This document shows positions 1 to 64,000 of a DNA stretch of 64,000 nt, piece by piece. Source of the stretch: Oscillospiraceae bacterium (GTDB taxonomy: Bacteria > Bacillota > Clostridia > Oscillospirales > CAG-382); contig SVTH01000001.1 of NCBI GenBank assembly GCA_015063885.1, forward strand, positions 91,182 to 155,181. The letters are read 5' to 3'. The position numbers and the translations under genes are program-made. The first letter of the stretch is position 1. The number at the start of each line of letters is the position of its first letter. Below the pieces are notes generated by a model. That model made no database searches. It was given only the letters and a program-made list of their open reading frames with translations, and had not been told where the DNA came from.

Positions 1-1
1 G

Positions 2-316
2 ATCAGAAAAACCGTTAAGTTCAAAGATCCCAAGGCAAGAAAGGTTCAAAAGTATCACAAATTCATCGTCCTGCTCCAGTTCGTATACGCCGCTTGCAAT
101 CTTCTTTTGTCACTTTGGGGCGGTTGGCTGGTGGTGGGAATCATCCCCATTACTTTGCACTTCATGGTCTCTTACGCAGTCACGGCGAATATGGACGATC
201 GTTTGCAGTGTAGCCATGAGGAATGGACGGCCATCGAGTTCTGGCGTGCTATGGGCGTCGTCTCTTACATCGCCGCTTTCTTCTCTATGCTCATCGTCTC
301 CGCCGTGGTTTCGTAA
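2..316 (+). CDS. 3' end of a membrane protein gene cut by the window edge
   Basis: Frame 2 is open from base 2 to TAA 314-316. The tail ...LSLWGGWLVVGIIPITLHF...VVSYIAAFFSMLIVSAVVS has two hydrophobic helices. A hairpin follows at 341-367. Confidence 0.4.
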   Translation: MRKTVKFKDPKARKVQKYHKFIVLLQFVYAACNLLLSLWGGWLVVGIIPITLHFMVSYAVTANMDDRLQCSHEEWTAIEFWRAMGVVSYIAAFFSMLIVSAVVS

Positions 317-340
317 AAGGACTTTTTCTCTATACACAAA

Positions 341-376
341 AAGGAGCTTCACCAACCGAAGCTCCTTATCTTTATT
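341..376. terminator. Hairpin terminator between convergent genes
   Basis: aaggagcttc (341-350) / gaagctcctt (358-367), 7-nt loop. T-rich tail atctttatt on +, A-run upstream serves the minus strand. Confidence 0.5.
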
Positions 377-590
377 CTCTTTGATACGTTTTACCGTCTA
401 TCACGGGAACGTCACCGCACACCGTAAGGGCTTCCGTGACGTCAAAAAACACCGTTATCCCGATGTCTTCCGGTGCAAACTCCTGCCGATAGAACCCGCA
501 GTACCGGCCGCCGTCCTCCGGGAAAAAGCTGTTCCCTTCCACAGTACCCACCAGCAGCACGTCCTCGTCAAGATACCACGCTTTTTTCAT
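372..590 (-). CDS. Hypothetical small protein (72 aa)
   Basis: ATG ORF with a GAAGGGA RBS-like purine run upstream and the terminator hairpin downstream. No recognisable motif. Confidence 0.4.
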   Translation of the reverse strand: MKKAWYLDEDVLLVGTVEGNSFFPEDGGRYCGFYRQEFAPEDIGITVFFDVTEALTVCGDVPVIDGKTYQRE

Positions 591-657
591 GCTTCGTTCC
601 CTTCGTCCGATTTCACCGAAAACGACAGTTTTCGGAAACAGATTTTCTTTTTGAATT

Positions 658-694
658 CTTAAAACTTTTTCTTCTAAAAAGAAAAAGTTTTAAG
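658..694. repeat. Perfect AT-rich palindrome, CTTAA-type family copy 1
   Basis: cttaaaactttttctt / aagaaaaagttttaag: 16-bp perfect arms, 5-nt loop. Related copies at 7001-7035 and 10744-10781. Confidence 0.7.
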
Positions 695-743
695 CGTACT
701 TTTATCATACCAAGAAAACCGTCCCCTGTCAACACCTTTTTCG

Positions 744-1256
744 TCACAAAACCGTCCAAAGCCAGTAGATCACCCCGTACACCACCGAGCTTGCCGTGCC
801 GAACACGATCACAGGCCCCGCAATGGTGAACATCTTCGCCGCAACCCCCAAAACGTACCCCTCGGATCTTGCGTCAATGGCAGGGGAGGCCACGGCGTTG
901 GCGAACCCGGTAATGGGCACCAGAGTACCGGCACCTGCAAACTTGGCGATGCGGTCAAAGATCCCGATCCCCGTGAGCAGTCCCGCTAAGAAGATCAGCG
1001 TCACGGAAGCACAGGTGGCCGCCACCTTTTCCGAAAGCCCTGCCCATTTGTAAAGATCTCCCAAGCCCTGTCCCAAACAGCAGATCAAGCCGCCCACCAG
1101 AAACGCCCGCACCCCGTTTTTCACCCAGGGCGACCGCTTTGCCCGTGTCTCCGTATACTTTTTATAAGCCTGTTTTTCCACCAAAAATCCTTCTTTCCCA
1201 TTTTTTTCTGCCTCTATTTTCCGCCCCTCGTCAAGAAAATATGCACCCCGTTCCAT
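744..1256 (-). CDS. spoVAC: Stage V sporulation protein AC (SpoVAC/SpoVAEB family)
   Basis: 170 aa, multi-TM. Conserved blocks FLVGGLICCLGQ and GAGTLVPITGFANAV are typical of SpoVAC. Confidence 0.85.
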   Translation of the reverse strand: MERGAYFLDEGRKIEAEKNGKEGFLVEKQAYKKYTETRAKRSPWVKNGVRAFLVGGLICCLGQGLGDLYKWAGLSEKVAATCASVTLIFLAGLLTGIGIFDRIAKFAGAGTLVPITGFANAVASPAIDARSEGYVLGVAAKMFTIAGPVIVFGTASSVVYGVIYWLWTVL

Positions 1257-1263
1257 ATTTCTA

Positions 1264-1291
1264 TTGACATTTTCCCAAAAATGAATATAAT
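1264..1291 (+). promoter_or_regulatory. Sigma-A-type promoter for the acyl synthetase gene
   Basis: TTGACA (1264-1269), 16-nt spacer, TATAAT (1286-1291). Confidence 0.4.
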
Positions 1292-1317
1292 ATGATAAGT
1301 AAAGTGCGTCAGTATGG
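1288..1317 (-). promoter_or_regulatory. Possible forespore (sigma-G/F-like) promoter for spoVAC
   Basis: Minus strand reads CCATA, 18 nt, CATATTA, approximating GNATR-N18-CATNNTA. One mismatch in the -35. Confidence 0.25.
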
Positions 1318-1370
1318 ACTTTTTTGCCCTGCTGTCATTTTCACAGCAAATCCCTTTATTCTAACAGAAG

Positions 1371-3101
1371 GTGGTCATGAATTTGAAACGAATTTACCCC
1401 AAACAGAAATTTGATAAATTTGCAAGCATTCGTGATATGCTGGACTTTGCCGCCGAGCAGTACGGCGACAAGGTGCAGTACCGTTATTTTACAAAAGGCA
1501 CCGAGATCGGTGAGATGACCTACCGCCAGTTCCGTGAGGACGTGGACCGTGTAGGCACCGCGTTGGCGGCAAGAGGCCTGCGGGGCGCTACCGTTGCCAT
1601 TCTTGCAGAAAGCCGTCCCCAGTGGATGGTGGCCTTCTGCGCCGTGGTCTGCGGCGGCGGTATGGTGGTCCCCATGGACAAAGAGCTTCAGGAGGATCAG
1701 ATCGTTGAGTTCCTGAACCGCTCCGAGTCTGAGCTGATCTTCTGCTCCGACCGTTACGCACAGCGGCTGAAGGAGCGTTTCGGTGAGCTTGCCACCGCCC
1801 GCTTCATCATCAACTTCGATAACGTCACCACCGAGGATCACGTGGTAGAGGCTTACGACGAGCTTCTGGAAAAGGGCAAGCTGCTCCTTTCCGACGGCTA
1901 TATGGAATATACCACCGCACGGTTTGATACCTCCAAGGCCTGCACCCTGCTGTTCACCTCCGGCACCACCGGCACCAGTAAGGGCGTCCTCCTGTCTCAG
2001 GATAATGTGACCGCCTGCGTATTCCATTCCGCCAACATGGTCAACATCACCAAGGACGACGTCCTGTTCAGCGTCCTGCCCATGCACCATACTTACGAGC
2101 TGGTCTGCGCCGAGCTGGGCGCCATCTGCGTGGGTGCCACCACCTGCTTCAACAACAGCCTGAAGTATTTCCTGCGGAACGTGAAGATCTTCCGCCCCAC
2201 CGCCATGGTTGTGGTGCCGCTCTTCCTGTCTACCATTTACAAGAAGATCTGCGAGGAGATCAAAAAGAAGAACAAAGAGAAGCTGGTCAAGGGCGCCATC
2301 GCCGTGACCAAGACGCTCCGCAAGGTGGGTATCGACCTGCGTGAGACCGCCTTCAAGGAGATCACTGCGGCCTTGGGCGGCAGACTGAAGAACGTGATCT
2401 GCGGCGGCGCCGCCATGGATCCCGAGTTGGTTGACCGCTTTGCCGAGTTCGGCATCACCGTGGTCCAGGGCTACGGCATCTCCGAGTGCTCTCCCTTGGT
2501 CTGCGTGGTTCCCTATACCGCCATCCGCAACAATTCCGTGGGTCTTCCCGCCTACGGCACCCAGGTGAAGATCGTGGGTACCGACGACGGCGGCAGAGAG
2601 TTCGACGCTCCCGCAGGGGAGATCGGCGAGATCTGCGTCAAGAGCCCCCAGGTGATGATCGGCTACCACAACAATCCCGAAGCCACCGCAGAGGCCTTCA
2701 ACAACGAGGGCTACTTCCGTACCGGAGACTACGGCTACATGGATAAGGACGGTTACCTGTATATCACCGGCAGAAAGAAGAATATCATCATCCTCTCCAA
2801 CGGTAAGAACGTCTACCCCGAGGAGATCGAGGAATTCCTGTATAAGCTGGAGATCATCAAGGAGTGCGTGGTCGTCGCCCGCTCCAAAGGGGAAGAGGAC
2901 GACGTGATCACCGCCGTGATCTATCCCGATTACGAGAAGTTTGAGGGCAAGACCGACGAGGAGATCATCGCCGCCGTGAAGGCAGAGGTAGCCTCCGTGA
3001 ACAAAAAGCTCCCCACCTTCAAGCAGGTGCGGAACATCGAGCTCCGCAAGACCGAGTTCGAGAAGACCACTACCAGAAAAATTATGCGGTATAAAGTATA
3101 A
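1371..3101 (+). CDS. AMP-dependent long-chain acyl-CoA/acyl-ACP synthetase (ANL superfamily)
   Basis: 576 aa. AMP-binding signature TSGTTGTSKGV, GYGISE, TGDYGYMDKDGYLYITGRKK. Confidence 0.9.
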   Translation: MVMNLKRIYPKQKFDKFASIRDMLDFAAEQYGDKVQYRYFTKGTEIGEMTYRQFREDVDRVGTALAARGLRGATVAILAESRPQWMVAFCAVVCGGGMVVPMDKELQEDQIVEFLNRSESELIFCSDRYAQRLKERFGELATARFIINFDNVTTEDHVVEAYDELLEKGKLLLSDGYMEYTTARFDTSKACTLLFTSGTTGTSKGVLLSQDNVTACVFHSANMVNITKDDVLFSVLPMHHTYELVCAELGAICVGATTCFNNSLKYFLRNVKIFRPTAMVVVPLFLSTIYKKICEEIKKKNKEKLVKGAIAVTKTLRKVGIDLRETAFKEITAALGGRLKNVICGGAAMDPELVDRFAEFGITVVQGYGISECSPLVCVVPYTAIRNNSVGLPAYGTQVKIVGTDDGGREFDAPAGEIGEICVKSPQVMIGYHNNPEATAEAFNNEGYFRTGDYGYMDKDGYLYITGRKKNIIILSNGKNVYPEEIEEFLYKLEIIKECVVVARSKGEEDDVITAVIYPDYEKFEGKTDEEIIAAVKAEVASVNKKLPTFKQVRNIELRKTEFEKTTTRKIMRYKV

Positions 3102-3122
3102 AGCAAGGAAAGGTATCTACTT

Positions 3123-3347
3123 ATGTTCGAGAAAATCAAAAGCATCCTGGTCAGCGAGCTGAATATCGATCCCTCTCTCATCACTCCCGAGGCAGAGATG
3201 ATCTCCTCCCTGGGGCTCAACTCCCTGGAGCTGGCAGACCTGATCGTTATGTGTGAGGATCGCTTCGGCATCGTGTTCGAGGATGAGGACCTGGCTTCTC
3301 TCATCACCATCGGCGACGTAGCCGCTTACATCGAAGCCCGTGTATAA
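3123..3347 (+). CDS. Acyl carrier protein-like
   Basis: 74 aa acidic protein. LGLNSLELADLI fits an ACP phosphopantetheine-Ser helix II. Starts 21 nt after the synthetase gene. Confidence 0.75.
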   Translation: MFEKIKSILVSELNIDPSLITPEAEMISSLGLNSLELADLIVMCEDRFGIVFEDEDLASLITIGDVAAYIEARV

Positions 3348-3365
3348 AAACTGCCCAAAAGGGTC

Positions 3366-3394
3366 TTGACAAAGCCTTCCCTTTGTGGTAAACT
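3366..3394 (+). promoter_or_regulatory. Sigma-A promoter of the Mn-riboswitch/mntP unit
   Basis: TTGACA (3366-3371), 17 nt, TAAACT (3389-3394). Confidence 0.55.
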
Positions 3395-3399
3395 ATCCC

Positions 3400-3500
3400 T
3401 ACTTCATTCGTGAGGGAGTAGCAAGCGCAGATCCTTCTGCGTAGCAAGTCAACATCCTGGCTCTTTGCCTGGCTTGCTTTCATTTGCGAGACTCATGTAT
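3400..3500 (+). promoter_or_regulatory. yybP-ykoY (manganese) riboswitch-like leader
   Basis: GAGGGAGUAGC (about 3411-3422), GCAAGUCAACAU (about 3444-3455) and UGCGAGACUCAU (about 3485-3496) resemble the conserved L1 / UUGACAU / AGCAAGAC blocks. Internal hairpin cgcag..ctgcg. Sits directly upstream of mntP. Confidence 0.6.
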
Positions 3501-3609
3501 AACCGAGGTTATACTTGGGTTATCCATTTGTCGGAATTTCCCGGTATGGCATTCGGTCATACCGGGTTTCTTCTTTTCGGATGCAAACTATGGAAAAGAG
3601 AGCATACTT

Positions 3610-4191
3610 ATGTTGGATCTCGCCTTTTTTGTCAATTCCATCTCCCTGGGGGTGGCCCTGGCAATGGACGCCTTCTCCGTGTCCCTGGCCAACGGCTTGA
3701 GCTGTCCCTGTATGCCGAGGAAAAAGATGACCCTCATCGCGGGAGTCTTCGCCTTCTTCCAGGCGGCCATGCCCTTGCTGGGCTGGTTCGTGGTACATAC
3801 CGCCGCCACTTATTTCCAGGCCTTCCGTCCCTGCATCCCCTGGATCGCCCTTGGCCTTTTGAGCTTCTTAGGCGGTAAGATGCTGGTGGAAGGGCTGAAG
3901 AACCAAGAGGAAGCCTGCAACCTGGAGGCCATCACCCTGCCTCTCTTGCTGGGACAAGGAGTGGCAACCTCCATCGACGCCATGGCCGCAGGCCTCACCA
4001 TCTCCGAATATAACGCACCCATGGCCCTGCTTTGCGCCCTGCTCATCGCCGCCGTCACCTTTTTCATCTGCCTGGCAGGCGTTCTCATCGGCAGAAAATT
4101 CGGCACCAAGCTGGCAGGGAAGGCATCCATCCTGGGAGGCGCGATCCTCATCGCCATCGGGCTGGAGATCTTTATTTCCGGAATCATTTAA
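3610..4191 (+). CDS. mntP: Manganese efflux pump MntP
   Basis: Track ORF 3484-4191 trimmed to ATG 3610 because the upstream part overlaps the riboswitch. Repeated MntP/DUF204 motifs LAMDAFSVSLANG and SIDAMAAGLT; about 6 TM. Confidence 0.85.
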   Translation: MLDLAFFVNSISLGVALAMDAFSVSLANGLSCPCMPRKKMTLIAGVFAFFQAAMPLLGWFVVHTAATYFQAFRPCIPWIALGLLSFLGGKMLVEGLKNQEEACNLEAITLPLLLGQGVATSIDAMAAGLTISEYNAPMALLCALLIAAVTFFICLAGVLIGRKFGTKLAGKASILGGAILIAIGLEIFISGII

Positions 4192-4214
4192 TCACATAGA
4201 AAGGGAAATGAACA

Positions 4215-6956
4215 ATGGAACCAAAAGCATTTGAAACGCTATCCGTCAAACAGACCTGCGAAGCGTTGCAAACGGACCCCGTCAAAGGCTTATCCCAAGA
4301 GGAAGCCGCCGCAAGACTCCAAAAGTACGGCAAAAACAAGCTGGAAGAGAAGAAAAAGCTTACCCCTCTTGCCATCTTCTTCGCCCAGCTGAAGGACCCC
4401 ATGATCTACGTGCTCTTCGCCGCCATCGCAGTGACCGCAGGGATCTCCGTCTACGAGACCGTCCATTGGATCAAGGCGGGCAACGCCTTCGATTTCCTGG
4501 CGGTAGGGGATTGGCCCGACGTGATCATCATCTTAGCCGTGATCCTGCTGAACGCCCTCATCGGCACCGTGCAGGAGATCAAAGCCCAATCCTCCCTGGA
4601 CGCCCTCAAGCAGCTTTCCAGCCCGGAATCCAACGTGATCCGCGGCGGTGTGCGTATGCGGGTCAAATCCGAGGATCTGGTCCCCGGCGACCTGGTGGTT
4701 CTTGAGGAAGGCGACACCATCGGTGCCGACCTGAGGCTGACGGAATCCTACAACATGAAGGTGAACGAATCCAGCCTCACCGGTGAATCCACCCAGGTGG
4801 AAAAGGACGCTTCCCTGACCTTCTCCGAGCCCGTGGGCATCGGCGACCGCAAAAACTTGGTGTATATGTCCACCCCCGTTACCTACGGCAGAGGCACGGG
4901 TATCGTCTGCCGTCACGGTATGAACACCGAGATCGGCCGTATCGCCACCGCTCTGGATAACGAAGAGGAAGAGCAAACGCCTCTCCAGAAGGTGCTGGCA
5001 GGGCTCTCCAAGACCCTGGGTCTTCTCGCCTTGGGCGTGGTGATCTTCGTCCTGGCCGCCGATATCATCTGGCTGTTCGCAGACGGCAAGGGCGGCGTGA
5101 TGGAAGCCTACGTGGAAGCCGTCCTCTCCGCCATCGCACTGGCCGTGGCCGCCATCCCCGAGGGACTTCCCGCCGTGGTCACCATCGTCCTGGCTCTGGG
5201 CGTCCGCAAAATGGTAAACGCCAACACCATCGTCCGCAAGCTCCCCTCCGTGGAGACCCTGGGCGCCGTGTCCGTGGTGTGCTCCGATAAAACCGGCACC
5301 CTCACCCAAAACCGTATGACCGTGGTGGAAGCCTACGTAAACGGCACCGTCACTCTGCAGAAAGAATTCCCCACCCATTCCGACGAGGATCTCCGCCTCC
5401 TGGCAAAGGGGATGTCCCTTTGCTCCAACGCCGTGGTGGACGAGGGCGTCAGCGGCGACCCCACGGAGATCGCCCTGGTGCGCTTTGCCAACGAAATGGG
5501 AATGCACAAGGCCGACCTGGAAGGGGAGTCCCCCCGTATCGACGAATTGCCCTTCGACAGCGACCGTAAGATGATGTCCACCCTCCACAAGACCGCCGCA
5601 GGCACGAGAAGCTTCACAAAGGGTGCCTTCGACTCCATTATGAGCCGCGCCACCCGCATCCTGGATCACGGCACCATCCGCCCCATGACGGAGGCTGACC
5701 GCAACGCCATCTCCGCCGCCAACAGCGCCTTCAGTGAGCGCGCCCTGCGCGTTCTCACCCTGGCTTGCCGTGACGGGGATTCCATCCTGGAAGAAGACCT
5801 GATCTTCGTCGGCATGGTGGCCATGGTGGACCCGGAGCGTCCCGAGGCTAAGGGCGCCGTGGAAAAATTCGTCCGTGCAGGCATCGAGACCGTCATGATC
5901 ACGGGCGACCATAAGGACACCGCCTTCGCCATCGCCAAGAACCTGGGCATCTGCAAGTCCAAAGACCAGTGCCGCACCGGCGCCGAGGTGGACGCCATGA
6001 CCGAGGAGGAGCTCCGCGAGGCCTGCAAGACCGTCCGTGTCTTCGCCCGCGTTTCTCCCGAGAATAAAGTACAGATCGTCAAGGCCTTCAAGGCCAACGG
6101 CAATATCTGCGCCATGACCGGCGACGGCGTCAACGACGCACCCAGCCTGAAGGCCGCCGACATCGGCATCGCCATGGGCATCACCGGCACCGACGTTGCC
6201 AAGAGCGCCGCCGATATGGTGCTCACCGACGATAACTTCGCCTCCATCGAAAAAGCGGTGGAAGAGGGCAGAAGCATCTACGCCAACATCAAAAAGACGG
6301 TGTGCTTCCTGCTGTCCTCCAACATCGCCGAGGTCTTCGCCATGTTCGTTCTGATCTGCGTAGGCCTTCCCGCACCCCTCATCGCCATCCACCTTTTGTG
6401 GGTGAACCTGATCACCGACAGCCTGCCCGCCATCGCTCTGGGCATGGATCCCAAATCCCCCGACATCCTGGACGAAAAGCCCCGTGATCCTAATGAAAGC
6501 ATTTTCCACGGCGGCGGCCTGCGCAACGTGATCCTTTACGGCACCATCCTCACCGTTTCCGTGCTGTGCGCGTACCTTTCCGCAGCTGTCATGGGTGGCG
6601 CTTCCACCTTCGGAGAGATCAAGAGCCTGCTGGAATCCGATCCCGCCATCCTTGCGCAGGCACGTACCATGGCCTTCACCGCATTGGCCTTCGGCGAGCT
6701 GTTCCATATGCTGGGCGTCAGCACGGGCAAGCACTCCGCCGTGCAGGTGTTCCGCAATAAAAACGGCATGATGGCTCTCGCCTTCGCCGCAGGCCTGGTT
6801 CTCCAGCTCATCGTGGTGCAGGTCCCCGTGGTCGGCGCCATCTTCTCCACCTCCGCACTGAACGGTACCCAGTGGCTGGTCACCGCCATCCTGGCCCTCC
6901 TGCCCCTGGCCGTTCACGAGCTGGAAGTGCTCATCCACCGCATCTTCAAGAAATAA
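4215..6956 (+). CDS. P-type cation-transporting ATPase, type IIA-like (Ca2+/Mn2+)
   Basis: 913 aa. LTGES, CSDKTGTLT (phospho-Asp), ITGDHKDTA, MTGDGVNDAP; N-terminal cation-ATPase-N domain; 10 TM. Starts 23 nt after mntP. Confidence 0.9.
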   Translation: MEPKAFETLSVKQTCEALQTDPVKGLSQEEAAARLQKYGKNKLEEKKKLTPLAIFFAQLKDPMIYVLFAAIAVTAGISVYETVHWIKAGNAFDFLAVGDWPDVIIILAVILLNALIGTVQEIKAQSSLDALKQLSSPESNVIRGGVRMRVKSEDLVPGDLVVLEEGDTIGADLRLTESYNMKVNESSLTGESTQVEKDASLTFSEPVGIGDRKNLVYMSTPVTYGRGTGIVCRHGMNTEIGRIATALDNEEEEQTPLQKVLAGLSKTLGLLALGVVIFVLAADIIWLFADGKGGVMEAYVEAVLSAIALAVAAIPEGLPAVVTIVLALGVRKMVNANTIVRKLPSVETLGAVSVVCSDKTGTLTQNRMTVVEAYVNGTVTLQKEFPTHSDEDLRLLAKGMSLCSNAVVDEGVSGDPTEIALVRFANEMGMHKADLEGESPRIDELPFDSDRKMMSTLHKTAAGTRSFTKGAFDSIMSRATRILDHGTIRPMTEADRNAISAANSAFSERALRVLTLACRDGDSILEEDLIFVGMVAMVDPERPEAKGAVEKFVRAGIETVMITGDHKDTAFAIAKNLGICKSKDQCRTGAEVDAMTEEELREACKTVRVFARVSPENKVQIVKAFKANGNICAMTGDGVNDAPSLKAADIGIAMGITGTDVAKSAADMVLTDDNFASIEKAVEEGRSIYANIKKTVCFLLSSNIAEVFAMFVLICVGLPAPLIAIHLLWVNLITDSLPAIALGMDPKSPDILDEKPRDPNESIFHGGGLRNVILYGTILTVSVLCAYLSAAVMGGASTFGEIKSLLESDPAILAQARTMAFTALAFGELFHMLGVSTGKHSAVQVFRNKNGMMALAFAAGLVLQLIVVQVPVVGAIFSTSALNGTQWLVTAILALLPLAVHELEVLIHRIFKK

Positions 6957-6965
6957 ACGCAAAAA

Positions 6966-6998
6966 ACAGAGCCGTTGTCCCCGGCTCTGTTTCGTTTT
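6966..6998 (+). terminator. Rho-independent terminator after the ATPase gene
   Basis: cagagccg / cggctctg stem, then tttcgtttt. Confidence 0.65.
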
Positions 6999-7000
6999 AC

Positions 7001-7035
7001 CTTAAGAAACTTTTTTGAGGAAAAAGTTTCTTAAG
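7001..7035. repeat. Perfect AT-rich palindrome, CTTAAG family copy 2
   Basis: cttaagaaacttttt / aaaaagtttcttaag: 15-bp perfect arms, 5-nt loop. Confidence 0.7.
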
Positions 7036-7215
7036 AATCTTCAAAAGCCTTTCCTGCCAAGCCGATTTACATCGGCTTGGGAAAAACTCATATTATTTGT
7101 GTATACGCTTAGAGAAATCGTACAGATCTATTTTTCCGCTCGCCGCAGGCGAGCCTTACCTTCCCCCTTTGGGGAAGGGGGACCATCCGCTTGCGAATGG
7201 TGGATGAGGTTACTC

Positions 7216-9348
7216 TCATTCCGCAATATACTTCACGGTGTATACCGTCTCCCCGTCCTTGTTCATCAGCTTGATCAGCGCAAACCGTTCTCCCTTGTCC
7301 GTAAAGGATTCCAAACGGCACCCCGCCAAAAAGCTTTCCCAATCCTTCTTCTCCACGGTGGTGGAGGGCACACCGAAGATCGTATGATCCCCCGTCTGAT
7401 AGGGAGCGGCGAAATACCGATCCAACGGCATGATCTTCATATAGTCTCTGCTGATCAAAGAGGAACGGCTGAACCACTCCACCGATTGGATCCGGTAGCT
7501 CTTTTCGAAGAAAGCCGTCAGCCCTTTCTCCTCCAGCCACGCCAATGTGGCCAGATCCTCTTGGTAAACGAATACGGGATCCTTCACGTAAGCGTCATCG
7601 TATTCACTGCCGTAGTAATTCAGCCAGATCACTCCCAGGCATTCTTGGGCAGGATGATACCGCTGCAGGTAAGTCTTCTTGCCTCTGTCCTCCAGAATAC
7701 GCTCCACAAGCTCTTTCTTTTCCTCTACGGTCAGCGTCAGCACCTCCGCAAAGGAAAGCATATTGTCGGAGATGGCAAACTCCGTCCCCTCTGTGGCGTT
7801 GTGCATCAGGAACTCTCTCTCAAGCTCCCGTAATGCCTCCGTATCTCCCAACCGCAGGGTCTCAAACAGGGTGGAAAGCTTTACCGCGGTATAACAGCGC
7901 TTGATCTCTCTGCCGTCCTTCATTTGGTAGATCACGTTGAAGTCCGCATACACGGCGCTGTCCTCGTAGACTTCTCCTTCCTTGACCCAATGGGAGCCGT
8001 CCTCCGCCAAGAGCTTGTGGACCTCCAACGCCTTGCGGATGTCCGTCTCGCTTTCCAGCAAAGGAAGATACTGATCGTCCACCATGGTGGAGTGAAGCAG
8101 ATCCCCGTACCATTGCTCACTGTGATCTCCGTTGACGGTGAAATCCCCCTTGAAGGTCATTCTCACCCATTGGATCTCCTCCGGGGCGGGAACGGCGGTA
8201 CCGTACCCCAAGGGATCGGCATACAGCACCAAGGCCGTAAGCCCCATGCCCGCCAGGGTACAGCCCGTCACGGCAAGACCCTTCCAAAGCTTGCGAAGGC
8301 TTCCCGCAAACAACGCCCAAAGGGTCACGCAGGCGATCAGCGCCACGCCCAACGCCCAGAAGAAGCCCTCAAGGGTGCCGAAGAAGGGGAGCGCCAAACC
8401 CGCGGCGGAAAGGGTGAGGATCACCGTGCAAACTAAGGTAAGGACGGGATTGCCTCCCGGCTTGCCGTCGTATTCCGACCTCCGTACGCGGAGCAGAACG
8501 CATCCCAGGGCCGCAAGGAACAGCGATACCACCCCCATCAGGATCACGGGGAGCAGGCAAGGCTCCAGATATCCTTCCGGCGCATTGGGACTGTTTGTTA
8601 CCAGGTAGTCGCCCAGCACTTTCCCGAAGATCCCGTCCGCAGACAGGGTATAATGCTCGTCGAACAGATTGAAAAAAGAATTGCCCGCGTTGTAGACCTC
8701 CCGCATAGGGTAGGGGAACCCCCGCAGGAAGGTGGCGCACATCCCGCCGAAGAACAAAAGCAATCCCTTTGCCCCAAACAAAAACGTAGCGCACACCCCG
8801 AAGAAATCGCTTTTCCTCCCGCAAACCACCGCCGCCAGAACCGCTACGGTGTAAGCAAAGAGGATCGTCATCCCCAGGGTCAACAGCAGGATCGCTGTAT
8901 CCGTACCCATAGGGAACCCATGGTCGGTATTGCTGCCGCCCAAAACCAGCAAAAGAGAAAAGCTGATCAGCGCAGGCACCAGAACGGAAACCAACCCGAA
9001 CACGTACCGTACCACGAACAACTGTAAGCGGGAGACCCCGGTCAACAGCATCACCGCCGCGCTTTTCTTTTGGAACAAAAAGCCGAACATCACCAAGGCG
9101 GAGATCACGGCCACCAGAAAGGCGCCGTAGGGGAACAGCTCCCACACCTCCGAGGCGGCAAACCGAAAGGTAAGCTGTGCCGTGATACTGTTCAAACGGG
9201 AAAGATCCTGTATCTCTAAGATCTCAAACCCCAAAAATCCCACGCCGGTGAGCAACAGCATCACCAAAGGAAGCCAGAAATACCGCTTCACGGTGGAAAG
9301 GATCAAATGCCGCAAGGGGTTATTTTGCGAAAATGCCTTCAATTTCAT
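7216..9348 (-). CDS. ABC-transporter-associated permease-like membrane protein with a large C-terminal soluble domain
   Basis: 710 aa. About 10 hydrophobic helices in the first ~400 aa, then a ~300-aa non-hydrophobic domain. The start overlaps the end of the ABC ATPase gene by 29 nt, suggesting translational coupling. Confidence 0.6.
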   Translation of the reverse strand: MKLKAFSQNNPLRHLILSTVKRYFWLPLVMLLLTGVGFLGFEILEIQDLSRLNSITAQLTFRFAASEVWELFPYGAFLVAVISALVMFGFLFQKKSAAVMLLTGVSRLQLFVVRYVFGLVSVLVPALISFSLLLVLGGSNTDHGFPMGTDTAILLLTLGMTILFAYTVAVLAAVVCGRKSDFFGVCATFLFGAKGLLLFFGGMCATFLRGFPYPMREVYNAGNSFFNLFDEHYTLSADGIFGKVLGDYLVTNSPNAPEGYLEPCLLPVILMGVVSLFLAALGCVLLRVRRSEYDGKPGGNPVLTLVCTVILTLSAAGLALPFFGTLEGFFWALGVALIACVTLWALFAGSLRKLWKGLAVTGCTLAGMGLTALVLYADPLGYGTAVPAPEEIQWVRMTFKGDFTVNGDHSEQWYGDLLHSTMVDDQYLPLLESETDIRKALEVHKLLAEDGSHWVKEGEVYEDSAVYADFNVIYQMKDGREIKRCYTAVKLSTLFETLRLGDTEALRELEREFLMHNATEGTEFAISDNMLSFAEVLTLTVEEKKELVERILEDRGKKTYLQRYHPAQECLGVIWLNYYGSEYDDAYVKDPVFVYQEDLATLAWLEEKGLTAFFEKSYRIQSVEWFSRSSLISRDYMKIMPLDRYFAAPYQTGDHTIFGVPSTTVEKKDWESFLAGCRLESFTDKGERFALIKLMNKDGETVYTVKYIAE

Positions 9349-10231
9349 TGTCTTCCTCCTTCGTCTCGTAAATAAAGATCTCGTTGAGCGTCATGCCGTA
9401 AGCCTCGAACAAAAACAGCTCTCCCGCCTTCCCAAAGGCGTCTCTCAATTTCTCCTCCGGCTCCTCGCTCTGGAAGGTGTAGATATTCCCTTCCTTCCGT
9501 AAGAACTTGAACGAAAGCCCCGCCAAGGGATCCTTCTCGGTATTCACCGCCGCGCGGTACTTCTTCACCCGTCCCTTGATCTCTTCAATGGGCTTGGAAT
9601 ACAAAAGCTGCTTCCCGTTGAGCATCCCCACGGTGTCACAGATGTTTTCCAGCTCGTAAAGGTTGTGGGAAGCCGCCACCACGGTGGATTCCGTCTCTGC
9701 GATGTATTCCGCCAGAAGATTGCTCACCACCGTTCTCACGTTGGGGTCCAGCCCGTCAAAGCTTTCGTCCAAAAGAAGATACCGCGGGCGGGAGGCCAGC
9801 CCCATGATCATGGCGGCCTGCCGCTTCATGCCCTTGGAAAAATCTCCGATCCTCTTCTCGGGATCCAGCCCGAACAGCTTCACCAGCTCCGAAAAGCTGT
9901 TGTCGCTCCAATTGGGGTAGAACCCCTTGTAGAAATCCCGCATGGTCACCAGATCGGCCCCGGGAAAGTAATAAGGGTTATCCGTTACGTAGAACAGAGA
10001 CCGCTTCACTAAGGGATCGTCAAAGGGATCCCGCAGATCCTCCCCGACGTCCAGAAGCACCTCTCCTCCCGTGGGACGGTAAAGCCCCGAGACGATATTC
10101 AGCAGGGTGGTCTTCCCCGCACCGTTATACCCGATCAGCCCGTAAATGGAGCAATCCTCCATCTCCAGGGTGATATCCTTCAAAATTTCCGTCTTGCCGT
10201 AGGATTTGCAAACACGGTTCAGCCGGATCAT
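9320..10231 (-). CDS. ABC transporter ATP-binding protein
   Basis: 303 aa. Walker A GYNGAGKTT, signature FSKGMKRQ, Walker B LLLDESFDGLD. Confidence 0.9.
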   Translation of the reverse strand: MIRLNRVCKSYGKTEILKDITLEMEDCSIYGLIGYNGAGKTTLLNIVSGLYRPTGGEVLLDVGEDLRDPFDDPLVKRSLFYVTDNPYYFPGADLVTMRDFYKGFYPNWSDNSFSELVKLFGLDPEKRIGDFSKGMKRQAAMIMGLASRPRYLLLDESFDGLDPNVRTVVSNLLAEYIAETESTVVAASHNLYELENICDTVGMLNGKQLLYSKPIEEIKGRVKKYRAAVNTEKDPLAGLSFKFLRKEGNIYTFQSEEPEEKLRDAFGKAGELFLFEAYGMTLNEIFIYETKEEDNEIEGIFAK

Positions 10232-10599
10232 TTCATTTCCTCCTCGTAAAGATTTTGTACCATCTTCATAGCCTCTTCTTTTGTGATCCCTGCGGATCTT
10301 GCCTGCCGCAGCGCTTCGGTCAGACCTGCTTCCGCCTTTTTCAGGACCATGGGGTTACGGATGGCGGAATCGGCAATATAACTGCCGCTCCCCACCACGG
10401 TGGTGATGACACCGTCCCGCTCCAGCTCCCCAAACACCTTTTTCACGGTGTTGATGTTCAAATGCACCTCCGCGGAGATGACGCGGAGAGAGGGAAGCTT
10501 ATCTCCCGGGCGCAAAGCACCGCTTGAGATCAGCGCAAGGATCTGCGTTTTGATCTGCTCGTAAATGGGCACTCTGCTCCGGTTGTCGATTACAAACAT
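10228..10599 (-). CDS. GntR-family (YtrA-subfamily size) transcriptional regulator
   Basis: Track ORF trimmed to ATG 10599 (MFVIDNRSRVPIYEQIK...). Winged-HTH block LPSLRVISAEVHLNINTVKKVFGELERDG. 123 aa is typical of YtrA-like regulators. 4-nt overlap with the ABC ATPase gene. Confidence 0.85.
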   Translation of the reverse strand: MFVIDNRSRVPIYEQIKTQILALISSGALRPGDKLPSLRVISAEVHLNINTVKKVFGELERDGVITTVVGSGSYIADSAIRNPMVLKKAEAGLTEALRQARSAGITKEEAMKMVQNLYEEEMK

Positions 10600-10620
10600 T
10601 TCCGTACCTCGAAAAAACAA

Positions 10621-10647
10621 AAGTGTGCTACTTCGAATAGCACACTT
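10621..10647. promoter_or_regulatory. Putative GntR operator
   Basis: aagtgtgcta / tagcacactt: 10-bp perfect inverted arms, 7-nt spacer, between the -10 box and the gntR start. Confidence 0.55.
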
Positions 10648-10676
10648 AGCATAACACCCTTTTTCCAGTTTGTCAA
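10648..10676 (-). promoter_or_regulatory. Sigma-A promoter of the gntR-ABC operon
   Basis: Minus strand: TTGACA (10676-10671), 17 nt, TATGCT (10653-10648). Confidence 0.6.
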
Positions 10677-10743
10677 GAGGAAAACAAAAAATATTTTTTC
10701 TCACGCAAACGGCAGTTTGCGGTATTAGGTTTCTTTGGAGATT

Positions 10744-10781
10744 CTTAAGAACCTTTCTTTTCTTAAAGAAAGGTTCTTAAG
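10744..10781. repeat. Perfect AT-rich palindrome, CTTAAG family copy 3
   Basis: cttaagaacctttcttt / aaagaaaggttcttaag: 17-bp perfect arms, 4-nt loop. Confidence 0.7.
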
Positions 10782-10824
10782 CCGTTCTCCCTCCGCATAC
10801 AATGTCCCGAGAGGAGTGAGCCTT

Positions 10825-11490
10825 ATGATGCGCCACCGTATCCGTAAGCTGAAACGAAACCTGTGTATCCTGCTGTTGTTGCTCCTGGCATTGTGCCTTT
10901 GGATCCGCCACCTGCGTTCCGAGGAGGATCTGCCTCCCGCCGCAAGCCCCGTGCTGTCCGTGGAAGACGCCTCCGCCTGTACCGTCTCCCTGTCGCTGAC
11001 GGGGAGGGAAGGGGAGACTGCCCTGCGCCTGTTCACCTCCGTCTGCGAGGGCACGGGGATCACCCCCTGCGTCTTCGTCACTACGGAGTGGCTGGAGGAA
11101 AACGGCGACCTTCTTCCCCTTCTGTCGGGCACCACCCTGGGCTTGCTCTACGAGGATTCCCCCAAGCGCTTCACTCAAAAGCGCACCATGGCCTATATGG
11201 CGGAGGAGAACCAACGCTTTATGTCCTATACGGGCTTTTTCCCACGTTACGTCCGCTTGGCGGAAGGACAGAACAGCAAGACCGTCTCCGCCGCCCTCCA
11301 AGCCTACGGACAGCTCTCCCTGGGGAGCAGTCAGACCCTTTCCGACCCTCCTGCGGGAGGCGCCATCGTGGAATGCGGCTTCCTGGACGGCACCACGGGC
11401 TACCTCCTTGCCAAATTCTACGGCGAAGCCTTAGCGGCAGAATGCCCCATCGTCCCCCTGGAGACTCTGTTAAACGGGGAAGAAGCCTGA
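10825..11490 (+). CDS. Membrane-anchored hypothetical protein
   Basis: Track ORF trimmed to ATG 10825, preceded by AGGAG. N-terminal basic stretch plus hydrophobic helix (LCILLLLLLALCLWI). No catalytic motif recognised. Confidence 0.5.
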   Translation: MMRHRIRKLKRNLCILLLLLLALCLWIRHLRSEEDLPPAASPVLSVEDASACTVSLSLTGREGETALRLFTSVCEGTGITPCVFVTTEWLEENGDLLPLLSGTTLGLLYEDSPKRFTQKRTMAYMAEENQRFMSYTGFFPRYVRLAEGQNSKTVSAALQAYGQLSLGSSQTLSDPPAGGAIVECGFLDGTTGYLLAKFYGEALAAECPIVPLETLLNGEEA

Positions 11491-11497
11491 CCTGCCA

Positions 11498-11526
11498 TTG
11501 ACAATCCCTTCTTTCGGTGGTATACT
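11498..11526 (+). promoter_or_regulatory. Sigma-A promoter
   Basis: TTGACA, 17 nt, TATACT with an upstream TGG. Confidence 0.6.
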
Positions 11527-11556
11527 GTTCCCATCAACGAAAAGAAGGATACCTCC

Positions 11557-12318
11557 ATGGACTTGAAAAGCCAAACGATCTCCATCCTGGGAGACAGCAT
11601 CTCCACCTATACCGACGTGTCAAACGGCGCCGCCGCAGATCATACCAATTCCACCATCCGCAACAACGTTCTGTATTATACCCCCGGCACCTGGGGCGTT
11701 TATCTGGAGGACACCTGGTGGCACAAAGCCTTTTCCCGATTGGGACTGACGCTGTTGGTGAACAATTCCTGGAGCGGCTCCTGCCTGCTGAATCCCCGCT
11801 TCGGTACCGTGGGCGCCTACGCAGACCGTTGCGTTCAGCTCCATAACGATTATACCGGGGAAGAGCCGGACAATATCGCCATCTTTATGGGTACCAACGA
11901 TTACAGCCATTTCGGAGCCACCCTGGGCACGGCGGAAGAGATCGACTACTCCGCCCTTATCACCGAGACCCCGGAAGGGACCGCCTACAAGGAGCCTATT
12001 ACCTCTTGCGAGGCCTACGCCATTATCCTGGATAAGATCCGCAAGCGCTATCCCCATGCCAAGGTGTATTGCCTTTCCCTCCTGCCCCGCAAGGAAGGGA
12101 ACCCGGAGGGCCTGCCCCAGCCCGTTTCTTTCAACCAAAGCCTTGCTTCCATCAACGCCCGTTTCGGGTGCACCACGGTGGATCTGTATTCCCACGGCAT
12201 TTCCCCCGCAGAGGAGGAATTCAACACCTATTTTGCGGATTCCCGCGTCCATCCCGGGGTCAAGGGCATGGCCTTTATTGCTGGGCGCTTCGAGCAAGCC
12301 TTCGTGCAGGAAAAATAA
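11557..12318 (+). CDS. SGNH/GDSL-family hydrolase
   Basis: 253 aa. Block I ISILGDSISTY (GDS nucleophile), block III GTND, C-terminal DSRVHP (Asp-x-x-His). Confidence 0.8.
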   Translation: MDLKSQTISILGDSISTYTDVSNGAAADHTNSTIRNNVLYYTPGTWGVYLEDTWWHKAFSRLGLTLLVNNSWSGSCLLNPRFGTVGAYADRCVQLHNDYTGEEPDNIAIFMGTNDYSHFGATLGTAEEIDYSALITETPEGTAYKEPITSCEAYAIILDKIRKRYPHAKVYCLSLLPRKEGNPEGLPQPVSFNQSLASINARFGCTTVDLYSHGISPAEEEFNTYFADSRVHPGVKGMAFIAGRFEQAFVQEK

Positions 12319-12339
12319 CCGTTTTTTCACCGCCGAAAA

Positions 12340-12368
12340 TTGACAAACCGAAAACGCCGTGCTATAAT
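12340..12368 (+). promoter_or_regulatory. Sigma-A promoter with extended -10
   Basis: TTGACA (12340-12345), 17 nt, TGcTATAAT (12360-12368). Confidence 0.65.
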
Positions 12369-12408
12369 ACGAAGAACGGATCACGTTTTTCAAAAGAAAG
12401 GTGTTACC

Positions 12409-12702
12409 ATGGCAGATAAAGAATTGCGCAAGCTCAGCAGAAGTGAGCTGGTGGACATCATTTACCAATTGAAAAAGAACGAGCAGAAACTGCTGGAAGA
12501 AAACGCCGAGCTGAAGCGCCGCTTAGAGGACCGCGAGATCAAGGTGGCGAAGGTAGGCTCCCTGGCGGAAGCCGCCCTGGCCCTTTCCGATATCTTCCAA
12601 GCGGCGGAGGAATCCGTTGCCCTCTACGTGGAGGAGATCAACCGCCGCCACGCCGCTTTGACCGAGGAAAAAGACGACTCTGCGGAGCCGCAAGCGGATT
12701 AA
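12409..12702 (+). CDS. Small coiled-coil protein, unknown function
   Basis: Track ORF trimmed to ATG 12409 (MADKELRKLSRSELVDIIYQLKKNEQKLLEENAELKRRLE...). Heptad-like charged sequence. Confidence 0.5.
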   Translation: MADKELRKLSRSELVDIIYQLKKNEQKLLEENAELKRRLEDREIKVAKVGSLAEAALALSDIFQAAEESVALYVEEINRRHAALTEEKDDSAEPQAD

Positions 12703-12754
12703 ACTCTCCCTTTCCGCAAAAACAATGGGAAATCAAGCTAAGAAGGTGTAAGAA

Positions 12755-13933
12755 ATGACTTACGAAACTCCTTCCCGGGCCGCCAAGCGACTTGGGGTAA
12801 CCACCCGCGCCATTCAGAAATGGGCGGTGGAGGGAAGGATCCCCGGTGCAACCAAAATGGCAGGGAACTGGATGATCCCCGCCGATTTCACGGAGCCCGC
12901 CCCCAAGGGCGGAACGGCCCCTGCTGTCAATATTCCCATGCGGCAGAACAACTCCCTTTTGAACGTGGAGTTCAAGCCCGGGGAATGCCTTGCTTACGTG
13001 GAGTCTCTTACGGACGAGGACGAGAAGAAGCTTGCCTACGCAGAGTACTGCTATTACAGAGGCAAGCCGGAAGAGACCATCCGTATCGCCGAGAACTATA
13101 TCGGCCACGAAAATCCCTACCTGCGCACCACCGCGTGCCTGATGTATACCTTCGCCAACCTGAGCTGCGGCCATATCCATATGGCAAAGTTCTCCCTGGA
13201 CCTTCTGCAGCAGTTTTTCTCCAAGGTGGATGCGGTGGCCAAGATCCCGCAGATCCATTCCCAAAAGGTGTGGATCGGCCACGCCGCCACCACGCTTCTT
13301 CATCTTTCCGACGAAAACGTGGAGCCCTTGGAGGATTGGCTCCGCTACCTCCCCGGGGGTATGAAGATGTTCGCCTGCTATATCATCGCCCACAAAATGG
13401 TGCTGGAAAATAAATTCCAGGGCGCCCACGCCGTGGCGAAGATCGTCGTGGAGCTCAGCCCCGAGCACTATACCATCCCCATGATCTATTGCAAGATCAT
13501 CGACGCCGTCGCTCTGATGAATCTCAAGCGCGTGGAGGATGCGGAGAAACGGTTTATGGTCGCTTGGAACCTGGCCGCTCCCGATGGGTTCATCGAGCCC
13601 TTCGGAGAGCATTATCTCATGCTTCAGGGCATCGCGGAGCGCTGTCTCAAGAACAGCCAACCCGAGGCCTACAAAAAGATCTCCGATTGCGCCGCCGTGT
13701 TCAGCAAGCATTGGCGCACCCTTCACAACGAGATGACCGGCAACAACGTCAGCGGCGACCTCACCACCACCGAGTTCTCCATCGCCATGCTGTATACCCG
13801 GGGCTGGTCCGCCAAGGAGATCGCCGCCCACCTGGATATCTCGGTGCGAACGGTCTACCGCCATATTTCCAACATCTATGCCGTGCTGGGGATCCGCAGT
13901 GTGGCAGAGCTGAAGGAGTTTGTCTTAAAATAA
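12755..13933 (+). CDS. LuxR/GerE-type regulator with an extra N-terminal excisionase/MerR-like HTH
   Basis: 392 aa. N-terminus AAKRLGVTTRAIQKWAVEGRIPGATKMAGNWMIP, helical middle region, C-terminus TTTEFSIAMLYTRGWSAKEIAAHLDISVRTVYRHISNIYAVLG (LuxR HTH). Confidence 0.8.
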   Translation: MTYETPSRAAKRLGVTTRAIQKWAVEGRIPGATKMAGNWMIPADFTEPAPKGGTAPAVNIPMRQNNSLLNVEFKPGECLAYVESLTDEDEKKLAYAEYCYYRGKPEETIRIAENYIGHENPYLRTTACLMYTFANLSCGHIHMAKFSLDLLQQFFSKVDAVAKIPQIHSQKVWIGHAATTLLHLSDENVEPLEDWLRYLPGGMKMFACYIIAHKMVLENKFQGAHAVAKIVVELSPEHYTIPMIYCKIIDAVALMNLKRVEDAEKRFMVAWNLAAPDGFIEPFGEHYLMLQGIAERCLKNSQPEAYKKISDCAAVFSKHWRTLHNEMTGNNVSGDLTTTEFSIAMLYTRGWSAKEIAAHLDISVRTVYRHISNIYAVLGIRSVAELKEFVLK

Positions 13934-13968
13934 CGTCAAAATACTGCCAATTTTTTGGTACGAACAGT

Positions 13969-14019
13969 AAAAGCAACGCTTTCGTTCGGGGCAAATCCCG
14001 TCGGAAGTGTTGCTTTTTT
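13969..14019 (+). terminator. Long hairpin terminator after the LuxR gene
   Basis: aaaagcaac ... gttgctttt with an imperfect inner stem, then a T-run. Confidence 0.45.
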
Positions 14020-14180
14020 CTCTTTTTCGGCTTTTGCGGTGAAAATTTTTCGTTCCGCCTTTTTCGTTCGTATTGCGAACGATTCCTAAAAAAGGCAGTA
14101 AAAGACCCCCTCCGTTCCCTTGCGAAAAGCCCTGTTTTCGGTATAATAAAGCCATCAGCACAAGAAAGGCTCGGGAACGC

Positions 14181-14480
14181 ATGGCAGACCGTAAGATCCG
14201 CTGTTTTGAAATAGACGGCGACGTACTTGAAATCGAATACGTCTACGATCCCGAAACCGGACGCTGGCTCGGTAATTATCCCGTTTTCGTGGAAACGCCC
14301 CGCTATACTCCCGGCGGAAGACCCTGGAAGAACGTGTTCGAGTCCGAATGCAGCTTTTCCGATTCCGAGTTCGGAGATTGCGGCGGCTGCAGCCACTTCC
14401 GCAGAGAAGACCCTCTGGACGTGATAGCCGTTTGTTACTGCGAAGAATTGCGGGAGGTGCCCCATGGATCAGAACCGTGA
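14181..14480 (+). CDS. Small Cys-rich hypothetical protein
   Basis: Track ORF trimmed to ATG 14181 downstream of a TTGCGA..TATAAT promoter-like pair (14120-14147). Contains FGDCGGCSHF and VCYCEE. Overlaps the lepB start. Confidence 0.45.
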   Translation: MADRKIRCFEIDGDVLEIEYVYDPETGRWLGNYPVFVETPRYTPGGRPWKNVFESECSFSDSEFGDCGGCSHFRREDPLDVIAVCYCEELREVPHGSEP

Positions 14481-15057
14481 ACAAGACCGTGATCTGAACG
14501 TTCCCTCCTTGGAGGAGATCAACAAGGAGCGGAAGCGTATCCGACGCGGCTTCTACTACCGCAAAGCCATGAAGGGCACCGTTTCCGTGCTCATCGTGGT
14601 AGCCGCCGTGGCAGTGCTCATCGCAACCCTGTTCCTGCCCATCCTGCAGATCTCGGGAGACAGTATGTCGCCCACCTTTAAAGACGGCGAGATCGTGGTG
14701 CTGTTCAAAAGCAGCAACTTCGAAAGGGGAGACGTGATCGGCTTCTATTACCAGGGCAAGATCCTCTTAAAGCGAGTGATCGCCTGCCCGGGGGATACGG
14801 TGGTCATCGACGGCGAAGGCAACGTGTACGTCAACGCCCGGCTTCTGGAAGAGGACTACGTCAGCGAAAAGAGCCTGGGCGACTGCGACCTGGAATTCCC
14901 CTATACTGTTCCCGAGGAAAGTTATTTCGTCATGGGCGACCGCAGAAGCAATTCCGTAGACAGCCGCAACACCGCCATCGGCTGTATCCCCAAGGATCAG
15001 GTCATCGGCAGGGTATTCCTGAGAGTCTGGCCCTTAAACAGCTTTGATTTTATCTGA
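14464..15057 (+). CDS. lepB: Signal peptidase I, LepB (S26A) type
   Basis: 197 aa. N-terminal TM, catalytic Ser box SGDSMSPTF, Lys box LLKRVIACPGD, GDRRSNSVDSR. Confidence 0.85.
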   Translation: MDQNREQDRDLNVPSLEEINKERKRIRRGFYYRKAMKGTVSVLIVVAAVAVLIATLFLPILQISGDSMSPTFKDGEIVVLFKSSNFERGDVIGFYYQGKILLKRVIACPGDTVVIDGEGNVYVNARLLEEDYVSEKSLGDCDLEFPYTVPEESYFVMGDRRSNSVDSRNTAIGCIPKDQVIGRVFLRVWPLNSFDFI

Positions 15058-15092
15058 TACTTCGCATACGAGTACGGAAAGGAGGAACCACA

Positions 15093-17900
15093 TTGCCCAA
15101 CACCGTACAACAGTTTCTGCAAAACCGAAAACTGAATCATAAAAAGCGCCTGCGGTTGGTAGCTATCCTGTTGCTTCTTTCTCTCTGCGTCTCCGCAGAG
15201 GTGTTCTGGTCCCTGCGCCGAACGGGCGTCGCCATGGCAGGGGAAGCCCATTGCGGCATCATCGAGCACTCTCACGGCGATTCCTGCGGGGAGAACTGCT
15301 CCTTGGAAGAGCACGTTCACTCCATGACCTGCTATTCCGACGAGAACGCCGATCGGGAGGTAAAAGCGGATTGGGAGCTGTCCCTCAGCGGCGTCCCCTT
15401 CACCGACAGCCTGGCAAACGACCTGGTTGCGGTTGCAAAGACCCAGCTGGGCTACACCGAAAGCACCGCCAACTTCCACGTGGATGAAAACGGCGTCCGT
15501 CACGGCTATACCCGTTACGGACAGTGGTACGGAAGCCCCTACGGCGATTGGTCCTCCATGTTCGTGGCCTTCTGCCTGTACTACACGGGCGTCCCCCACG
15601 GTGTGATCCCCATGTATTCCGGAGACGAGACCCTCCGCATGGCGTGGGAGGAACTGGGACGCTACGTTCCCGCTGCGGAACACGATCCGGAGAAGGGAGA
15701 CCTGGTCTTCCTGGATCCCAACGGAGACGGCCGGGCCGATGGGGTGGGCATCCTCACCGAGGTGACGGACTCCTCCCTGAAGCTGATCGCAGGGGACGTC
15801 AACGACGCCGTTTCGGAGCTTGCTTATCACAAGAGCGAGACGACGGTTCAAGGCTACGTACCCGTTTCCGCCGTTCAGGCTGTTCTGTGGGAAAGCGGGA
15901 CCATCCGCCTGCGCCGTTCCGTCGCCCTTCCCACCTTCGGAGCAGGAAACGCCGTTACCCTGGATTCCTCCTCCCAGATCATCAAGCCGGGCGGCGCCAA
16001 TTCCGCCACCGACGGCACCAAGGTCAGCAAGGTCATTGCGGGCACCGGCATTGAGAACATTTTCGACATCACCCTTACCGTAGAGACCTCCCAAAAGATC
16101 GAGGAGATCTACGAGGAGCCGGACATGGCGGTGGTCATCGTCATGGACATCTCCAACACCATGGTCACCGGTTATCTTTCCGACGGTAAGAGCAGATACG
16201 CCGCGGCGGTGGAAGCCGCCACGGATTTTCTGGAGCATTTTGCCGAAGAGGCGGGAGCGGTCAGCGAAGTGGGCTTCGTAGCCTTCAACACCTCCGCTCA
16301 TAAGATCTTTGACCTCCAGCAGTGCGACACCCAAGCGCAAGCCGCCGCACTGGCAGGCAAGATGTCTTCCGAGACAAATAAGATCATCAGTCAGTATCTC
16401 CCCAATTCGGTATCCAATACCTATTATCAATCCATGCGCTTCACCAACATTGAAGGCGGGTTGAAGATGGGATGGGATATGATCAAGGATTCCCACTGCG
16501 AGAACAAGCACATCATCTTCTTGAGTGACGGATTCCCCACCACCTATCTGAAAAATCACAACGGTACCGATTATGCGGGCTACGACCCCAACACCGGGAG
16601 CGGCACCAAAGGCCAGGACGGCGTCTTCTACGATTACGTAACGGGCTACTACTGCTCCTACGGTACCAGCTACAGCGATAAGGCAGCCATCTATGCAAGA
16701 CAAATGGCCACCGGCATCAAGAACGCCGGCGGCAAGATCTTCTCCATCGGCATCGACATCGGCGGCCAGACCATCGCAGGCTACGACGGAAGAACCGGAC
16801 TCTCGGTCATCGACCGTTCCGGCAAGACCTACGAATTGGGCTCCGCCGACGATCCCAACGCCTTCAAAAATTGGCTTGGCAATAAGATCGGCTCCGGCTA
16901 CTACTACGACAGCACCGACACCGCAGGCCTGAAAGCGGCCTACGACGCCGTCTTCGACGAGATCCGACGGCTCCGCGAGGAAGGGGCCAAGGCGGACTGG
17001 ACCTCCACGGACCCCCTGCCCCTCATGGGCGCCTCGGAGACCCATTCCGTAGAATTCATCGGCTTCTTCGACGTGGGCGGTAACCTGGTTCCGCTGTCAC
17101 AGTCCAACTCCCTGGCAGGCACCCACATGACGGGTGCGGAGGATACGGTGTATTTCGATTCCTCCGATCACCAGATCCATTGGGACCTGAAGAACTCCGG
17201 CTATACCTCCGTCTCCTCGGGAGGGGTCACCTACTACAAATACGAGGTGGTCTACCGGGTGAGGCTACGCAACGAATGCCATTGCTTCGTGGAGCACCAG
17301 GAGTACGACACCAACGACGTGACCACGCTGAATTACCGTTTGATCGAGTCCGTCGACGGACAGCAGACCATTTCAGTAAACAAGACCTTGAATTATCCCA
17401 TCCCCTCCGTCAAAGGCTACCGCGGGGAGTTCACCTTCCAAAAGGTGGATCCCAACGGCGGGGCGGTGGCGGGTGCGGAATTCACCCTCAGCCACGACAC
17501 GGAAAACTGTAAGATCTGCCACGGCGACGGCACCTCCGTCACCACGGTTCCCGATTATGTTGCAGTCTCCGATGAAAACGGCACCGTCACCTTCACGGAG
17601 ATCCCCTCCGGGCACCGCTACAAGCTGACGGAAACGGGCATCCCCTCCGGCTACCTGGATACGGGGCGCAAGTATTGGGCAAGCGTCTCCTATGACGTTA
17701 CCTCCGTGAACGCCGCCTCCGTCAACGGCACCGCCATTGAGTGGGACGGCAAGGTCCTCAACCTTCTGCCCTACGACCTTCCCGGCACGGGAGGCACGGG
17801 CACCAAGTGGTATCTGATCGTGGGATCCACTCTCATCGCCGTCTCTCTGTTCTGCCTTTTCCTGCAGAACAAAAGACGAAAACAGAGAAGATTGTGTTAA
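15093..17900 (+). CDS. Sortase-anchored pilus tip adhesin (vWA domain, CHAP-like domain, Cna-B/SpaA-like domain)
   Basis: 935 aa. TTG start 7 nt after AGGAGG. Cys/His motifs EHSHGDSC and EEHVHSMTC; CHAP/NlpC-like block YGQWYGSPYGDWSSMFVAFCLYY...GDLVFLD; MIDAS-like VVIVMDISNTM; C-terminal LPGTG plus hydrophobic helix plus KRRKQRR. Confidence 0.8.
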   Translation: MPNTVQQFLQNRKLNHKKRLRLVAILLLLSLCVSAEVFWSLRRTGVAMAGEAHCGIIEHSHGDSCGENCSLEEHVHSMTCYSDENADREVKADWELSLSGVPFTDSLANDLVAVAKTQLGYTESTANFHVDENGVRHGYTRYGQWYGSPYGDWSSMFVAFCLYYTGVPHGVIPMYSGDETLRMAWEELGRYVPAAEHDPEKGDLVFLDPNGDGRADGVGILTEVTDSSLKLIAGDVNDAVSELAYHKSETTVQGYVPVSAVQAVLWESGTIRLRRSVALPTFGAGNAVTLDSSSQIIKPGGANSATDGTKVSKVIAGTGIENIFDITLTVETSQKIEEIYEEPDMAVVIVMDISNTMVTGYLSDGKSRYAAAVEAATDFLEHFAEEAGAVSEVGFVAFNTSAHKIFDLQQCDTQAQAAALAGKMSSETNKIISQYLPNSVSNTYYQSMRFTNIEGGLKMGWDMIKDSHCENKHIIFLSDGFPTTYLKNHNGTDYAGYDPNTGSGTKGQDGVFYDYVTGYYCSYGTSYSDKAAIYARQMATGIKNAGGKIFSIGIDIGGQTIAGYDGRTGLSVIDRSGKTYELGSADDPNAFKNWLGNKIGSGYYYDSTDTAGLKAAYDAVFDEIRRLREEGAKADWTSTDPLPLMGASETHSVEFIGFFDVGGNLVPLSQSNSLAGTHMTGAEDTVYFDSSDHQIHWDLKNSGYTSVSSGGVTYYKYEVVYRVRLRNECHCFVEHQEYDTNDVTTLNYRLIESVDGQQTISVNKTLNYPIPSVKGYRGEFTFQKVDPNGGAVAGAEFTLSHDTENCKICHGDGTSVTTVPDYVAVSDENGTVTFTEIPSGHRYKLTETGIPSGYLDTGRKYWASVSYDVTSVNAASVNGTAIEWDGKVLNLLPYDLPGTGGTGTKWYLIVGSTLIAVSLFCLFLQNKRRKQRRLC

Positions 17901-17970
17901 ACCTCAACACCCTTCTCTCACCAACTTACGAAATAAAAAAATTTGAGAATATTCAGAAAGGAATACTCAC

Positions 17971-19677
17971 ATGAAAAAAGTTTTATCTCTCGCATTGGTC
18001 ATCGTCATGATGATGGCGCTGAGCATTTCCGCAGTGGCAACCACTGTTTCCATCAACGATCCCGAAAACGTTCTGACGGATCATACCTTCGTAGCTTATC
18101 AGATCCTCGCAGGCGACTACGACGAAACCTCCAAGACCCTGTCCAACATCACCTGGGGCAGCGGCGTTGACGGCGAAGACTTGGTTGCAGAGCTGAAGTC
18201 CGATTCTTACGATGCGGTCTTTGCCAACAAGTTCGACGCTCTGGATTCCACTAAGGTATCCTGCCCCTCCGATCTGGCAGCCATCCTCAAGGAGTTTGCG
18301 GAAACCTCCGCTGAGATCGAAAAGTTTATCGAAATTGCATTCAAGCACACCCACGGCTCCGGCACCACCATCGTGACCTCCGGCACCGACCTTCCTTACG
18401 GCTACTACCTGATCGTCGATACCACCGTGGTATCCGGCGAGTACGCTGTGAACAACGCGGCGCTTCTGCAGGTAGCAGGGGATGATATCACCATCAACGC
18501 CAAGGTTGAAAAGCCCACCATGGAAAAGAAGGTCAAGGAAAACGGCGAGTACACCGCAGACGACGGCTACGGCACAGGCTACAACGACGTTGCAACCTAT
18601 TCCATCGGCGATACCGTTCCCTTCGCACTCTATTCCACAGTTCCGGATCTCTCCCAGTACACCGAGTACGAGATGATCTTCAAGGATAATCTTTCCAAGG
18701 GTCTGACCCTGGATGCCGACAGCATCAAGGTAACCATCGGCGGCGTGGAGATCACCAAGGGCACTGTTTCCGAAGGCGTATTCACCGGCGACTACCACGT
18801 AGAAATCACCCCCGTCACCACCGCAAACCAGGTTCTTCCCCATATGCCCGAAGGAAACACTTTGATCTCCGTACACATTCCCGATCTGAAGAGCATCACC
18901 ATCGACGATGGCACCGGCGCAAGATCTGTGAAGAAGGGCGACAAGATCGTCGTTACCTACGACACCGTTCTCAACAATAACGCCGTGATCGGCACCCCCG
19001 GTAACTTGAATACCGCATACCTTAACTTCTCCAACGATCCCGATTCCGACAGCCACGGTAAGACTCCCGACGATCAGGTCATCGTCTTCACCATGGGTCT
19101 TGAGCTGGACAAGGTTGACGGCGCCAACACTGCTACCAAGCTGAAGGGCGTTGAGTTCGCAGTTTGGAAGGACGAAGCCAAGTCCGCTTTCGCAATCGTC
19201 GATGCCAATAAGAGATTCGCAGGGTGGGTAGATGCAAGTACTCTCACCGATACCAACTCCGACGGTCTTGTCAACGTTTACGACTACACCTCTGCCGAGT
19301 ACACCGCAGTTTACGTCACCGATACCAACGGCAACGTTTCCATCTACGGTCTGGACAACGGCACCTACTATGTAGAAGAGACCAAGGCGCTGGCAGGCTA
19401 CAACAACATCTTGGGTCTGATCCCCGTCACCATCAATGCAGATACCGTTTACGGTCAGACCTGGGATCTTTCTCCCGACTCCGCTCTGAAGGGTCTTGCC
19501 AACGATACCGATTCCGATTGGCTCACCGAGAAGCAGATCCAGAACTTCGGCGGTACCGTTCTCCCCGAGACCGGCGGCATCGGCACCGTACTCTTCATCG
19601 CAGCCGGCTGCGTTCTGATCCTGGGCGCTTCCGTTGTGATGGTGACCCGCAAGAAGATGTCCGTATACGAAGACTGA
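17971..19677 (+). CDS. Major pilin (isopeptide/SpaA-type backbone subunit), LPETG-anchored
   Basis: 568 aa. Signal peptide MKKVLSLALVIVMMMALSISAVA, Cna-B-like GVEFAVWKDE, YYVEETKALAGY (E-box-like), C-terminal LPETGG plus TM plus RKK. Confidence 0.8.
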   Translation: MKKVLSLALVIVMMMALSISAVATTVSINDPENVLTDHTFVAYQILAGDYDETSKTLSNITWGSGVDGEDLVAELKSDSYDAVFANKFDALDSTKVSCPSDLAAILKEFAETSAEIEKFIEIAFKHTHGSGTTIVTSGTDLPYGYYLIVDTTVVSGEYAVNNAALLQVAGDDITINAKVEKPTMEKKVKENGEYTADDGYGTGYNDVATYSIGDTVPFALYSTVPDLSQYTEYEMIFKDNLSKGLTLDADSIKVTIGGVEITKGTVSEGVFTGDYHVEITPVTTANQVLPHMPEGNTLISVHIPDLKSITIDDGTGARSVKKGDKIVVTYDTVLNNNAVIGTPGNLNTAYLNFSNDPDSDSHGKTPDDQVIVFTMGLELDKVDGANTATKLKGVEFAVWKDEAKSAFAIVDANKRFAGWVDASTLTDTNSDGLVNVYDYTSAEYTAVYVTDTNGNVSIYGLDNGTYYVEETKALAGYNNILGLIPVTINADTVYGQTWDLSPDSALKGLANDTDSDWLTEKQIQNFGGTVLPETGGIGTVLFIAAGCVLILGASVVMVTRKKMSVYED

Positions 19678-19749
19678 TTCCAAACTTAAATCCGTTGGAG
19701 GGCTTCCCGCCCTCCAACGGTCCCACCGTAAAGCAGTAGAGAGAAGCCT

Positions 19750-20601
19750 ATGAAAAAAAACGTCACAAAAACGGGAATCATCCTGTTAGCGATCCTCCTC
19801 GTAGGCATCTGTGTATTGCTTTACCCCACCTTCAGCCGGTATTGGAACTCCCGCACCCAGTCCCGGGCCGTGGAAAACTACCGCGAGATCCTGGATTCCT
19901 TAACGGAAGACCAATACGCAGAGCTGTTCGACCGCGCAGCCGCCTACAACGCAGAGCTGCAGACCCTTGCCACCCCCTTGTGGCACTACAACCAAGTCAA
20001 GGGCTACAACGATATCCTCAACGTCAGCGGCACGGGCATCATGGGGTATATCACCATCGAAAAGCTGGGCGTTGAGCTCCCCATCTACCACGGCACCTCC
20101 GCCGACATCTTAAACGACGCCTGCGGACACCTGGAGGGCTCCTCCCTTCCCGTGGGAGGGCCGGGCACCCACTCCGTCCTTTCCGCCCACCGCGGCCTGC
20201 CCCACGCAAAGCTGTTCACCGACCTGGACAGAATGGAGCAGGGCGACACCTTTACCATCACCATCCTGGACCGCACCGTGACCTACATGGTGGATCAGGT
20301 CAAGGTGGTGCGTCCGGATCAAACGGAGGACCTGGAGATCGTCCCCAACGAAGAGTATTGCACCCTGCTGACCTGCACCCCCTACGGCATCAATTCCCAC
20401 CGTCTGCTGGTGCGGGGCACCCGTATCGAAAACGCAAAACCCATCCTTTATGTCACGTCCGATGCCTATATGATCGACTCCCTGGTGGCGACCCCCGTGG
20501 TGGCGGCGCCCATCCTGCTGGTTCTGTTGATCTATCTGATGGTCAAATACCGTGACAAAGGCAGTAAACCCATCATTGTGGAAAAGGAGAACGAAGAATG
20601 A
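19750..20601 (+). CDS. srtC: Class C (pilin-polymerising) sortase
   Basis: 283 aa. N-terminal and C-terminal TM helices, SAHRG (His), TLLTCTPYG (Cys), LLVRG (Arg). Confidence 0.9.
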   Translation: MKKNVTKTGIILLAILLVGICVLLYPTFSRYWNSRTQSRAVENYREILDSLTEDQYAELFDRAAAYNAELQTLATPLWHYNQVKGYNDILNVSGTGIMGYITIEKLGVELPIYHGTSADILNDACGHLEGSSLPVGGPGTHSVLSAHRGLPHAKLFTDLDRMEQGDTFTITILDRTVTYMVDQVKVVRPDQTEDLEIVPNEEYCTLLTCTPYGINSHRLLVRGTRIENAKPILYVTSDAYMIDSLVATPVVAAPILLVLLIYLMVKYRDKGSKPIIVEKENEE

Positions 20602-21536
20602 AAAACAAAGTCAGCCTCATCATCCTGACGGTATGCCTTCTTTTGATCCCCTATACCGTATACGCTCTTTCCACCGATCAAGCCAAGGAGCCCGTCGATC
20701 CCGACGCCCTGTGTACCCTCACCTTGACCTACGCCTCCGCCGAGGCTGCATTGCCCCCTCTTACGGTGGAGGTGTACCGTGTGGCAGAGGTCTCCCGGGA
20801 TTTCCGTTATACCCTTACGGAAGCCTTCGGCGACAGCGGCTTGATCCTGAACGGCCTGCTCTCCCAAAGCGAGTGGAACACCCTGCGTACCACCCTGGAT
20901 TCCTACGTGACCTCCAACGGCGTGTCTCCTACGGCCACCCTTACCACCGACGAGAACGGCGCGGCATCCTTTGCCGACCTGGCAACGGGCCTGTACTACG
21001 TCTCTCCCCAAACCGTCACCGTGGACGGCTTCCGTTACTACTTCGCTTCCGCCGTGATCGCCCTCCCCGACCTGCGTGAGGACGGCACCTGGAACTACGA
21101 GATCACCGCCAAGCCCAAGCCCGACGTCCGCCCTCCCTCCTCCACCGACCTGGAATACCGCGTTCTCAAGCTGTGGAAGGGCGGGGAAGAGGAGACCCGT
21201 CCCACGGAGATCACCGTTGACCTGCTGAAGGACGGCACCGTGGTGAAAACCGTCACCCTCTCCGAGGAAAACGGCTGGAGCTACTCCTGGTTTGCCGCCG
21301 ACGACGGCAGTCTTTGGACGGTGGCGGAGCAGAACGTTCCCGAGGGCTATACCGTCACCGTGGAACAGAACGACACCGTCTACACCGTGGTGAATACCCT
21401 GGAATCCTCCGACGATTCCAGCATGGGCAACCCCGGCGACGCAGGCAACCTGAACTTCATCATTCTCTTCCTTTGCGCCGCAGGGATCGTCTTGGTCCTG
21501 CTGGGCATGCAGAGAAGAAAGGGCGTTGAAGCATGA
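20598..21536 (+). CDS. Minor/basal pilin with Cna-B domain and non-canonical sorting signal
   Basis: 312 aa. Signal peptide, Cna-B block KLWKGGEEETRPTEITVDLLKDGTVVKTVTLSEENGWSYSW...VPEGYTV. The tail is NPGDAG plus hydrophobic helix plus RRKG instead of LPxTG. ATGA overlap with srtC. Confidence 0.65.
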   Translation: MKNKVSLIILTVCLLLIPYTVYALSTDQAKEPVDPDALCTLTLTYASAEAALPPLTVEVYRVAEVSRDFRYTLTEAFGDSGLILNGLLSQSEWNTLRTTLDSYVTSNGVSPTATLTTDENGAASFADLATGLYYVSPQTVTVDGFRYYFASAVIALPDLREDGTWNYEITAKPKPDVRPPSSTDLEYRVLKLWKGGEEETRPTEITVDLLKDGTVVKTVTLSEENGWSYSWFAADDGSLWTVAEQNVPEGYTVTVEQNDTVYTVVNTLESSDDSSMGNPGDAGNLNFIILFLCAAGIVLVLLGMQRRKGVEA

Positions 21537-22117
21537 AAAAGACCAACCGTACCACCCTTCGCAACCTGTGCATCGTCGCAGGTTGCGCCCTTATTGTGGG
21601 CGCCTTGGCGTTGCTGATCCTCAGCGTGGCCTCCCGCTCCCTCTACCGCTTTCGCTGTGCGGAATACGTCTCCGCCATCGGGGCGACCCTCCCTCCCGTG
21701 GAAAACGCCGTTCCCGAGCCGGGCAGAAACAACACCATGCCCGTCCTTCCCGTAGAGGGTGTGGATTTCGTGGCCTTGCTGGAGCTTCCCGCTTTCCAAA
21801 CCCGTCTCCCCGTGTGCAACCAATGGGGGAGCCCCGAGAAATACCCCTGCCGCTTCACCGGGAGCGCCTACGACGGTACCTTGATCGTAGGGGTGCAAGA
21901 GCACCTTTTCCCCGCGGCGGAGCAGCTCTACGTCGGCGATCTCCTCACCCTCACGGACATGACGGGCAACCGTTTCTCCTACCGTATTGCCAACATCGAG
22001 ATCCACGAAAACGTGGAAGCCGAGACCCTGCAAGACACCGATCACCCCCTGACCCTGTTCGTCAAGCACTCCTTTTCCTCCAAATACACCGTCCTCCGCT
22101 TGGACGTGGCGTTGTAA
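21533..22117 (+). CDS. Sortase-fold-like membrane protein lacking the canonical TLxTC cysteine
   Basis: 194 aa. N-terminal TM. GTLIVGVQEHLF...YVGDLLTLTD...YRIANIEI...HPLTLFVKH...LRLDV aligns by eye to the sortase His, GD, TLxTC and Arg blocks, with Lys/His where the Cys is expected. Confidence 0.4.
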   Translation: MKKTNRTTLRNLCIVAGCALIVGALALLILSVASRSLYRFRCAEYVSAIGATLPPVENAVPEPGRNNTMPVLPVEGVDFVALLELPAFQTRLPVCNQWGSPEKYPCRFTGSAYDGTLIVGVQEHLFPAAEQLYVGDLLTLTDMTGNRFSYRIANIEIHENVEAETLQDTDHPLTLFVKHSFSSKYTVLRLDVAL

Positions 22118-22126
22118 ACGATAGAA

Positions 22127-22163
22127 AGACCTGCCGTTTTTGCAAGTTTCGGCAGGTCTTTTT
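22127..22163 (+). terminator. Rho-independent terminator ending the pilus operon
   Basis: agacctgccg / cggcaggtct: 10-bp stem, then tttt. Confidence 0.75.
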
Positions 22164-22213
22164 GCAAACCTTTTACAGTTCCTACACAAATCCTATTTTT
22201 TGAGTAAAAACTA

Positions 22214-22242
22214 TTGCAATTTGAAAAATCTTGTGATATACT
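22214..22242 (+). promoter_or_regulatory. Sigma-A promoter of the sipW operon
   Basis: TTGCAA (22214-22219), 17 nt, TGaTATACT (22234-22242), in an AT-rich gap. Confidence 0.5.
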
Positions 22243-22348
22243 TATAGAACCATAATGCGGAAAATTTACATTTTGTCAAAGAATTGTCGCATATTGCCAT
22301 CGACCCACACCCCCCGCGCAAATTCTGCGTAGAAAGAGGTTCTCATTT

Positions 22349-23080
22349 ATGAAAGAAAAAGGGTTCAATAAGCAAAAGCTCCTGACGATCATCGGGGCAG
22401 TGCTGTGCGTGATTTTGATCCCCATCCTGGTGATCAACGTCACCCTGATCGTCAAAAGCTTTGTCAACCAGGACGAGGTCCCCAGCGTAGGCGGCTACTT
22501 GCCCCTCTTCGTGTTGACCGACTCCATGTATCCCGAGATTGAAAGCGGAGACTTGATCATCTGCCAAACCATTGACCCTTCCGAGATCAAGGTGGGGGAC
22601 GTGATCTCCTTCTTTGACCCCGAGGGCAACGGAACCAGTGTGGTCACCCATAAGGTCATCGAGATATTGAACGATAACGGCACCCTCTCCTTCCGTACCC
22701 AGGGTACCAACAACAACACGCCCGACGCCCTGCCCGTCCCCGCCGAGAACCTGGTGGGCATCTACCGCAGCCGCATCCCCGGCGCAGGCAGTGTCGCCAT
22801 GTTCCTGCAGACGGTTCCCGGTTTGATCGTATGTATCGTCCTGCCCATCGGCATCTTCGTGGCTTACGAGGTCATCCGCCGCCGTAAGTTCGATAAGGAA
22901 AAGCAGGAGGACACTAAGGCTCTCCTGGCAGAGCTGGAAGCCCTCCGTGCCCAGCAGGCACATGCCCAGCAGGCCGCCGCTAACCAAGCCAAAGCCGCAG
23001 AAACCCCTGTGGAAACTCCCGAGGAAACTCCCGAGGAAACTCCTGCGGAATCTCCCGAGGATAACACCCCCGCAGAGTAA
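22349..23080 (+). CDS. sipW: SipW-type (S26B, archaeal/ER-like) signal peptidase I, copy 1
   Basis: 243 aa. N-terminal TM, Ser box LTDSMYPEI, His box VVTHKVI, TQGTNNNTPD, second TM, then a coiled/low-complexity tail (ETPEETPEETP). Confidence 0.85.
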   Translation: MKEKGFNKQKLLTIIGAVLCVILIPILVINVTLIVKSFVNQDEVPSVGGYLPLFVLTDSMYPEIESGDLIICQTIDPSEIKVGDVISFFDPEGNGTSVVTHKVIEILNDNGTLSFRTQGTNNNTPDALPVPAENLVGIYRSRIPGAGSVAMFLQTVPGLIVCIVLPIGIFVAYEVIRRRKFDKEKQEDTKALLAELEALRAQQAHAQQAAANQAKAAETPVETPEETPEETPAESPEDNTPAE

Positions 23081-23199
23081 ACACCTTTCTCCGTTTCCCC
23101 GCATCACGCTCAAATCAGAACGCTAAGGGCCCTTTTAATCTGTAGCCGTGTGCCGAACTTCTCGCACCATACTCCAAAAAACGGCTTCGCACTACCGCC

Positions 23200-23345
23200 T
23201 CCCGCCCTTTTTGTCACCCTGAGCGAGGAGGGGCGTACAGCGTTCCTGTGGGAGCGCCGCAGAACCAACCCCGACGAGTCGTACTCTTATTTGCGGCGTG
23301 AGCCCAAATAAGAGGCAAAAACGGCAAGCCGTTTTTGAGGGTCTC
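23200..23345 (-). repeat. Partial inverted copy of the 33.9-35.1 kb repeat unit
   Basis: The reverse complement aligns by eye to 34273-34410 and 34692-34825 (accctcaaaaa-hairpin-tttttg, ctcttat..gggctcacgcc..ataagag, ctcgctcagggtgacaaa). Confidence 0.7.
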
Positions 23346-23588
23346 GTTCCCCCATAGCGGCAACGCCTCACCCACACCCCGCCGACAACTGTTTACACGA
23401 CCCCCGGTATTTATCCCTCAAAAGCCACGCTGAGGGTGAATATAAAAAATGCCGCGGCATTCTCCGCGATGGGCAATCACCAAAAACACGTGGATGCCCG
23501 GCAATATTCCCCCCGTTAGGATCGGGAGGGATAAATAACAAAAGGTTTTGGGGGACTCCAAAACCAACATGAAAGGAGATTCATTTTT

Positions 23589-24290
23589 ATGAAGAAAAAC
23601 TTGATGATGAGAATGGCTTCCGTTCTCTTGATCGCAGTCCTGATGTCCACCTGCGCCATCAGCGGCACCTTCGCAAAGTACGTAACTTCTGATGAAGGTT
23701 CTGACATGGCGCGCGTTGCTAAGTGGGGCGTTGTAGTTGAAGCAAAAAACTTCGGCATGTTCGAGATGGATTATGAAACCGATGATGACGAAGCAACTTT
23801 TACTGGCGACTACTCGGTATCTTCCGCTAAAGGCGATCGTGACGATCTTTTGGCACCCGGTACGAGCGGTTCTTTTGCTAACATTAAGATCACCGGTACT
23901 CCCGAAGTAGCTGTTGATGTTTCCATCGTTGCAACTGTTGTAGTTTCTGAAAACTGGATTGATGGCGATGGCAATTTCTATTGCCCCGTTGTTGTAACTG
24001 TTGGTGCTGCTAAGTTTAATGGCTTGGATTATGCTTCTGCTACTGATTTTGCGAAAGCTATCCAAGATGAAATTAAGGGAAAGTCTATGCAGTACGCTCC
24101 CAACACCAATCTTGCAGAAATCTATGATAACACCAATTTGGATCTGGCTTGGGCATGGGCATTCGAGAATGCTACAGGCACCGAGAACAACCAAACCGAT
24201 GTAAAGGATACTTTCCTTGGCAACGCTGCCGTTACCGAAGATCTGACCATCTCTATCGGTGTTTCTATCACCGTTACCCAGATCGACTAA
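23589..24290 (+). CDS. TasA/camelysin-like secreted protein with SipW-cognate-type signal (candidate major fibre subunit)
   Basis: 233 aa. AAAGGAGA RBS. N-terminus MKKNLMMRMASVLLIAVLMSTCAISGTFAKYVTS, ARVAKW, LAPGTSG, WAWAFE...DTFLGN...LTISIGVSITVTQID. Lower GC than its neighbours. Confidence 0.65.
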   Translation: MKKNLMMRMASVLLIAVLMSTCAISGTFAKYVTSDEGSDMARVAKWGVVVEAKNFGMFEMDYETDDDEATFTGDYSVSSAKGDRDDLLAPGTSGSFANIKITGTPEVAVDVSIVATVVVSENWIDGDGNFYCPVVVTVGAAKFNGLDYASATDFAKAIQDEIKGKSMQYAPNTNLAEIYDNTNLDLAWAWAFENATGTENNQTDVKDTFLGNAAVTEDLTISIGVSITVTQID

Positions 24291-24443
24291 TGAAACCTTA
24301 TTCGTCTCTCCGACCCGACGTGGCAGGGTCGGAGGGGCGTACCCCTAAAAGCTTCTATTTCTTTGCAAGCTCCCGTCTTTTTGGGCGACGGAAGTCTACA
24401 AAGGAACGGAACCTTTTCCGAACCATTGCAAAAAGGAGGAACC

Positions 24444-33195: not shown

Positions 33196-33218
33196 CCCTC
33201 CCTTTGGGAGGGTTTTTT
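33196..33218 (+). terminator. Rho-independent terminator after the pilin-like gene
   Basis: ccctccc ttt gggaggg, then tttttt. Confidence 0.75.
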
Positions 33219-33286
33219 CTATCCTTTTGTGGGATTTTTGCGGGATTTTCGTGGGATTTTTGCGAGATGACAAGATGGATGTTTTG

Positions 33287-33329
33287 TGGTATCCTTTCGT
33301 TGCTCCTTCGGTGCAACGAAAGGATACCA
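33287..33329. other. 17-bp perfect hairpin of unknown function
   Basis: tggtatcctttcgttgc / gcaacgaaaggatacca, 9-nt loop. Preceded by the direct repeat gtgggatttttgcg twice (33229-33264). Confidence 0.6.
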
Positions 33330-33374
33330 TATACTATGCTTACAAAAAACTTTTGGAGAATCTTCGGCGCTATC

Positions 33375-33869
33375 ATGCCGCGATTGAACGGAAATACTTA
33401 CTCGGCCAAGGTGGTGCATCCCAGCGGATCAACAACCACGGAAACGATGTTTAGCTCTTCGATTAAGCCGTACACTCTCCTGGGCGCGATGACTGTGCCC
33501 CAAAACGGCGCCCTGTACGGCGGGACAACCATAGGAACTTGGTATGGCAGGGGAACCACTCCGGCAACGGCAGATGACTACACGCTGGAGGATCCCATCA
33601 AGACCGGCGACGTGACCGGTGTCTGTGGTGGAGATACCGCCTTGGTGAGGGCAGAGGGACCGGATCACTACCGCATCTCCGTAACCCATCAGATCACCAA
33701 CAATACGGACGAGACGGTCACAATTTCCGAGATCGGCTGCTTTGGCGCGTTGGCCAGCGGCGCAAAGGTGTGTTTGCTTGACCGTACCGTGCCGGAAACA
33801 CCCATCGTGATCCCGCCCCAAGAAACCGTCCCCGTTGAATACGTCATCAAGTTCCCCTACGGGAAGTAA
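33375..33869 (+). CDS. Hypothetical protein (no signal peptide)
   Basis: GC-rich ORF; the start is uncertain (ATG 33336 or 33375). Contains TVTISEIGCFGA...LLDRT...V.YVIKF. Followed by a terminator. Confidence 0.4.
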   Translation: MPRLNGNTYSAKVVHPSGSTTTETMFSSSIKPYTLLGAMTVPQNGALYGGTTIGTWYGRGTTPATADDYTLEDPIKTGDVTGVCGGDTALVRAEGPDHYRISVTHQITNNTDETVTISEIGCFGALASGAKVCLLDRTVPETPIVIPPQETVPVEYVIKFPYGK

Positions 33870-33880
33870 TTTTTTCGCCA

Positions 33881-33909
33881 TCCCTCCCATCCCGGGAGGG
33901 ATTTTTATT
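33881..33909 (+). terminator. Rho-independent terminator
   Basis: tccctccc / gggaggga stem, then tttttatt. Confidence 0.65.
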
Positions 33910-33924
33910 GGATTTTTGTTGAGG

Positions 33925-35100
33925 ACAAAGTTCGTGCTATACGTAGCGGTTTTGCCGTTCTTGCCCCAGGTTTCAGCAGGCGCATGTCGGCGTACTGATG
34001 CTACCCGTTTTGCCAACGTAATGCGCCGACTTGGTCATTCTGAGCGGAGCCGCGGAGAAGGGGGTAAGGATAGGAAAAGGGCGGCTCTCCCGCGGCGGAG
34101 TCGAAGTTTTGCGGAGAAGGAAAGGTGCGTCAGCACCGTTCGGAGCAAAACCAAGGGGTGCTTTGCGCCCCGCAGGGATATGGTAGGGAATTAGATGTAC
34201 CCTTCTGTAACGTAAGAACTGTTTTAAGTAACTAACGGAACGGAAAAAGCGGTATAGCAAATGTGTAGCCATACCCTCAAAAAATGCTTGGCATTTTTTG
34301 ACTCTTATTCGGGCTCACGCCGCTCATAAGAGTTCGACGCGGCAGGGATTTTGCCGTGTGCTCCTATGGAAAACACCGTGCTCCCTGCCTTGCTCAGGGT
34401 GACAAACAGACGCTGTGTTGTCGATATACGTAGCGTTTTCACCCTTCCTCGCTCTACGACTGTCATTCTGAGCGGAGCCGCGGAGAAGGGTGGGAGGATA
34501 GGAAAGAAAAAGCAATCCCGCGGCGGAGTCGAAGTTTTCGTAGTCGAGGCGCAGCCGAGCGGAGAAAACCAAGGGGTGCTTTGCGCCCCGCAGGGATATG
34601 GTTGGGAGTTAGATCAGCCCTTCTGTAACGTAAGAACTGTTTTAAGTAACTGACGGAACGAAAAAAGCGGTATAGCAAATGGGGTACCATACCCTCAAAA
34701 AATGCTTGGCATTTTTTGACTCTTATTCGGGCTCACGCCACTCATAAGAGTTCGACTCGTGCGGGTTGTTTCATTGTGCACAGCCGTTACGGTTCTATCC
34801 CGCACTCGCTCAGAGTGACAAACGAGGGTGGCGTTGTCGATATACGTAGCGCTTATTGAGCTATATCAATTCGACTGTCATTCTGAGCGGAGCCGCGGAG
34901 AAGGGTGTAAGGATAGGAAACCGAAGGCAATCCCGCGGCGGAGTCGAAGTTTTCGTAGTCGAGGCGTAGCCGAGCGGAGAAAACCGAAGCCTGCGATAGC
35001 GGGCTGAGGGATATGGTTGGGAGTTAGATGTACCCTTCTGTAACGTAAGAACTGTCCATAACAACCAACGGAACGGAAAAAAGCGATAGTACAAAGAGAA
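33925..35100 (+). repeat. Three tandem copies (about 415-428 bp period) of a structured non-coding repeat
   Basis: The anchor gtcattctgagcggagccgcggagaagg occurs at 34034, 34462 and 34877. Units share ccttctgtaacgtaagaactg, the hairpin caaaaaatgc-ttg-gcattttttg and the hairpin actcttat..ataagagt. The third unit is truncated. Confidence 0.8.
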
Positions 35101-35174
35101 GACCACCTTCCCCCAAAAACCTCCCCGAGACGCCAAAACCCGCCGATTTTTCCCCAACACGCCTCCCGTATCTC

Positions 35175-35203
35175 TTGACGGAATCCCCGTTTCGTGGTAT
35201 ACT
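35175..35203 (+). promoter_or_regulatory. Sigma-A promoter of the fnlABC-like operon
   Basis: TTGACG, 17 nt, TATACT, with TGG immediately before the -10. Confidence 0.6.
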
Positions 35204-35257
35204 ATACTTGAAAGAAACTGTCTAAACATCCTTTACGGAATCAAAGAGGAGGCAACT

Positions 35258-36295
35258 ATGTCCCTTTTCTCAGGTAAGACCCTCATGATCACAGGCGGTA
35301 CCGGCTCCTTCGGGAACGCGGTGCTGAAGCAATTTTTGCATACCGATATCGGCCAGATCCGCATCTTCTCCCGGGACGAGAAGAAACAGGACGATATGCG
35401 CCACGATCTGCAAGCCCGTTACCCCGAGTTTGCGGGGAAGGTGAAGTTCTTCATCGGCGACGTCCGCAATATCCAATCCGTGCGGGACGCCATGCCCGGG
35501 GTGGATTATATTTTCCACGCTGCCGCATTGAAGCAGGTGCCCTCCTGCGAGTTCTTCCCCATGGAAGCCGTCCGCACCAACGTGGAAGGCACCGATAACG
35601 TCCTCCACGCCGCCATCGAAGCAGGCGTCAAGCGGGTGGTCTGCCTTTCCACCGATAAAGCCGCCTATCCCATCAACGCCATGGGCATCTCCAAGGCCAT
35701 GATGGAGCACGTGGTCTACGCCAACGCCCGTGTGGCCGCCGAACGGGGCGATACCGTGATCTGCTGTACCCGCTACGGCAACGTGATGTGCTCCCGCGGG
35801 AGCGTCATCCCCCTGTTCATCGACCAGATCAAGGCGGGCAACCCCATCACCATCACCGATCCCAACATGACCCGCTTCCTGATGAACTTAGACGAAGCCG
35901 TCGACCTGGTGAAGTTTGCCTTCGAGCACGCCAACCCCGGCGATCTGTTCATTCAGAAGGCAGACGCCTCCACCATCGGCGACCTGGCAAAAGCCGTCCA
36001 ACAGCTCTTCGGCGACACGGGCACCAACATCATCGGCACCCGCCACGGGGAAAAGCTTTACGAGACCCTGATGACCCGCGAGGAACGCCTCCGCAGTGAA
36101 GACATGGGGCAGTATTTCCGCGTTGCGGCGGACAACCGCGACCTGAACTACGATAAGTTCTTCGTCAAGGGCAACGTGCAGACCATGGCCGAGGAATCCT
36201 ACACCAGCCACAACACCACCCGATTGGACGTGGAAGGCACCGTGCAGAAGATTCTCACCACCGATTACGTCAGAGAACAGCTGGCAGGCAAATGA
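35258..36295 (+). CDS. fnlA: UDP-GlcNAc 4,6-dehydratase/5-epimerase (FnlA/CapE/WbjB type)
   Basis: 345 aa. ITGGTGSFGN, IFSRDEKKQDDM, AAALKQVPSCEFFPMEAV, STDKAAYPINAMGISKAMME. Close by eye to S. aureus CapE. Confidence 0.9.
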   Translation: MSLFSGKTLMITGGTGSFGNAVLKQFLHTDIGQIRIFSRDEKKQDDMRHDLQARYPEFAGKVKFFIGDVRNIQSVRDAMPGVDYIFHAAALKQVPSCEFFPMEAVRTNVEGTDNVLHAAIEAGVKRVVCLSTDKAAYPINAMGISKAMMEHVVYANARVAAERGDTVICCTRYGNVMCSRGSVIPLFIDQIKAGNPITITDPNMTRFLMNLDEAVDLVKFAFEHANPGDLFIQKADASTIGDLAKAVQQLFGDTGTNIIGTRHGEKLYETLMTREERLRSEDMGQYFRVAADNRDLNYDKFFVKGNVQTMAEESYTSHNTTRLDVEGTVQKILTTDYVREQLAGK

Positions 36296-37464
36296 AGCCT
36301 ATGAATATTCTCATCACGGGCGCCGCAGGCTTTGTGGGCAAAAACCTCACCTGCGCGTTGCAAAACATCAAAGACGGCAAGGACAGGACCCACCCCGGGA
36401 TCACCCCGGACGAGCTGTACCTCTACGACGTAGAGTCTCCCGCAGACCTTCTGGAGACCGCCTGCGAAAAAGCGGACTTCGTCTTCCACCTGGCAGGGGT
36501 GAACCGCCCCAAGGATCCCGCCGATTTCATGGCGGGGAACTTCGGGCTCACCTCAACCTTGCTGAACACCCTGAAAAAATACAACAATACCTGCCCCGTC
36601 ATGCTGTCTTCCTCCATCCAGGCGACCCTGGAGGGGCGCTACGACAACGATTACGGCAGAAGCAAGAAAGCAGGGGAGGAGTGCCTCTTTGCCTACGGAA
36701 AAGAGACGGGCGCCAAGGTGTTGGTCTACCGTTTCCCCAACCTGTTCGGCAAATGGTGCCGTCCCAACTACAATTCCGCCGTGGCAACCTTCTGCCACAA
36801 CATGGCAAACGACCTGCCCATCACGGTGAACGACCCCGCCACCCGGCTGGAGCTTCTCTACATCGACGACCTGGTGGAAGAAATGCTTGCCGCTCTTGCG
36901 GGGCAGGAACACCGCGACGGCGCTTATTGCTGCGTTCCCGCTACCCACAAGGTCACCCTGGGGGAGATCGTAAGCCTTCTGGAAAGCTTTAAAGCACAGC
37001 CTTCCACCTTGATGATGCCCGCCATCCCCGCAGACTCCTTCGCCAAAAAGCTGTATTCCACCTACCTTTCCTACCTCCCGGTAGAAAAAATAGCCTTCCC
37101 CCTGCACATGAACGAGGATACCAGAGGTAGCTTCACCGAGCTTCTCAAAACTCCCTCTCACGGGCAGTTTTCCGTGAACGTTTCAAAGCCCGGCATCACC
37201 AAGGGACAGCATTGGCACAACACCAAATGGGAGATGTTCATTGTAGTCTCCGGCAAAGGGGTGATTCAGCAACGTAAAATCGGCACCGACGAAGTGCTGA
37301 ACTTCTACGTGGACGGCGAGCATATCACTGCCGTCCATATGCTCCCGGGCTACACCCATAATATTATCAACCTTTCCGAAACGGAAAATTTAGTCACCCT
37401 CATGTGGGCAAACGAATGCTTTGACCCCCAACATCCCGATACGTTTTTTGAGGTGGTAGAGTAA
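36292..37464 (+). CDS. fnlB: CapF/FnlB-type bifunctional reductase/epimerase (SDR plus cupin)
   Basis: 390 aa. ITGAAGFVGKN, SSSIQA, FPNLFGKWCRPNYNSAVATFCHN, C-terminal cupin SKPGITKGQHWHNTKWEMF...MWANECFDPQHPDTF. Confidence 0.85.
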   Translation: MKPMNILITGAAGFVGKNLTCALQNIKDGKDRTHPGITPDELYLYDVESPADLLETACEKADFVFHLAGVNRPKDPADFMAGNFGLTSTLLNTLKKYNNTCPVMLSSSIQATLEGRYDNDYGRSKKAGEECLFAYGKETGAKVLVYRFPNLFGKWCRPNYNSAVATFCHNMANDLPITVNDPATRLELLYIDDLVEEMLAALAGQEHRDGAYCCVPATHKVTLGEIVSLLESFKAQPSTLMMPAIPADSFAKKLYSTYLSYLPVEKIAFPLHMNEDTRGSFTELLKTPSHGQFSVNVSKPGITKGQHWHNTKWEMFIVVSGKGVIQQRKIGTDEVLNFYVDGEHITAVHMLPGYTHNIINLSETENLVTLMWANECFDPQHPDTFFEVVE

Positions 37465-38654
37465 TGGATAAAAACATCAAGCTTGATTACAGCAACATCT
37501 CCTTCCAAAACAACGGCAAGCTGAAGCTGCTGATCATCGTAGGCACCCGCCCGGAGATCATCCGCCTGGCCGCCGTCATTAAAAAGTGCCGCAAATACTT
37601 CGATACTCTCCTTGCCCACACAGGCCAGAACTACGACTACAACCTCAACGGCGTGTTCTTCAAGGACCTGGGCCTTGCCGACCCCGACGTGTATATGAAC
37701 GCCGTGGGTGACGACCTGGGCGCCACCGTGGGCAACATCATCAACTGCTCTTACAAGCTGATGAACGCCGTAAAGCCCGACGCATTGCTGATCCTGGGAG
37801 ACACCAACTCCTGCCTGTCCGCCATCGCCGCAAAGAGATTGCATATCCCCATCTTCCACATGGAAGCGGGCAACCGTTGCAAGGACGAATGCCTCCCCGA
37901 GGAGACCAACCGCCGCATCGTGGACATCATCTCCGACGTCAACCTGGCCTATTCCGAGCACGCCCGCCGCTACCTCCATGAATGCGGCCTGCCCAAGGAG
38001 CGCACCTACGTCACAGGCTCACCCATGGCGGAGGTGCTTCACGAGAACCTGGAAGCCATCAAATCCAGCGACATCCACACCCGCCTGGGTCTGGAAAAAG
38101 GGAAGTACATCCTCCTTTCCGCCCACAGGGAAGAGAACATCGACACGGAAAAGAACTTCCTCTCCCTCTTCACCGCTATCAACAAGCTGGCAGAAAAATA
38201 CGATATGCCCATCCTGTACTCCTGCCATCCCCGATCCCGCAACCGCCTGGAATCCTCCGGCTTCGTTTTGGACTCCCGCGTGATCCGTCACGAGCCCCTG
38301 GGCTTCCACGACTATAACTGCCTCCAGATGAACGCCTTCGCCGTGGTGTCCGACAGCGGCACCCTACCTGAGGAAAGCTCCTTCTTCACCTCCGTGGGCA
38401 ATCCGTTCCCCGCAGTGTGTATCCGCACCTCCACGGAACGCCCCGAAGCCCTGGATAAGGCCTGCTTCATCCTGGCAGGCATCGACGAGACCTCCCTCCT
38501 GCAGGCCGTCTCCACCGCCGTAGAAATGAACAAGGATGCCCACCACGGCATCCCCGTTCCCGACTATACCGAAGAGAATGTCTCCACCAAGGTGGTGAAG
38601 ATCATCCAATCCTACACCGGTGTGGTCAACAAAATGGTTTGGCGCAAATTCTGA
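37464..38654 (+). CDS. fnlC: UDP-N-acetylglucosamine 2-epimerase, non-hydrolysing (FnlC/CapG type)
   Basis: 396 aa. VGTRPEIIRLA, HTGQNYD, LGDTNS, HMEAGNRC, SDSGTLPEE. Confidence 0.9.
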   Translation: MDKNIKLDYSNISFQNNGKLKLLIIVGTRPEIIRLAAVIKKCRKYFDTLLAHTGQNYDYNLNGVFFKDLGLADPDVYMNAVGDDLGATVGNIINCSYKLMNAVKPDALLILGDTNSCLSAIAAKRLHIPIFHMEAGNRCKDECLPEETNRRIVDIISDVNLAYSEHARRYLHECGLPKERTYVTGSPMAEVLHENLEAIKSSDIHTRLGLEKGKYILLSAHREENIDTEKNFLSLFTAINKLAEKYDMPILYSCHPRSRNRLESSGFVLDSRVIRHEPLGFHDYNCLQMNAFAVVSDSGTLPEESSFFTSVGNPFPAVCIRTSTERPEALDKACFILAGIDETSLLQAVSTAVEMNKDAHHGIPVPDYTEENVSTKVVKIIQSYTGVVNKMVWRKF

Positions 38655-38693
38655 AAAAAGCATCCCGATCTGCCATAGACCGGGATGTTTTTT
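38654..38693. terminator. Bidirectional terminator between convergent operons
   Basis: A-run, catcccg / cgggatg stem, T-run. Confidence 0.65.
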
Positions 38694-38750
38694 GTTGCGG
38701 GACTCCTTATTGCCGTGACTGAGGGGATTGTCCTTTTAAGATTCGTTTCT

Positions 38751-39959
38751 TCACTCGGGAATGGCAACGCCGTTTTCCACCAACTTCCCCCGTTCAATGG
38801 AAACGGCACCCAATACCACGTTTTCCCGGGTGACCTCACCGCGGAAGGCAACCGCCACCACGTCCCCCGCCTTGACCCCCATATACTCCACGTATCGGCG
38901 GATGCAAAGCTCTGAAAGCGGAACCCGATACACCTTCCCTTGGGCGGGGTCGCCGTAAAGCACCGACGTGTCCACCAAAAGGAACTCCTCCCCGACCTCC
39001 GTCACCTTTCCGGCGACGATCTGTTCGTATGGCTCAAATTCCGCTTCCGTGCTGTTTTCTTTTGCGTAGCGGATGATCTCGCCTGCGGCTTCTTCGCCGA
39101 TGAAATACGCTGCCCCCACGTTAAAGATGTTGGTGGAAAGATACCCGTCCTCCGTGACGTATAACACCCGCTTGTACACCCCCAAAGCCTCCGAGGTGGC
39201 CGTGAAGGAGAGATACCGCCGTTCTGCCGGCAGGGAGGGAGACGGATCCTTGACCCGTTCCGCCTCTCCGCAGCGGGCGAGCACCTCCCAAATAGATCCG
39301 TCCGCTTCCATAATGCGGTAGCGCTTCTCGCCGTACCCCTCGCATTCCGAAAAGCGGGAAAGCTTCAGATGCTCCTCCAGCCCGAACTCTTTTACAGCTT
39401 CCCCCAGCGTAGCAGGGAAGGGATCGGAAGTGTTTATATAGACTCCGTAAGCCCCGTCCTTCCCCAAAGCCACCATCCGCTTCGGGGAGATCCCGCGGAT
39501 CTCAAAGACCTCCGCCTCCTCGCTGTGGATCTCTCCCGTGTAAACGTCCTCCCCGCGGACCACACAGCTTCCCAGCGCCTCCCCCAGGAGGGCTTCCCTC
39601 ACGGCGGCGTTTCGGGAGGCGTATTCCGCCCCGTCAAACTCCGCAGAGTAATACTTCTCCCACATTAACTTGTATTCCCAAGGCCACTCTACGGCAATTT
39701 CGCTCCCCGCGAAGACGTAGCCGGGCTTCCCGACGTTTTCCGAAACCGCAGGATCCCCACTCCCGCTCTCTTCGGCATGCCAAGGCGCCAAGACCGCCAA
39801 AACCGCCAAAACCGCCACTGCCGGCACCAGGCAAGCCGCAATACCGCCCCACTTGAACAGCGGCAGCCGTCTTTCCTTTTTCTTTCCTTCCTCCGCCGCC
39901 TCTGCGATCAGCTCGTCGTCCAGATGCTCCAAGGCGGAAACTATTTTCGGGATCTTCAT
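38751..39959 (-). CDS. Putative anti-sigma factor / membrane protein partnered with the ECF sigma
   Basis: 402 aa. Cytoplasmic N-terminus IVSALEHLDDELIAEAAEEGKKK, one TM (IAACLVPAVAVLAVLAVLA), large extracytoplasmic domain. 4-nt overlap with the sigma gene. Confidence 0.6.
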   Translation of the reverse strand: MKIPKIVSALEHLDDELIAEAAEEGKKKERRLPLFKWGGIAACLVPAVAVLAVLAVLAPWHAEESGSGDPAVSENVGKPGYVFAGSEIAVEWPWEYKLMWEKYYSAEFDGAEYASRNAAVREALLGEALGSCVVRGEDVYTGEIHSEEAEVFEIRGISPKRMVALGKDGAYGVYINTSDPFPATLGEAVKEFGLEEHLKLSRFSECEGYGEKRYRIMEADGSIWEVLARCGEAERVKDPSPSLPAERRYLSFTATSEALGVYKRVLYVTEDGYLSTNIFNVGAAYFIGEEAAGEIIRYAKENSTEAEFEPYEQIVAGKVTEVGEEFLLVDTSVLYGDPAQGKVYRVPLSELCIRRYVEYMGVKAGDVVAVAFRGEVTRENVVLGAVSIERGKLVENGVAIPE

Positions 39960-40510
39960 AGATCAAACCCTTCCTTTCTCAAAAATGCCTGTAATCGCTT
40001 CCGTGTACGCAACAGCATGTTCTTCACCTTGCTGTCCGAAAAACCGTACCGCTTCCCGATCTCCCCGATGGAATCGAAAAAGAAATACCTGCGCACAAAC
40101 ACCTTCCGCGCTTCCTCCTTTTCCGTTTTCAAAAAGCGGCCGATGGCTCTTCCCAGCTCCTCGTCCCCCGTTTCGGGAGAGATCCCGCCGTCGCAGAGCA
40201 CGCCCTCCAGCTCCTCAAAGGACACCAAAAGTCCCGCAGAACGCTTCTCGCGGTGCAAATACTCCGCCTTTTTCAAGGCAAGATTGCGGGTCACCTTGCA
40301 AATGTAAGCCTTGAAATTTTGGGGCTTCTCCGGGGGAATGGCTCTCCACAATGCGGCGTAGGTATCGTTTACACATTCCTCCGCATCCTCCCGGTTCCCC
40401 AAAATGCGGTAAGCAATGCCGTAGCAAAGCTTGCCGTATCCGGCTTCCGTTTCACGGATCGCCTGCTCTTTTCGGGCAAAATACAGCTCTATGATCTTTT
40501 GCTCCTCCAT
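39956..40510 (-). CDS. ECF-type sigma-70 family RNA polymerase sigma factor
   Basis: 184 aa. Region 2 (YGIAYRILGNREDAEECVNDTY) and region 4 HTH (SIGEIGKRYGFSDSKVKNMLLRTRKRL). Confidence 0.85.
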   Translation of the reverse strand: MEEQKIIELYFARKEQAIRETEAGYGKLCYGIAYRILGNREDAEECVNDTYAALWRAIPPEKPQNFKAYICKVTRNLALKKAEYLHREKRSAGLLVSFEELEGVLCDGGISPETGDEELGRAIGRFLKTEKEEARKVFVRRYFFFDSIGEIGKRYGFSDSKVKNMLLRTRKRLQAFLRKEGFDL

Positions 40511-40596
40511 GCCGTCACCTCGTGTTCCAATGTCTCAAAGAAAGCGCTTTCACTCTATACGTACGTTTTTTGCTTCCTTAGTCTCGTTTCATTTCT

Positions 40597-40625
40597 ATTT
40601 TACCACGCATTTTGATCTTGCACAA
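40597..40625 (-). promoter_or_regulatory. Sigma-A-type promoter of the sigma/anti-sigma operon
   Basis: Minus strand: TTGTGC, 17 nt, TAAAAT preceded by TGG. Confidence 0.4.
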
Positions 40626-40884
40626 GGGGATCCGTCAAAAAAACGGGAGACGATCATCACCCTTCCCACCGTGAGATAGGCCGGGAGCTTCCCTCCGCCC
40701 CGCCTTTGCAAAATGCCGGATGCGGGAGGGCAACCGGCTTGGGGAAGGAAAAACGTTTTACAGCGCCTCTCCCGGCGTCTTCTGCGGCCTTACGGATGTC
40801 TCAGTGGCAGGGGAGCCCTCTGAGATCATACCCCGCCGTTTTCCCGAAACTCCTCGGATTTGCGCCAATGCTTCCTCGCTTCTC

Positions 40885-40913
40885 TTGACGATTTTTCGAT
40901 TTCGTGGTATACT
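40885..40913 (+). promoter_or_regulatory. Sigma-A promoter of the capD-like gene
   Basis: TTGACG, 17 nt, TATACT preceded by TGG. About 130-nt leader before ATG 41046. Confidence 0.6.
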
Positions 40914-41045
40914 TGACGGTGAAAAACGGAGAGGGCTCCTTTTGTTTTACATGCGCCCCTTCCGTTGCCGATCATTTTAAAATACTTACGACCCGCAGGT
41001 CGCAATCTGTCAAAGCCTCCCGCTTCCTGCGAAAAGAGAGGGAAT

Positions 41046-43088
41046 ATGGAACGTCAAAAATCCTCTTGTAAACGAACAACAAAGCTGTTTGAGAAATGGC
41101 GCCTGGTGGCCGCCTTTTTGATCCTGTACGACCTGGTAGTGGCGGCAGGCTCCTTCTTCCTGGCACTGTGGATCCGCTTTGACTGTCAGTATACGGCCAT
41201 CCCCGTCCACTACTTCCAAAGCTGGCTGTCCTTCGCACCCATCTATGCGATTGCGGTGGTGCTGGTGTTCTGGAAATCTCACCTCTACCAAAGCATCTGG
41301 AAATTCGCAAGCTTCGTGGAGCTGGAGCGGATCTCCGTGGCTACCGTCATCCTGGCGGTCTTCCACATGGTGTTCATCACGGCACTCTTCTGCCGGATGC
41401 CCATCACCTATTACATCATCGGCTTCTTCTTCCAGTACCTGTTCACCGTTTTGGTAAGATTTACCTACCGCTTTATTTTGCTGGAGCGTGGGAAGCGCCG
41501 TAAGGCCGAGCAAAACGCCTTGGCAAGCCGTGTGATGCTCATCGGTGCGGGAACCGCAGGACAGATGCTTTTGCGGGATCTTCACCGTGCCAAGGACAGC
41601 ACCAACCGTGTGCTGTGTATCATCGACGACGACGAAAACAAATGGGGCCGTTTTATCGACGGCGTGCCCATTGTCGGCGGCAGAGAGCAGATATTGTTGA
41701 ATGTCGAAAAATACAAGATCGAAAAGATCTTCCTGGTTATCCCCAGCGCCACCCCGGAACAACGACGGGATATTCTGGACATCTGCAAGGAGACGGGATG
41801 CGAGCTGAAAAACCTCCCCAGCTCCTATTGCATGGTTCCCGACAGCATCACCGCAAGCTCCGTGGTGGACGTTGACGTAGAGGATCTTCTGGGCAGAGCC
41901 GCCGTAAAGGTGGATATGGAGGAGATCTGCAACTTTATCGCCGACAAGGTGATCCTGGTCACCGGTGGCGGCGGTTCCATCGGCAGTGAGCTTTGCCGTC
42001 AGATCGCAGAGCATCACCCCAAGAAGCTGATCGTCTTCGACATCTACGAAAACAACGCCCACGCCATCGGATTGGAGCTGCGGGACAAATTCCCCGCACT
42101 GGACTTAGAGGTGCTCATCGGCTCAGTGCGTGACAGCCGCCGTATCGGACAGGTCTTCGCCAAGTACAAGCCCGATGTGGTCTACCACGCCGCCGCACAC
42201 AAGCACGTCCCCCTCATGGAGGACAGCCCCTGCGAATCCATCAAAAACAACGCCATCGGCACCTATAAGACCGCATACGCCGCCATGACCAACGGCTGCA
42301 AGCGGTTCGTGCTGATCTCCACGGATAAGGCCGTGAACCCCACCAACATCATGGGCGCCTCCAAGCGCCTTTGCGAAATGATCGTCCAGTCCTTCGATCG
42401 GAAGATCCGTGACGGAAGAGCGGGCGACCTGTGCCCCCTCCGCCTCCATTCCGAGGAGGCCGACTACGCCATGCCGGCGATCTCCCTGACCGAAAAGCCC
42501 GCCACGGAATTCGTTGCCGTGCGTTTCGGCAACGTGTTGGGAAGCAACGGCTCCGTCATCCCCCGCTTCAAGGAACAGATCGCCAAGGGCGGTCCCGTCA
42601 CCGTCACCCACCCGGATATCATCCGCTACTTTATGACCATTCCCGAGGCTGCCTCCCTGGTGCTCCAGGCGGGCACCTACGCCGCAGGCGGAGAGATCTT
42701 CGTCCTGGATATGGGCTCTCCCGTAAAGATCGACACCCTGGCAAGAAACCTGATCCTCCTGTCCGGTCTGCGGCCCGACGTGGATATCAAGATCTCCTAC
42801 ACGGGCCTGCGCCCCGGTGAAAAGCTTTACGAAGAAAAGCTGATGTCCGAGGAAGGCCTGCGCACCACCCCCAACCGCCTGATCCATATCGGAAGCCCCA
42901 TTCCCTTCGATACCGATGAATTCCTGGAGCAGCTTGGGCTGTTGATGATTGCGGCATATGACGGGGAAGAGGACATGATCCGCAGCCTGGTCTCCCAAGC
43001 CGTCCCCACCTACCGCCCTGCAGGAAAGCACGGCTCCGAGGAAAAAGGCGCCGCCTACGAGCAGCAGCTGGCATCCGCCAATTCATAA
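41046..43088 (+). CDS. capD: Membrane-bound polysaccharide biosynthesis protein CapD/PglF/WbpM type (UDP-GlcNAc 4,6-dehydratase)
   Basis: Trimmed to ATG 41046, after GAGAGGG. 4 N-terminal TM helices, VLVTGGGGSIGSEL, YHAAAHKHVPLME, STDKAVNPTNIMGASKRLCE. Confidence 0.9.
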   Translation: MERQKSSCKRTTKLFEKWRLVAAFLILYDLVVAAGSFFLALWIRFDCQYTAIPVHYFQSWLSFAPIYAIAVVLVFWKSHLYQSIWKFASFVELERISVATVILAVFHMVFITALFCRMPITYYIIGFFFQYLFTVLVRFTYRFILLERGKRRKAEQNALASRVMLIGAGTAGQMLLRDLHRAKDSTNRVLCIIDDDENKWGRFIDGVPIVGGREQILLNVEKYKIEKIFLVIPSATPEQRRDILDICKETGCELKNLPSSYCMVPDSITASSVVDVDVEDLLGRAAVKVDMEEICNFIADKVILVTGGGGSIGSELCRQIAEHHPKKLIVFDIYENNAHAIGLELRDKFPALDLEVLIGSVRDSRRIGQVFAKYKPDVVYHAAAHKHVPLMEDSPCESIKNNAIGTYKTAYAAMTNGCKRFVLISTDKAVNPTNIMGASKRLCEMIVQSFDRKIRDGRAGDLCPLRLHSEEADYAMPAISLTEKPATEFVAVRFGNVLGSNGSVIPRFKEQIAKGGPVTVTHPDIIRYFMTIPEAASLVLQAGTYAAGGEIFVLDMGSPVKIDTLARNLILLSGLRPDVDIKISYTGLRPGEKLYEEKLMSEEGLRTTPNRLIHIGSPIPFDTDEFLEQLGLLMIAAYDGEEDMIRSLVSQAVPTYRPAGKHGSEEKGAAYEQQLASANS

Positions 43089-43102
43089 GGAACACCCCAA
43101 TC

Positions 43103-43131
43103 AGCGTACGGAAAAAACCCGTACGCTTTTT
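43103..43131 (+). terminator. Terminator after capD
   Basis: agcgtacgg / ccgtacgct stem, then tttt. Confidence 0.7.
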
Positions 43132-43140
43132 GCTTTGCCA

Positions 43141-43172
43141 AAAAAAGACAGCCGCCGAAAAAGCAGCTGTCT
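43141..43172 (-). terminator. Terminator of the giant minus-strand gene
   Basis: agacagc / gctgtct stem, with a T-run on the minus strand (A-run 43141-43146). Confidence 0.6.
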
Positions 43173-43181
43173 TTTCGAATG

Positions 43182-46100
43182 TTAACCTATCTGCTGCATC
43201 AACAGAACGCAGTCGTAAATGGTCAGCACGCCGTCGAAGTCAAAGTCGAACAATGCCTCCGACTCCGTGTTGCCCACCAGGATGGACAGGAGCAGCTGTG
43301 CGTCCCCTTCGGTAACCGCGCCGTCCCCGTCCACGTCGTAATCGACCGCCTTTTCACGGCTCTCCACCTCACCGCAGACGCGGCAAGTACGTTCCTCCCT
43401 GCCGGGCGCACCGTCAGTCCAATCGCTCCAATCGTGCCCTGCCGCAGGAATCACTTCCTCCTGCAGAACAACGCCGCAATGGATGCAGACCTCTTGCTTC
43501 AACCCGTCCTCGGAACAGGTGGCTTCCTTTGCAACCACCCATTCTCCGCCGTGCTGAGCGCAAGGCTCCGCCGTGCGGAACTCAACGGGCTTCTTGCAAA
43601 CAGTGCAATACCGTGCTTCCACGCTGTCCTCGCCCTGCTCACCGGGCAGATACAGCTCCCAATCGGAAAGCACGTGAGCACAACCCACAGACTGAACGCC
43701 CGTGCCGTTGCCCTGCACCTCGTCTACCCGACGGAACCTGCCGCACTCGGAGCACACGAAGTAATACGCCCGATCGCCCTCGTACCCGAACAGCAGATCC
43801 AGCAACTTCTCGATCAGGATCCGCAGCCAGGACTTGGCAACGTACTTCTTCTCGTACTTGTGCGCCGTCTTGGGAATGCTTTCCCGCACCTGACGCCCGC
43901 ACTCTTCGCAGGTGTAAAGCGCCGTCCCCTCCTGATCGCAGGTAGGCTCCTTGACCACCTTCGGGGTGTAACGATGCCCCGCGGCGGGAATCACTTCCGT
44001 TTCCTCCAGACCGCATTCCCCGCAAGAACGGACCTTCAACCCTTCCTTCTTGCAGGAAGCAGGGATATCCGCCGTCCACTCACCAAAGGCATGCCCCTTG
44101 GCAGGCGTCACGTCGGTTCTCACCTCGCGGCCGCAGGTGCCGCAGGTATGGAGCACGTAACCCTCCTCCGTACAGGTGGGCTGTACGGTGACGGAGGTAT
44201 CACTGTGTCCCAAAGCCTCCACGTGATCCGTACCGTAATACTCGTCGCAAACGGTACAGGTGTGCTTGTAGAAGCCCTTTTCCTCGCAGGTGGGCGCCAC
44301 CCAAACGGCCTCGCCGTAAACGTGTCCGTCACCGTGATGCTTCCAGGAAGCGTAGATGGTCACGTCGCCCGTCACGGTCATTCCTTCGTAGTGGTTGCTC
44401 CACCCCAGGAAATCGTGCCCCTTCTTCTCGGGCGCCTCGGGCAACACCACCAAACTGCCGTAGGGCAGGGTAGCGGTGTGGTAAACCTTGCCGTTCAGAT
44501 CTCCGAAGGTCACGGTGTAAAGTTTCTGAACCTTCTCTACGATGGGGCGGACCTCCAGATCCACCGCCGTGGTTGCGGGGATGTGATCCGCTATCCAGTC
44601 GCCGTCCAGATCCCAGCCCTTCACAACGTAGGAGAACCCTTCTTCTCCTTCCGGCTCGTAAACGGGTAGCCGAATGATCTCGCTGTTCAGCTTGGGCTCA
44701 CGGCTGATCACGTTCCCCTCACCGTCGTAGAAGGTCACCCAGCTCCATTCATCTCCGTAAACCACCTTGTTTCCGTTGCTCCACCCCGGGAAGTTATCGT
44801 CCCACCGCAGATCCTGCTCCAACGCCTCCACGTAAATGGTAATCCCGGTGATGTTTTCTGATGTGAAGAGGGTTTGGCAATGCCGCAGATCGGAGGGAGA
44901 AACAGTATCGCAGATCACAACGCTTTTCAGCGTCAACGGGAGATTGTACAAACCACTTGTAAATTCATCTATTTTATAGATGAAAAGAGTTTCGACGTTG
45001 GTGGGTAAATCATTTAAATGATGCCAAATCGCCTGTTTAAGCATATTACATCCTTGGTATGCACTATAGCAAACGCCTCGAATCCCGTCTATTTTGCTCA
45101 TATATTCGCAATTTTCTGACAATTCAATCAACCAACCGTCGATGATAATTCCTTGGGAGCATTGATACTTAGGGTTGTTGAACAATTTGGTACAGCCGAA
45201 GAATGGCGACAGACCAAGGCTTTCCAAACTTTCGGGAAGGTTAATGCTTTCTAAGTTAGAGCAATTCTCAAAGGCACCTTCTCCAATGGATCTAATGTTA
45301 TCCGGAAGCGTAATGCTGGTTAGGTTGTTGCATCCGCTAAAAGCCTTCTCATCGATATAGGTGACACTGCCCGGTATGACAATACTTGTTAGTCCTGTGC
45401 GGTTTTTAAACGAACTATGTCCAATGTAGGTCACACCGAAGGGAATCGAAACACTTCCTTGGATTCTGGCGGGAACGTAAATAATTCTTGTGCCATCCTT
45501 AGAATACAGAACGCCATCGTAGGAAGAAAATGTTGGGTGATCTGCCGCAACGGTAATTCTCTGCACTCCGCTTTCGGTTCCAAACGTAGGGATTGATGTT
45601 ATTTCATTCGGAATAATAACTTCCTTGACGCCGCAGAAATTATGAATTGAATAAGTAACGCCATTAATGCTCGTGGGAAGCTCTACTGCATCCAATTCTC
45701 CGATGTATGCTATCAATGTATACCGATCTTTTTCGTAGATAAAGCGGAAACCCTCTGCGGTATCAACATAGGTGCTCTTGCTGTTTTCATCTAACCAAAT
45801 TTTGTTTCCGTTGGCATCTGTTACAACTTTTGAATAATAGCCGACATAGCCTGCGGCTTCGCTTCCGGGTATAATCGTAAGGGAGCTATTATTAACTACC
45901 TCAAACAAATTGACGCAGCCGTTAAACGCATTGGTATTAATTGCAACCACGTTTTCGGGAATTGTAATTTTCGTTAATCCGGAGCAACCGAAGAACATCG
46001 ACCAACTGAGCGCCTTCAAATTCTCGGGCAACGTAACTTGAGTAAGGTTGCAACAACCGCTAAAGATACTTTCACCAACATCGGTTACATTTTTACCAAT

Positions 46101-49100
46101 ATAGACCGTTCTTAAATTTTGGCAATCCATAAACGCTTGAGTCTCAATCCGAGTCACGCTATCGGGGATCGTAATGCTGATCAACTTGTTTGATCCGGTA
46201 AACATATGTGCTGGAATTGTCGTGATTCCTTCGGGAAGAATCACATTTCCCGGAATCTCATCGGAAACGTAAACAATTCGCGTCAGCTCTTTGTCGTAAA
46301 GGATCCCGTCCTTCCAGACAAAAGCGTTGTTACTGCTTGACACTTCCAACTTAGTGCTTTGGGGGAACGCACTCTCTCCAATACTAGTTACCGTATCGGG
46401 AATCGTGATAGACTTTAGCTTGTAGCAATACATGAAAGCGCCGTAGTCAATTGCAGTTAAGCCTTCAGGCAAAGTGACAGTGCTCAAATTTTCGCATTGA
46501 CTGAATGCCCACGCTCCGATTGCAGTAACCCTATCGGGAATTGTAATTTCGGTCAGGCTACCGCAAAAACGGAACGCATACCCTTCGATCCGTTCAACAC
46601 TGCTCGGAAGCTCAATGTGTTTCAAACTGCTGCAGCCGCTAAAAGCTTCGATAGGAATTGTTGTTATGCCATACGGAATGTTGATGCTTGTTAAACTACT
46701 GCACCCCAAAAATGCATGATCGTAAATAACAGATAGGTTGTTGGGAAGCGCGATGTTTAGCAAACTACTGCAGTTTCTAAAAGCCGCCCCGCTAATTTGG
46801 GTTAAGCTGTCCGGAAGGGAGACGCTTGTCAAATGAATGCAATTCGAAAATGCATTAGAACCAATCCGCGTAACTCCTTCCGGGATTACGATGCTTCTTA
46901 ACTTTACGTTCTCGGAAAAAGCAGAATCGGGAATCTGTGTTATTCCGTTCGGCAAACTCAAATTTTCCGGAATCTTGTCGCTGACAAATATGATTTTTTT
47001 AAAGTCTGCGTCATATAGGATACCGTCAAGCATCCGATACGCTGTATTTGAGCCGACAAAAGCCACATCCGTGTTTTTTGAAAACGCATTTTCGCCAATG
47101 TCGCAAACGCTTTCCGGAATGTCAATCTTTGCTAATTTGGGACACTGCACAAAGGCACGCGTTTCTATTGTAGAAACAGTATTCGGAAGAGAGACCGATC
47201 CCAAATTATCGCAACCTTCGAACACACCACAGCTTATTTGCTGCACTCCTTCAGGGATTTCTATCTCCGACAAGCTTGAGCAATTGGCAAAAGCATAGAC
47301 TTCGATGGTTTTCACTCGTTCGGACATTTTAATGGATTTGAGGTTAGAGCACTGACTAAACGCCATCACGCCTATTTCAGTTACACTATTCGGTAGAGTC
47401 ACACTTTTAATAGATTTGTTTTCATAAAAAGCATATTCATCGATACGGACTCTCCCTTCGGGAATGACCACATTTACGCCGCCGATAAAACGATCTATTT
47501 TGTAGGGGTTACCGTTTATATCTTTGGGTAAAGCAATCGTTTCCGATAAACCTTTATATGCGCACAGTGTATAGGTGTTATCCGAATCTTTCGTGAACAA
47601 GAATTGGTCGCTTGTTTCTATGTATTCGATTCCTGTATCCACATAGTTCTTATTTCCATCTCTATCAACGATCAAATTTGCGTTTACAGCAATCCCACCG
47701 TAAGAATCGCTTCCCAGCTGCAGATCAAGTGTGCTATAATTATAGATAGTTCGAAGATCACTGAACTCGAACGCATATGATTCGATGTTTTTCAGATTGG
47801 CGCCCAATGTGATCATGCTTAGGCCGCTCCAAGAGAAGGCCTTTTCTTCAATCGTGATAACGTTATCCGGTATGACGATATTCTGTAATTTATAACAACC
47901 ATCGAACGCTTCTGCACCGATGTAGGTTACTCCTTCAGGAATTTCGACTATCGCTAAGTTATGACACAGACGGAAGGTTCCTTTTTCAATTGATGTGAGG
48001 CCTTTCGGGAGGGATACCTTATACAAATTTGAGCAACCTCCAAATACTCCATAGTCCATAGTTGTAACACTATCGGGGATCTCAAGTGTCTCAAAGCCCG
48101 AGCCGGCAAAGGCGCACAATTCTAAGGTAGTTAAACTATTCGGAAGGATCAGCTCCGTGATATTATGAACATTTTCAAATGCATAATACCCGATAGATGT
48201 TGTTTCTTTCGAAAGCTCCAATCTTCCTTGTATGCCGGAACCAAAGTGCCCTTTGTAAGGTTTTACCACTACTTTCTTTTGGAAAGTATCATACCAATAT
48301 GCCGTGATCACATTCGTCAACTCATATTTCGCCGTCGTCTCCGCAAAAGCATTTTCGTGTAATACACTTACAGAATGGGGCATGTTGATGGTTTCCAAGC
48401 CGAGACAGTAAGCAAACCCACCGGTATAAACCGCGGTAATCCCCTCCGTAATGGTCACGGTTTTCAAGCTTTCCGGCACGTAAGTCTCGTTCGCTTCATA
48501 CGCTCCCGCACCAAAGATATAACCAAACCAAGAGATCTCCTCGTCCTCGTAAGAGGCGCCGATAAAGGGCAGGGTGACCTCGGTGAGCTTGTTGCAATCC
48601 TCAAAAGCGCCGATGCCGATGATCAGCTCCTTCTTGTTGGTGTCCGGGATGGTCAGCTTGGTGATGTCCGTGCCCAGGAAGGCGTACGCCCCGATATCGA
48701 TGAGCGTCTCGGGAGCGGTAAACTCCCCGCCGATGGAGGTATACGCAAAGGCATAGTCATAGATCCCCTTGACGGCGTTGCTTTCGCCCAGGGGCAGGGA
48801 AGTGATCTTAGCGCACCCGTAGAAGGCGAAATCCGAGATCTCCACGATGGCATCGGGAATCACGATGTTCTCCAGATTGATATCCCCGCAGAAAGCGCCC
48901 TCGTAGATACCCTTCAGACAGTTGCCCTTTGCAAAATTCACGGTGTGCAGCTTTTCGCAGTAAGCGAATGCGTAGTAGTCAATAGACACCACGCTGGCAG
49001 GGACGTGGATCACGGTCAGATTCTTCGCCCGGAAGAAAGCACGGTAGCCAAAGGTCAGAATGTTGGCATTAGGATCAAACAATACCTCCTCCAGCGCCGT

Positions 49101-50804
49101 GTTCTCAAAGGCGCCGAACCCGATCTCCTCCACGGAGATCGGCACCGTCAAAGAGCCCGTTCTGCCCGCCGGCACGGTGACCAGCTTTCTGCCGTCCTTG
49201 GAAAGGAGCAGTCCGTCCACCGCCTTGAAGTTGGGGTTATTCCCGTCCACGGTGATGGCGGTAAGGTTTTCCAGGCCCACGAAGCAATATTCCCCGATAT
49301 ACGTCACGTTGGCGGGGATATGCAGGCTTTCCAGCCCCGTGTTGTAGAACACGTTGCTTTGCAGCTTCAGCCCTGCGTTGTTGCCGAAGGTCACGGACTT
49401 CAGCGTCAAAATATCCCGGAAGGCGTTGTGCCCTACGTTGACCACGCTGTCGGGCAGGACGACGGAAACCAGCTTCGTCCCCATAAAGGCGTTCTTGGGG
49501 ATCTCCGTCAGAGCAAAGCCCTCTGCAAAGGTCAGGGAGGTCAGTCCGCTTTCCATAAAGACGCCGGTTCCCAAAGCGGTCAGGGATGCGGGCAGCTTCA
49601 CGGAGGTCAGCTTCTCCGTCCCCCGGAAAGCATACTGCTCAATCACGGAAACGGCAGCACCCTTTTCGAAGGTAAGGCTCTGAAGCTCCGAATACGCAAA
49701 GGCCTCACGCCCGATGAAGGTCACGGAAGCGGGAATGGCAATTTCCCTCAAAGCGGCGTATTGGAACGCCTCCGCCTGAATGGTGGTCAAGGTCTCGGGC
49801 AGGATCACCTTTTCCGCCGTGCTGTCCTTGAAAGCCCCGCCGCCGATGGTGGTAATGGGCGCACCAAGGTTGACGGTAGTGAGATCCACCGTCTTTTCCG
49901 TACCTAAGTATTCCAGAATCGCAAGATTCCCGGAGCCGAGAACCGCATAACGGAAGTCTCCCGCCGTTTCAACAGCGGAAACTCCGGTGTAATAGCCGCG
50001 AATGCCGTAATCCCAGTTTTCATCCAGGTATGCGGGCATGGTCTCGGCTTTCATATAAAGGTCAAGATCGTTCGTCCCCAGGAAGGCGTAGCTTCCGATG
50101 TGCTCAACACCTTCGGGAAGCGCCAGATCGGAGAGGGACTTACAACCGTAGAAGGCGTATCTTCCCACACTCTTCACGGAGTCGGGAAGGGAGAGGGAAG
50201 TGAGGCTTTCACAGAAGCGGAAGGCGAAGTTGTCAACGTTTTCCGGCTTCGCATCTCCGAAGTCCACGTAGCTCAGCTTGTCCATCCCCTCCAAGCCGTG
50301 GGCCTGGATAGAAGTCAGCTTGCTTCCGGGAAGGAAGGTAATCGTTTGCAAATTCTCGCACCCGTCGAACATGTAAGCGGAGATGCTCTCCAGCTTGCTG
50401 TTTTCCGCAAAGGTGATGGCGGAAAGCGATCTGCTTCCCACAAACGCCTCCTGCGCAATGGTGGAAACGCTTGCGGGCACGGTGAAGGATTGCAGCCCCG
50501 TATAAGCAAAGGCGGCAAAACCGATCCGGGGAAGCCTTGCGGTCTCGTTGAAGGTTACGGAATACAAATTCCAATCCTCCGCAAAGGCGTACCGCCCGAT
50601 CTGCAAAACGTTATCGGGAATATGGATATTTGTCAGATCGGTACAGGAAGAAAATGCGTATTCCCGGATCTCTGCCAAGGAGTCGGGCAACGTGATATAG
50701 TCGATCCCGGATGCGCAAAAGCCGTACTCACCCAACAAGGTCAACCCTTCGGGAAGAACGGCGGTGACCAGGTTCTTCGTACCCGCAAAGGCGTACGCCG
50801 CCAC
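43182..50804 (-). CDS. 3' segment of giant surface protein: BspA-type leucine-rich repeats, InlB-B repeat, Cys-rich repeats, C-terminal dockerin
   Basis: 2540-aa ORF with no signal peptide of its own. Dozens of repeats of the form IP..V..IG..AF..C..L. YTVTFGDLNGKVY...GHDFLGWS. Five to seven GH..PTC.eeG...C..CG repeats. DYDVDGDGAVT...DFDFDGVLTIYD (dockerin). The reading frame stays open upstream to 50864, into the 5' segment. Confidence 0.75.
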   Translation of the reverse strand: MAAYAFAGTKNLVTAVLPEGLTLLGEYGFCASGIDYITLPDSLAEIREYAFSSCTDLTNIHIPDNVLQIGRYAFAEDWNLYSVTFNETARLPRIGFAAFAYTGLQSFTVPASVSTIAQEAFVGSRSLSAITFAENSKLESISAYMFDGCENLQTITFLPGSKLTSIQAHGLEGMDKLSYVDFGDAKPENVDNFAFRFCESLTSLSLPDSVKSVGRYAFYGCKSLSDLALPEGVEHIGSYAFLGTNDLDLYMKAETMPAYLDENWDYGIRGYYTGVSAVETAGDFRYAVLGSGNLAILEYLGTEKTVDLTTVNLGAPITTIGGGAFKDSTAEKVILPETLTTIQAEAFQYAALREIAIPASVTFIGREAFAYSELQSLTFEKGAAVSVIEQYAFRGTEKLTSVKLPASLTALGTGVFMESGLTSLTFAEGFALTEIPKNAFMGTKLVSVVLPDSVVNVGHNAFRDILTLKSVTFGNNAGLKLQSNVFYNTGLESLHIPANVTYIGEYCFVGLENLTAITVDGNNPNFKAVDGLLLSKDGRKLVTVPAGRTGSLTVPISVEEIGFGAFENTALEEVLFDPNANILTFGYRAFFRAKNLTVIHVPASVVSIDYYAFAYCEKLHTVNFAKGNCLKGIYEGAFCGDINLENIVIPDAIVEISDFAFYGCAKITSLPLGESNAVKGIYDYAFAYTSIGGEFTAPETLIDIGAYAFLGTDITKLTIPDTNKKELIIGIGAFEDCNKLTEVTLPFIGASYEDEEISWFGYIFGAGAYEANETYVPESLKTVTITEGITAVYTGGFAYCLGLETINMPHSVSVLHENAFAETTAKYELTNVITAYWYDTFQKKVVVKPYKGHFGSGIQGRLELSKETTSIGYYAFENVHNITELILPNSLTTLELCAFAGSGFETLEIPDSVTTMDYGVFGGCSNLYKVSLPKGLTSIEKGTFRLCHNLAIVEIPEGVTYIGAEAFDGCYKLQNIVIPDNVITIEEKAFSWSGLSMITLGANLKNIESYAFEFSDLRTIYNYSTLDLQLGSDSYGGIAVNANLIVDRDGNKNYVDTGIEYIETSDQFLFTKDSDNTYTLCAYKGLSETIALPKDINGNPYKIDRFIGGVNVVIPEGRVRIDEYAFYENKSIKSVTLPNSVTEIGVMAFSQCSNLKSIKMSERVKTIEVYAFANCSSLSEIEIPEGVQQISCGVFEGCDNLGSVSLPNTVSTIETRAFVQCPKLAKIDIPESVCDIGENAFSKNTDVAFVGSNTAYRMLDGILYDADFKKIIFVSDKIPENLSLPNGITQIPDSAFSENVKLRSIVIPEGVTRIGSNAFSNCIHLTSVSLPDSLTQISGAAFRNCSSLLNIALPNNLSVIYDHAFLGCSSLTSINIPYGITTIPIEAFSGCSSLKHIELPSSVERIEGYAFRFCGSLTEITIPDRVTAIGAWAFSQCENLSTVTLPEGLTAIDYGAFMYCYKLKSITIPDTVTSIGESAFPQSTKLEVSSSNNAFVWKDGILYDKELTRIVYVSDEIPGNVILPEGITTIPAHMFTGSNKLISITIPDSVTRIETQAFMDCQNLRTVYIGKNVTDVGESIFSGCCNLTQVTLPENLKALSWSMFFGCSGLTKITIPENVVAINTNAFNGCVNLFEVVNNSSLTIIPGSEAAGYVGYYSKVVTDANGNKIWLDENSKSTYVDTAEGFRFIYEKDRYTLIAYIGELDAVELPTSINGVTYSIHNFCGVKEVIIPNEITSIPTFGTESGVQRITVAADHPTFSSYDGVLYSKDGTRIIYVPARIQGSVSIPFGVTYIGHSSFKNRTGLTSIVIPGSVTYIDEKAFSGCNNLTSITLPDNIRSIGEGAFENCSNLESINLPESLESLGLSPFFGCTKLFNNPKYQCSQGIIIDGWLIELSENCEYMSKIDGIRGVCYSAYQGCNMLKQAIWHHLNDLPTNVETLFIYKIDEFTSGLYNLPLTLKSVVICDTVSPSDLRHCQTLFTSENITGITIYVEALEQDLRWDDNFPGWSNGNKVVYGDEWSWVTFYDGEGNVISREPKLNSEIIRLPVYEPEGEEGFSYVVKGWDLDGDWIADHIPATTAVDLEVRPIVEKVQKLYTVTFGDLNGKVYHTATLPYGSLVVLPEAPEKKGHDFLGWSNHYEGMTVTGDVTIYASWKHHGDGHVYGEAVWVAPTCEEKGFYKHTCTVCDEYYGTDHVEALGHSDTSVTVQPTCTEEGYVLHTCGTCGREVRTDVTPAKGHAFGEWTADIPASCKKEGLKVRSCGECGLEETEVIPAAGHRYTPKVVKEPTCDQEGTALYTCEECGRQVRESIPKTAHKYEKKYVAKSWLRILIEKLLDLLFGYEGDRAYYFVCSECGRFRRVDEVQGNGTGVQSVGCAHVLSDWELYLPGEQGEDSVEARYCTVCKKPVEFRTAEPCAQHGGEWVVAKEATCSEDGLKQEVCIHCGVVLQEEVIPAAGHDWSDWTDGAPGREERTCRVCGEVESREKAVDYDVDGDGAVTEGDAQLLLSILVGNTESEALFDFDFDGVLTIYDCVLLMQQIG

Positions 50805-53706
50805 CGTGGTGACGGCAGGCTGAAGAACGTATTCCGTCTCCGTCCGTCCTGCGGGATAGGTGTATCATCCTATCGGAAAGATCGTATACAACGCCGTCAA
50901 GATCGTGGTAAACGGTATTGCCCTCCTCCACGTGAACTGCCGTCAGCAGTGGGCAGAAAGCAAATGCACCGTTCCCCAGCACGGAAACGCTTGCGGGAAC
51001 CGTCACTTCTCTCAACGCCGTTTCTGCGAAGGCAAGCTTCCCCACAGACTCCAGCCGCCCGGGAAGGCGGATCTCTTCAAGAATAGCGCAGCCCCTAAAG
51101 GCGGATCCCCCGATCACCCGAAGACTGCTGTTTTCACCGAAGGATACCTTCGCCAAAGGGTTCCCGATGAAGGCTTCCGTTCCGATCTCTGCGACGGAAT
51201 CGGGGAACTCGATCTCTCTGAGGGAACAGGTAGCAAAGGCGTTTTGGTCGATGAGAGACAGCGTGCTGTTTTCCGCAAATGCGATCTTTTCCAGTCCGCT
51301 TTGCGCAAACGCCCCGGACCCGATATAGCCGATTCCCGCGGGAATGGTGATCTCTCGGAGCGATGAACAGGAATTGAAGCAGTAAGACGCCACATCCGTC
51401 AGTCCGTTCCCCAAGGTCACGGACCCAAGATCGCGGTTGGCGGCAAACGCACCCTTGCCCAGGGAGGCAACGTTGTCGGGAATCACCAGCTCCTGCAGAA
51501 GAGCGCCTTCAAAGCCGTAGCTTCCGATGGCTTCCACACTGCCGAGCTCCACGTTCGTCAGCCGTGCAAAGGCAAAGGCATAGTCGGCGATGGTTTTGGT
51601 ATTTTCATGCACCGTGTAGCTGTTGCCGTGTGCGGCGGGATAGGCCGCCAACACGCTTTGCGTGGTGTTGTAAAGTACGCCGCCGTCGGAAACGAACAGA
51701 GCGTTCCCTGTCTGCACCTTGATCTCGTAAAGGGAAAGATCCCCGTAGAAGGCAGTTGCGTTGATTCCTTCCAGCGAGGCGGGAAGCTCAATGCTTCTCA
51801 AGCTTCCGCAATGGCTGAAGGCAAAAATCCCCACCGTCTTCAGCTTGCTCTGCCCCGTAAACGCCACGGTGGAAAGACGGATGTTTTCCGTAAAGGCAAA
51901 TTCGCCGATGGTGACGACGTTCTCGGGGATATAAATGCTCAGCAAATTGGAGCATCCCTCAAAAGCATAACGCTTGATGGTCGTCAGTCCGGCAGGCAGG
52001 CCTACCTCGCGGAGACGGGTCTGTCCCGCAAAGGCAAATTCGCCGATAGAAGACACAACCTTCCCATTGATCTTCTCGGGGATGGTAATGTATCTCCGTC
52101 TGCCGGTGTAGGAACGGATCTCGATGGTGCCGTCCTCCAGCTCCACGTAGGTAAAGGGCACGCCGTCCTCCTCGTTGGCCCACTTGGCGTACAAGGTAAT
52201 ATCGTCGTAAAATGGATCTTCGTAGTATACGTATTCCTGGGTAAAGGTATCGTCGTAATACCATCCGTCAAAAACGGTGTAAAGTCTCTCCGGCTCGGGG
52301 AGCTGCTGCAGGGTGTGTCCCCGGATAAACAACGCTTCCTCGTTTTCCAGCTCATCGGTGAGCATTTCAAAGGTCACCGTGTTCCGCTCCTCCAGCAAAA
52401 GGGCGTGGAGATCAAGGGCGCCGAAGCCGTAGGTCCAGTCTTCACCCGGATCTCCCAGGTCCCGGCAGGAGGCATACAGCACCTCCGTCACGTCCTTGAC
52501 TGTGGTATAGGGGGTGTTCTGCATCAGCAAAGCCAGCCCGCCCGCCACCACAGGGGAGGCCAGAGAGGTGCCGTTCATATTGCCGTAAGCTCCGTGGATC
52601 AAAGCCGTGTAGGTGGTACCGGGAGCAACCAGATCCAGGTTGTCCCCATAGTTGGAGTAGGGCGCAAGCTCCCAGCCGTCTGCTTCCAAAGCGCCGACGC
52701 CAATGACGTTGGGGTCTGCCGCAGGCCAGCAAAGGGAAGTGGTGCCGTCGTTCCCCGCCGCCGCCACGCAGACGATATCGCTGTCAACGGCAAGCTGTGC
52801 TGCCTCCGCAAAGGGATTTACGGGAGAATACGTACCGAAGGACATATTCACCACCTGAACGTCCCGCTCGATGACGTAGTAAAGGCCGAACACCAGATCG
52901 GAGGTGCGATAGAAGGTGCCGTTTGCATCGCACTCCGCCTTGATCACCAGGATCTCCGCATAAGGGGCAATACCCACCACGTTCCCGCTGTTCATGGACG
53001 CGGCAATAACGCCCGCCACGGCGGTACCGTGTCCGACTTCATCTTCTACCAAGGACCAGTCGTAATTCCCGTTTTCATCCGCCCAATCCTTGACGATTTT
53101 ATCCTCGGTGGCGTTGTAGGAATACTCGCTGATCCTTCCCGCAAATTCGGGATGGTCCGTATCAATACCCGTGTCGATCACGGCAACCGTTACGCCTGCA
53201 CCGTTGCAGCTGCTCCAGACGTCCTGCATGTTCAGGTAGTCCAGATAAGTCTGCAGCTCGTAGTCGGTATCGCTCACCGTATATTGCGGACGGGTAGGCA
53301 ACCGTTCATCAGAGTCCCCCGCGCCGTCTGCGTCGCTGATACGAACCTGATAGTCCACAGCCATCTTTTCCAGATGCTCCAGATTCTCCTCGTCCGCATA
53401 CACGTCCCGAATGGTGACCCCCTCGGGTAACGTCAGCGTGGCAAACCGCCCGTCTTCCGTAATGCGGAGCTTGGCGCCGAAAAGATCCGCCAGCTCCTCC
53501 GCATTCGCCTTGGACGTCTGATTCAGCACGATGCTCTGCTCGTCGTACGTGCCGATATTCCGCTCCAATTCCTCCAAAGCGGAATTGCGCAGCTCCTCCA
53601 GCTCCGAACGGCGTACCGACTGCTTCAGCAGGACCGCCGCCAAAGCAGAAGTCGCCAGCACCAGCACCAGAATGACCGCCAAAACGATTCTTCCTTTGCG
53701 TGTCAT
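50728..53706 (-). CDS. 5' segment of the same gene: signal-anchored subtilisin-like S8 serine protease, InlB-B repeat and BspA-type LRRs
   Basis: 992-aa ORF. MTRKGRIVLAVILVLVLATSALA, VAVIDTGIDTDHPEF (Asp), GHGTAVAGVIAA (His), NGTSLASPVVAG (Ser), VFDGWYYDDTF, then LRRs. The last ~43 aa (SRRTDGDGIRSS...) look like out-of-frame read-through. Confidence 0.8.
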   Translation of the reverse strand: MTRKGRIVLAVILVLVLATSALAAVLLKQSVRRSELEELRNSALEELERNIGTYDEQSIVLNQTSKANAEELADLFGAKLRITEDGRFATLTLPEGVTIRDVYADEENLEHLEKMAVDYQVRISDADGAGDSDERLPTRPQYTVSDTDYELQTYLDYLNMQDVWSSCNGAGVTVAVIDTGIDTDHPEFAGRISEYSYNATEDKIVKDWADENGNYDWSLVEDEVGHGTAVAGVIAASMNSGNVVGIAPYAEILVIKAECDANGTFYRTSDLVFGLYYVIERDVQVVNMSFGTYSPVNPFAEAAQLAVDSDIVCVAAAGNDGTTSLCWPAADPNVIGVGALEADGWELAPYSNYGDNLDLVAPGTTYTALIHGAYGNMNGTSLASPVVAGGLALLMQNTPYTTVKDVTEVLYASCRDLGDPGEDWTYGFGALDLHALLLEERNTVTFEMLTDELENEEALFIRGHTLQQLPEPERLYTVFDGWYYDDTFTQEYVYYEDPFYDDITLYAKWANEEDGVPFTYVELEDGTIEIRSYTGRRRYITIPEKINGKVVSSIGEFAFAGQTRLREVGLPAGLTTIKRYAFEGCSNLLSIYIPENVVTIGEFAFTENIRLSTVAFTGQSKLKTVGIFAFSHCGSLRSIELPASLEGINATAFYGDLSLYEIKVQTGNALFVSDGGVLYNTTQSVLAAYPAAHGNSYTVHENTKTIADYAFAFARLTNVELGSVEAIGSYGFEGALLQELVIPDNVASLGKGAFAANRDLGSVTLGNGLTDVASYCFNSCSSLREITIPAGIGYIGSGAFAQSGLEKIAFAENSTLSLIDQNAFATCSLREIEFPDSVAEIGTEAFIGNPLAKVSFGENSSLRVIGGSAFRGCAILEEIRLPGRLESVGKLAFAETALREVTVPASVSVLGNGAFAFCPLLTAVHVEEGNTVYHDLDGVVYDLSDRMIHLSRRTDGDGIRSSACRHHGGGVRLCGYEEPGHRRSSRRVDLVG

Positions 53707-53743
53707 AGAAAACCTCCCGATGACATTTCATTTCTTCCTAATT

Positions 53744-53772
53744 ATTTTATCACCTTGTTCACAAAATGTCAA
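53744..53772 (-). promoter_or_regulatory. Sigma-A promoter of the S8-LRR giant gene
   Basis: Minus strand: TTGACA (53772-53767), 17 nt, TGaTAAAAT. GGGAGG RBS before ATG 53706. Confidence 0.6.
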
Positions 53773-53892
53773 CATTTTCCACAACTCGTATAACGAAAAA
53801 GAATACCGCCCTACCATATATCTTCCTCCGACGGAATTCCCGTCCAAAACACGATTGTACCCTCTTTTCGCACAAATGCCCCCGTAAATCCC

Positions 53893-53921
53893 TTGACGAA
53901 ACTCCACTTTCGTGCTATACT
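53893..53921 (+). promoter_or_regulatory. Sigma-A promoter of the aminotransferase/transferase operon
   Basis: TTGACG (53893-53898), 17 nt, TGcTATACT (53913-53921). Confidence 0.6.
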
Positions 53922-53969
53922 GTCTCCGTAAAAATAGGGGCGGTATGCTCTTGATATAGAAGAGGTTTC

Positions 53970-55169
53970 ATGCGGATGGAACTCAAACCCTTTGAACGAA
54001 AAATATGGCTCTCCTCGCCCACTATGCACGGGGAAGAGCTTACCTATATGCAACAGGCGTACGACACCAACTGGATGTCCACCCTGGGGGAAAATATCAA
54101 CGAGATCGAGCGCATCGCTTGCGAAAAGGTCGGTTGCCAATATGCCGTAGCCCTTTCTTGCGGCACTGCGGCACTCCATATGGCGGTGAAGCTGGCAGGC
54201 GTCAAGCCGGGCGACAACGTTTTTTGTACCGACATGACCTTCGGCGCCACTGTAAATCCCGTGGTGTACGAGCGCGGCAACCCCATTTTTATTGATACGG
54301 AATACGATACCTGGAATATGGATCCCGTGGCACTGGAGAAGGCCTTTGCCCTTTATCCCGATACCAAGGTGGTCATTGCCGTCAATCTGTACGGTACCCC
54401 CGCTAAGCTGGACGAACTCTGCGCTATTTGCAGTAAGCATGGTGCGGTCCTGATCGAAGACGCCGCAGAATCCCTGGGCGCCACTTACAAAGGCCGCCAG
54501 ACAGGCTCCTTCGGTACTTATAACGCCATTTCCTTTAACGGCAATAAGATCATTACCGGTTCCTCCGGCGGGATGCTGTTGACCGACGATCCCGCTGCGG
54601 CACAGAAGGTGCGGAAATGGTCTACCCAAAGCCGGGAGAACGCTCCCTGGTATCAGCACGAGGAGCTGGGCTATAACTACCGTATGAGCAACGTGATCGC
54701 AGGGGTGGTCCGCGGGCAGTTCCCCCATTTGGAAGAACATATTGCCAAAAAGAAGGAGATCTACTTCCGTTACAAGGAAGGCTTTGAAGGTCTCCCCGTA
54801 TCCATGAATCCTTACGACGAGACCGCTTCGGAGCCGAACTTCTGGCTTTCTTGCCTGCTCATTGAAGAAAACGCCATGTGCAAGCAGACCAGAACAGCTA
54901 CCGAGGCAAGTTACGTGAGCGAAGCAGGGAAGTCCTGCCCCACACAGATCTTGGAGACCCTGGCAAGCTGTCATGCGGAAGGGCGCCCTATCTGGAAGCC
55001 CATGCACCTCCAGCCCATCTACAGCGGCAGACCCTTTGTTTCCGTAACCCCCGGCGCAGACGTGGGTGCAGATATCTTCGCCCGAGGCCTGTGCCTCCCC
55101 AGCGATATCAAGATGACGGCAAAAGAGCAGGAACAGATCATCGCTATCGTCAGATCCTGCTTTGACTGA
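53970..55169 (+). CDS. DegT/DnrJ/EryC1/StrS-family sugar aminotransferase (PglE-like)
   Basis: 399 aa. LSSPTMHGEE, ALSCGTAALH, IEDAAESLGA, AISFNGNKIITGSSGGML (PLP Lys), YNYRMSN. Confidence 0.9.
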   Translation: MRMELKPFERKIWLSSPTMHGEELTYMQQAYDTNWMSTLGENINEIERIACEKVGCQYAVALSCGTAALHMAVKLAGVKPGDNVFCTDMTFGATVNPVVYERGNPIFIDTEYDTWNMDPVALEKAFALYPDTKVVIAVNLYGTPAKLDELCAICSKHGAVLIEDAAESLGATYKGRQTGSFGTYNAISFNGNKIITGSSGGMLLTDDPAAAQKVRKWSTQSRENAPWYQHEELGYNYRMSNVIAGVVRGQFPHLEEHIAKKKEIYFRYKEGFEGLPVSMNPYDETASEPNFWLSCLLIEENAMCKQTRTATEASYVSEAGKSCPTQILETLASCHAEGRPIWKPMHLQPIYSGRPFVSVTPGADVGADIFARGLCLPSDIKMTAKEQEQIIAIVRSCFD

Positions 55170-55851
55170 CGGGGGAGTGATGCATATGTACGCAAAGTGT
55201 TTCAAGCGCATCATCGACTTTACCCTGTCTCTCATCGCCCTTGCTATTCTCCTGCCGGTTCTGCTGCTTTTGGCTATCATCGGCGCCATTGCTATGAAGG
55301 GCAACCCCTTCTTCGTTCAGCCCCGCCCGGGGAAAAAGGACAAAAACGGCAAGGAGAAGATCTTCAAGCTCATCAAGTTCCGTACCATGTCCAACCAAAA
55401 GGACAAAAACGGCAACCTCCTCCCCGACGATGCTCGCCTGAATAAATACGGCAAATTCCTGCGTTCCACCTCCCTGGACGAGCTCCCCGAGCTGCTGAAC
55501 ATCCTCAAAGGCGACATGGCCATCGTCGGCCCGAGGCCTTTGTTGGTCAGTTATTTGCCTTATTATACTGAAGAAGAGCGTAAAAGACATGATGTTCGTC
55601 CGGGTCTTACTGGATTGGCACAAGTTAGTGGAAGAAATACGGTTTCATGGGAAAAGAGATTTGAGCTGGATGTGGAATATCGTGACAATATAACTTTTAT
55701 GAATGATGTAAAAATAATCATCAACACCGTAAAAGCCGTTCTTTCTCACGATAGCATAGAATTGAATGCGTTGGAGAATTTTGATGAATATAGAAAAAAA
55801 CAAGCAGATAATGCCGACACTGATGCAGTCGTTGGGACGATTCAAAAATAA
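55162..55851 (+). CDS. Initiating undecaprenyl-phosphate sugar phosphotransferase (PglC/WbaP C-terminal type)
   Basis: 229 aa. KRIIDFTLSLIALAILLPVLLL, KFRTM, SLDELPELLNILKGDMAIVGPRPLL, RPGLTGLAQV. The start could be 55180 or 55186. GC content drops sharply at about 55545 inside the gene. Confidence 0.9.
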   Translation: MTDGGVMHMYAKCFKRIIDFTLSLIALAILLPVLLLLAIIGAIAMKGNPFFVQPRPGKKDKNGKEKIFKLIKFRTMSNQKDKNGNLLPDDARLNKYGKFLRSTSLDELPELLNILKGDMAIVGPRPLLVSYLPYYTEEERKRHDVRPGLTGLAQVSGRNTVSWEKRFELDVEYRDNITFMNDVKIIINTVKAVLSHDSIELNALENFDEYRKKQADNADTDAVVGTIQK

Positions 55852-56725
55852 TAATCTGTATATTAAGCGAGATGATTTGTTACCATTTTCTTTTGGTGGA
55901 AACAAAGCAAGAAAGGCAATGTATTTTCTTGATGATATAAAAAGAACGAACTCTGATTGCATTATTACATATGGCAGTAACAGTAGTAATCATTGTCGAA
56001 TCATTGCTAATCTGGCGGCGTCGCTGAGAGTAAAATGTATAATCATTTCGCCTGAAGAAGATGATGGGTCTACATTTAATTTGCAGATGTTGAATTATTT
56101 TGGGGTGGATATAATCCGTTGCGCCATATCGAATGTCTCAAAAACAATAGAAGATACAGTTGTTGCGATGAAATGTCAAGGATATACTCCATATTTTATT
56201 ATGGGGGGAGGACATGGTAATTTAGGCACTCAAGCTTATGTTGATTGCTTCTCTGAAATTATGAATTATGAAAGCGACCATAACATTCAATTTGATTGCA
56301 TTTTTCACGCTTCGGGTACAGGGACAACGCAGGCGGGCCTTGTATGCGGGAAGCTATTGAATAACCATAATACAAAAATTATCGGAGTGAGCATTGCCAG
56401 AAGGAATCCCAAAGGCAAGCAGATCGTGTTAGATAGTGTAAATGAATATATGACCTCGGTAGGCTTTACGGATGATTATGCTGGACAAGTTGAACTGATA
56501 GACGATTATGTTCTTGATGGTTACGGGAAATATAACACAGAAATAGATCAAACAATCCAAAATGTCCTAACGGACTATGGTATCCCCTTAAACAGAACAT
56601 ATACAGGAAAGGCATTCTGGGGGATGGAAAAGTATTTAGAGAAAGAAAGCATTGAAAACAAGAATATTCTGTTTGTTCATACAGGAGGAACACCTTTGTT
56701 CTTCGATTATTTGAGGCGGATGTAG
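55784..56725 (+). CDS. PLP-dependent enzyme of the ACC deaminase / D-cysteine desulfhydrase family
   Basis: LYIKRDDLLPFSFGGNKARKAMYFLDD (Lys for PLP), HASGTGTTQAG, HTGGTP. The start is uncertain (55766/55784/55814/55826). Low GC. Confidence 0.7.
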   Translation: MNIEKNKQIMPTLMQSLGRFKNNNLYIKRDDLLPFSFGGNKARKAMYFLDDIKRTNSDCIITYGSNSSNHCRIIANLAASLRVKCIIISPEEDDGSTFNLQMLNYFGVDIIRCAISNVSKTIEDTVVAMKCQGYTPYFIMGGGHGNLGTQAYVDCFSEIMNYESDHNIQFDCIFHASGTGTTQAGLVCGKLLNNHNTKIIGVSIARRNPKGKQIVLDSVNEYMTSVGFTDDYAGQVELIDDYVLDGYGKYNTEIDQTIQNVLTDYGIPLNRTYTGKAFWGMEKYLEKESIENKNILFVHTGGTPLFFDYLRRM

Positions 56726-56727
56726 AG

Positions 56728-57690
56728 ATGAATATTTTATTATTAAGTGTCGGAACTCGCAATAAGATAGTTCAATATTTTAAGAAAACCGTTGGTGTTA
56801 CTGGCAATGTAATCGCCACCGATATGAGTGAACTTGCATCGGCTGTATATGAAGCGGATAAGTTTTACAAAGTCCCTCGAATGACCGATGATGGTTATAT
56901 TGATGTTGTTTTTGATATTTGTAAGAAAGAGAATATCGGAAGTGTGTTGACTTTAATTGATCCAGAGCTTTCGCTGCTTGCAAAGCACAAAGACAAATTT
57001 GCAGAACTCGGAGTAAAAGTTATTGGTTCTTCATACGAACTATGTGAACGAGCGCTTGACAAAATGGAAATGTACAATTGGCTTACAATTCATGGGTATA
57101 ACTGTGCAAAGAGCTATATAAACAAAGAAAAGTTCTATGCGGACGTAGATGCTGGAATCATTACATATCCGGTATTTGTAAAGCCTGTTCGAGGAAGTGC
57201 AAGTATTGCCATTTCCAAGGTTTACGATAAAGAAACAGTTGAGTTGCTTTTTGCACATAATGATAACTTGATGATTCAAGAATTTCTTGACGGACAGGAA
57301 ATCGGTGCCGATGTATATATTGATATGCTCAGTAGAGAAACTGTGTCGATCTTTACCAAAAAGAAAATTGTAATGCGTGCTGGCGAAACAGATAAAGCTG
57401 TCTCTTTCAAGGATGAAAAATTATTTGCACTAATTGAAAAATTCGCAAATGAAAGCGGTTGGTTGGGACAAATTGACATTGATATTTTTGAGGTCAATGA
57501 AGAGTACTACATATCTGAAGTGAATCCTCGATTTGGCGGTGGCTATCCTCATGCGCATGAGTGCGGATGCGATCATGTTGCCATGATATTGAAAAATCTT
57601 TGCGGAATTGCTAACGAAAAAAAGATAGGCTCATACGATAGTGATGTGTACATGATGAAATACAACGAGTTAATGTTGAAAAAGGCATAG
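56728..57690 (+). CDS. ATP-grasp family ligase
   Basis: 320 aa. Pre-ATP-grasp N-terminus (ILLLSVGTRNKIV), YPVFVKPVRGSASI, MIQEFLDGQEIGADVY, EVNPRFGGGYP. Confidence 0.8.
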   Translation: MNILLLSVGTRNKIVQYFKKTVGVTGNVIATDMSELASAVYEADKFYKVPRMTDDGYIDVVFDICKKENIGSVLTLIDPELSLLAKHKDKFAELGVKVIGSSYELCERALDKMEMYNWLTIHGYNCAKSYINKEKFYADVDAGIITYPVFVKPVRGSASIAISKVYDKETVELLFAHNDNLMIQEFLDGQEIGADVYIDMLSRETVSIFTKKKIVMRAGETDKAVSFKDEKLFALIEKFANESGWLGQIDIDIFEVNEEYYISEVNPRFGGGYPHAHECGCDHVAMILKNLCGIANEKKIGSYDSDVYMMKYNELMLKKA

Positions 57691-57694
57691 AAAA

Positions 57695-58045
57695 ATGAAC
57701 ATTGTGTTTCTTACCATTGGTTCATTCAACAGTATTGAAGACCACTCCATATATACCGATCTGCTGAGAACCTTTCGAAACAATGGGCATGACATATACG
57801 TTGTGTGCGCAAATGAAAAGCGCGAGGGAAAACCTACCGAGTTTCTACACGAAAGTGGAATCCACCTTCTTCGTGTAAAGAGCGGAACGGTTAGTATTGG
57901 TGAAAACACATGGATTGGCGCAGGAGCAACAGTCGTTAATAACGTGGACATTTGCCCCGATTGTTTGATCGGTGCAGGGGCTGTGGTTGTCAAGACCATA
58001 CGTGAACCCGGTAAATATATAGGAGTTCCTGCGAGAATTAAATAA
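57695..58045 (+). pseudogene. Chimeric remnant: GT4 N-terminal fragment fused to the C-terminal hexapeptide-repeat acetyltransferase fragment
   Basis: 116 aa. Residues 1-62, MNIVFLTIGSFNSIEDHSIYTDLLRTF..GHDIYVVCA...GIHLLRVK, resemble a GT-B N-terminus. Residues 63-116, SIGENTWIGAGATVVNNVDICPDCLIGAGAVVVKTI.EPGKYIGVPARI, resemble a left-handed beta-helix tail. Too short for either fold. Confidence 0.5.
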
Positions 58046-58064
58046 CGAGGTTTGAGGAGTAACT

Positions 58065-58913
58065 ATGTCCCTTACGCTCATGTACATCACGAACAACCCT
58101 CAGGTTGCCGCTATTGCACAAAAAGCGGGCGTAGACCGTATTTGGGTTGATATGGAATATATTGGAAAAGAAGACCGCCAAAAAGGTATGAATACCGTCA
58201 AGTCGTTCCATACCGTCGAAGACGTTCGTGCATTACGCTCTATCGTAACCTGCTCGCAACTGATGGTGCGTGTCAATCCTTGGCATTGTGCGACGGATGA
58301 ATACGGTTCCTCTGAGGAGGAAATTGATGCTGTAATTGATGCCGGCGCTGATGTGATCATGCTTCCGTATTTCAAAACGAAAGCAGAGGTTACGAATTTT
58401 ATTCGTTGCGTCAACGGTAGAGCCACTGCTATGATTTTGGTGGAAACTGCGGAAGCTGTGTCAAGCATTGATGAGATCCTTTCAGTCCCGGGGATCGATG
58501 AGGTGCATATTGGTCTCAATGATCTTCATCTTGCATATGGGATGAAGTTCATGTTTGAATTGCTGGCGGATGGCACCGTTGAAAAGCTGTGCAAAAAAAT
58601 CGCCGCTAAAGGTCTTAAATACGGCTTTGGCGGAATCGCCAGAGTCGGATACGGAATGCTTCCGGCGGAGTATATCATGGGGGAGCATTATCGCTTGGGC
58701 TCAACGCGTGCTATTTTATCTCGCGGTTTTTGTGATGCAAATATTGTTGCCGATCCTTCTACGATTGAAAACATCTTTATTGAAGGCGTAGAGAATATTC
58801 GAAAGAAAGAAAAGGAACTCGAGCATCTCTCTTTGGAACAGTTTGCCGAGAATCGCTGGATCGTAGCTCAAAAAGTCCGGGAAATAGTAAAAAGCAAGGA
58901 ATCTCTTGGATGA
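58065..58913 (+). CDS. HpcH/HpaI aldolase / citrate-lyase-beta-like family protein
   Basis: 282 aa. GVDRIWVDMEY, MVRVN, AGADVIMLPYFKTKAEV, ILVETAEAVSSIDEILSVPGIDEVHIGLNDL. Confidence 0.6.
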   Translation: MSLTLMYITNNPQVAAIAQKAGVDRIWVDMEYIGKEDRQKGMNTVKSFHTVEDVRALRSIVTCSQLMVRVNPWHCATDEYGSSEEEIDAVIDAGADVIMLPYFKTKAEVTNFIRCVNGRATAMILVETAEAVSSIDEILSVPGIDEVHIGLNDLHLAYGMKFMFELLADGTVEKLCKKIAAKGLKYGFGGIARVGYGMLPAEYIMGEHYRLGSTRAILSRGFCDANIVADPSTIENIFIEGVENIRKKEKELEHLSLEQFAENRWIVAQKVREIVKSKESLG

Positions 58914-60067
58914 AAAAAATTTGTATGATCACGACCGTTTCCGGAACGTTGGAATCTTTCGTGGTCGAAATTGCCAAACATTTATACCATACTTGTGGGT
59001 ATGACATAACCTTGATATGTAATCATGACGAGGCCTTTGCGAATCAGTTGCCGAAGTATCTCCATTATATTCCCGTGAAAATGGAGCGGGGTATCAATTT
59101 ATCCGGATTCGCTTCGATCAAGGAGTTTCGCCGCATCTTTCGAAGAGAGAAATTCGATCTTGTTCAGTATGCGACACCCAACGCATCCTGCTATGCAAGT
59201 ATAGCAGCTAAACTTGAGCGGATTCCCATTAGGCTTTACTGTCAATGGGGGATACGATATGTTGGCTTGCACGGGCTAACAAGAAAGATCTTTAAGCGGA
59301 TCGAGAAAACGGTTTGCAAGCTCTCAACGCACATTCATTGCGCAAGTCACGGGAATATGCAATTCGCGGTGCGAGAAAAATTATACCCTGCTACGAAAGC
59401 GAGCGTTGTTGGAAACGGCGGTACGATTGGCGTAGATCTGGAAGAATATAATATCGCAGAAAAGGCTGCGTGGCGAACAGAAATCAGATCCAAGTATAAC
59501 CTAACAGATTCCGATTTCGTGTTTGGCTTTGCAGGCAGAATCTCTGTTGATAAGGGTTGCAATGAACTTATTGCGGCGTTTCGCATCGCTTCTCAAGATG
59601 TACCTTCCGCCAAGTTATTGATAGTTGGTCCGTTTGAGGATAATTGCGGCTTGCAAGACGAATTGCTGAGTTTCGCTAAAGCTTCCGAGCAAATAATTTT
59701 TACCGGCCGAGTTGCAAAAGGCGACATGTGCAAGTTTTATGCTGCAATGGACGTTCTTGTCCATCCTACCTATCGAGAAGGGTTTGGTATGGTAATTCAG
59801 GAAGCGGGTGCACTTGCAGTTCCGGTTATCACGACTAAAATACCGGGTGCTTCTGAAGTTATGGAAGACGGCGTGTCTTGTATGCTCGTTGAACCGAAGA
59901 ACATCGACGATTTGTTGCGTGCTATGAAAGAAGTATATTCCTGCCCGCAAAAAGTTTGCTTTTTGGGTGAAAATGCTCGTCTGAGAACGGAAGCTTTATA
60001 TGAACGTTCTGCAATGCTTGAGCAGCAAAGAAAGGAATATGTCAAACTATTGTCGTTGAAGCAATAG
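58910..60067 (+). CDS. Glycosyltransferase family 4 (GT-B)
   Basis: 385 aa. C-terminal EGFGMVIQEAGALAVPVITTKIPGASEVMEDGVSCMLVEP (E-x7-E-type motif). Confidence 0.85.
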   Translation: MKKICMITTVSGTLESFVVEIAKHLYHTCGYDITLICNHDEAFANQLPKYLHYIPVKMERGINLSGFASIKEFRRIFRREKFDLVQYATPNASCYASIAAKLERIPIRLYCQWGIRYVGLHGLTRKIFKRIEKTVCKLSTHIHCASHGNMQFAVREKLYPATKASVVGNGGTIGVDLEEYNIAEKAAWRTEIRSKYNLTDSDFVFGFAGRISVDKGCNELIAAFRIASQDVPSAKLLIVGPFEDNCGLQDELLSFAKASEQIIFTGRVAKGDMCKFYAAMDVLVHPTYREGFGMVIQEAGALAVPVITTKIPGASEVMEDGVSCMLVEPKNIDDLLRAMKEVYSCPQKVCFLGENARLRTEALYERSAMLEQQRKEYVKLLSLKQ

Positions 60068-60088
60068 AGTTGAAACGGTTAAGTCGGT

Positions 60089-61354
60089 ATGCCATCTCCT
60101 AAGATTCTAGTAATTACAGTTGCTTCGTGGAATTCAAAAGTTGGTTCCAACACGTGGACTTCTTTGCTAAGATGCTATTCCGCAGAAAATATTGCCAACC
60201 TCTGTATTCGTGACGAAATTCCCGATAGCCCTGTTTGTTCTCGTTATTTTTCCATTTCCGAAAACAAAATAATTAAAAGCGTTCTTCGTCGTTCTTTGAA
60301 AACGGGAAGAGAGCTTTCTACAAACATGTCCATAGAATCGACTCGCGATTTGATGGAACATAACGCCCGCTACAACCAAATGCGAAAAAAGCGGCGTTAT
60401 TCTATGCTTTTAGCGCGAGAATTTATTTGGAAAGTTGGCAAATGGCACACGAAAGAGCTGGATGACTTTCTCGATGATTTTAAACCGGATATTATTCTGC
60501 ATTCCATGGAAGGATATATCCATTTGAATCGGATCACAATGTATGCCATTCGTCGAACCGGAGCAAAAGTGATCGGTTATATTTGGGATGATAACTTTAC
60601 GTATAAGCAGTCCAAAAAGATAGGATACAAATTTTACCGTTTTTTTCAGAGACGTTCCTTGAAAAAGCTGGCTAAAAACACGTCGGATTTTTTTGCCATT
60701 TCGCCTTACACCAAGAAAGAAGCGGATGCATTTTTTGGAATTGATTGTAAAATACTTACGAAGCCGCTTAGCAGAATTCCCCGGGAATATGAATTCCGAG
60801 TCAGGAATCCTTTGAGAATTCTTTACACCGGAAATCTGTTAATAGGACGCGACAGAAGCTTGGTTCGTTTTGTTAATGCCCTAAAGAAAATGCCTGCCGA
60901 TTTTGCCGTTGTAGACGTTTATACGCAAACGAATCTTTCTGACGAGATTATGTGCGCCCTTGATCCTGCTCTATGTACGGTGCACGAGCCGATTCCGCAA
61001 AGCGAGGTTCTTAAAAAACAAGAGGAAGCAGATATCCTGTTGTTCCTGGAAGATATCGATGGTCCGGATGCTTTGGTCGCAAGGCTCTCTTTCTCTACCA
61101 AAATCACAGACTATCTATCTGCGGGCAAACCGATTTTTGCAATTGGAAACCAAGATACCTCACCAATGCATTACTTAGCAACCAATCATGCAGCAGTCAT
61201 CGCTTGCTCCGATGAGGAGATCTTACAGCGATTGAAAGAAATTCATGGTCGACCTTCATTACTGCGGGATATTGTTAGCTGTGCAAATAATGCTGCAGTA
61301 ATGAATCATGATCCTGCATTGATAAAAAAAGTCTTTGAAACCGTTGTTTTTTGA
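60089..61354 (+). CDS. Polysaccharide-locus protein of unknown function (possibly GT-B-like)
   Basis: 421 aa, low GC, no TM helices. KILVITVASWNSKVGSNTW at the N-terminus. No motif I can assign. Confidence 0.5.
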   Translation: MPSPKILVITVASWNSKVGSNTWTSLLRCYSAENIANLCIRDEIPDSPVCSRYFSISENKIIKSVLRRSLKTGRELSTNMSIESTRDLMEHNARYNQMRKKRRYSMLLAREFIWKVGKWHTKELDDFLDDFKPDIILHSMEGYIHLNRITMYAIRRTGAKVIGYIWDDNFTYKQSKKIGYKFYRFFQRRSLKKLAKNTSDFFAISPYTKKEADAFFGIDCKILTKPLSRIPREYEFRVRNPLRILYTGNLLIGRDRSLVRFVNALKKMPADFAVVDVYTQTNLSDEIMCALDPALCTVHEPIPQSEVLKKQEEADILLFLEDIDGPDALVARLSFSTKITDYLSAGKPIFAIGNQDTSPMHYLATNHAAVIACSDEEILQRLKEIHGRPSLLRDIVSCANNAAVMNHDPALIKKVFETVVF

Positions 61355-61392
61355 ATCGCTGAGCTCATTTTCTGTTATCCTGGGAGTATAAA

Positions 61393-62457
61393 ATGACACC
61401 GTATTTATTATTGGCAATATCACCAATAGTATTATCCTTTGGGATGGATTACTTAGTTGCGAAAAAAAGATTTTCCGAAAGAAAGGCAAAAAAAACATTG
61501 TTGCTTTTTTCTGGAATCCTGATATTCCTCTTCTTCGCTTTGCGTGATCCTTCCATTGGTAGCGGCGACACTTTAGTATACACCAGTGTTATGAAACGTG
61601 CGATACAATCCGAAAACTGGAGTCAATTCTACGGCTTTTATGATATGGAAATTGGATTCCAGTTCTTCGTTTTTTTGTTGTCTCGTGTTTTTACTTCTCC
61701 ACAAATGCTTCTTGTTGTTACGGCAGCATTCTTTGCGTATAGCGTTTGTTATTTTATTTACCGCAATTCCGACGATATGGCTTTGAGTCTTGTGCTGTTT
61801 ATTACGATTTGTGGCATGACATTTTATATGCAAGGCATGCGGCAGGCAATTGCAATGAGTATAGGATTATTTGCATACGAATGCGTAAAGAATCGAAAAA
61901 TCATATGCTTTGCTTTATTGGTGGTGTTGGCAACGTTTTTTCACCAAACCGCAGTAGTTCTGTTCCTCTTGTATGCAATTCGCTTTTTGAAGTTTAATTA
62001 TAAATCATTTGCTTTTTCTGCTGTTGCGGTAGTCATATTCCTTTTAAGCATCGAGCGGTTGATAGCAATTGCCAATGAATTATTTGAGAAAGAATATACC
62101 GGCGTCTTCGAGAGTGGTGGATATATAGCGACTGCGATTCATTTCCTTATTCTGATTTTTGCAGTTGTCTTCAACCGACGCGTACGAAAGAATGACAGCG
62201 AAACAATGCTTATTTATGTAGCATTGGCCGGATTGGTGATTTATATTGCGCGATATTTTGGCGTCGGTATAGCAGAACGAATCAGCTTTTATTTCATTTT
62301 TGGGCAGATCGCATTGTTACCGAATACCCTCCAGCATTTTGAACAGCGCGAACGAGTTGCGTTAAAGATGATTGTATACACGCTCGCAATTGCATTATCA
62401 GCATACCGTCTCCACGGTAGTAACTTGATTCCCTACATTCCTTTTTGGGAAGGATGA
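61393..62457 (+). CDS. EpsG-family / Wzy-like polysaccharide polymerase
   Basis: 354 aa, about 10 TM helices, aromatic-rich. The D..Y...F pattern and size are typical of EpsG. Confidence 0.7.
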   Translation: MTPYLLLAISPIVLSFGMDYLVAKKRFSERKAKKTLLLFSGILIFLFFALRDPSIGSGDTLVYTSVMKRAIQSENWSQFYGFYDMEIGFQFFVFLLSRVFTSPQMLLVVTAAFFAYSVCYFIYRNSDDMALSLVLFITICGMTFYMQGMRQAIAMSIGLFAYECVKNRKIICFALLVVLATFFHQTAVVLFLLYAIRFLKFNYKSFAFSAVAVVIFLLSIERLIAIANELFEKEYTGVFESGGYIATAIHFLILIFAVVFNRRVRKNDSETMLIYVALAGLVIYIARYFGVGIAERISFYFIFGQIALLPNTLQHFEQRERVALKMIVYTLAIALSAYRLHGSNLIPYIPFWEG

Positions 62458-63650
62458 TTAACTTGAAAATAGTACAAATCAATGCCACTTGTGGTGCAGG
62501 AAGTACCGGGAAAATATGCGTTTCCGTCAGCGACTTGTTGACCGCCCAAGGGGTAGAAAATTATATTTTGTACGCCTCCGGCCATAGCGATCATCCGCAA
62601 GGCATTTGCTATACGAACAAATACGAGATCAAATGGAATGCCTTGAAATCCCGCGTTTTTGGCAACTATGGGTTTAACTCCAAAGGCATGACCAAACGTC
62701 TCATCAAAGAACTGGATCGTATTTCTCCCGAGATCGTTCACCTTCATAACCTCCATGGGCACAATTGCCACTTGGAAATGTTGCTTCGCTATCTGCGTGA
62801 ACACCATATCAAAGTATACTGGACCTTTCATGATTGTTGGGCGTTTACCGGGTATTGTCCGCACTTTGTGATGAATAAGTGCGATAAATGGAAAACCGGT
62901 TGCTTTGCCTGCCCGCAAGCGCGCTTCTTCAGTTGGTTTTTTGACAAAAGCAAAAAACTTCACAACCGTAAAAAACAACTGGCACAGGATCTTGATCTCA
63001 CCATCGTCACCCCCTCCCACTGGCTTGCGGAGCTGGTAGGGGAGTCCTTCCTGAAAGACTACCCCGTGAAGGTGATCCACAATGGAATCGACCTCACGGT
63101 GTTCAAGCCCACGGAGAGCGACTTCCGCAAAAAGCACGGTTGCGAGGGGAAGTTCGTCCTTCTCGGGGTGGCCTTCGGCTGGGGCGCCCGCAAGGGGTTG
63201 GACGTGTTTGTGGAGCTTGCCTCCCGTCTGGACGACCGCTTTCAAATCGTCCTGGTGGGCACGGACGACGCTGTTGACCGCAACCTTCCCGAAGGCATCA
63301 TCTCCATCCACCGCACCCAGAACCAGGCCGAGCTAGCGGAGATCTACACCGCTGCTGATCTGTTTGTCAATCCCACCCGCGAGGACACCTATCCCACGGT
63401 TAACATGGAGTCTCTGGCCTGCGGCACTCCCGTAGTCACCTTTCAGACCGGCGGCAGTCCCGAGTGTATCGACCCCGCCTGTGGTTCCGTCGTCCCCTGT
63501 GACGATATTGACGCTTTAGAGCAGGAGATCCTCCGCATCGCAGAAACGAAGCCCTACTCCCTGGACGCCTGCCTGAACAAGGCGAAAGAATTCGACATGA
63601 ACCAACGATTTGAGGAATACGTGAAACTCTACACCGAGGTTCAAAAATGA
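62454..63650 (+). CDS. Glycosyltransferase family 4 (GT-B)
   Basis: ATG 62454 after GGGAAGG (the track uses TTG 62445). IVQINATCGAGSTGKI, NPTREDTYPTVNMESLACGTPVVTFQTGGSPE. GC content rises at about 63000 inside the gene. Confidence 0.85.
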   Translation: MINLKIVQINATCGAGSTGKICVSVSDLLTAQGVENYILYASGHSDHPQGICYTNKYEIKWNALKSRVFGNYGFNSKGMTKRLIKELDRISPEIVHLHNLHGHNCHLEMLLRYLREHHIKVYWTFHDCWAFTGYCPHFVMNKCDKWKTGCFACPQARFFSWFFDKSKKLHNRKKQLAQDLDLTIVTPSHWLAELVGESFLKDYPVKVIHNGIDLTVFKPTESDFRKKHGCEGKFVLLGVAFGWGARKGLDVFVELASRLDDRFQIVLVGTDDAVDRNLPEGIISIHRTQNQAELAEIYTAADLFVNPTREDTYPTVNMESLACGTPVVTFQTGGSPECIDPACGSVVPCDDIDALEQEILRIAETKPYSLDACLNKAKEFDMNQRFEEYVKLYTEVQK

Positions 63651-64000
63651 CCGTCCTTTTCCTTTCCAATTACTTCAATCATCACCAAAAGCCCTTTTGT
63701 GACGCTATGTTCCGTCTTCTGGGTGAGTCATACCATTTTGTTGAGACGGAGCCCATGGATGACGAGCGGAAAAGCCTGGGGTGGGGTGGTATCACATATC
63801 CCTCTTACGTCATTAGCCCGGAGGAGGCCTTTACCCCCGAGACGCAGGCCATGATCGATTCTGCGGATGCGGTCATCATCGGCTCGGCTCCCAATTCCTT
63901 GGTGAAGAACCGCATTCGCAAGGGAAAACTGGTTTTCCGCTATTCGGAACGCCCTTTTAAGAAAGGCATGGAGTGGAAAAAATACCTTCCGCGGCTGGTT
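63647..64000 (+). CDS. 5' part of a further polysaccharide-locus gene running off the window
   Basis: ATGA overlap with the previous gene. 118 codons with no stop (MTVLFLSNYFNHHQKPFCDAMFRLLGESYHFVETEP...). Function not recognisable. Confidence 0.5.
   Translation, partial: MTVLFLSNYFNHHQKPFCDAMFRLLGESYHFVETEPMDDERKSLGWGGITYPSYVISPEEAFTPETQAMIDSADAVIIGSAPNSLVKNRIRKGKLVFRYSERPFKKGMEWKKYLPRLV

Follow-up and report, generated by a model that had tools for sequence, protein, structure and literature searches.

The window analyzed here, a stretch of 64,000 nucleotides from an Oscillospiraceae bacterium, contains a gut-Clostridia pilus operon in which the minor pilin gene is directly followed by a gene for a 194–amino acid protein that has the fold of a sortase and lacks its catalytic triad. 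In the reading that we favor, with a probability of about 0.55, this protein is a non-catalytic pseudo-sortase that handles the sorting signal of the base pilin in pilus termination and anchoring.

All genes of the operon lie on the plus strand. The first (14464–15057) encodes a type I signal peptidase (TIGR02227, 1.2e-37; PF10502, 1.1e-33) with the SGDSM and KRV boxes in its sequence, and a signal peptidase gene also heads the operon in loci L001, L030, L032, and L038. The tip adhesin (15093–17900), with vWA, GBS104-like Ig, and SpaA domains (PF13519, PF21426, PF17802, PF00746), ends in an LPGTG sorting signal (...DLPGTGGTG...) followed by a transmembrane helix and KRRKQRR, and the major (backbone) pilin (17971–19677; NF033902, 96.3 bits with a cut-off of 95; TIGR04226, 1.2e-16; PF16569) carries an LPETG signal (...VLPETGGIG...); both motifs were read in the sequence as the first-pass annotation had given them. 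The class C, pilus-polymerizing sortase (19750–20601; NF033745 class_C_sortase, 2.1e-78, 263 bits with a cut-off of 160) has an intact His/Cys/Arg triad (AHRG, TLLTC, SHR), and searches with class C and family HMMs detected no second canonical sortase elsewhere in the window. Its gene meets that of the minor, base-type pilin (20598–21536; 312 amino acids) in an ATGA at 20598–20601. The minor pilin consists of a signal peptide, an N-terminal pilin domain, a Cna_B domain (PF05738, 1.7e-12; PF17802, 2.8e-05; match to the Cna B-repeat structure 1d2p, 1.5e-19), and a decayed sorting signal. Its TGA stop codon (21534–21536) in turn overlaps, again as ATGA, the initiation codon of the last gene of the operon, that for the sortase-like protein (21533–22117), an arrangement that had been described correctly together with the N-terminal anchor of the product.

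The sortase-like protein begins with a basic (KK/R-rich) N-terminus and a hydrophobic helix at residues 12–33 (21566–21631), which is part of a helix spanning residues 4–52 in the structure model; by the positive-inside rule, it would be anchored in the membrane by its N-terminus and expose its domain on the outside. The AlphaFold2 model (pLDDT 89.4, pTM 0.81) contains the sortase barrel, and in a Foldseek comparison with the PDB the top 50 matches were all sortases (E down to 2e-08, probability 1.00; TM 0.71 to GBS SrtA). A profile of the family aligned with the class C sortases of the same loci at an hhalign probability of 97–98% (E 6e-13 to 9e-11). Pfam Sortase (PF04203) matched 24 of 30 relatives at E<=0.01 (best 4.8e-08); the window protein itself had no Pfam match, and its scores with the NCBIfam class GN and class D models were 15–16 bits, below the cut-offs of 140–165. 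By fold and profile it is a true sortase homologue, and the resemblance is far above chance.

The catalytic residues were located with hhalign and hmmsearch. In the local hhalign alignment, Lys178 (22064–22066; PLTLFVK) occupies the column of the TLxTC cysteine, Tyr185 (22085–22087) that of the catalytic arginine (the Arg of SHR), and Arg189 that of the second, non-catalytic arginine of class C RLLVR. In the hmmsearch alignment, Gln122 (21896–21898) falls on the histidine of IAGH in 4d70; the hhalign alignment to class C differs around this region, yet likewise gives no histidine. The first-pass annotation had noticed that no cysteine stands at the TLxTC position. This holds, with no correctly placed cysteine in the best alignment, and extends to the missing His and Arg. 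The sequence blocks that it had singled out (VGVQEH, YVGDLLTL, HPLTLFVKH, LRLDV) mark the right regions, but His124 is not the catalytic histidine and Arg189 is not the catalytic arginine.

The protein belongs to a large family, with 349 clusters (50% identity) scoring E<=1e-30 and 2392 scoring E<=1e-10; profile hits numbered 3121 altogether. At least 172 cluster representatives combine K/R and Tyr with the absence of His at the triad positions. In a set of 172 sequences, the Cys column holds Lys (81) or Arg (66) and never Cys, the Arg column is Tyr in 158, and the His column is Ser in 64 and Thr in 33, with no conserved His at positions 121–124; a canonical Cys or His was found in no member of this set. 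The motifs TDMxG, YPCRFxGS, and DLTLF are conserved only within the family. Loci were searched for with a 13-sequence subset of the family, and a metagenome scan added six. About 25 distinct loci all show the order signal peptidase, tip adhesin (LPxTG), major pilin (LPETG), class C sortase, minor pilin, and pseudo-sortase. Whether a locus was reached from the pilin or from its partner, the pseudo-sortase gene lay directly 3' of the Cna_B pilin gene, with a stop/start overlap wherever the junction was read. The gene pair is conserved in related loci, and the 194–amino acid protein is specifically coupled to the minor pilin. Its reading frame is unbroken in every locus, and its dN/dS of 0.15–0.32 (including the comparison with L018, the other lineage whose pilin lacks the motif threonine) indicates purifying selection.

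The minor pilin ends in ...SSMGNPGDAGN-LNFIILFLCAAGIVLVLLGM-QRRKGVEA, confirming the NPGDAG, helix, and basic tail of the first-pass annotation. The hydrophobic helix (residues 285–304) and basic tail (together 21450–21533) are those of a sorting signal; a pentapeptide of the xPxTG type with its scissile Thr-Gly bond is absent, the aligned columns reading MGNPG. The segment MGNPGDAG (residues 276–283; 21423–21446) aligns without gaps to IPETGDTG of orthologues (L001, L019–L021, P0198–P0203) and to IPSPGDAG of the sister species L018. Measured against IPETGDTG, Pro2 and the scissile Thr4 are gone from the window pilin, whereas Gly-Asp, the part of the motif that survives in both decayed variants, is kept. 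An xPxTG[D/E] motif is present in 110 of 120 orthologous pilin clusters (consensus PPQTGDT), distinct from the LPxTG[G/A] of tip and shaft pilins, and MGNPGDAG occurs in one of the 120, in addition to the PGDAG variant of L018. TIGR03063 and TIGR01167 gave no match to the window pilin at E<=1; orthologues P0204, P0206, and P0225 pass TIGR03063 srtB_target (19.4–20.8 bits; cut-off 18.15), and P0198, P0209, and P0225 pass TIGR01167 LPXTG_anchor. A sequencing or assembly error or a frameshift is ruled out as the origin of the unusual tail: five independent metagenome assemblies, differing silently in their DNA, encode the identical peptide, and frame and length are as in the relatives.

Judged from these alignments, NPGDAG is a lineage-specific decay of an xPxTGD signal, read out of register, and not the non-canonical replacement of LPxTG for which it had been taken. 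The tails of the orthologues are proper sorting signals and so are not plain membrane anchors in those species; in the window pilin, the tail may serve as a membrane anchor only. Decay of the motif could also mean that the base-pilin module is being lost in this lineage, against which dN/dS argues. By motif, the xPxTGD of the orthologous base pilins is of the Clostridial class B sortase type: substrates of Clostridium difficile SrtB carry (S/P)PxTGD (PMC4155245). In L038, a gene for a class B sortase is found 6.5 kb away from the operon, and this proximity and the motif type are circumstantial indications of a place at the pilus base and of wall linkage by a housekeeping sortase. A scan of the tails of all window ORFs also revealed, in a neighboring locus, an unrelated secreted protein (24363–25394, plus strand) with an intact IPPTGDD (25272–25292), a transmembrane helix, and RNRR. 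The xPxTGD signal type is therefore in use in this genome, and given that no pseudo-sortase adjoins that protein, the signal appears generic and the job of the pseudo-sortase specific to the pilus.

The minor pilin also contains a pilin-like motif, WNYEITAKPK (residues 165–174; 21090–21119), and the column of its lysine does not vary across an alignment of 25 orthologues (...PK, ...AK, or ...MK). By analogy with the pilin motif WxxxVxVYPK, this lysine is a candidate nucleophile for accepting the pilus shaft.

We propose that the pseudo-sortase is a type II membrane-anchored protein that has kept the sortase β-barrel with a remodeled substrate groove. With Lys/Arg in place of Cys, Ser/Thr (Gln in the window protein) in place of His, and Tyr in place of Arg, it would be unable to perform cysteine transpeptidation. 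Translationally coupled to the base pilin and so produced along with it, it would bind the membrane-proximal sorting signal of that pilin (PPxTGD[T/S] in most species); the retained Gly-Asp of the motif and the conserved basic residue where the catalytic Cys once stood agree with binding rather than with cleavage. The base pilin would thereby be held at the assembly site and its invariant motif lysine offered to the thioester between class C sortase and pilus, a step that would end polymerization. A further role of the pseudo-sortase could lie in timing or shielding the transfer to a housekeeping class B sortase by which the pilus becomes fixed to the wall. A point against this reading is the intact Thr-Gly of most partners, from which it follows that cleavage by some sortase matters in most species. 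In the window lineage, the finished pilus probably stays tethered through the C-terminal membrane helix of the base pilin itself. Among the roles that the first-pass annotation had listed, a pseudo-sortase or chaperone in capping or termination fits best, and action on NPGDAG as a new signal does not fit.

The protein might instead act on the class C sortase, as a heterodimeric partner that switches it to termination, as a regulator of its lid, or as a factor that localizes it. Such a target is equally possible for a protein of this kind, which counts against the pseudo-sortase reading. The gene is always in the same operon, two genes after that of the class C sortase, the two proteins share membrane topology and fold, and function persists despite decay of the pilin motif. 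The overlapping stop and start codons, however, tie the gene most closely to the pilin and not to the sortase, and the conserved remodeled groove (F176, K/R178, Y185) is more easily explained by peptide binding. We regard action on the class C sortase as rather unlikely.

It is more doubtful that the protein processes xPxTGD itself, as a transpeptidase or protease whose active center has been relocated or does without cysteine. The potential nucleophiles are Cys190, where the last strand ends, Cys106/Arg107 in β3, and a center formed by Lys178, Tyr185, and Ser122. Cys190 is present in 148 of the 172 members, and a global hhalign alignment places column 190 on the TLLTC cysteine; these observations, which leave a shifted active site conceivable for most members, count against the pseudo-sortase reading, as does the fair conservation of Cys106 (116/172) and Arg107 (141/172). 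The triad replacements are conserved, as a working site would be, and most partners keep a cleavable Thr-Gly. On the other hand, 24 of the 172 members, from several lineages, have L, A, F, G, or Y instead of Cys190, and the window protein itself has Leu190 (22100–22102). Forty-eight members have Cys190 and lack Cys106, P0112 has no cysteine at all, and neither Cys106 nor Cys190 is present in the L038 member even though its partner keeps PPPTGDT. Positions 186, 188, 190, and 192 are uniformly hydrophobic, which suggests a buried strand face opposite Tyr185 and Arg189. The global alignment also scores lower than the local one, which, like the strand order of the model, puts K/R at the Cys column. 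A center built on Lys178 is opposed by the 66 members with Arg, a residue unable to take over the part of Lys as nucleophile, and by the presence of Ser or Thr at position 122 in only 56%. Cys190 as a shifted catalytic cysteine was accordingly judged unlikely from the local alignment, the strand order, the hydrophobic substitutions, and the cysteine-less members. A Cys106–Cys190 disulfide was also rejected as the explanation of the conserved cysteines, given the lack of co-variation and the 48 sequences with Cys190 alone.

With no candidate nucleophile invariant in the family, the dedicated non-cysteine transpeptidase of the first-pass annotation is unlikely. A triad-less catalytic enzyme of sortase fold that joins or releases the base pilin at xPxTGD, through Cys190 or through Lys/Arg178, Tyr185, and Ser/Thr122, is in our estimate improbable. 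If it did exist, pilus transpeptidases would include a class with a new mechanism, and the window member, with Leu190, Gln122, and a partner lacking the threonine, would be a further-diverged form of it.

That the downstream protein of this species specifically reads NPGDAG as a new, working sorting signal is, in our view, very improbable. The identity of the tail in five independent assemblies, the PGDAG shared with the sister species, and purifying selection on both the pilin and the partner gene are in keeping with such a signal. It is nevertheless confined to one of 120 pilin clusters and L018, it corresponds column for column to xPxTGD, with Pro and Thr lost stepwise from IPETG through IPSPG to MGNPG, and it failed both curated signal models. 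Nor does the partner show a compensating change; Lys178, Tyr185, and Phe176 are as in relatives whose pilins carry IPETGD. Finally, a functionless, decaying remnant of a second sortase, to which the three missing catalytic residues and the scores of the window protein below Pfam and NCBIfam thresholds might point, is effectively refuted by the intact reading frame at every locus, hundreds of clusters alignable to the window protein at 31–77% identity, the low dN/dS, the confidently modeled fold, and the conserved motifs unique to the family.

The pseudo-sortase family is most closely comparable to class C and D sortases (PF04203, MEROPS C60), such as C. perfringens SrtC (6ixz/7d6t), A. oris SrtC-1 (2xwg), and C. 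perfringens SrtD (4d70). Both groups have an N-terminal anchor, an eight-stranded barrel, a place in a sortase-pilus operon, and the blocks IP...LPV, GD, Y-x-Y-x-V, and (D)LTLF. The family differs, in addition to the exchange of Cys for K/R, His for S/T/Q, and Arg for Tyr, in its shorter length (~195 amino acids), shorter β3–β4 and β7–β8 loops, lack of a C-terminal transmembrane helix, and motifs of its own (YPCRFxGSxYD, TDMxG, and a terminal Y-x-x-x-R-C).

With regard to the pilin, the base pilin FimB of the C. perfringens NE pilus carries a "sortase B sorting signal" (TIGR03063), and, like FimB and the C. difficile SrtB substrates, the orthologous base pilins pass TIGR03063 and have, at the C-terminus, PPxTGD[T/S] with a transmembrane helix and a basic tail. 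Unlike these, the window pilin has lost the motif Pro and Thr, and in neither the SrtB nor the FimB system has a Cys-less sortase homologue been described beside the base pilin. Similar to SpaB (C. diphtheriae), RrgC (S. pneumoniae), and PilC (L. lactis), the window base pilin is small and its gene adjoins that of the pilus sortase; its motif is unlike that of the shaft pilin, and it has, by analogy, a candidate shaft-accepting lysine. Like them, it is expected to terminate assembly and to connect the pilus with the envelope, according to a model set out in PMC8088525. SpaB, RrgC, and PilC are passed on to the wall by an active housekeeping sortase that binds their signal, whereas the operon here encodes a non-catalytic sortase homologue alongside the pilin, and the signal of this strain appears uncleavable.

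SipA/LepA of S. pyogenes, a signal peptidase–like protein that lacks the catalytic Ser/Lys and is needed for pilus polymerization, sets a precedent: a sortase-pilus operon has kept this dead homologue of a processing enzyme for a role in assembly. It differs in having the S26 peptidase fold and in acting on polymerization, and the signal peptidase of the window keeps its catalytic boxes.

The class C sortase polymerizes the pilus shaft, and a housekeeping sortase bound to the base pilin terminates and anchors it; to our knowledge, sortase-assembled pili are today explained with active enzymes only. A literature search for pseudo-, inactive, non-catalytic, or Cys-lacking sortases returned nothing relevant and no paper describing the family, whose members are named "hypothetical protein" in public records and are missed by the sortase thresholds of Pfam and NCBIfam. 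This large, strictly syntenic, triad-less family suggests that many Clostridia of gut and rumen use an additional, non-catalytic component for termination or anchoring. As a sortase pseudoenzyme with a defined genetic partner, it would be the first of its kind and would offer a natural system for studying recognition of a sorting signal apart from its cleavage. The window lineage, with an apparently uncleavable signal and a conserved pseudo-sortase, would constitute a natural experiment on the retention of pili by a membrane anchor versus linkage to the wall.

The pilus operon in the window comprises six genes on the + strand: a type I signal peptidase (14464–15057), a vWA tip adhesin with a C-terminal LPGTG (15093–17900), a SpaH/EbpB-type major pilin with a C-terminal LPETG (17971–19677), a class C sortase (SrtC; 19750–20601; NF033745, 2.1e-78) with an intact triad (AHRG, TLLTC, and SHR), a 312-amino-acid Cna_B minor pilin (20598–21536), and a 194-amino-acid ORF (21533–22117), here referred to as the pseudo-sortase. 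ATGA stop/start overlaps link the last three genes, and rereading of the ORFs, of these overlaps, and of the SSMGNPGDAGN tail of the pilin showed the description of the gene pair in the first-pass annotation to be correct. A 392-amino-acid LuxR/GerE-type HTH protein is encoded just upstream (12755–13933, +). It is a likely operon regulator, given that the same arrangement recurs in the related pilus loci L038 and L039. A near-perfect 11-bp inverted repeat (CGCAACCTGTG...CGCAGGTTGCG, 21560–21587), flagged in a terminator scan, falls within the TM-coding region at the start of the pseudo-sortase ORF and may be fortuitous or may act in translational control or attenuation.

The 194-amino-acid protein alone did not match Pfam and yielded only 15-bit NCBIfam matches, to class GN and class D sortases; its public records (MBQ8325232.1 and MBE6578263.1) are named only "hypothetical protein". 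A word-seeded search gave 30 relatives, 24 of which matched Pfam Sortase (best, 4.8e-08). An exhaustive profile search returned 3121, 2392, and 349 cluster representatives at E ≤ 1e-3, 1e-10, and 1e-30, respectively; the best 150 of the 3121, to which inspection was confined, were all of ~190–200 amino acids. An AlphaFold2 model built from the family alignment was confident (pLDDT 89.4, pTM 0.81) and showed a long NH2-terminal helix (residues 4–52, including a TM segment at 12–33) followed by eight strands. The top 50 Foldseek matches in the PDB were sortases only (E down to 2e-08, probability 1.0), among them A. oris SrtC-1, C. perfringens SrtC, GBS SrtC1 and SrtA, B. anthracis SrtA and SrtD, and T. 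fusca SrtE, with a TM score of 0.71 for the catalytic domain of GBS SrtA. Profile-profile alignment of the family with the class C sortases encoded alongside its members gave a probability of 97–98%. Structural and profile evidence are thus concordant, and the protein is a sortase homologue, as its sequence had suggested at first pass.

The absence of Cys at the TLxTC position, also noted then, was borne out. The best-scoring local profile alignment with class C sortases places T174-L175-F176-V177-K178 on T-L-L-T-C, Tyr185 on the catalytic Arg of SHR, and Arg189 on the second Arg of RLLVR, and an hmmsearch alignment with C. perfringens SrtD (4d70) places Gln122 on the His of IAGH. Neither the canonical Cys nor the canonical His is present in any of 172 family sequences: the Cys column is occupied by K (81) or R (66) in most members, the Arg column by Tyr in 158, and the His column by S or T in 97 and never by a conserved His. 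The protein therefore shares the fold and the sortase-pilus setting of the sortase family but lacks four of its six defining features (Cys, His, Arg, and scores above HMM thresholds).

The minor pilins of related loci end in tails such as IPETGDT, PPKTGDT, PPQTGDT/S, APQTGDT, SPKTGDT, and VPSTGDT. The pattern xPxTG[D/E] was found in 110 of 120 pilin clusters surveyed, with P at motif position 1 far more often than L (71 versus 2 clusters), and with T following G-D in 103; apart from that of the window, the remaining clusters carry single substitutions (xPxSG, xSxTG, xAxTG, PPKAG, or PPQTS). At these loci the tip and shaft pilins carry LPxTG[G/A]. The xPxTG[D/E] motif is the Clostridial class B sortase signal: C. 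difficile SrtB substrates carry (S/P)PxTGD, with native downstream residues increasing cleavage (PMC4155245), and the orthologous tails score above the cut-off of TIGR03063, the NCBIfam model of the sortase B protein-sorting domain, which is also found on the base pilin FimB of C. perfringens (PMC8088525). In L038, the COOH-terminal part of a class B sortase (GHN...TLSTC...R; 14491–14942, –; TIGR03064, 1.3e-29 on the fragment) lies 6.5 kb from the pilus operon and is a candidate housekeeping enzyme for PPxTGD signals. Some base pilins (L024, 8–1162; L034, 6772–8004) have a Pro/Glu/Asp-rich spacer of up to ~70 residues between the Cna_B domain and xPxTGD, which may span a thicker wall.

Given its invariant Lys in the pilin-like motif WNYEITAKPK, the minor pilin could accept the shaft from SrtC, by analogy with known base pilins, and its non-LPxTG signal would prevent further polymerisation. 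The pseudo-sortase, co-made with the pilin and seated in the membrane like a sortase, would bind the base-pilin signal in its remodelled groove (F176 floor, K/R178, Y185, and R189), offer the pilin Lys to the SrtC-pilus intermediate, and possibly gate transfer to the class B housekeeping sortase. Gly-Asp survives in the decayed tails of the window and L018 pilins (see below), where it would face the conserved basic residue that stands in for the catalytic Cys; this is no more than suggestive. In the window lineage, the pilus is probably held at its base by a membrane tether. Among the rival readings, the likeliest is that the pseudo-sortase is a partner or regulator of SrtC.

An unconventional enzyme ranks next. 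Of the 172 members, 148 have Cys at column 190, where the window clade has Leu, and 116 have Cys at column 106; a lower-scoring global alignment shifts Cys190 onto the catalytic Cys. This assignment is disfavoured, given that model strands beta7 (173–178) and beta8 (185–192) agree with the local alignment and that columns 186/188/190/192 are uniformly hydrophobic, with C190 replaced by L, A, F, G, or Y; such a pattern would be expected of a strand side that is buried and points away from Tyr185 and Arg189. There is no co-variation between C106 and C190, the family member P0112 contains no cysteine, and the L038 pseudo-sortase lacks both, yet its partner pilin retains PPPTGDT. Because no candidate nucleophile is invariant, we regard the family as a pseudoenzyme and leave ~10–12% to an unconventional active site. 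In six relatives (P0024, P0041, P0043, P0061, P0083, and P0145), the residue immediately preceding the canonical Cys column is Cys, with His or Arg after it (DLTLFC[H/R]D). This thiol close to the former active site may be either residual or newly acquired.

Less probable still is that NPGDAG is a true new signal. The window pilin ends in SSMGNPGDAGN, then LNFIILFLCAAGIVLVLLGM, then QRRKGVEA, and this tail peptide is identical across five independent assemblies that differ by silent DNA changes. It matches neither TIGR03063 nor TIGR01167. Gapless alignment of MGNPGDAG with IPETGDTG shows loss of Pro2 and of the scissile Thr4, with the P of NPG in the Thr column. Motif decay was stepwise with retention of Gly-Asp, given that L018, whose pseudo-sortase is 77% identical to that of the window, has the intermediate tail IPSPGDAG. 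The proposal that a non-cysteine transpeptidase reads NPGDAG as a novel signal is accordingly not supported, the tail being a decayed xPxTGD and the family having no invariant nucleophile. Given that an unrelated 343-amino-acid protein (24363–25394, +) has an intact IPPTGDD signal, the xPxTGD type is still used in this genome.

The latter protein belongs to a second surface-structure locus directly downstream of the pilus operon (22349–32632, +), together with two SipW-type signal peptidases (22349–23080 and 25391–25960; TIGR02228, 2e-30 and 3e-22), three small secreted proteins without family matches that are possibly TasA/camelysin-like fibre subunits (23589–24290, 25911–26504, and 26535–27101), a 1632-amino-acid Cys/His-rich protein with Listeria-Bacteroides repeats (27128–32026), and a 195-amino-acid ORF without matches (32045–32632). 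A giant surface or cellulosome-like protein is encoded by a 2540-amino-acid ORF (43182–50804, –), in which 15 stretches of BspA-type leucine-rich repeats (PF13306) accompany one Listeria-Bacteroides repeat and, at the COOH-terminus, a type I dockerin.

Starting from the pseudo-sortase (GTDB genomes, metagenomes, and exact-protein look-ups), we reached ~25 distinct loci (41 fetched), and an independent search from the pilin added others. All are MAG-derived, and the hosts are uncultured Clostridia of the gut and rumen (Oscillospiraceae, Eubacteriales, Ca. Avispirillum, and Ructibacterium). Gene order was invariant ([signal peptidase]–tip–major pilin–class C sortase–Cna_B pilin–pseudo-sortase), with a stop/start overlap at the pilin/pseudo-sortase junction wherever it was read. 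In several related loci (L030/L031, 9198–10928; L032, 9251–10942; L034, 9472–11190), the genes immediately after the pilus operon encode a large serine recombinase, or else a TraG/VirD4-like T4SS coupling protein together with Mob proteins, which suggests carriage of these operons on integrative or conjugative elements. The dN/dS of the window pseudo-sortase gene versus relatives was 0.15–0.32, lowest versus L018, the other lineage with a Thr-less pilin. The pseudo-sortase family is functional, its genes are coupled to those of base pilins, and a relic is effectively excluded.

A literature search found no account of sortases that lack Cys as a family. The nearest conceptual precedent is SipA/LepA, a catalytically dead signal-peptidase homologue encoded in streptococcal pilus loci. 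The gene pair singled out at first pass, which recurs in ~25 loci, is of wider occurrence and greater interest than one aberrant locus would be.

Follow-up and report, generated by a model that had tools for sequence, protein, structure and literature searches.

Results

Two adjacent reading frames are halves of one giant gene

On the minus strand of the window, the 64,000-nucleotide stretch of DNA analysed here, two long open reading frames of 992 and 2,540 aa meet out of frame, which raises the question of whether they represent two genes, one gene joined by recoding, or one gene that has been broken, either in the DNA or only in the assembly. In public annotation the halves are entered as separate proteins (MBE6578281.1, 992 aa, and a neighbour of ~2,517 aa) and not as a pseudogene. 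Inspection of both minus-strand frames confirms the two frames and their out-of-frame junction as described in the first-pass annotation of this DNA, and the evidence presented below makes it quite probable that the locus has undergone an ordinary recent disruption, leaving a young pseudogene or truncated allele that reflects neither a two-gene design nor programmed frameshifting. Coordinates of all features are collected in Table 1.

Table 1. Features of the disrupted gene, in window coordinates
Feature	Position	Strand	Content or basis
ORF1, 992 aa	50728..53706	-	S8 protease, Flg_new and LRR_5; Pfam and translation
2-bp (CC) deletion, site between 50864 and 50863	50863..50864	-	Alignment with intact alleles
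Downstream continuation, +1 frame	43182..50864	-	2,559 sense codons plus stop after repair
Strain-variable LRR cassette, within downstream part	43431..48470	-	Comparison with intact conspecific alleles

The product of the upstream frame, ORF1, is identical to MBE6578281.1. It opens with a hydrophobic N-terminal segment, followed at residues 169-429 by a Peptidase_S8 domain (PF00082; 179.2 bits versus a Pfam cut-off of 21.8) in which D178, H226 and S381 correspond to the catalytic Asp, His and Ser and are invariant in the family alignment. A Flg_new repeat of the Listeria-Bacteroides or InlB-B type occupies residues 443-508 (Pfam), and ~440 aa of BspA-type leucine-rich repeat (LRR) are matched by LRR_5 (PF13306) in three stretches totalling 243 bits against a cut-off of 27.7. 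The true frame of ORF1 ends ...DGVVYDLSDRMIH after residue 949; from there the reading runs out of frame for 43 residues to a TGA stop codon at 50730-50728.

The +1 frame is closed just 5' of the junction, as noted earlier, by a TGA at 50867-50865, and then reads YTYPAGRTETEYVLQ... and remains open without a stop to 43182. An open frame of 2,558 codons cannot be attributed to chance, and past the junction it continues the very LRR unit that is interrupted in ORF1. Pfam matches LRR_5 in 15 stretches of this downstream part (1,069 bits versus the cut-off of 27.7) and finds Flg_new a second time; Cys-rich modules of ~30 aa with the pattern C..C..C...GH, about five in number, are also present. At the C-terminus lies a type I dockerin match (Dockerin_1, PF00404) that at 22.2 bits falls just under the cut-off of 22.9 (E = 1.6e-4), with two loops visible, DVDGDG and DFDFDG. 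Apart from this marginal score, the previously proposed domain order of S8 protease, InlB-B type repeat, LRR and dockerin is matched by Pfam.

Three intact alleles of the same species, from strains ~98% identical to that of the window, each encode a single ORF of 3,671 aa, and one complete ORF of 3,126-3,806 aa, colinear with the joined protein, is found in 17 species-representative metagenome-assembled genomes (MAGs). Both sets bear out the earlier proposal that the two frames derive from one ancestral gene of ~3,500 aa. At least 60 MAGs of gut Clostridia share this S8-LRR architecture. These comparisons show the locus to be a single giant gene, predicted to encode a cell-surface subtilisin-type protease with a long BspA-type LRR and a dockerin-like C-terminus. 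It resembles fusions of BspA-type LRR (LRR_5) to a subtilase, with Pfam scores far above threshold for both parts; no characterised member of the giant S8-LRR-dockerin-like family was found in the searches made.

A two-base deletion interrupts an LRR unit

The frameshift had been described as a single-nucleotide event, an extra C at about 50859. Alignment with the intact conspecific alleles leads to a different lesion, about 5 nt upstream. The sequence is GATGAT-CC-ACACCTAT in those alleles and GATGAT-ACACCTAT in the window, or, in codons, ATG ATC CAC ACC TAT (MIHTY) versus ATG AT/A CAC C TAT, with the slash marking the site of loss. The DNA of the three intact alleles (L068, L069 and L070) has GATGATCCACACCTAT and the window has GATGATACACCTAT; the CC is found in all three and is missing from the window and from seven further loci that carry the same lesion. 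The lesion is therefore a 2-bp deletion; it affects codons 947-948, midway through an LRR unit. The His codon had been placed correctly at 50862-50860. When the CC is put back, a single ORF (...DRMIHTYPAGR...) with only a terminal stop results, and its product is 3,508 aa long rather than the 3,507 aa calculated before.

Spacing within the repeat leads to the same repair. Between GVVY and [YF]P.G, 49 of 50 homologues have nine residues and one has ten; restoring CC gives nine, in contrast to eight for a join through a one-base insertion. The nearest relatives read IHTYPAG or IHTFPAG at the junction, and P0123/MBQ8325009.1 and P0125 (3,671 aa) read ...DRMIHTYPAGRTETEY... across it. An extra C at 50859 is thus ruled out by the homologue spacing and by the intact alleles. 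Slippage of an AC dinucleotide, with one AC lost from CACAC (50863-50859), would produce the same protein, but it requires a second change, ATC>ATA, and a single CC deletion is therefore more parsimonious.

The deletion is real and recent

Sequencing error had been left open as the source of the frameshift. An artefact of this kind, in which the gene is truly intact and the 2-bp gap is a contig error, could be expected of MAG-type data and of long repetitive LRR genes, which are difficult to assemble. However, the identical deletion is present in at least seven other assemblies, namely JGI 3300032167, 3300018878, 3300024272, 3300024268 and 3300018495 and ENA ERZ27248351 and ERZ27248436, which fall in two sub-variants one amino acid apart, each with SNPs of its own. 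The deletion site is neither a homopolymer nor a repeat boundary, and ENA k141 assemblies with accession numbers neighbouring those of the carriers yield the intact allele from another sample. Contig error is thereby largely refuted and retains very little probability, and the recurrence of the deletion excludes the sequencing error considered earlier.

The deletion in the window is therefore real DNA, confined to one near-clonal lineage and evolutionarily recent. Carrier assemblies differ by 1-3 SNPs per 3.5-17.6 kb, and three of the four SNPs that fall inside the giant gene within this lineage are non-synonymous. The seven carriers may share a single source community or be re-assemblies of the same runs; the JGI sample identifiers are absent from the text and the examined supplements of a goat-faeces enrichment study (PMC8007473). 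The carriers establish the deletion in that population, which does not make it widespread. For the first-pass annotation, a true pseudogene or two-gene arrangement would have shown itself by reads confirming the lesion and orthologues that are also split: other assemblies do back the lesion, which is effectively what a true pseudogene predicts, and the orthologues are not split at the same site.

Selection on the downstream frame was assessed over codons 950-1745, where dN/dS is 0.05-0.08 between the window and the intact alleles and 0.089 between the intact alleles themselves, and where window-specific changes number nine synonymous and one non-synonymous. Low downstream dN/dS and the near-clonal carrier lineage together indicate that the lesion is recent, which is why the downstream frame is still open. 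An open downstream frame with strong signatures of purifying selection would be predicted by a very recent lesion and equally by continued expression.

The cassette within the downstream part shares no nucleotide similarity with the matching 5.5 kb in the intact alleles of the same species (~30% amino acid identity) and has a lower G+C (0.475 versus 0.565). Its flanks are blocks 98% and 96-97% identical to those alleles (98.2% and 96-97.5% for the window versus L068, L069 and L070). The giant gene also adjoins a strain-variable polysaccharide locus.

Predicted consequences for the protein

Ribosomes initiating at the native ATG would translate the signal or anchor segment, an intact protease domain and the first ~9 LRR units, and would then read 43 nonsense codons before the stop. 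The truncated product would be ~2,560 residues short, without the remaining LRR, the Cys-rich modules or the dockerin-like module that would tether it. The downstream 7.6 kb would either go untranslated or, through internal restart at a TTG or GTG, give a protein that lacks an export signal. Inspection of the translation together with a promoter scan reveals no evident start or export signal belonging to the downstream part, consistent with the earlier remark that this frame has no signal peptide of its own. Its earliest candidate starts are located within an LRR unit, and no hydrophobic leader comes after them. The mechanically called 2,540-aa frame begins at a GTG at 50804; gene callers choose a TTG start (50735 or 50738) that overlaps the stop of ORF1. 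The promoter scan found no promoter-like site on the minus strand in 50400-51300, and a terminator scan of the gene strand around the junction found nothing beyond a weak terminator-like hairpin, no more than chance would produce. Judged from these features, the downstream part probably either goes untranslated or yields a product that cannot be exported. Some coupled re-initiation could take place through a GAAGGG-N6-TTG motif just 5' of the stop of ORF1.

Alternative readings of the junction

The interrupted gene would yield the full-length protein through transcriptional slippage or through a programmed ribosomal frameshift of +1 (or -2), and both the fully open downstream frame with its purifying-selection signatures and the +1 direction of the shift, as in prfB-type recoding, agree with such a mechanism. 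The site, however, is not conserved, since the 98%-identical strains and all 50 homologues examined at the junction repeat are in frame there. Nor is there a slippery motif: the zero frame reads AUG AUA CAC CUA (UCC), which includes neither a stop nor a homopolymer, and it continues open for another 43 codons. The junction offers no repeat-tRNA slip, and a polymerase would find no homopolymer run to slip on. The likeness to prfB/RF2 frameshifting is limited to the direction of the shift that joins the frames, in that the gene lacks a conserved site, a zero-frame stop and a rare-codon pause with its Shine-Dalgarno stimulator; its orthologues are in frame. Recoding of either kind is thus exceedingly improbable.

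Less improbable, though still unlikely, is that the two parts function as separate genes or that the truncation is adaptive. Selection would here have favoured losing the LRR/dockerin part or the surface protein as a whole, possibly to escape a phage or host factor or during growth in culture, and coupled re-initiation at TTG 50735/50738 may produce the downstream ORF separately. The called TTG start that overlaps the ORF1 stop behind a GAAGGG is consistent with this arrangement, as are the strain-variable cassette in the gene with a strain-variable polysaccharide locus beside it, the independent frameshift or nonsense lesions in 12 of 60 homologous loci of other species, and the three non-synonymous SNPs among the four inside the gene in the carrier lineage. 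Against it, the downstream product would lack an export signal although it ends in a module of extracellular type, the break interrupts an LRR unit, and a test would need more than four SNPs. The homologue lesions amount to ~16 in ~480 kb of surveyed sequence, or, as a rough estimate, ~1 per 30 kb, which is within the ordinary pseudogene density of genomes and MAGs; because this density is ordinary, the 10.5-kb gene may simply be a large target. That selection, as opposed to neutral decay, removed or remodelled an exposed surface protein here is likewise unlikely, even though the swapped LRR cassette, the adjoining variable polysaccharide locus and the lesions in about one-fifth of homologous loci point that way. 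If true, phage or host pressure would repeatedly fall on the giant S8-LRR family, and inactivation would be a way to escape it.

Comparison with other disrupted surface-protein genes

Ordinary recent disruption places the giant gene among frameshift-disrupted genes for large surface proteins, in which a small out-of-frame deletion strikes a very long, repetitive and strain-variable gene. As in others of this class, a short junk tail follows the upstream part, the downstream frame is open, and alleles of sister strains are intact. Nothing about the gene is unusual for the class apart from its size (10.5 kb) and its split annotation, and no new mechanism is revealed. The result is mostly a correction of annotation: the two database proteins each represent half of a single 3,508-aa gene that the loss of 2 bp has disabled, and they are better read as a pseudogene or truncated allele. 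The locus also provides a natural comparison between ~98%-identical strains that have the protease with or without its LRR/dockerin-like part, which could help functional study of a widespread, uncharacterised giant S8-LRR family in herbivore-gut Clostridia.

Phase-variable contingency genes, which change by slipped-strand mispairing, share with the disrupted gene a change of frame that switches off a surface protein. In contrast to such genes, there is no simple-sequence repeat at the deletion site (TCCACACC) and no tract of at least three repeat units in the intact sequence (GATCCACACCTAT). Mixed on and off states are also absent at the assembly level, where all eight near-identical carrier sequences have the deletion and none has reverted. 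Lesions in the homologues likewise differ from those of contingency genes, being scattered over non-repeat sites and including nonsense codons. The in-frame stops of three homologous loci, TAA in L013 and L057 and TAG in L061, were considered as signs of an alternative code or readthrough; because they occur at sense-codon positions, they look like plain nonsense mutations.

Reading frames and the junction

Inspection of the minus strand reveals that ORF1 reads ...AVHVEEGNTVYHDLDGVVYDLSDRMIH up to the break and then ends in 43 residues without LRR character (LSRRTDGDGIRSS...DLVG), followed by a TGA at 50730-50728. The +1 frame carries a TGA at 50867-50865, continues as YTYPAGRTETEYVLQPAVTTVAAYAFAG... 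and stays open as far as 43182. The ORF translations and Pfam matches uphold the first-pass annotation in its coordinates, its two frames and its domain order. About five Cys-rich modules of ~30 aa each are visible in the translated downstream part, and the catalytic residues of the S8 domain (D178/H226/S381) are invariant in the family alignment.

Features of the split gene (residue numbers refer to ORF1, other numbers to the window)
Feature	Position	Strand	Details
ORF1	53706 to 50728	minus	992 aa
Peptidase_S8	ORF1 residues 169-429		Pfam, 179 bits
Flg_new	ORF1 residues 443-508		Pfam
LRR_5	ORF1		Pfam, 243 bits
LRR_5	downstream part		Pfam, 15 matched stretches, 1,069 bits
Flg_new, second copy	downstream part		Pfam
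Dockerin_1	downstream part, last 50 residues		Pfam, 22.2 bits, below cut-off of 22.9
Candidate downstream start, GTG	50804	minus	
Candidate downstream start, TTG	50738 or 50735	minus	gene-caller choice
Allelic cassette, 5 kb	43431-48470	minus	inside downstream part

Two intact 3,671-aa proteins from the same cluster as the 992-aa product, P0123 (MBQ8325009.1) and P0125, read across the break as ...DGVVYDLSDRMIHTYPAGRTETEYVLQPTV.... The junction is GATGAT CC ACACC TATCCC (ATG ATC CAC ACC TAT) in the intact alleles L068, L069 and L070, versus GATGAT ACACC TATCCC in the window and every carrier of the lesion. At the level of the aligned DNA, the allele difference is accounted for by a single 2-bp (CC) deletion, placed between 50864 and 50863 of the window, and putting CC back yields one 3,508-aa ORF whose sole stop is the terminal one. 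In the repeat at the break, the spacing from GVVY to [YF]P.G is nine residues in 49/50 homologues and ten in the other; CC repair gives nine, versus eight for the one-base-insertion join. The nearest species read IHTYPAG (ATC CAT ACC TAT) or IHTFPAG. The first-pass annotation had proposed an extra C in caCCta at ~50859. Its frame consequence was right, but the kind of lesion was wrong and the site lay ~5 nt off, since the intact alleles carry CC and both homologue spacing and nearest-species junctions agree with them. The Ile-His with which ORF1 seems to carry on past the deletion arises by chance from the shifted codon phase.

The 992-aa product, including its junk tail, is recorded exactly in several public assemblies (MBE6578281.1 in the cluster look-up, labelled "MAG: Ruminococcaceae bacterium / Oscillospiraceae bacterium"). 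Carrier locus L001 matches the window at 100% identity across 22,979 nt, and L002 differs by one base. Two more 992-aa variants of the product, each one residue different, are P0124 (C827R; JGI 3300024268, JGI 3300018495 and ENA ERZ27248351) and P0127 (S586T; ENA ERZ27248436); ENA ERZ27256818, from a neighbouring accession range, holds the intact allele. As judged from these sequences, random assembly error is excluded as the cause of the break because the junction is identical in all carrier loci, whose samples may not be biologically independent.

Age of the deletion and competing readings

The window and the intact-allele strains share 98.2% nucleotide identity over 55663-48471 and 96.4-97.5% over 43430-34462, and by nucleotide identity they are one species. 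For codons 950-1745, downstream of the break and still alignable, dN/dS is 0.05-0.08 for window versus intact alleles and 0.089 between intact alleles. Changes specific to the window lineage there number 9 synonymous and 1 non-synonymous, and this ratio, together with the low dN/dS, gives no sign of downstream decay. Within the carrier lineage only 1-3 SNPs occur per 3.5-17.6 kb. Given the lack of decay and the near absence of SNPs, the deletion is, on these comparisons, very recent relative to the synonymous divergence of roughly 3-4% between strains.

We take the locus as a textbook case of a young frameshift pseudogene, or truncated allele, of a giant strain-variable surface-protein gene. 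Programmed frameshifting was rejected, as the site lacks any slippery or pause motif and is not kept even between strains of 98% identity; phase variation was likewise rejected, there being neither a repeat tract at the site nor mixed states among the carrier sequences. Loss of the surface protein may have been adaptive, although none of the observations requires it. The result corrects the gene model and supplies a natural pair of strains, one intact and one truncated, with no new mechanism.

The native start and hydrophobic leader are still in frame with the protease domain and first LRR units. In the carrier lineage the protease would be truncated to 949 aa plus a 43-aa junk tail, lacking ~2,560 residues of LRR, Cys-rich modules and dockerin-like tether. 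No leader precedes the downstream part, and its first candidate starts fall within an LRR unit; the TTG starts follow a GAAGGG motif and overlap the stop of ORF1. A promoter scan around the junction (50400-51300) found no promoter-like site on the gene strand. Any re-initiated downstream product would be expected to remain in the cytoplasm.

Strain-variable regions

Upstream of the break (codons 1-947, 53706-50866), dN/dS is 0.24-0.30 for window versus intact alleles and 0.116 between intact alleles. Window-lineage changes number 9 synonymous and 14 non-synonymous, clustered in LRR units at ~aa 700-900, versus 17:6 and 10:4 in the two intact lineages; local recombination or diversifying change may lie behind this pattern.

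The 5-kb cassette shows no nucleotide similarity between strains (~30% aa identity) while both flanks are 96-98% identical, and its G+C falls to 0.475 (window) and 0.43 (L068), from 0.565 in the gene's conserved 5' part. This divergence between conserved flanks and the G+C drop suggest that the distal LRR region was replaced by recombination. Upstream of the giant gene, conspecific strains also differ in their polysaccharide-biosynthesis genes (window ~55700-63700 versus L068 1-8000), with PALP, ATP-grasp, Hexapep, HpcH, GT4 and EpsG in the window versus PglD-type, three GT4, Wzy_C and GT2 in L068. G+C is low (0.39-0.45) at 56-62 kb of the window. The DegT aminotransferase and CapD-like genes on the flanks of the giant gene are conserved between strains.

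State of the gene across the family

The family (S8, Flg_new, BspA-type LRR, Cys-rich modules and dockerin-like end) is widespread in MAGs of herbivore- and human-gut Clostridia, and we found no characterisation of it in the literature. Among species-representative genomes a pattern scan picked out 62 loci, 60 of which were analysed in six frames. In 17 of the 60 the gene is complete as a single ORF of 3,126-3,806 aa and colinear with the joined protein of the window (for example L009, 3,522 aa; L011, 3,372; L022, 3,536; L038, 3,806; L043, 3,382); 28 are uninterrupted up to the contig or locus end, 12 are interrupted and three have shorter ends (L036, L055, L062). All 12 interruptions arose independently and are scattered over positions other than the window's break. 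A split gene is thus not the normal state in this family. Nine of the interrupted loci carry frameshifts (L010, L015, L025, L030, L031, L041, L050, L058, L060), that of L025/P0009 being a 1-nt deletion, GAGT[A]TGCT, and three carry nonsense codons (TAA in L013 and L057, TAG in L061). Those of L013 and L061 sit a few residues apart in the S8 domain, at ~aa 395-399. A rough count gives ~16 lesions per ~480 kb surveyed, or ~1 per 30 kb, which does not clearly exceed the usual density of pseudogenes; at 10.5 kb, the gene is just a large target.

L015 and L030 share contig DODZ01000047.1 (Ca. Apopatosoma intestinale UBA11495). Several genomes hold two paralogous giant S8-LRR copies, one pair in tandem within ~15 kb; JAZUAW01, JAZSFA01, JAZNPH01, JAZNJA01 and JAZQYT01 have two loci each. 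For family member L044 (JAFVZR010000122.1), as for L066, the contig was assigned to the bin of Candidatus Methanomethylophilaceae archaeon, which probably reflects a binning artefact and not an archaeal gene.

Follow-up and report, generated by a model that had tools for sequence, protein, structure and literature searches.

In a Wzy-dependent surface-polysaccharide locus, the low-GC tract described here is likely the variable portion, put together in several recombination events that drew on at least four sources. It belongs to an uncultured ruminant-gut Oscillospiraceae/Ruminococcaceae bacterium and was studied in the window, i.e. the whole stretch of 64,000 nucleotides that was analysed (Table 1). 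The original prediction had described it as a cassette of ~7.5 kb, exchanged by homologous recombination between breakpoints inside two genes that stayed open. Both genes, the priming transferase BacT and GT4b, are indeed intact ORFs, and the predicted gene content was borne out (PALP, PylC-like ATP-grasp, hexapeptide remnant, HpcH/HpaI-like, GT4, 421-aa protein and EpsG). Of the two GC steps that delimit the tract, the left one alone is a demonstrable recent junction.

Both proposed steps were found in a sliding GC/GC3 profile with permutation support, at 55,540-55,550 in BacT and at 62,980-63,000 in GT4b, and maximum likelihood places the nucleotide change points at 55,539-55,551 and 62,979-62,997. 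Outside the two low-GC blocks, the background GC is 0.552 +/- 0.050 (300-bp windows); from ~55,550 to ~62,950 it is 0.34-0.47, with an uneven composition (0.37, 0.415, 0.51, 0.455, 0.43, 0.39 and 0.44 in consecutive segments). The supposed return to backbone GC at ~63,000 did not hold: a 1.7-kb GC-rich island (62,990 to ~64,700) has low GC on either side, and in locus L037, which reaches past the window end and is 100% identical to the window where compared, GC is again 0.37-0.43 from ~64,700 to at least 68,045. All related loci (L011, L045, L048, L031 and L034) likewise have low GC in their variable regions. The steps in BacT and GT4b mark old boundaries where conserved sequence meets exchangeable sequence, common to other alleles and species. 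By themselves, the GC steps cannot date an event, since resident transferase alleles also show a GC3 drop after PRP (codons 120-126; codon 147 in L107); the L021 transferase has no significant GC3 step.

Table 1. Features of the locus in window coordinates
Feature	Position	Strand	Remarks
DegT/PglE-like sugar aminotransferase	53,970-55,169	+	Pfam PF01041, E=1.8e-82; conserved anchor on the left side of the locus
Chimeric small monotopic phosphoglycosyl transferase (Bac_transf, BacT)	55,186-55,851	+	PF02397, E=1e-57
Left crossover interval	55,534-55,551		codons GGC CCG AGG CCT TTG TTG (GPRPLL)
Imported block 1 (BacT 3' half, PLP enzyme, most of ATP-grasp gene)	55,543-57,492	+	98% identity to L021
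PLP-dependent enzyme, D-cysteine desulfhydrase/ACC-deaminase family	55,766-56,725	+	PF00291, E=1e-32
PylC-like ATP-grasp ligase	56,728-57,690	+	PF21360 and PF02655
Scar ORF, 116 aa, three pieces	57,695-58,045	+	5' GT4 piece, diverged PglD-like segment, PglD 3' end
HpcH cassette	57,983-61,354	+	HpcH/HpaI-like (58,065-58,913), GT4a (58,910-60,067), unk421 (60,089-61,354)
EpsG-family (Wzy-like) polymerase	61,393-62,457	+	PF14897, E=1.4e-45
GT4b (62,454-63,650) and start of next GT (63,647 onward, cut by window end)	62,430-64,000	+	module common to other species' loci
Right GC/GC3 step inside GT4b	62,979-62,997		inherited within this gene lineage; left edge of the 1.7-kb GC-rich island

On the left, the DegT gene has backbone composition (GC3 0.68), an NCBIfam LegC/PseC-like match below the cut-offs and 98% amino-acid identity to its L011 counterpart, and the flank at 48,471-55,540 is 98.4% identical to L107 at the nucleotide level. 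Within BacT (221 aa, as called in public assemblies), GC3 falls from 0.78 to 0.28 at codon 121 (nt 55,549; LLR 30.0, permutation p<=0.0005), directly 3' of the GPRPLL codons. The N-half is 98-99% identical to P0044/P0043, the C-halves of which reach only 56-57%; the C-half is 97% identical to P0003/P0005, the N-halves of which reach 78-83%. Among 231 informative sites in a three-way alignment, 120 of the 122 on the left are of the conspecific resident haplotype and 108 of the 109 on the right of the 38%-GC locus L021, with the switch at 55,542/55,543 (Fisher p=5.8e-63); the sequence 5' of it is 98% identical to conspecifics and ~62% to L021. BacT is thus a resident N-half joined to a donor-type C-half, and the prediction that the left step reflects recombination in conserved motif-coding DNA is upheld by the location of the site-type switch in the GPRP-coding stretch. 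The crossover interval lies in a 30-nt window that ranks among the two best conserved between the parental types, and it adjoins a 9-nt exact run at 55,552-55,560. The sampled resident and donor alleles share only 60-65% DNA identity, with longest exact runs of 13, 11 and 9 nt. Classical crossing-over of the RecA type would be inefficient with precisely this pair as parents; probably the true parents resembled each other more than the sampled alleles do, or microhomology mediated the join.

Downstream of the switch, block 1 (GC 0.37) is 96-100% identical to L021 per 100 nt up to a change point at 57,492, where divergence rises from 2.0% to 28.6% (LLR 63); L109 shows the same pattern against the window. 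With L021 at 38% GC over 14.8 kb, the proposed lower-GC donor finds support for 55,543-57,492. The PLP enzyme of this block, whose start codon is uncertain (public calls are 282-300 aa), has NCBIfam CuyA / D-cysteine desulfhydrase family matches below the cut-offs and resembles PDB entries 7ysk and 4d8t (E~1e-37). The ATP-grasp ligase matches NF009406 at 505 bits (cut-off 271) and PDB 2pn1 with E=1e-84, and its gene is itself a mosaic: the first 254 aa are 98% L021-like, and no relative of the last 66 aa exceeds 74%. This 3' end of ~200 bp comes from an unsampled allele, for which no true donor was found among the loci compared. ATP-grasp genes usually track the GC of their host (mean deficit 3.6 points), and the deficit of ~19 points here argues that block 1 is recent. 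The arrangement DegT-BacT-(PALP)-ATP-grasp without PglD occurs in 57 genomes, often with a GT406-like gene after the ATP-grasp gene.

The short ORF that follows, formerly taken for a remnant gene, is a scar, in which the 5' end of a resident GT4 gene is fused to the 3' end of a PglD-like acetyltransferase gene. Its first piece (57,694-57,881) is the 5' end of GT406, a GT4 gene known only from the conspecific haplotype H3; these 188 nt are 95.7% identical to L011 11,289-11,476 (94% at the amino-acid level; next best 58%). The second (57,882-57,982) is a diverged PglD-like segment, and the third (57,983-58,045) is a PglD 3' end identical to haplotype H2. Mismatches to the H2 contig L108 number 17 in 57,882-57,982 and 8 in 57,983-58,829 (change point 57,983, LLR 24.5), and this boundary is the same PglD position at which H2 and H3 diverge. 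At the scar junction, between GTAAAGAG and CGGAAC, the GT406 piece meets the final 155 bp of the PglD-like gene, and microhomology amounts to at most 1-2 nt. The exact ORF occurs on at least 23 contigs, in every case within this context, and was seen in no other.

From 57,983 to the end of the L108 contig at 58,829, the window is 99.1% identical to H2, a divergence of 0.9% against 1.6-2.3% in the flank. The region 57,882-61,151 is 85.6% identical to L045 of a related species, for which the DegT/BacT flank gives 82.7%; at the protein level, the values are 88% for HpcH, 85% for GT4a, 83% for unk421, 88% for DegT and 91% for the BacT N-half. The HpcH cassette (GC 0.43-0.46) is common to conspecific H2 and the related species, and as L045-like as the flanks. 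Separate relatives for cassette and flanks, as once expected, are seen at 55,543-57,492, with its L021 affinity, but not in the HpcH cassette. Because H2 contigs stop at 58,829, the putative resident status of 58,830-62,430 rests on L045 (to 61,151). A domain search gave no family match above cut-off for unk421 (421 aa). EpsG (GC 0.39) shares no more than 24-28% identity with its counterparts in L031, L034 and L051; no close relative was found, and a metagenome scan was empty.

At the EpsG/GT4b gene boundary (62,430) begins the similarity to two further loci, with 88% identity to L034 over 62,430-64,696 and 87% to L031 over 62,430-63,638. GC3 in GT4b rises from 0.52 to 0.77 at codon 181 (LLR 13.4, permutation p<=0.001), and the equivalent change points are at codon 177 in L031 and 178 in L034 (each permutation p<=0.001); at this step, the identity to both homologues rises from 74-88% to 90-98%. 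The GT4b step therefore fails as the right breakpoint once placed at ~63,000, since it recurs in the homologues of two unrelated loci and the variable region continues past the window. It is a feature inherited within the gene lineage.

Three haplotypes of one species have the left flank in common (S8/LRR giant protein, DegT and transferase N-half), and conspecifics carry other gene sets to the right of it, as the idea of alternative cassettes implied. H2 (L107/L108) continues as BacT-PglD-HpcH..., with an unrecombined transferase, and H3 (L011-L020) as BacT-PglD-GT406-.... H1, the haplotype of the window, differs by the crossover at 55,542/3, 1.95 kb of L021-like sequence, the ~200 bp of unsampled ATP-grasp 3' end, the scar and the H2-like HpcH cassette. 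In the order of events that we infer and favour, an H3-like ancestor would first have swapped its transferase 3' half and PglD for a transferase 3' half, PLP enzyme and ATP-grasp gene. The HpcH cassette would have been gained next, through one illegitimate join on its left (GT406 nt 188 :: PglD' -155) and through homology farther to the right. H2 may have come from a crossover of an H3-like backbone with the HpcH cassette, ~60 bp before the PglD stop. No intermediate in which BacT*-PALP-ATP-grasp precedes an intact GT406 was found among the loci compared.

Several other explanations were weighed against this history. One lower-GC cassette of ~7.5 kb, brought in by a single double crossover at 55,545 and 63,000, would agree with two genuine GC steps inside open genes, a true junction on the left and the absence of mobile-element genes. 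It is already contradicted, and we regard it as highly improbable: the low-GC-source block stops at ~57,492 and gives way to the scar and then to H2-type sequence, the nearest relatives differ by part (L021 98%, unsampled, H3 95.7%, H2 99.1%, L045 85.6%, L034 88%), the GT4b step is common to homologues in other loci, and low GC goes on beyond ~64,700. A very unlikely reading dispenses with transfer and treats low GC as intrinsic and long-standing (mutational or selective bias), with steps that reflect gene or domain composition. The low GC of variable regions in all related loci, the recurrence of the BacT and GT4b GC3 steps at the same codons in other alleles and the flank-like divergence of the HpcH cassette from L045 speak for it, and it is partly true for 57,983-62,990. 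For block 1, however, the informative-site test refutes it, with 98% identity to L021 at 55,543-57,492 beside 5' DNA that is ~62% L021-like and 98% conspecific, and it leaves the scar and the alternative conspecific haplotypes unexplained.

It is possible, though unlikely, that an H2-type recipient took in one short fragment of 2.44 kb (55,543-57,983), which carried a pre-formed scar and replaced the transferase 3' half and most of PglD through homologous crossovers after PRP in BacT and in the PglD 3' end. The H2 structure is exactly that of the expected recipient, H2 identity is at flank level on either side of the segment, and each end falls within a gene expected in donor and recipient alike. 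Yet this requires an unseen donor with a ready scar, whose GT406 piece matches only H3 (94% vs 58% aa), and a right crossover that hit the H2/H3 PglD boundary by chance, and no donor context for the scar ORF was found. An IS, integrative element or phage that carried the PLP/ATP-grasp genes would suit a compact, foreign block of distinct composition, but deserves scarcely any credence: both block ends are in frame within homologous genes, a Pfam-type domain search found no integrase, transposase or recombinase domains, in line with the prediction that transposases and integrases are absent, a repeat search found no IS-like repeats, terminal inverted repeats or target duplications, and an RNA gene search, including tRNA-type genes, found none. 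Finally, the sequences come from metagenome assemblies, with junctions in conserved coding sequence, where mis-joins between a high-GC and a low-GC organism are likeliest. The probability of such an assembly or binning artefact is nevertheless negligible, given the identical chimeric transferase on at least 15 contigs, the identical scar ORF, always in its one context, on at least 23 contigs that represent many samples and independent assemblies from three pipelines (JGI, ENA megahit and an NCBI MAG with a 278-kb contig), and 100% identity to L001 over 18.8 kb.

The net functional change in H1 is the replacement of PglD by a PLP enzyme and an ATP-grasp ligase. The priming 4-amino sugar (from DegT) would then no longer be N-acetylated by PglD, but would receive its N-acyl group from the ATP-grasp ligase, with the PLP enzyme possibly supplying an amino-acid-type carboxylate; a literature precedent for the proposed functions of the two enzymes was not found. 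The sugar pocket may be shaped by the transferase half that was exchanged. The notion of a matched specificity half is weakened, as the C-half type does not cleanly co-vary with ATP-grasp presence across 57 loci.

Capsule and O-antigen serotype switching proceeds by recombination within polysaccharide loci, for instance in pneumococcal cps, and some recombinations end inside the locus instead of spanning it, which leaves both loci and genes mosaic (Croucher et al. 2015, PMC4380333; Mostowy et al. 2017, PMC5850285). The present locus likewise has conserved flanks around alternative central gene sets in conspecific strains, and low-GC central genes. The present host, by contrast, is a gut Oscillospiraceae that is uncultured and represented by metagenomes alone, and the left boundary falls within the priming transferase instead of flanking housekeeping genes. 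The PglE-PglC-PglD module, with its small monotopic PGT, makes UDP-diNAcBac priming sugars (Anderson et al. 2023, PMC10186338). H2 and H3 similarly have an aminotransferase, a small PGT and a PglD_N/hexapeptide acetyltransferase in a row, whereas the window has the PLP enzyme and ATP-grasp ligase in place of PglD. The DE dyad, a GNLLP loop, PRP and aromatic residues at the aromatic-box positions of small PGTs are all present in the transferase (positions from PMC10186338, aligned to Campylobacter PglC by motif only). Its half C-terminal to PRP, which comprises the aromatic box and the C-terminal lid, belongs to another lineage and carries a 13-residue insertion in the tail. Homology-facilitated illegitimate recombination combines one homologous with one illegitimate end (PMC3240628). 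The scar, too, joins non-homologous genes and has homology on the other side of its junction; the mechanism here is deduced from one natural junction. Microhomologies reported for such events are usually a few nucleotides longer than that of the scar. Overall, surface-sugar variation of this kind is ordinary; in the present case it has been mapped to the base.

GC content stays mostly at 0.55 ± 0.05 along the window and falls to 0.34–0.47 between ~55,550 and ~62,950 in a sliding-window profile. Both edges of this low-GC tract, for which the original prediction had relied on line-by-line counts, are confirmed within the window by maximum-likelihood change points and by GC3 profiles. In the gene for the priming sugar transferase (BacT), GC3 drops from 0.78 to 0.28 at codon 121 (LLR 30, permutation p ≤ 0.0005), and the codon style visibly shifts directly 3' of GGC CCG AGG CCT TTG TTG, which encodes GPRPLL. 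At codon 181 of GT4b, the GT4 glycosyltransferase gene at the right-hand edge, GC3 goes up from 0.52 to 0.77 (permutation p ≤ 0.001). The genes between these edges match those listed in the prediction (a PLP enzyme, an ATP-grasp ligase, a remnant gene, an aldolase-like gene, a GT4, a 421-aa protein and an EpsG-type polymerase), and, as it had also stated, no Pfam domains of transposases or integrases occur in the tract. Coordinates are collected in the table; public gene calls for DegT and BacT begin later than the ORF-finder starts.

The tract is not an assembly chimera. The same 18.8 kb, including the junctions, are found at 99.99–100% identity in independent JGI and ENA assemblies; the chimeric transferase recurs on at least 15 contigs and the ORF of the remnant gene on at least 23, with an identical context in each. 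A search around the junctions for IS signatures, terminal repeats and Rfam RNA families, tRNAs included, returned only short chance repeats, which, together with the lack of integrases and transposases, speaks against a mobile genetic element or genomic island.

The left-hand edge can be traced to two sources by a per-half identity analysis of 120 transferase homologues. The homologues P0044 and P0043 are 98–99% identical to the window transferase in the N-half and 56–57% in the C-half, and P0003 and P0005 are 97% identical in the C-half and 78–83% in the N-half; with their genomic contexts, these two sets supply both parents of the chimeric gene. The resident parent is found in two other haplotypes of the same species, H2 (L107/L108) and H3 (L011–L020), whose left flank (the giant S8/LRR protein and DegT) is ~98% identical in DNA sequence to that of the window haplotype, H1, and then continues with BacT-PglD. 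The donor-like parent is represented by a locus of 38% GC (L021–L025) with the gene order of the window, DegT-BacT-PALP-ATP-grasp, where PALP denotes the PLP enzyme. Along the transferase gene, identity to the resident type runs at 93–100% up to ~55,540 and at ~65% beyond it, while identity to L021 runs at 60–65% before this point and at 93–100% after it. The 231 informative sites divide accordingly: 120 of the 122 on the left are of the resident type and 108 of the 109 on the right of the donor type (Fisher p = 6e-63). As predicted, the left GC step is a genuine in-frame recombination junction in the conserved GPRP-coding stretch.

Between the resident and donor alleles sampled, DNA identity amounts to 60–65%, and no exact run exceeds 13 nt. 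At 80% identity, the 30-nt window that holds the junction is among the two most conserved, and a 9-nt exact run lies beside it. The crossover took place in conserved motif-coding sequence, with very little identity to rely on; either the true parents were closer than the sampled alleles, or the join was mediated by microhomology. The 'unrecombined' resident transferases, too, show a significant GC3 drop just after PRP (aa 116–118). The change point lies at codon 120 in L011 (0.78 to 0.42), at codon 147 in L107, at codon 126 in L045, a locus from a related species (0.71 to 0.35), and at codon 125 in L048 (0.60 to 0.33); in the donor-like L021 gene, no step reaches significance. This boundary in mid-gene is thus either recurrent or ancient, and all that the recent import did was to deepen it. 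The N-half of the window transferase contains a perfect 19-nt direct repeat, which encodes KDKNGK twice and is present in resident and related alleles as well.

To the right of this junction, the nearest relative switches again at 57,492 and 57,983, and the single ~7.5-kb swap that had been proposed is not borne out. The lower-GC donor holds for the first ~2 kb, an import that resembles the 38%-GC locus L021 (block 1), and fails for the tract as a whole. Window and L021 are ~98% identical only as far as the end of block 1, where divergence rises from 2.0% to 28.6% (LLR 63), and L109, a second donor-like contig, departs from the window at the same place. In other genomes, the GC content of the ATP-grasp gene tracks that of the host with a mean deficit of 3.6 points; in the window it lags by ~19 points, as would fit a block 1 that arrived recently. 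Among the sequences retrieved, no relative of the C-terminal 66 residues of the ATP-grasp enzyme exceeds 74%, and neither a closer donor of this 3' end nor an intermediate leading from ATP-grasp to GT406, a GT4 gene of H3, was found in L021–L030, L050–L106 and L109.

Directly after the ATP-grasp stop, the sequence is 95.7% identical to the first 188 nt of GT406, and this piece matches only the conspecific H3 (94% aa; next best 58%). It is fused to the last 155 nt of a PglD-like acetyltransferase gene with a microhomology of at most 1–2 nt, which identifies the 'remnant' gene as a recombination scar. Shortly after, the window converges with H2: L108 differs by 17 mismatches in 57,882–57,982 (16.8%) and by 8 in 57,983–58,829 (0.9%). 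The low-GC DNA that follows, the HpcH cassette (an HpcH/HpaI-like gene, GT4a and the 421-aa protein), is therefore common, at flank-level identity, to a conspecific with an unrecombined transferase and an intact PglD. In L045, with the gene order BacT-PglD-HpcH-GT4a-unk432, identity to the window is 85.6% over 57,882–61,151, compared with 82.7% for the flanking DegT/BacT, and protein identities are equally uniform across the HpcH block and the flanks. The sister haplotypes H2 and H3 separate from one another ~60 bp upstream of the PglD stop, at the position of the window/H2 step. Conspecific strains thus do carry alternative central gene sets: three haplotypes share 98% identical left flanks and part ways right of the transferase mid-point or of the PglD 3' end.

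The 421-aa protein has no NCBIfam match and only a sub-threshold match to the Glyco_transf_4 N-domain. It has a conserved counterpart beside GT4a in L045 (83% aa) and remoter relatives in L048 and L071 (34–35%), and may be an unclassified GT-B-like enzyme.

Coordinates of the features discussed, in window numbering
Feature	Position	Details
Isolated 300-bp windows with GC <0.42	~1,201; ~22,051; ~29,401; ~32,701; ~53,701	
Second low-GC block	44,833–48,400	within minus-strand ORF 43,182–50,804; GC 0.39–0.47
2-bp deletion	~50,864	overlap of ORFs 50,728–53,706 and 43,182–50,804, minus strand; GT--ATC vs GTGGATC in L107
BacT	55,186–55,851	PF02397, E = 1e-57
19-nt direct repeat	55,334–55,352; 55,397–55,415	AAAAGGACAAAAACGGCAA
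Left GC change point	55,539–55,551	
Switch from resident to donor type	55,542/55,543	
Block 1	55,543–57,492	
GT406 fragment	57,694–57,881	
Scar ORF ('remnant' gene)	57,695–58,045 (+)	
Scar junction	57,881/2	GTAAAGAGCGGAACGG
Window/H2 change point	57,983	LLR 24.5
421-aa protein	60,089–61,354	
EpsG-type polymerase	61,393–62,457	PF14897, E = 1.4e-45
Start of L031/L034 similarity	62,430	EpsG/GT4b gene boundary
GT4b	62,454–63,650	
GC-rich island	~62,900–~64,700	GC 0.49–0.61 in L037
Right GC change point	62,979–62,997	
Close similarity to H3	64,037–64,685	91%
Genes beyond the window in L037/L038	64,776–68,045 (window-equivalent)	17,082–20,351 in L037/L038
Polysacc_synt flippase	from 67,106 (window-equivalent)	PF01943; L037/L038

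At the right-hand edge, the junction predicted at ~63,000 did not hold up. The closest relatives of GT4b, P0122 (locus L031) and P0123 (L034), stem from different loci of other organisms, in both of which EpsG lies directly upstream; the DNA similarity of these loci to the window starts at the EpsG/GT4b boundary, and in L034 it runs on through the next glycosyltransferase gene to 64,696 (88%). The GC3 change point falls at the same codon in all three GT4b genes (181 in the window, 177 in L031 and 178 in L034, each significant), and identity among the three genes also rises at this step. Among the best 120 homologues there is no separate donor of the N-half, the top matches of the N-half being those of the C-half. 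The contig L037, which reaches 4 kb beyond the window, is GC-rich only in the short island given in the table; in the pyruvyl-transferase/Fer4 and flippase genes that follow, GC is back at 0.37–0.43 and stays there at least as far as 68,045. Close similarity between the window and H3 comes back only within this island and is then lost again. The shared step and the L037 profile mark ~62,990 as the edge of a GC-rich island travelling with this gene pair; the step does not close the variable region, nor is it a junction that this lineage alone possesses.

Beyond the island, L037 and L038 encode a 773-aa polysaccharide pyruvyl transferase fused to Fer4 and FrhB/FdhB C-terminal domains, followed by the flippase; both genes are low in GC (GC3 0.36–0.40). 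The flippase supplies the Wzx-type component of a Wzy-dependent polysaccharide locus on the same contigs, past the window end, beside the EpsG-family polymerase of Wzy type and the initiating polyprenyl-phosphate phosphoglycosyl transferase. The latter scores 211 bits against TIGR03025, under the full-length cut-off because it is a small single-domain form. Neither EpsG nor an exact 26-mer taken from the resident side of the left junction gave a match in a metagenome collection, which evidently does not contain these samples. No Wzz/CpsCD chain-length regulator or tyrosine kinase was seen within 53,970–68,045.

Two histories fit these data. In the one that we favour, an H3-like ancestor would have taken in the segment from the transferase 3' half through PALP to ATP-grasp and lost that from the transferase 3' half to PglD. 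The HpcH cassette would then have entered by an illegitimate left join inside GT406, bringing a stub of its own PglD, and H2 would have arisen from a crossover of an H3-like backbone with the HpcH cassette within the PglD 3' end. This sequence of events needs no coincidence to account for the H3-only GT406 stub or for the identical position of the window/H2 and H2/H3 boundaries. Moreover, in a genome scan ATP-grasp is directly followed by a GT406-like gene in many genomes, so that a right-hand crossover close to the beginning of GT406 is plausible for the first step. The alternative, in which an H2-type recipient would have taken up a 2.44-kb fragment that already bore the scar, fits as well. 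The homologous anchor of the scar-forming event was not located in the loci compared. Recombination with homology at one end and an illegitimate join at the other has been described (PMC3240628); of such homology-facilitated illegitimate recombination, the window scar displays the illegitimate join.

Variation of this kind extends to the neighbouring surface protein. The second low-GC block of the window forms the middle of a 2,540-aa LRR_5 protein (about aa 801–1990). Its L011/L107 allele differs, with 26–59% protein identity, and is also low in GC (40–44%), and the DNA similarity of L011/L107 to the window begins only at 48,471; in the surface protein beside the polysaccharide locus, too, a variable core has thus been swapped. 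Compared with L107, the window lacks 2 bp, and this deletion cuts a 3,671-aa S8-peptidase-LRR protein, which is whole in H2 and H3, into ORFs of 992 and 2,540 aa, and this split is seen in all window-type contigs. Among the isolated low-GC windows, one lies inside a 1,632-aa ORF (27,128–32,026) and one corresponds to the intergenic region upstream of DegT.

On the functional level, H2 and H3 combine an aminotransferase, a small phosphoglycosyl transferase (PGT) and a PglD_N/hexapeptide acetyltransferase, and thereby match the arrangement of the diNAcBac-type priming module (PMC10186338). Of this PglC-like neighbourhood, the window keeps DegT, but of PglD, which H2 and H3 retain in full, no more than a 155-bp fragment is left. 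In place of PglD, the window carries a PLP enzyme of the D-cysteine-desulfhydrase/ACC-deaminase family and a PylC-like ATP-grasp ligase. Our genome scan (L050–L105) found DegT-BacT-ATP-grasp, with PALP in about half of the cases, in 57 species-level genomes of gut Clostridia, many of them from ruminants (including Faecousia, Acutalibacteraceae, Lachnospiraceae, Ruminococcus, Butyrivibrio, Blautia and Christensenella), and essentially never with PglD; across these genomes, the ATP-grasp GC content ranges from 0.24 to 0.52, tracking the host. Given the near-absence of PglD beside ATP-grasp, the two appear to be alternatives in the tailoring of the 4-amino group. Our literature search returned no relevant paper that links an ATP-grasp enzyme to bacillosamine, PglD or Qui4N.

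In small PGTs, PRP is preceded by the DE dyad and the GLLLP loop and followed by the aromatic box and the C-terminal lid (PMC10186338); by this layout, the left crossover would exchange the sugar-pocket half. Set against this motif description only, both parental transferases possess LDELP, GPRP, GNLLP, Y..Y after PRP, W...F and a C-terminal F. The diagnostic aromatic residues are kept in both types, and the tail of the donor type carries an insertion of 13 residues. Across the 57 genomes, C-half identity is 38–81% to the window type and 36–64% to the resident type, with no clean association between C-half type and ATP-grasp or PglD neighbours, so that we treat 'matched specificity' or co-adaptation as hypothetical. 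We can imagine, but consider rather improbable, that DegT-smPGT-(PLP enzyme)-ATP-grasp is a widespread uncharacterised alternative to PglE-PglC-PglD in gut Clostridia, which primes with an N-aminoacyl rather than an N-acetyl 4-amino-sugar, and that small PGTs gain sugar specificities by trading the half C-terminal to PRP, with aromatic box and C-terminal lid, along with tailoring genes. If this were true, domain swaps would recur under selection at the PRP codons, in line with the GC3 drop that four independent alleles show at this point.

The original prediction thus holds in part: its left junction stands, as does a lower-GC source for the first ~2 kb, and the single swap and the right junction fall. 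Surface polysaccharides govern phage, immune and inter-bacterial recognition, and to our knowledge their diversification in gut commensal Clostridia is poorly documented. This locus offers a base-resolved natural example of conspecific haplotypes trading sugar-tailoring modules, PglD against a PLP enzyme and an ATP-grasp ligase, with a priming transferase whose recombination point falls precisely between the catalytic core and the putative sugar-pocket half. It also calls for caution with composition-based calls of horizontal transfer, as GC steps may be old shared boundaries and not footprints of the latest event. The ATP-grasp module, so far unstudied and carried by at least 57 species-level genomes, is a candidate for new glycan chemistry; we found nothing in the literature on an exchange of PglD for an ATP-grasp module. 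There is ample documentation of polysaccharide loci that switch by recombination, of their low-GC central regions, of recombinations with an end inside the locus and of mosaic genes (for example PMC4380333; PMC5850285). What sets the present case apart is its host, an uncultured gut Oscillospiraceae, together with the mapping to the base, a boundary at the PRP site of the priming transferase and the exchange of PglD for ATP-grasp.
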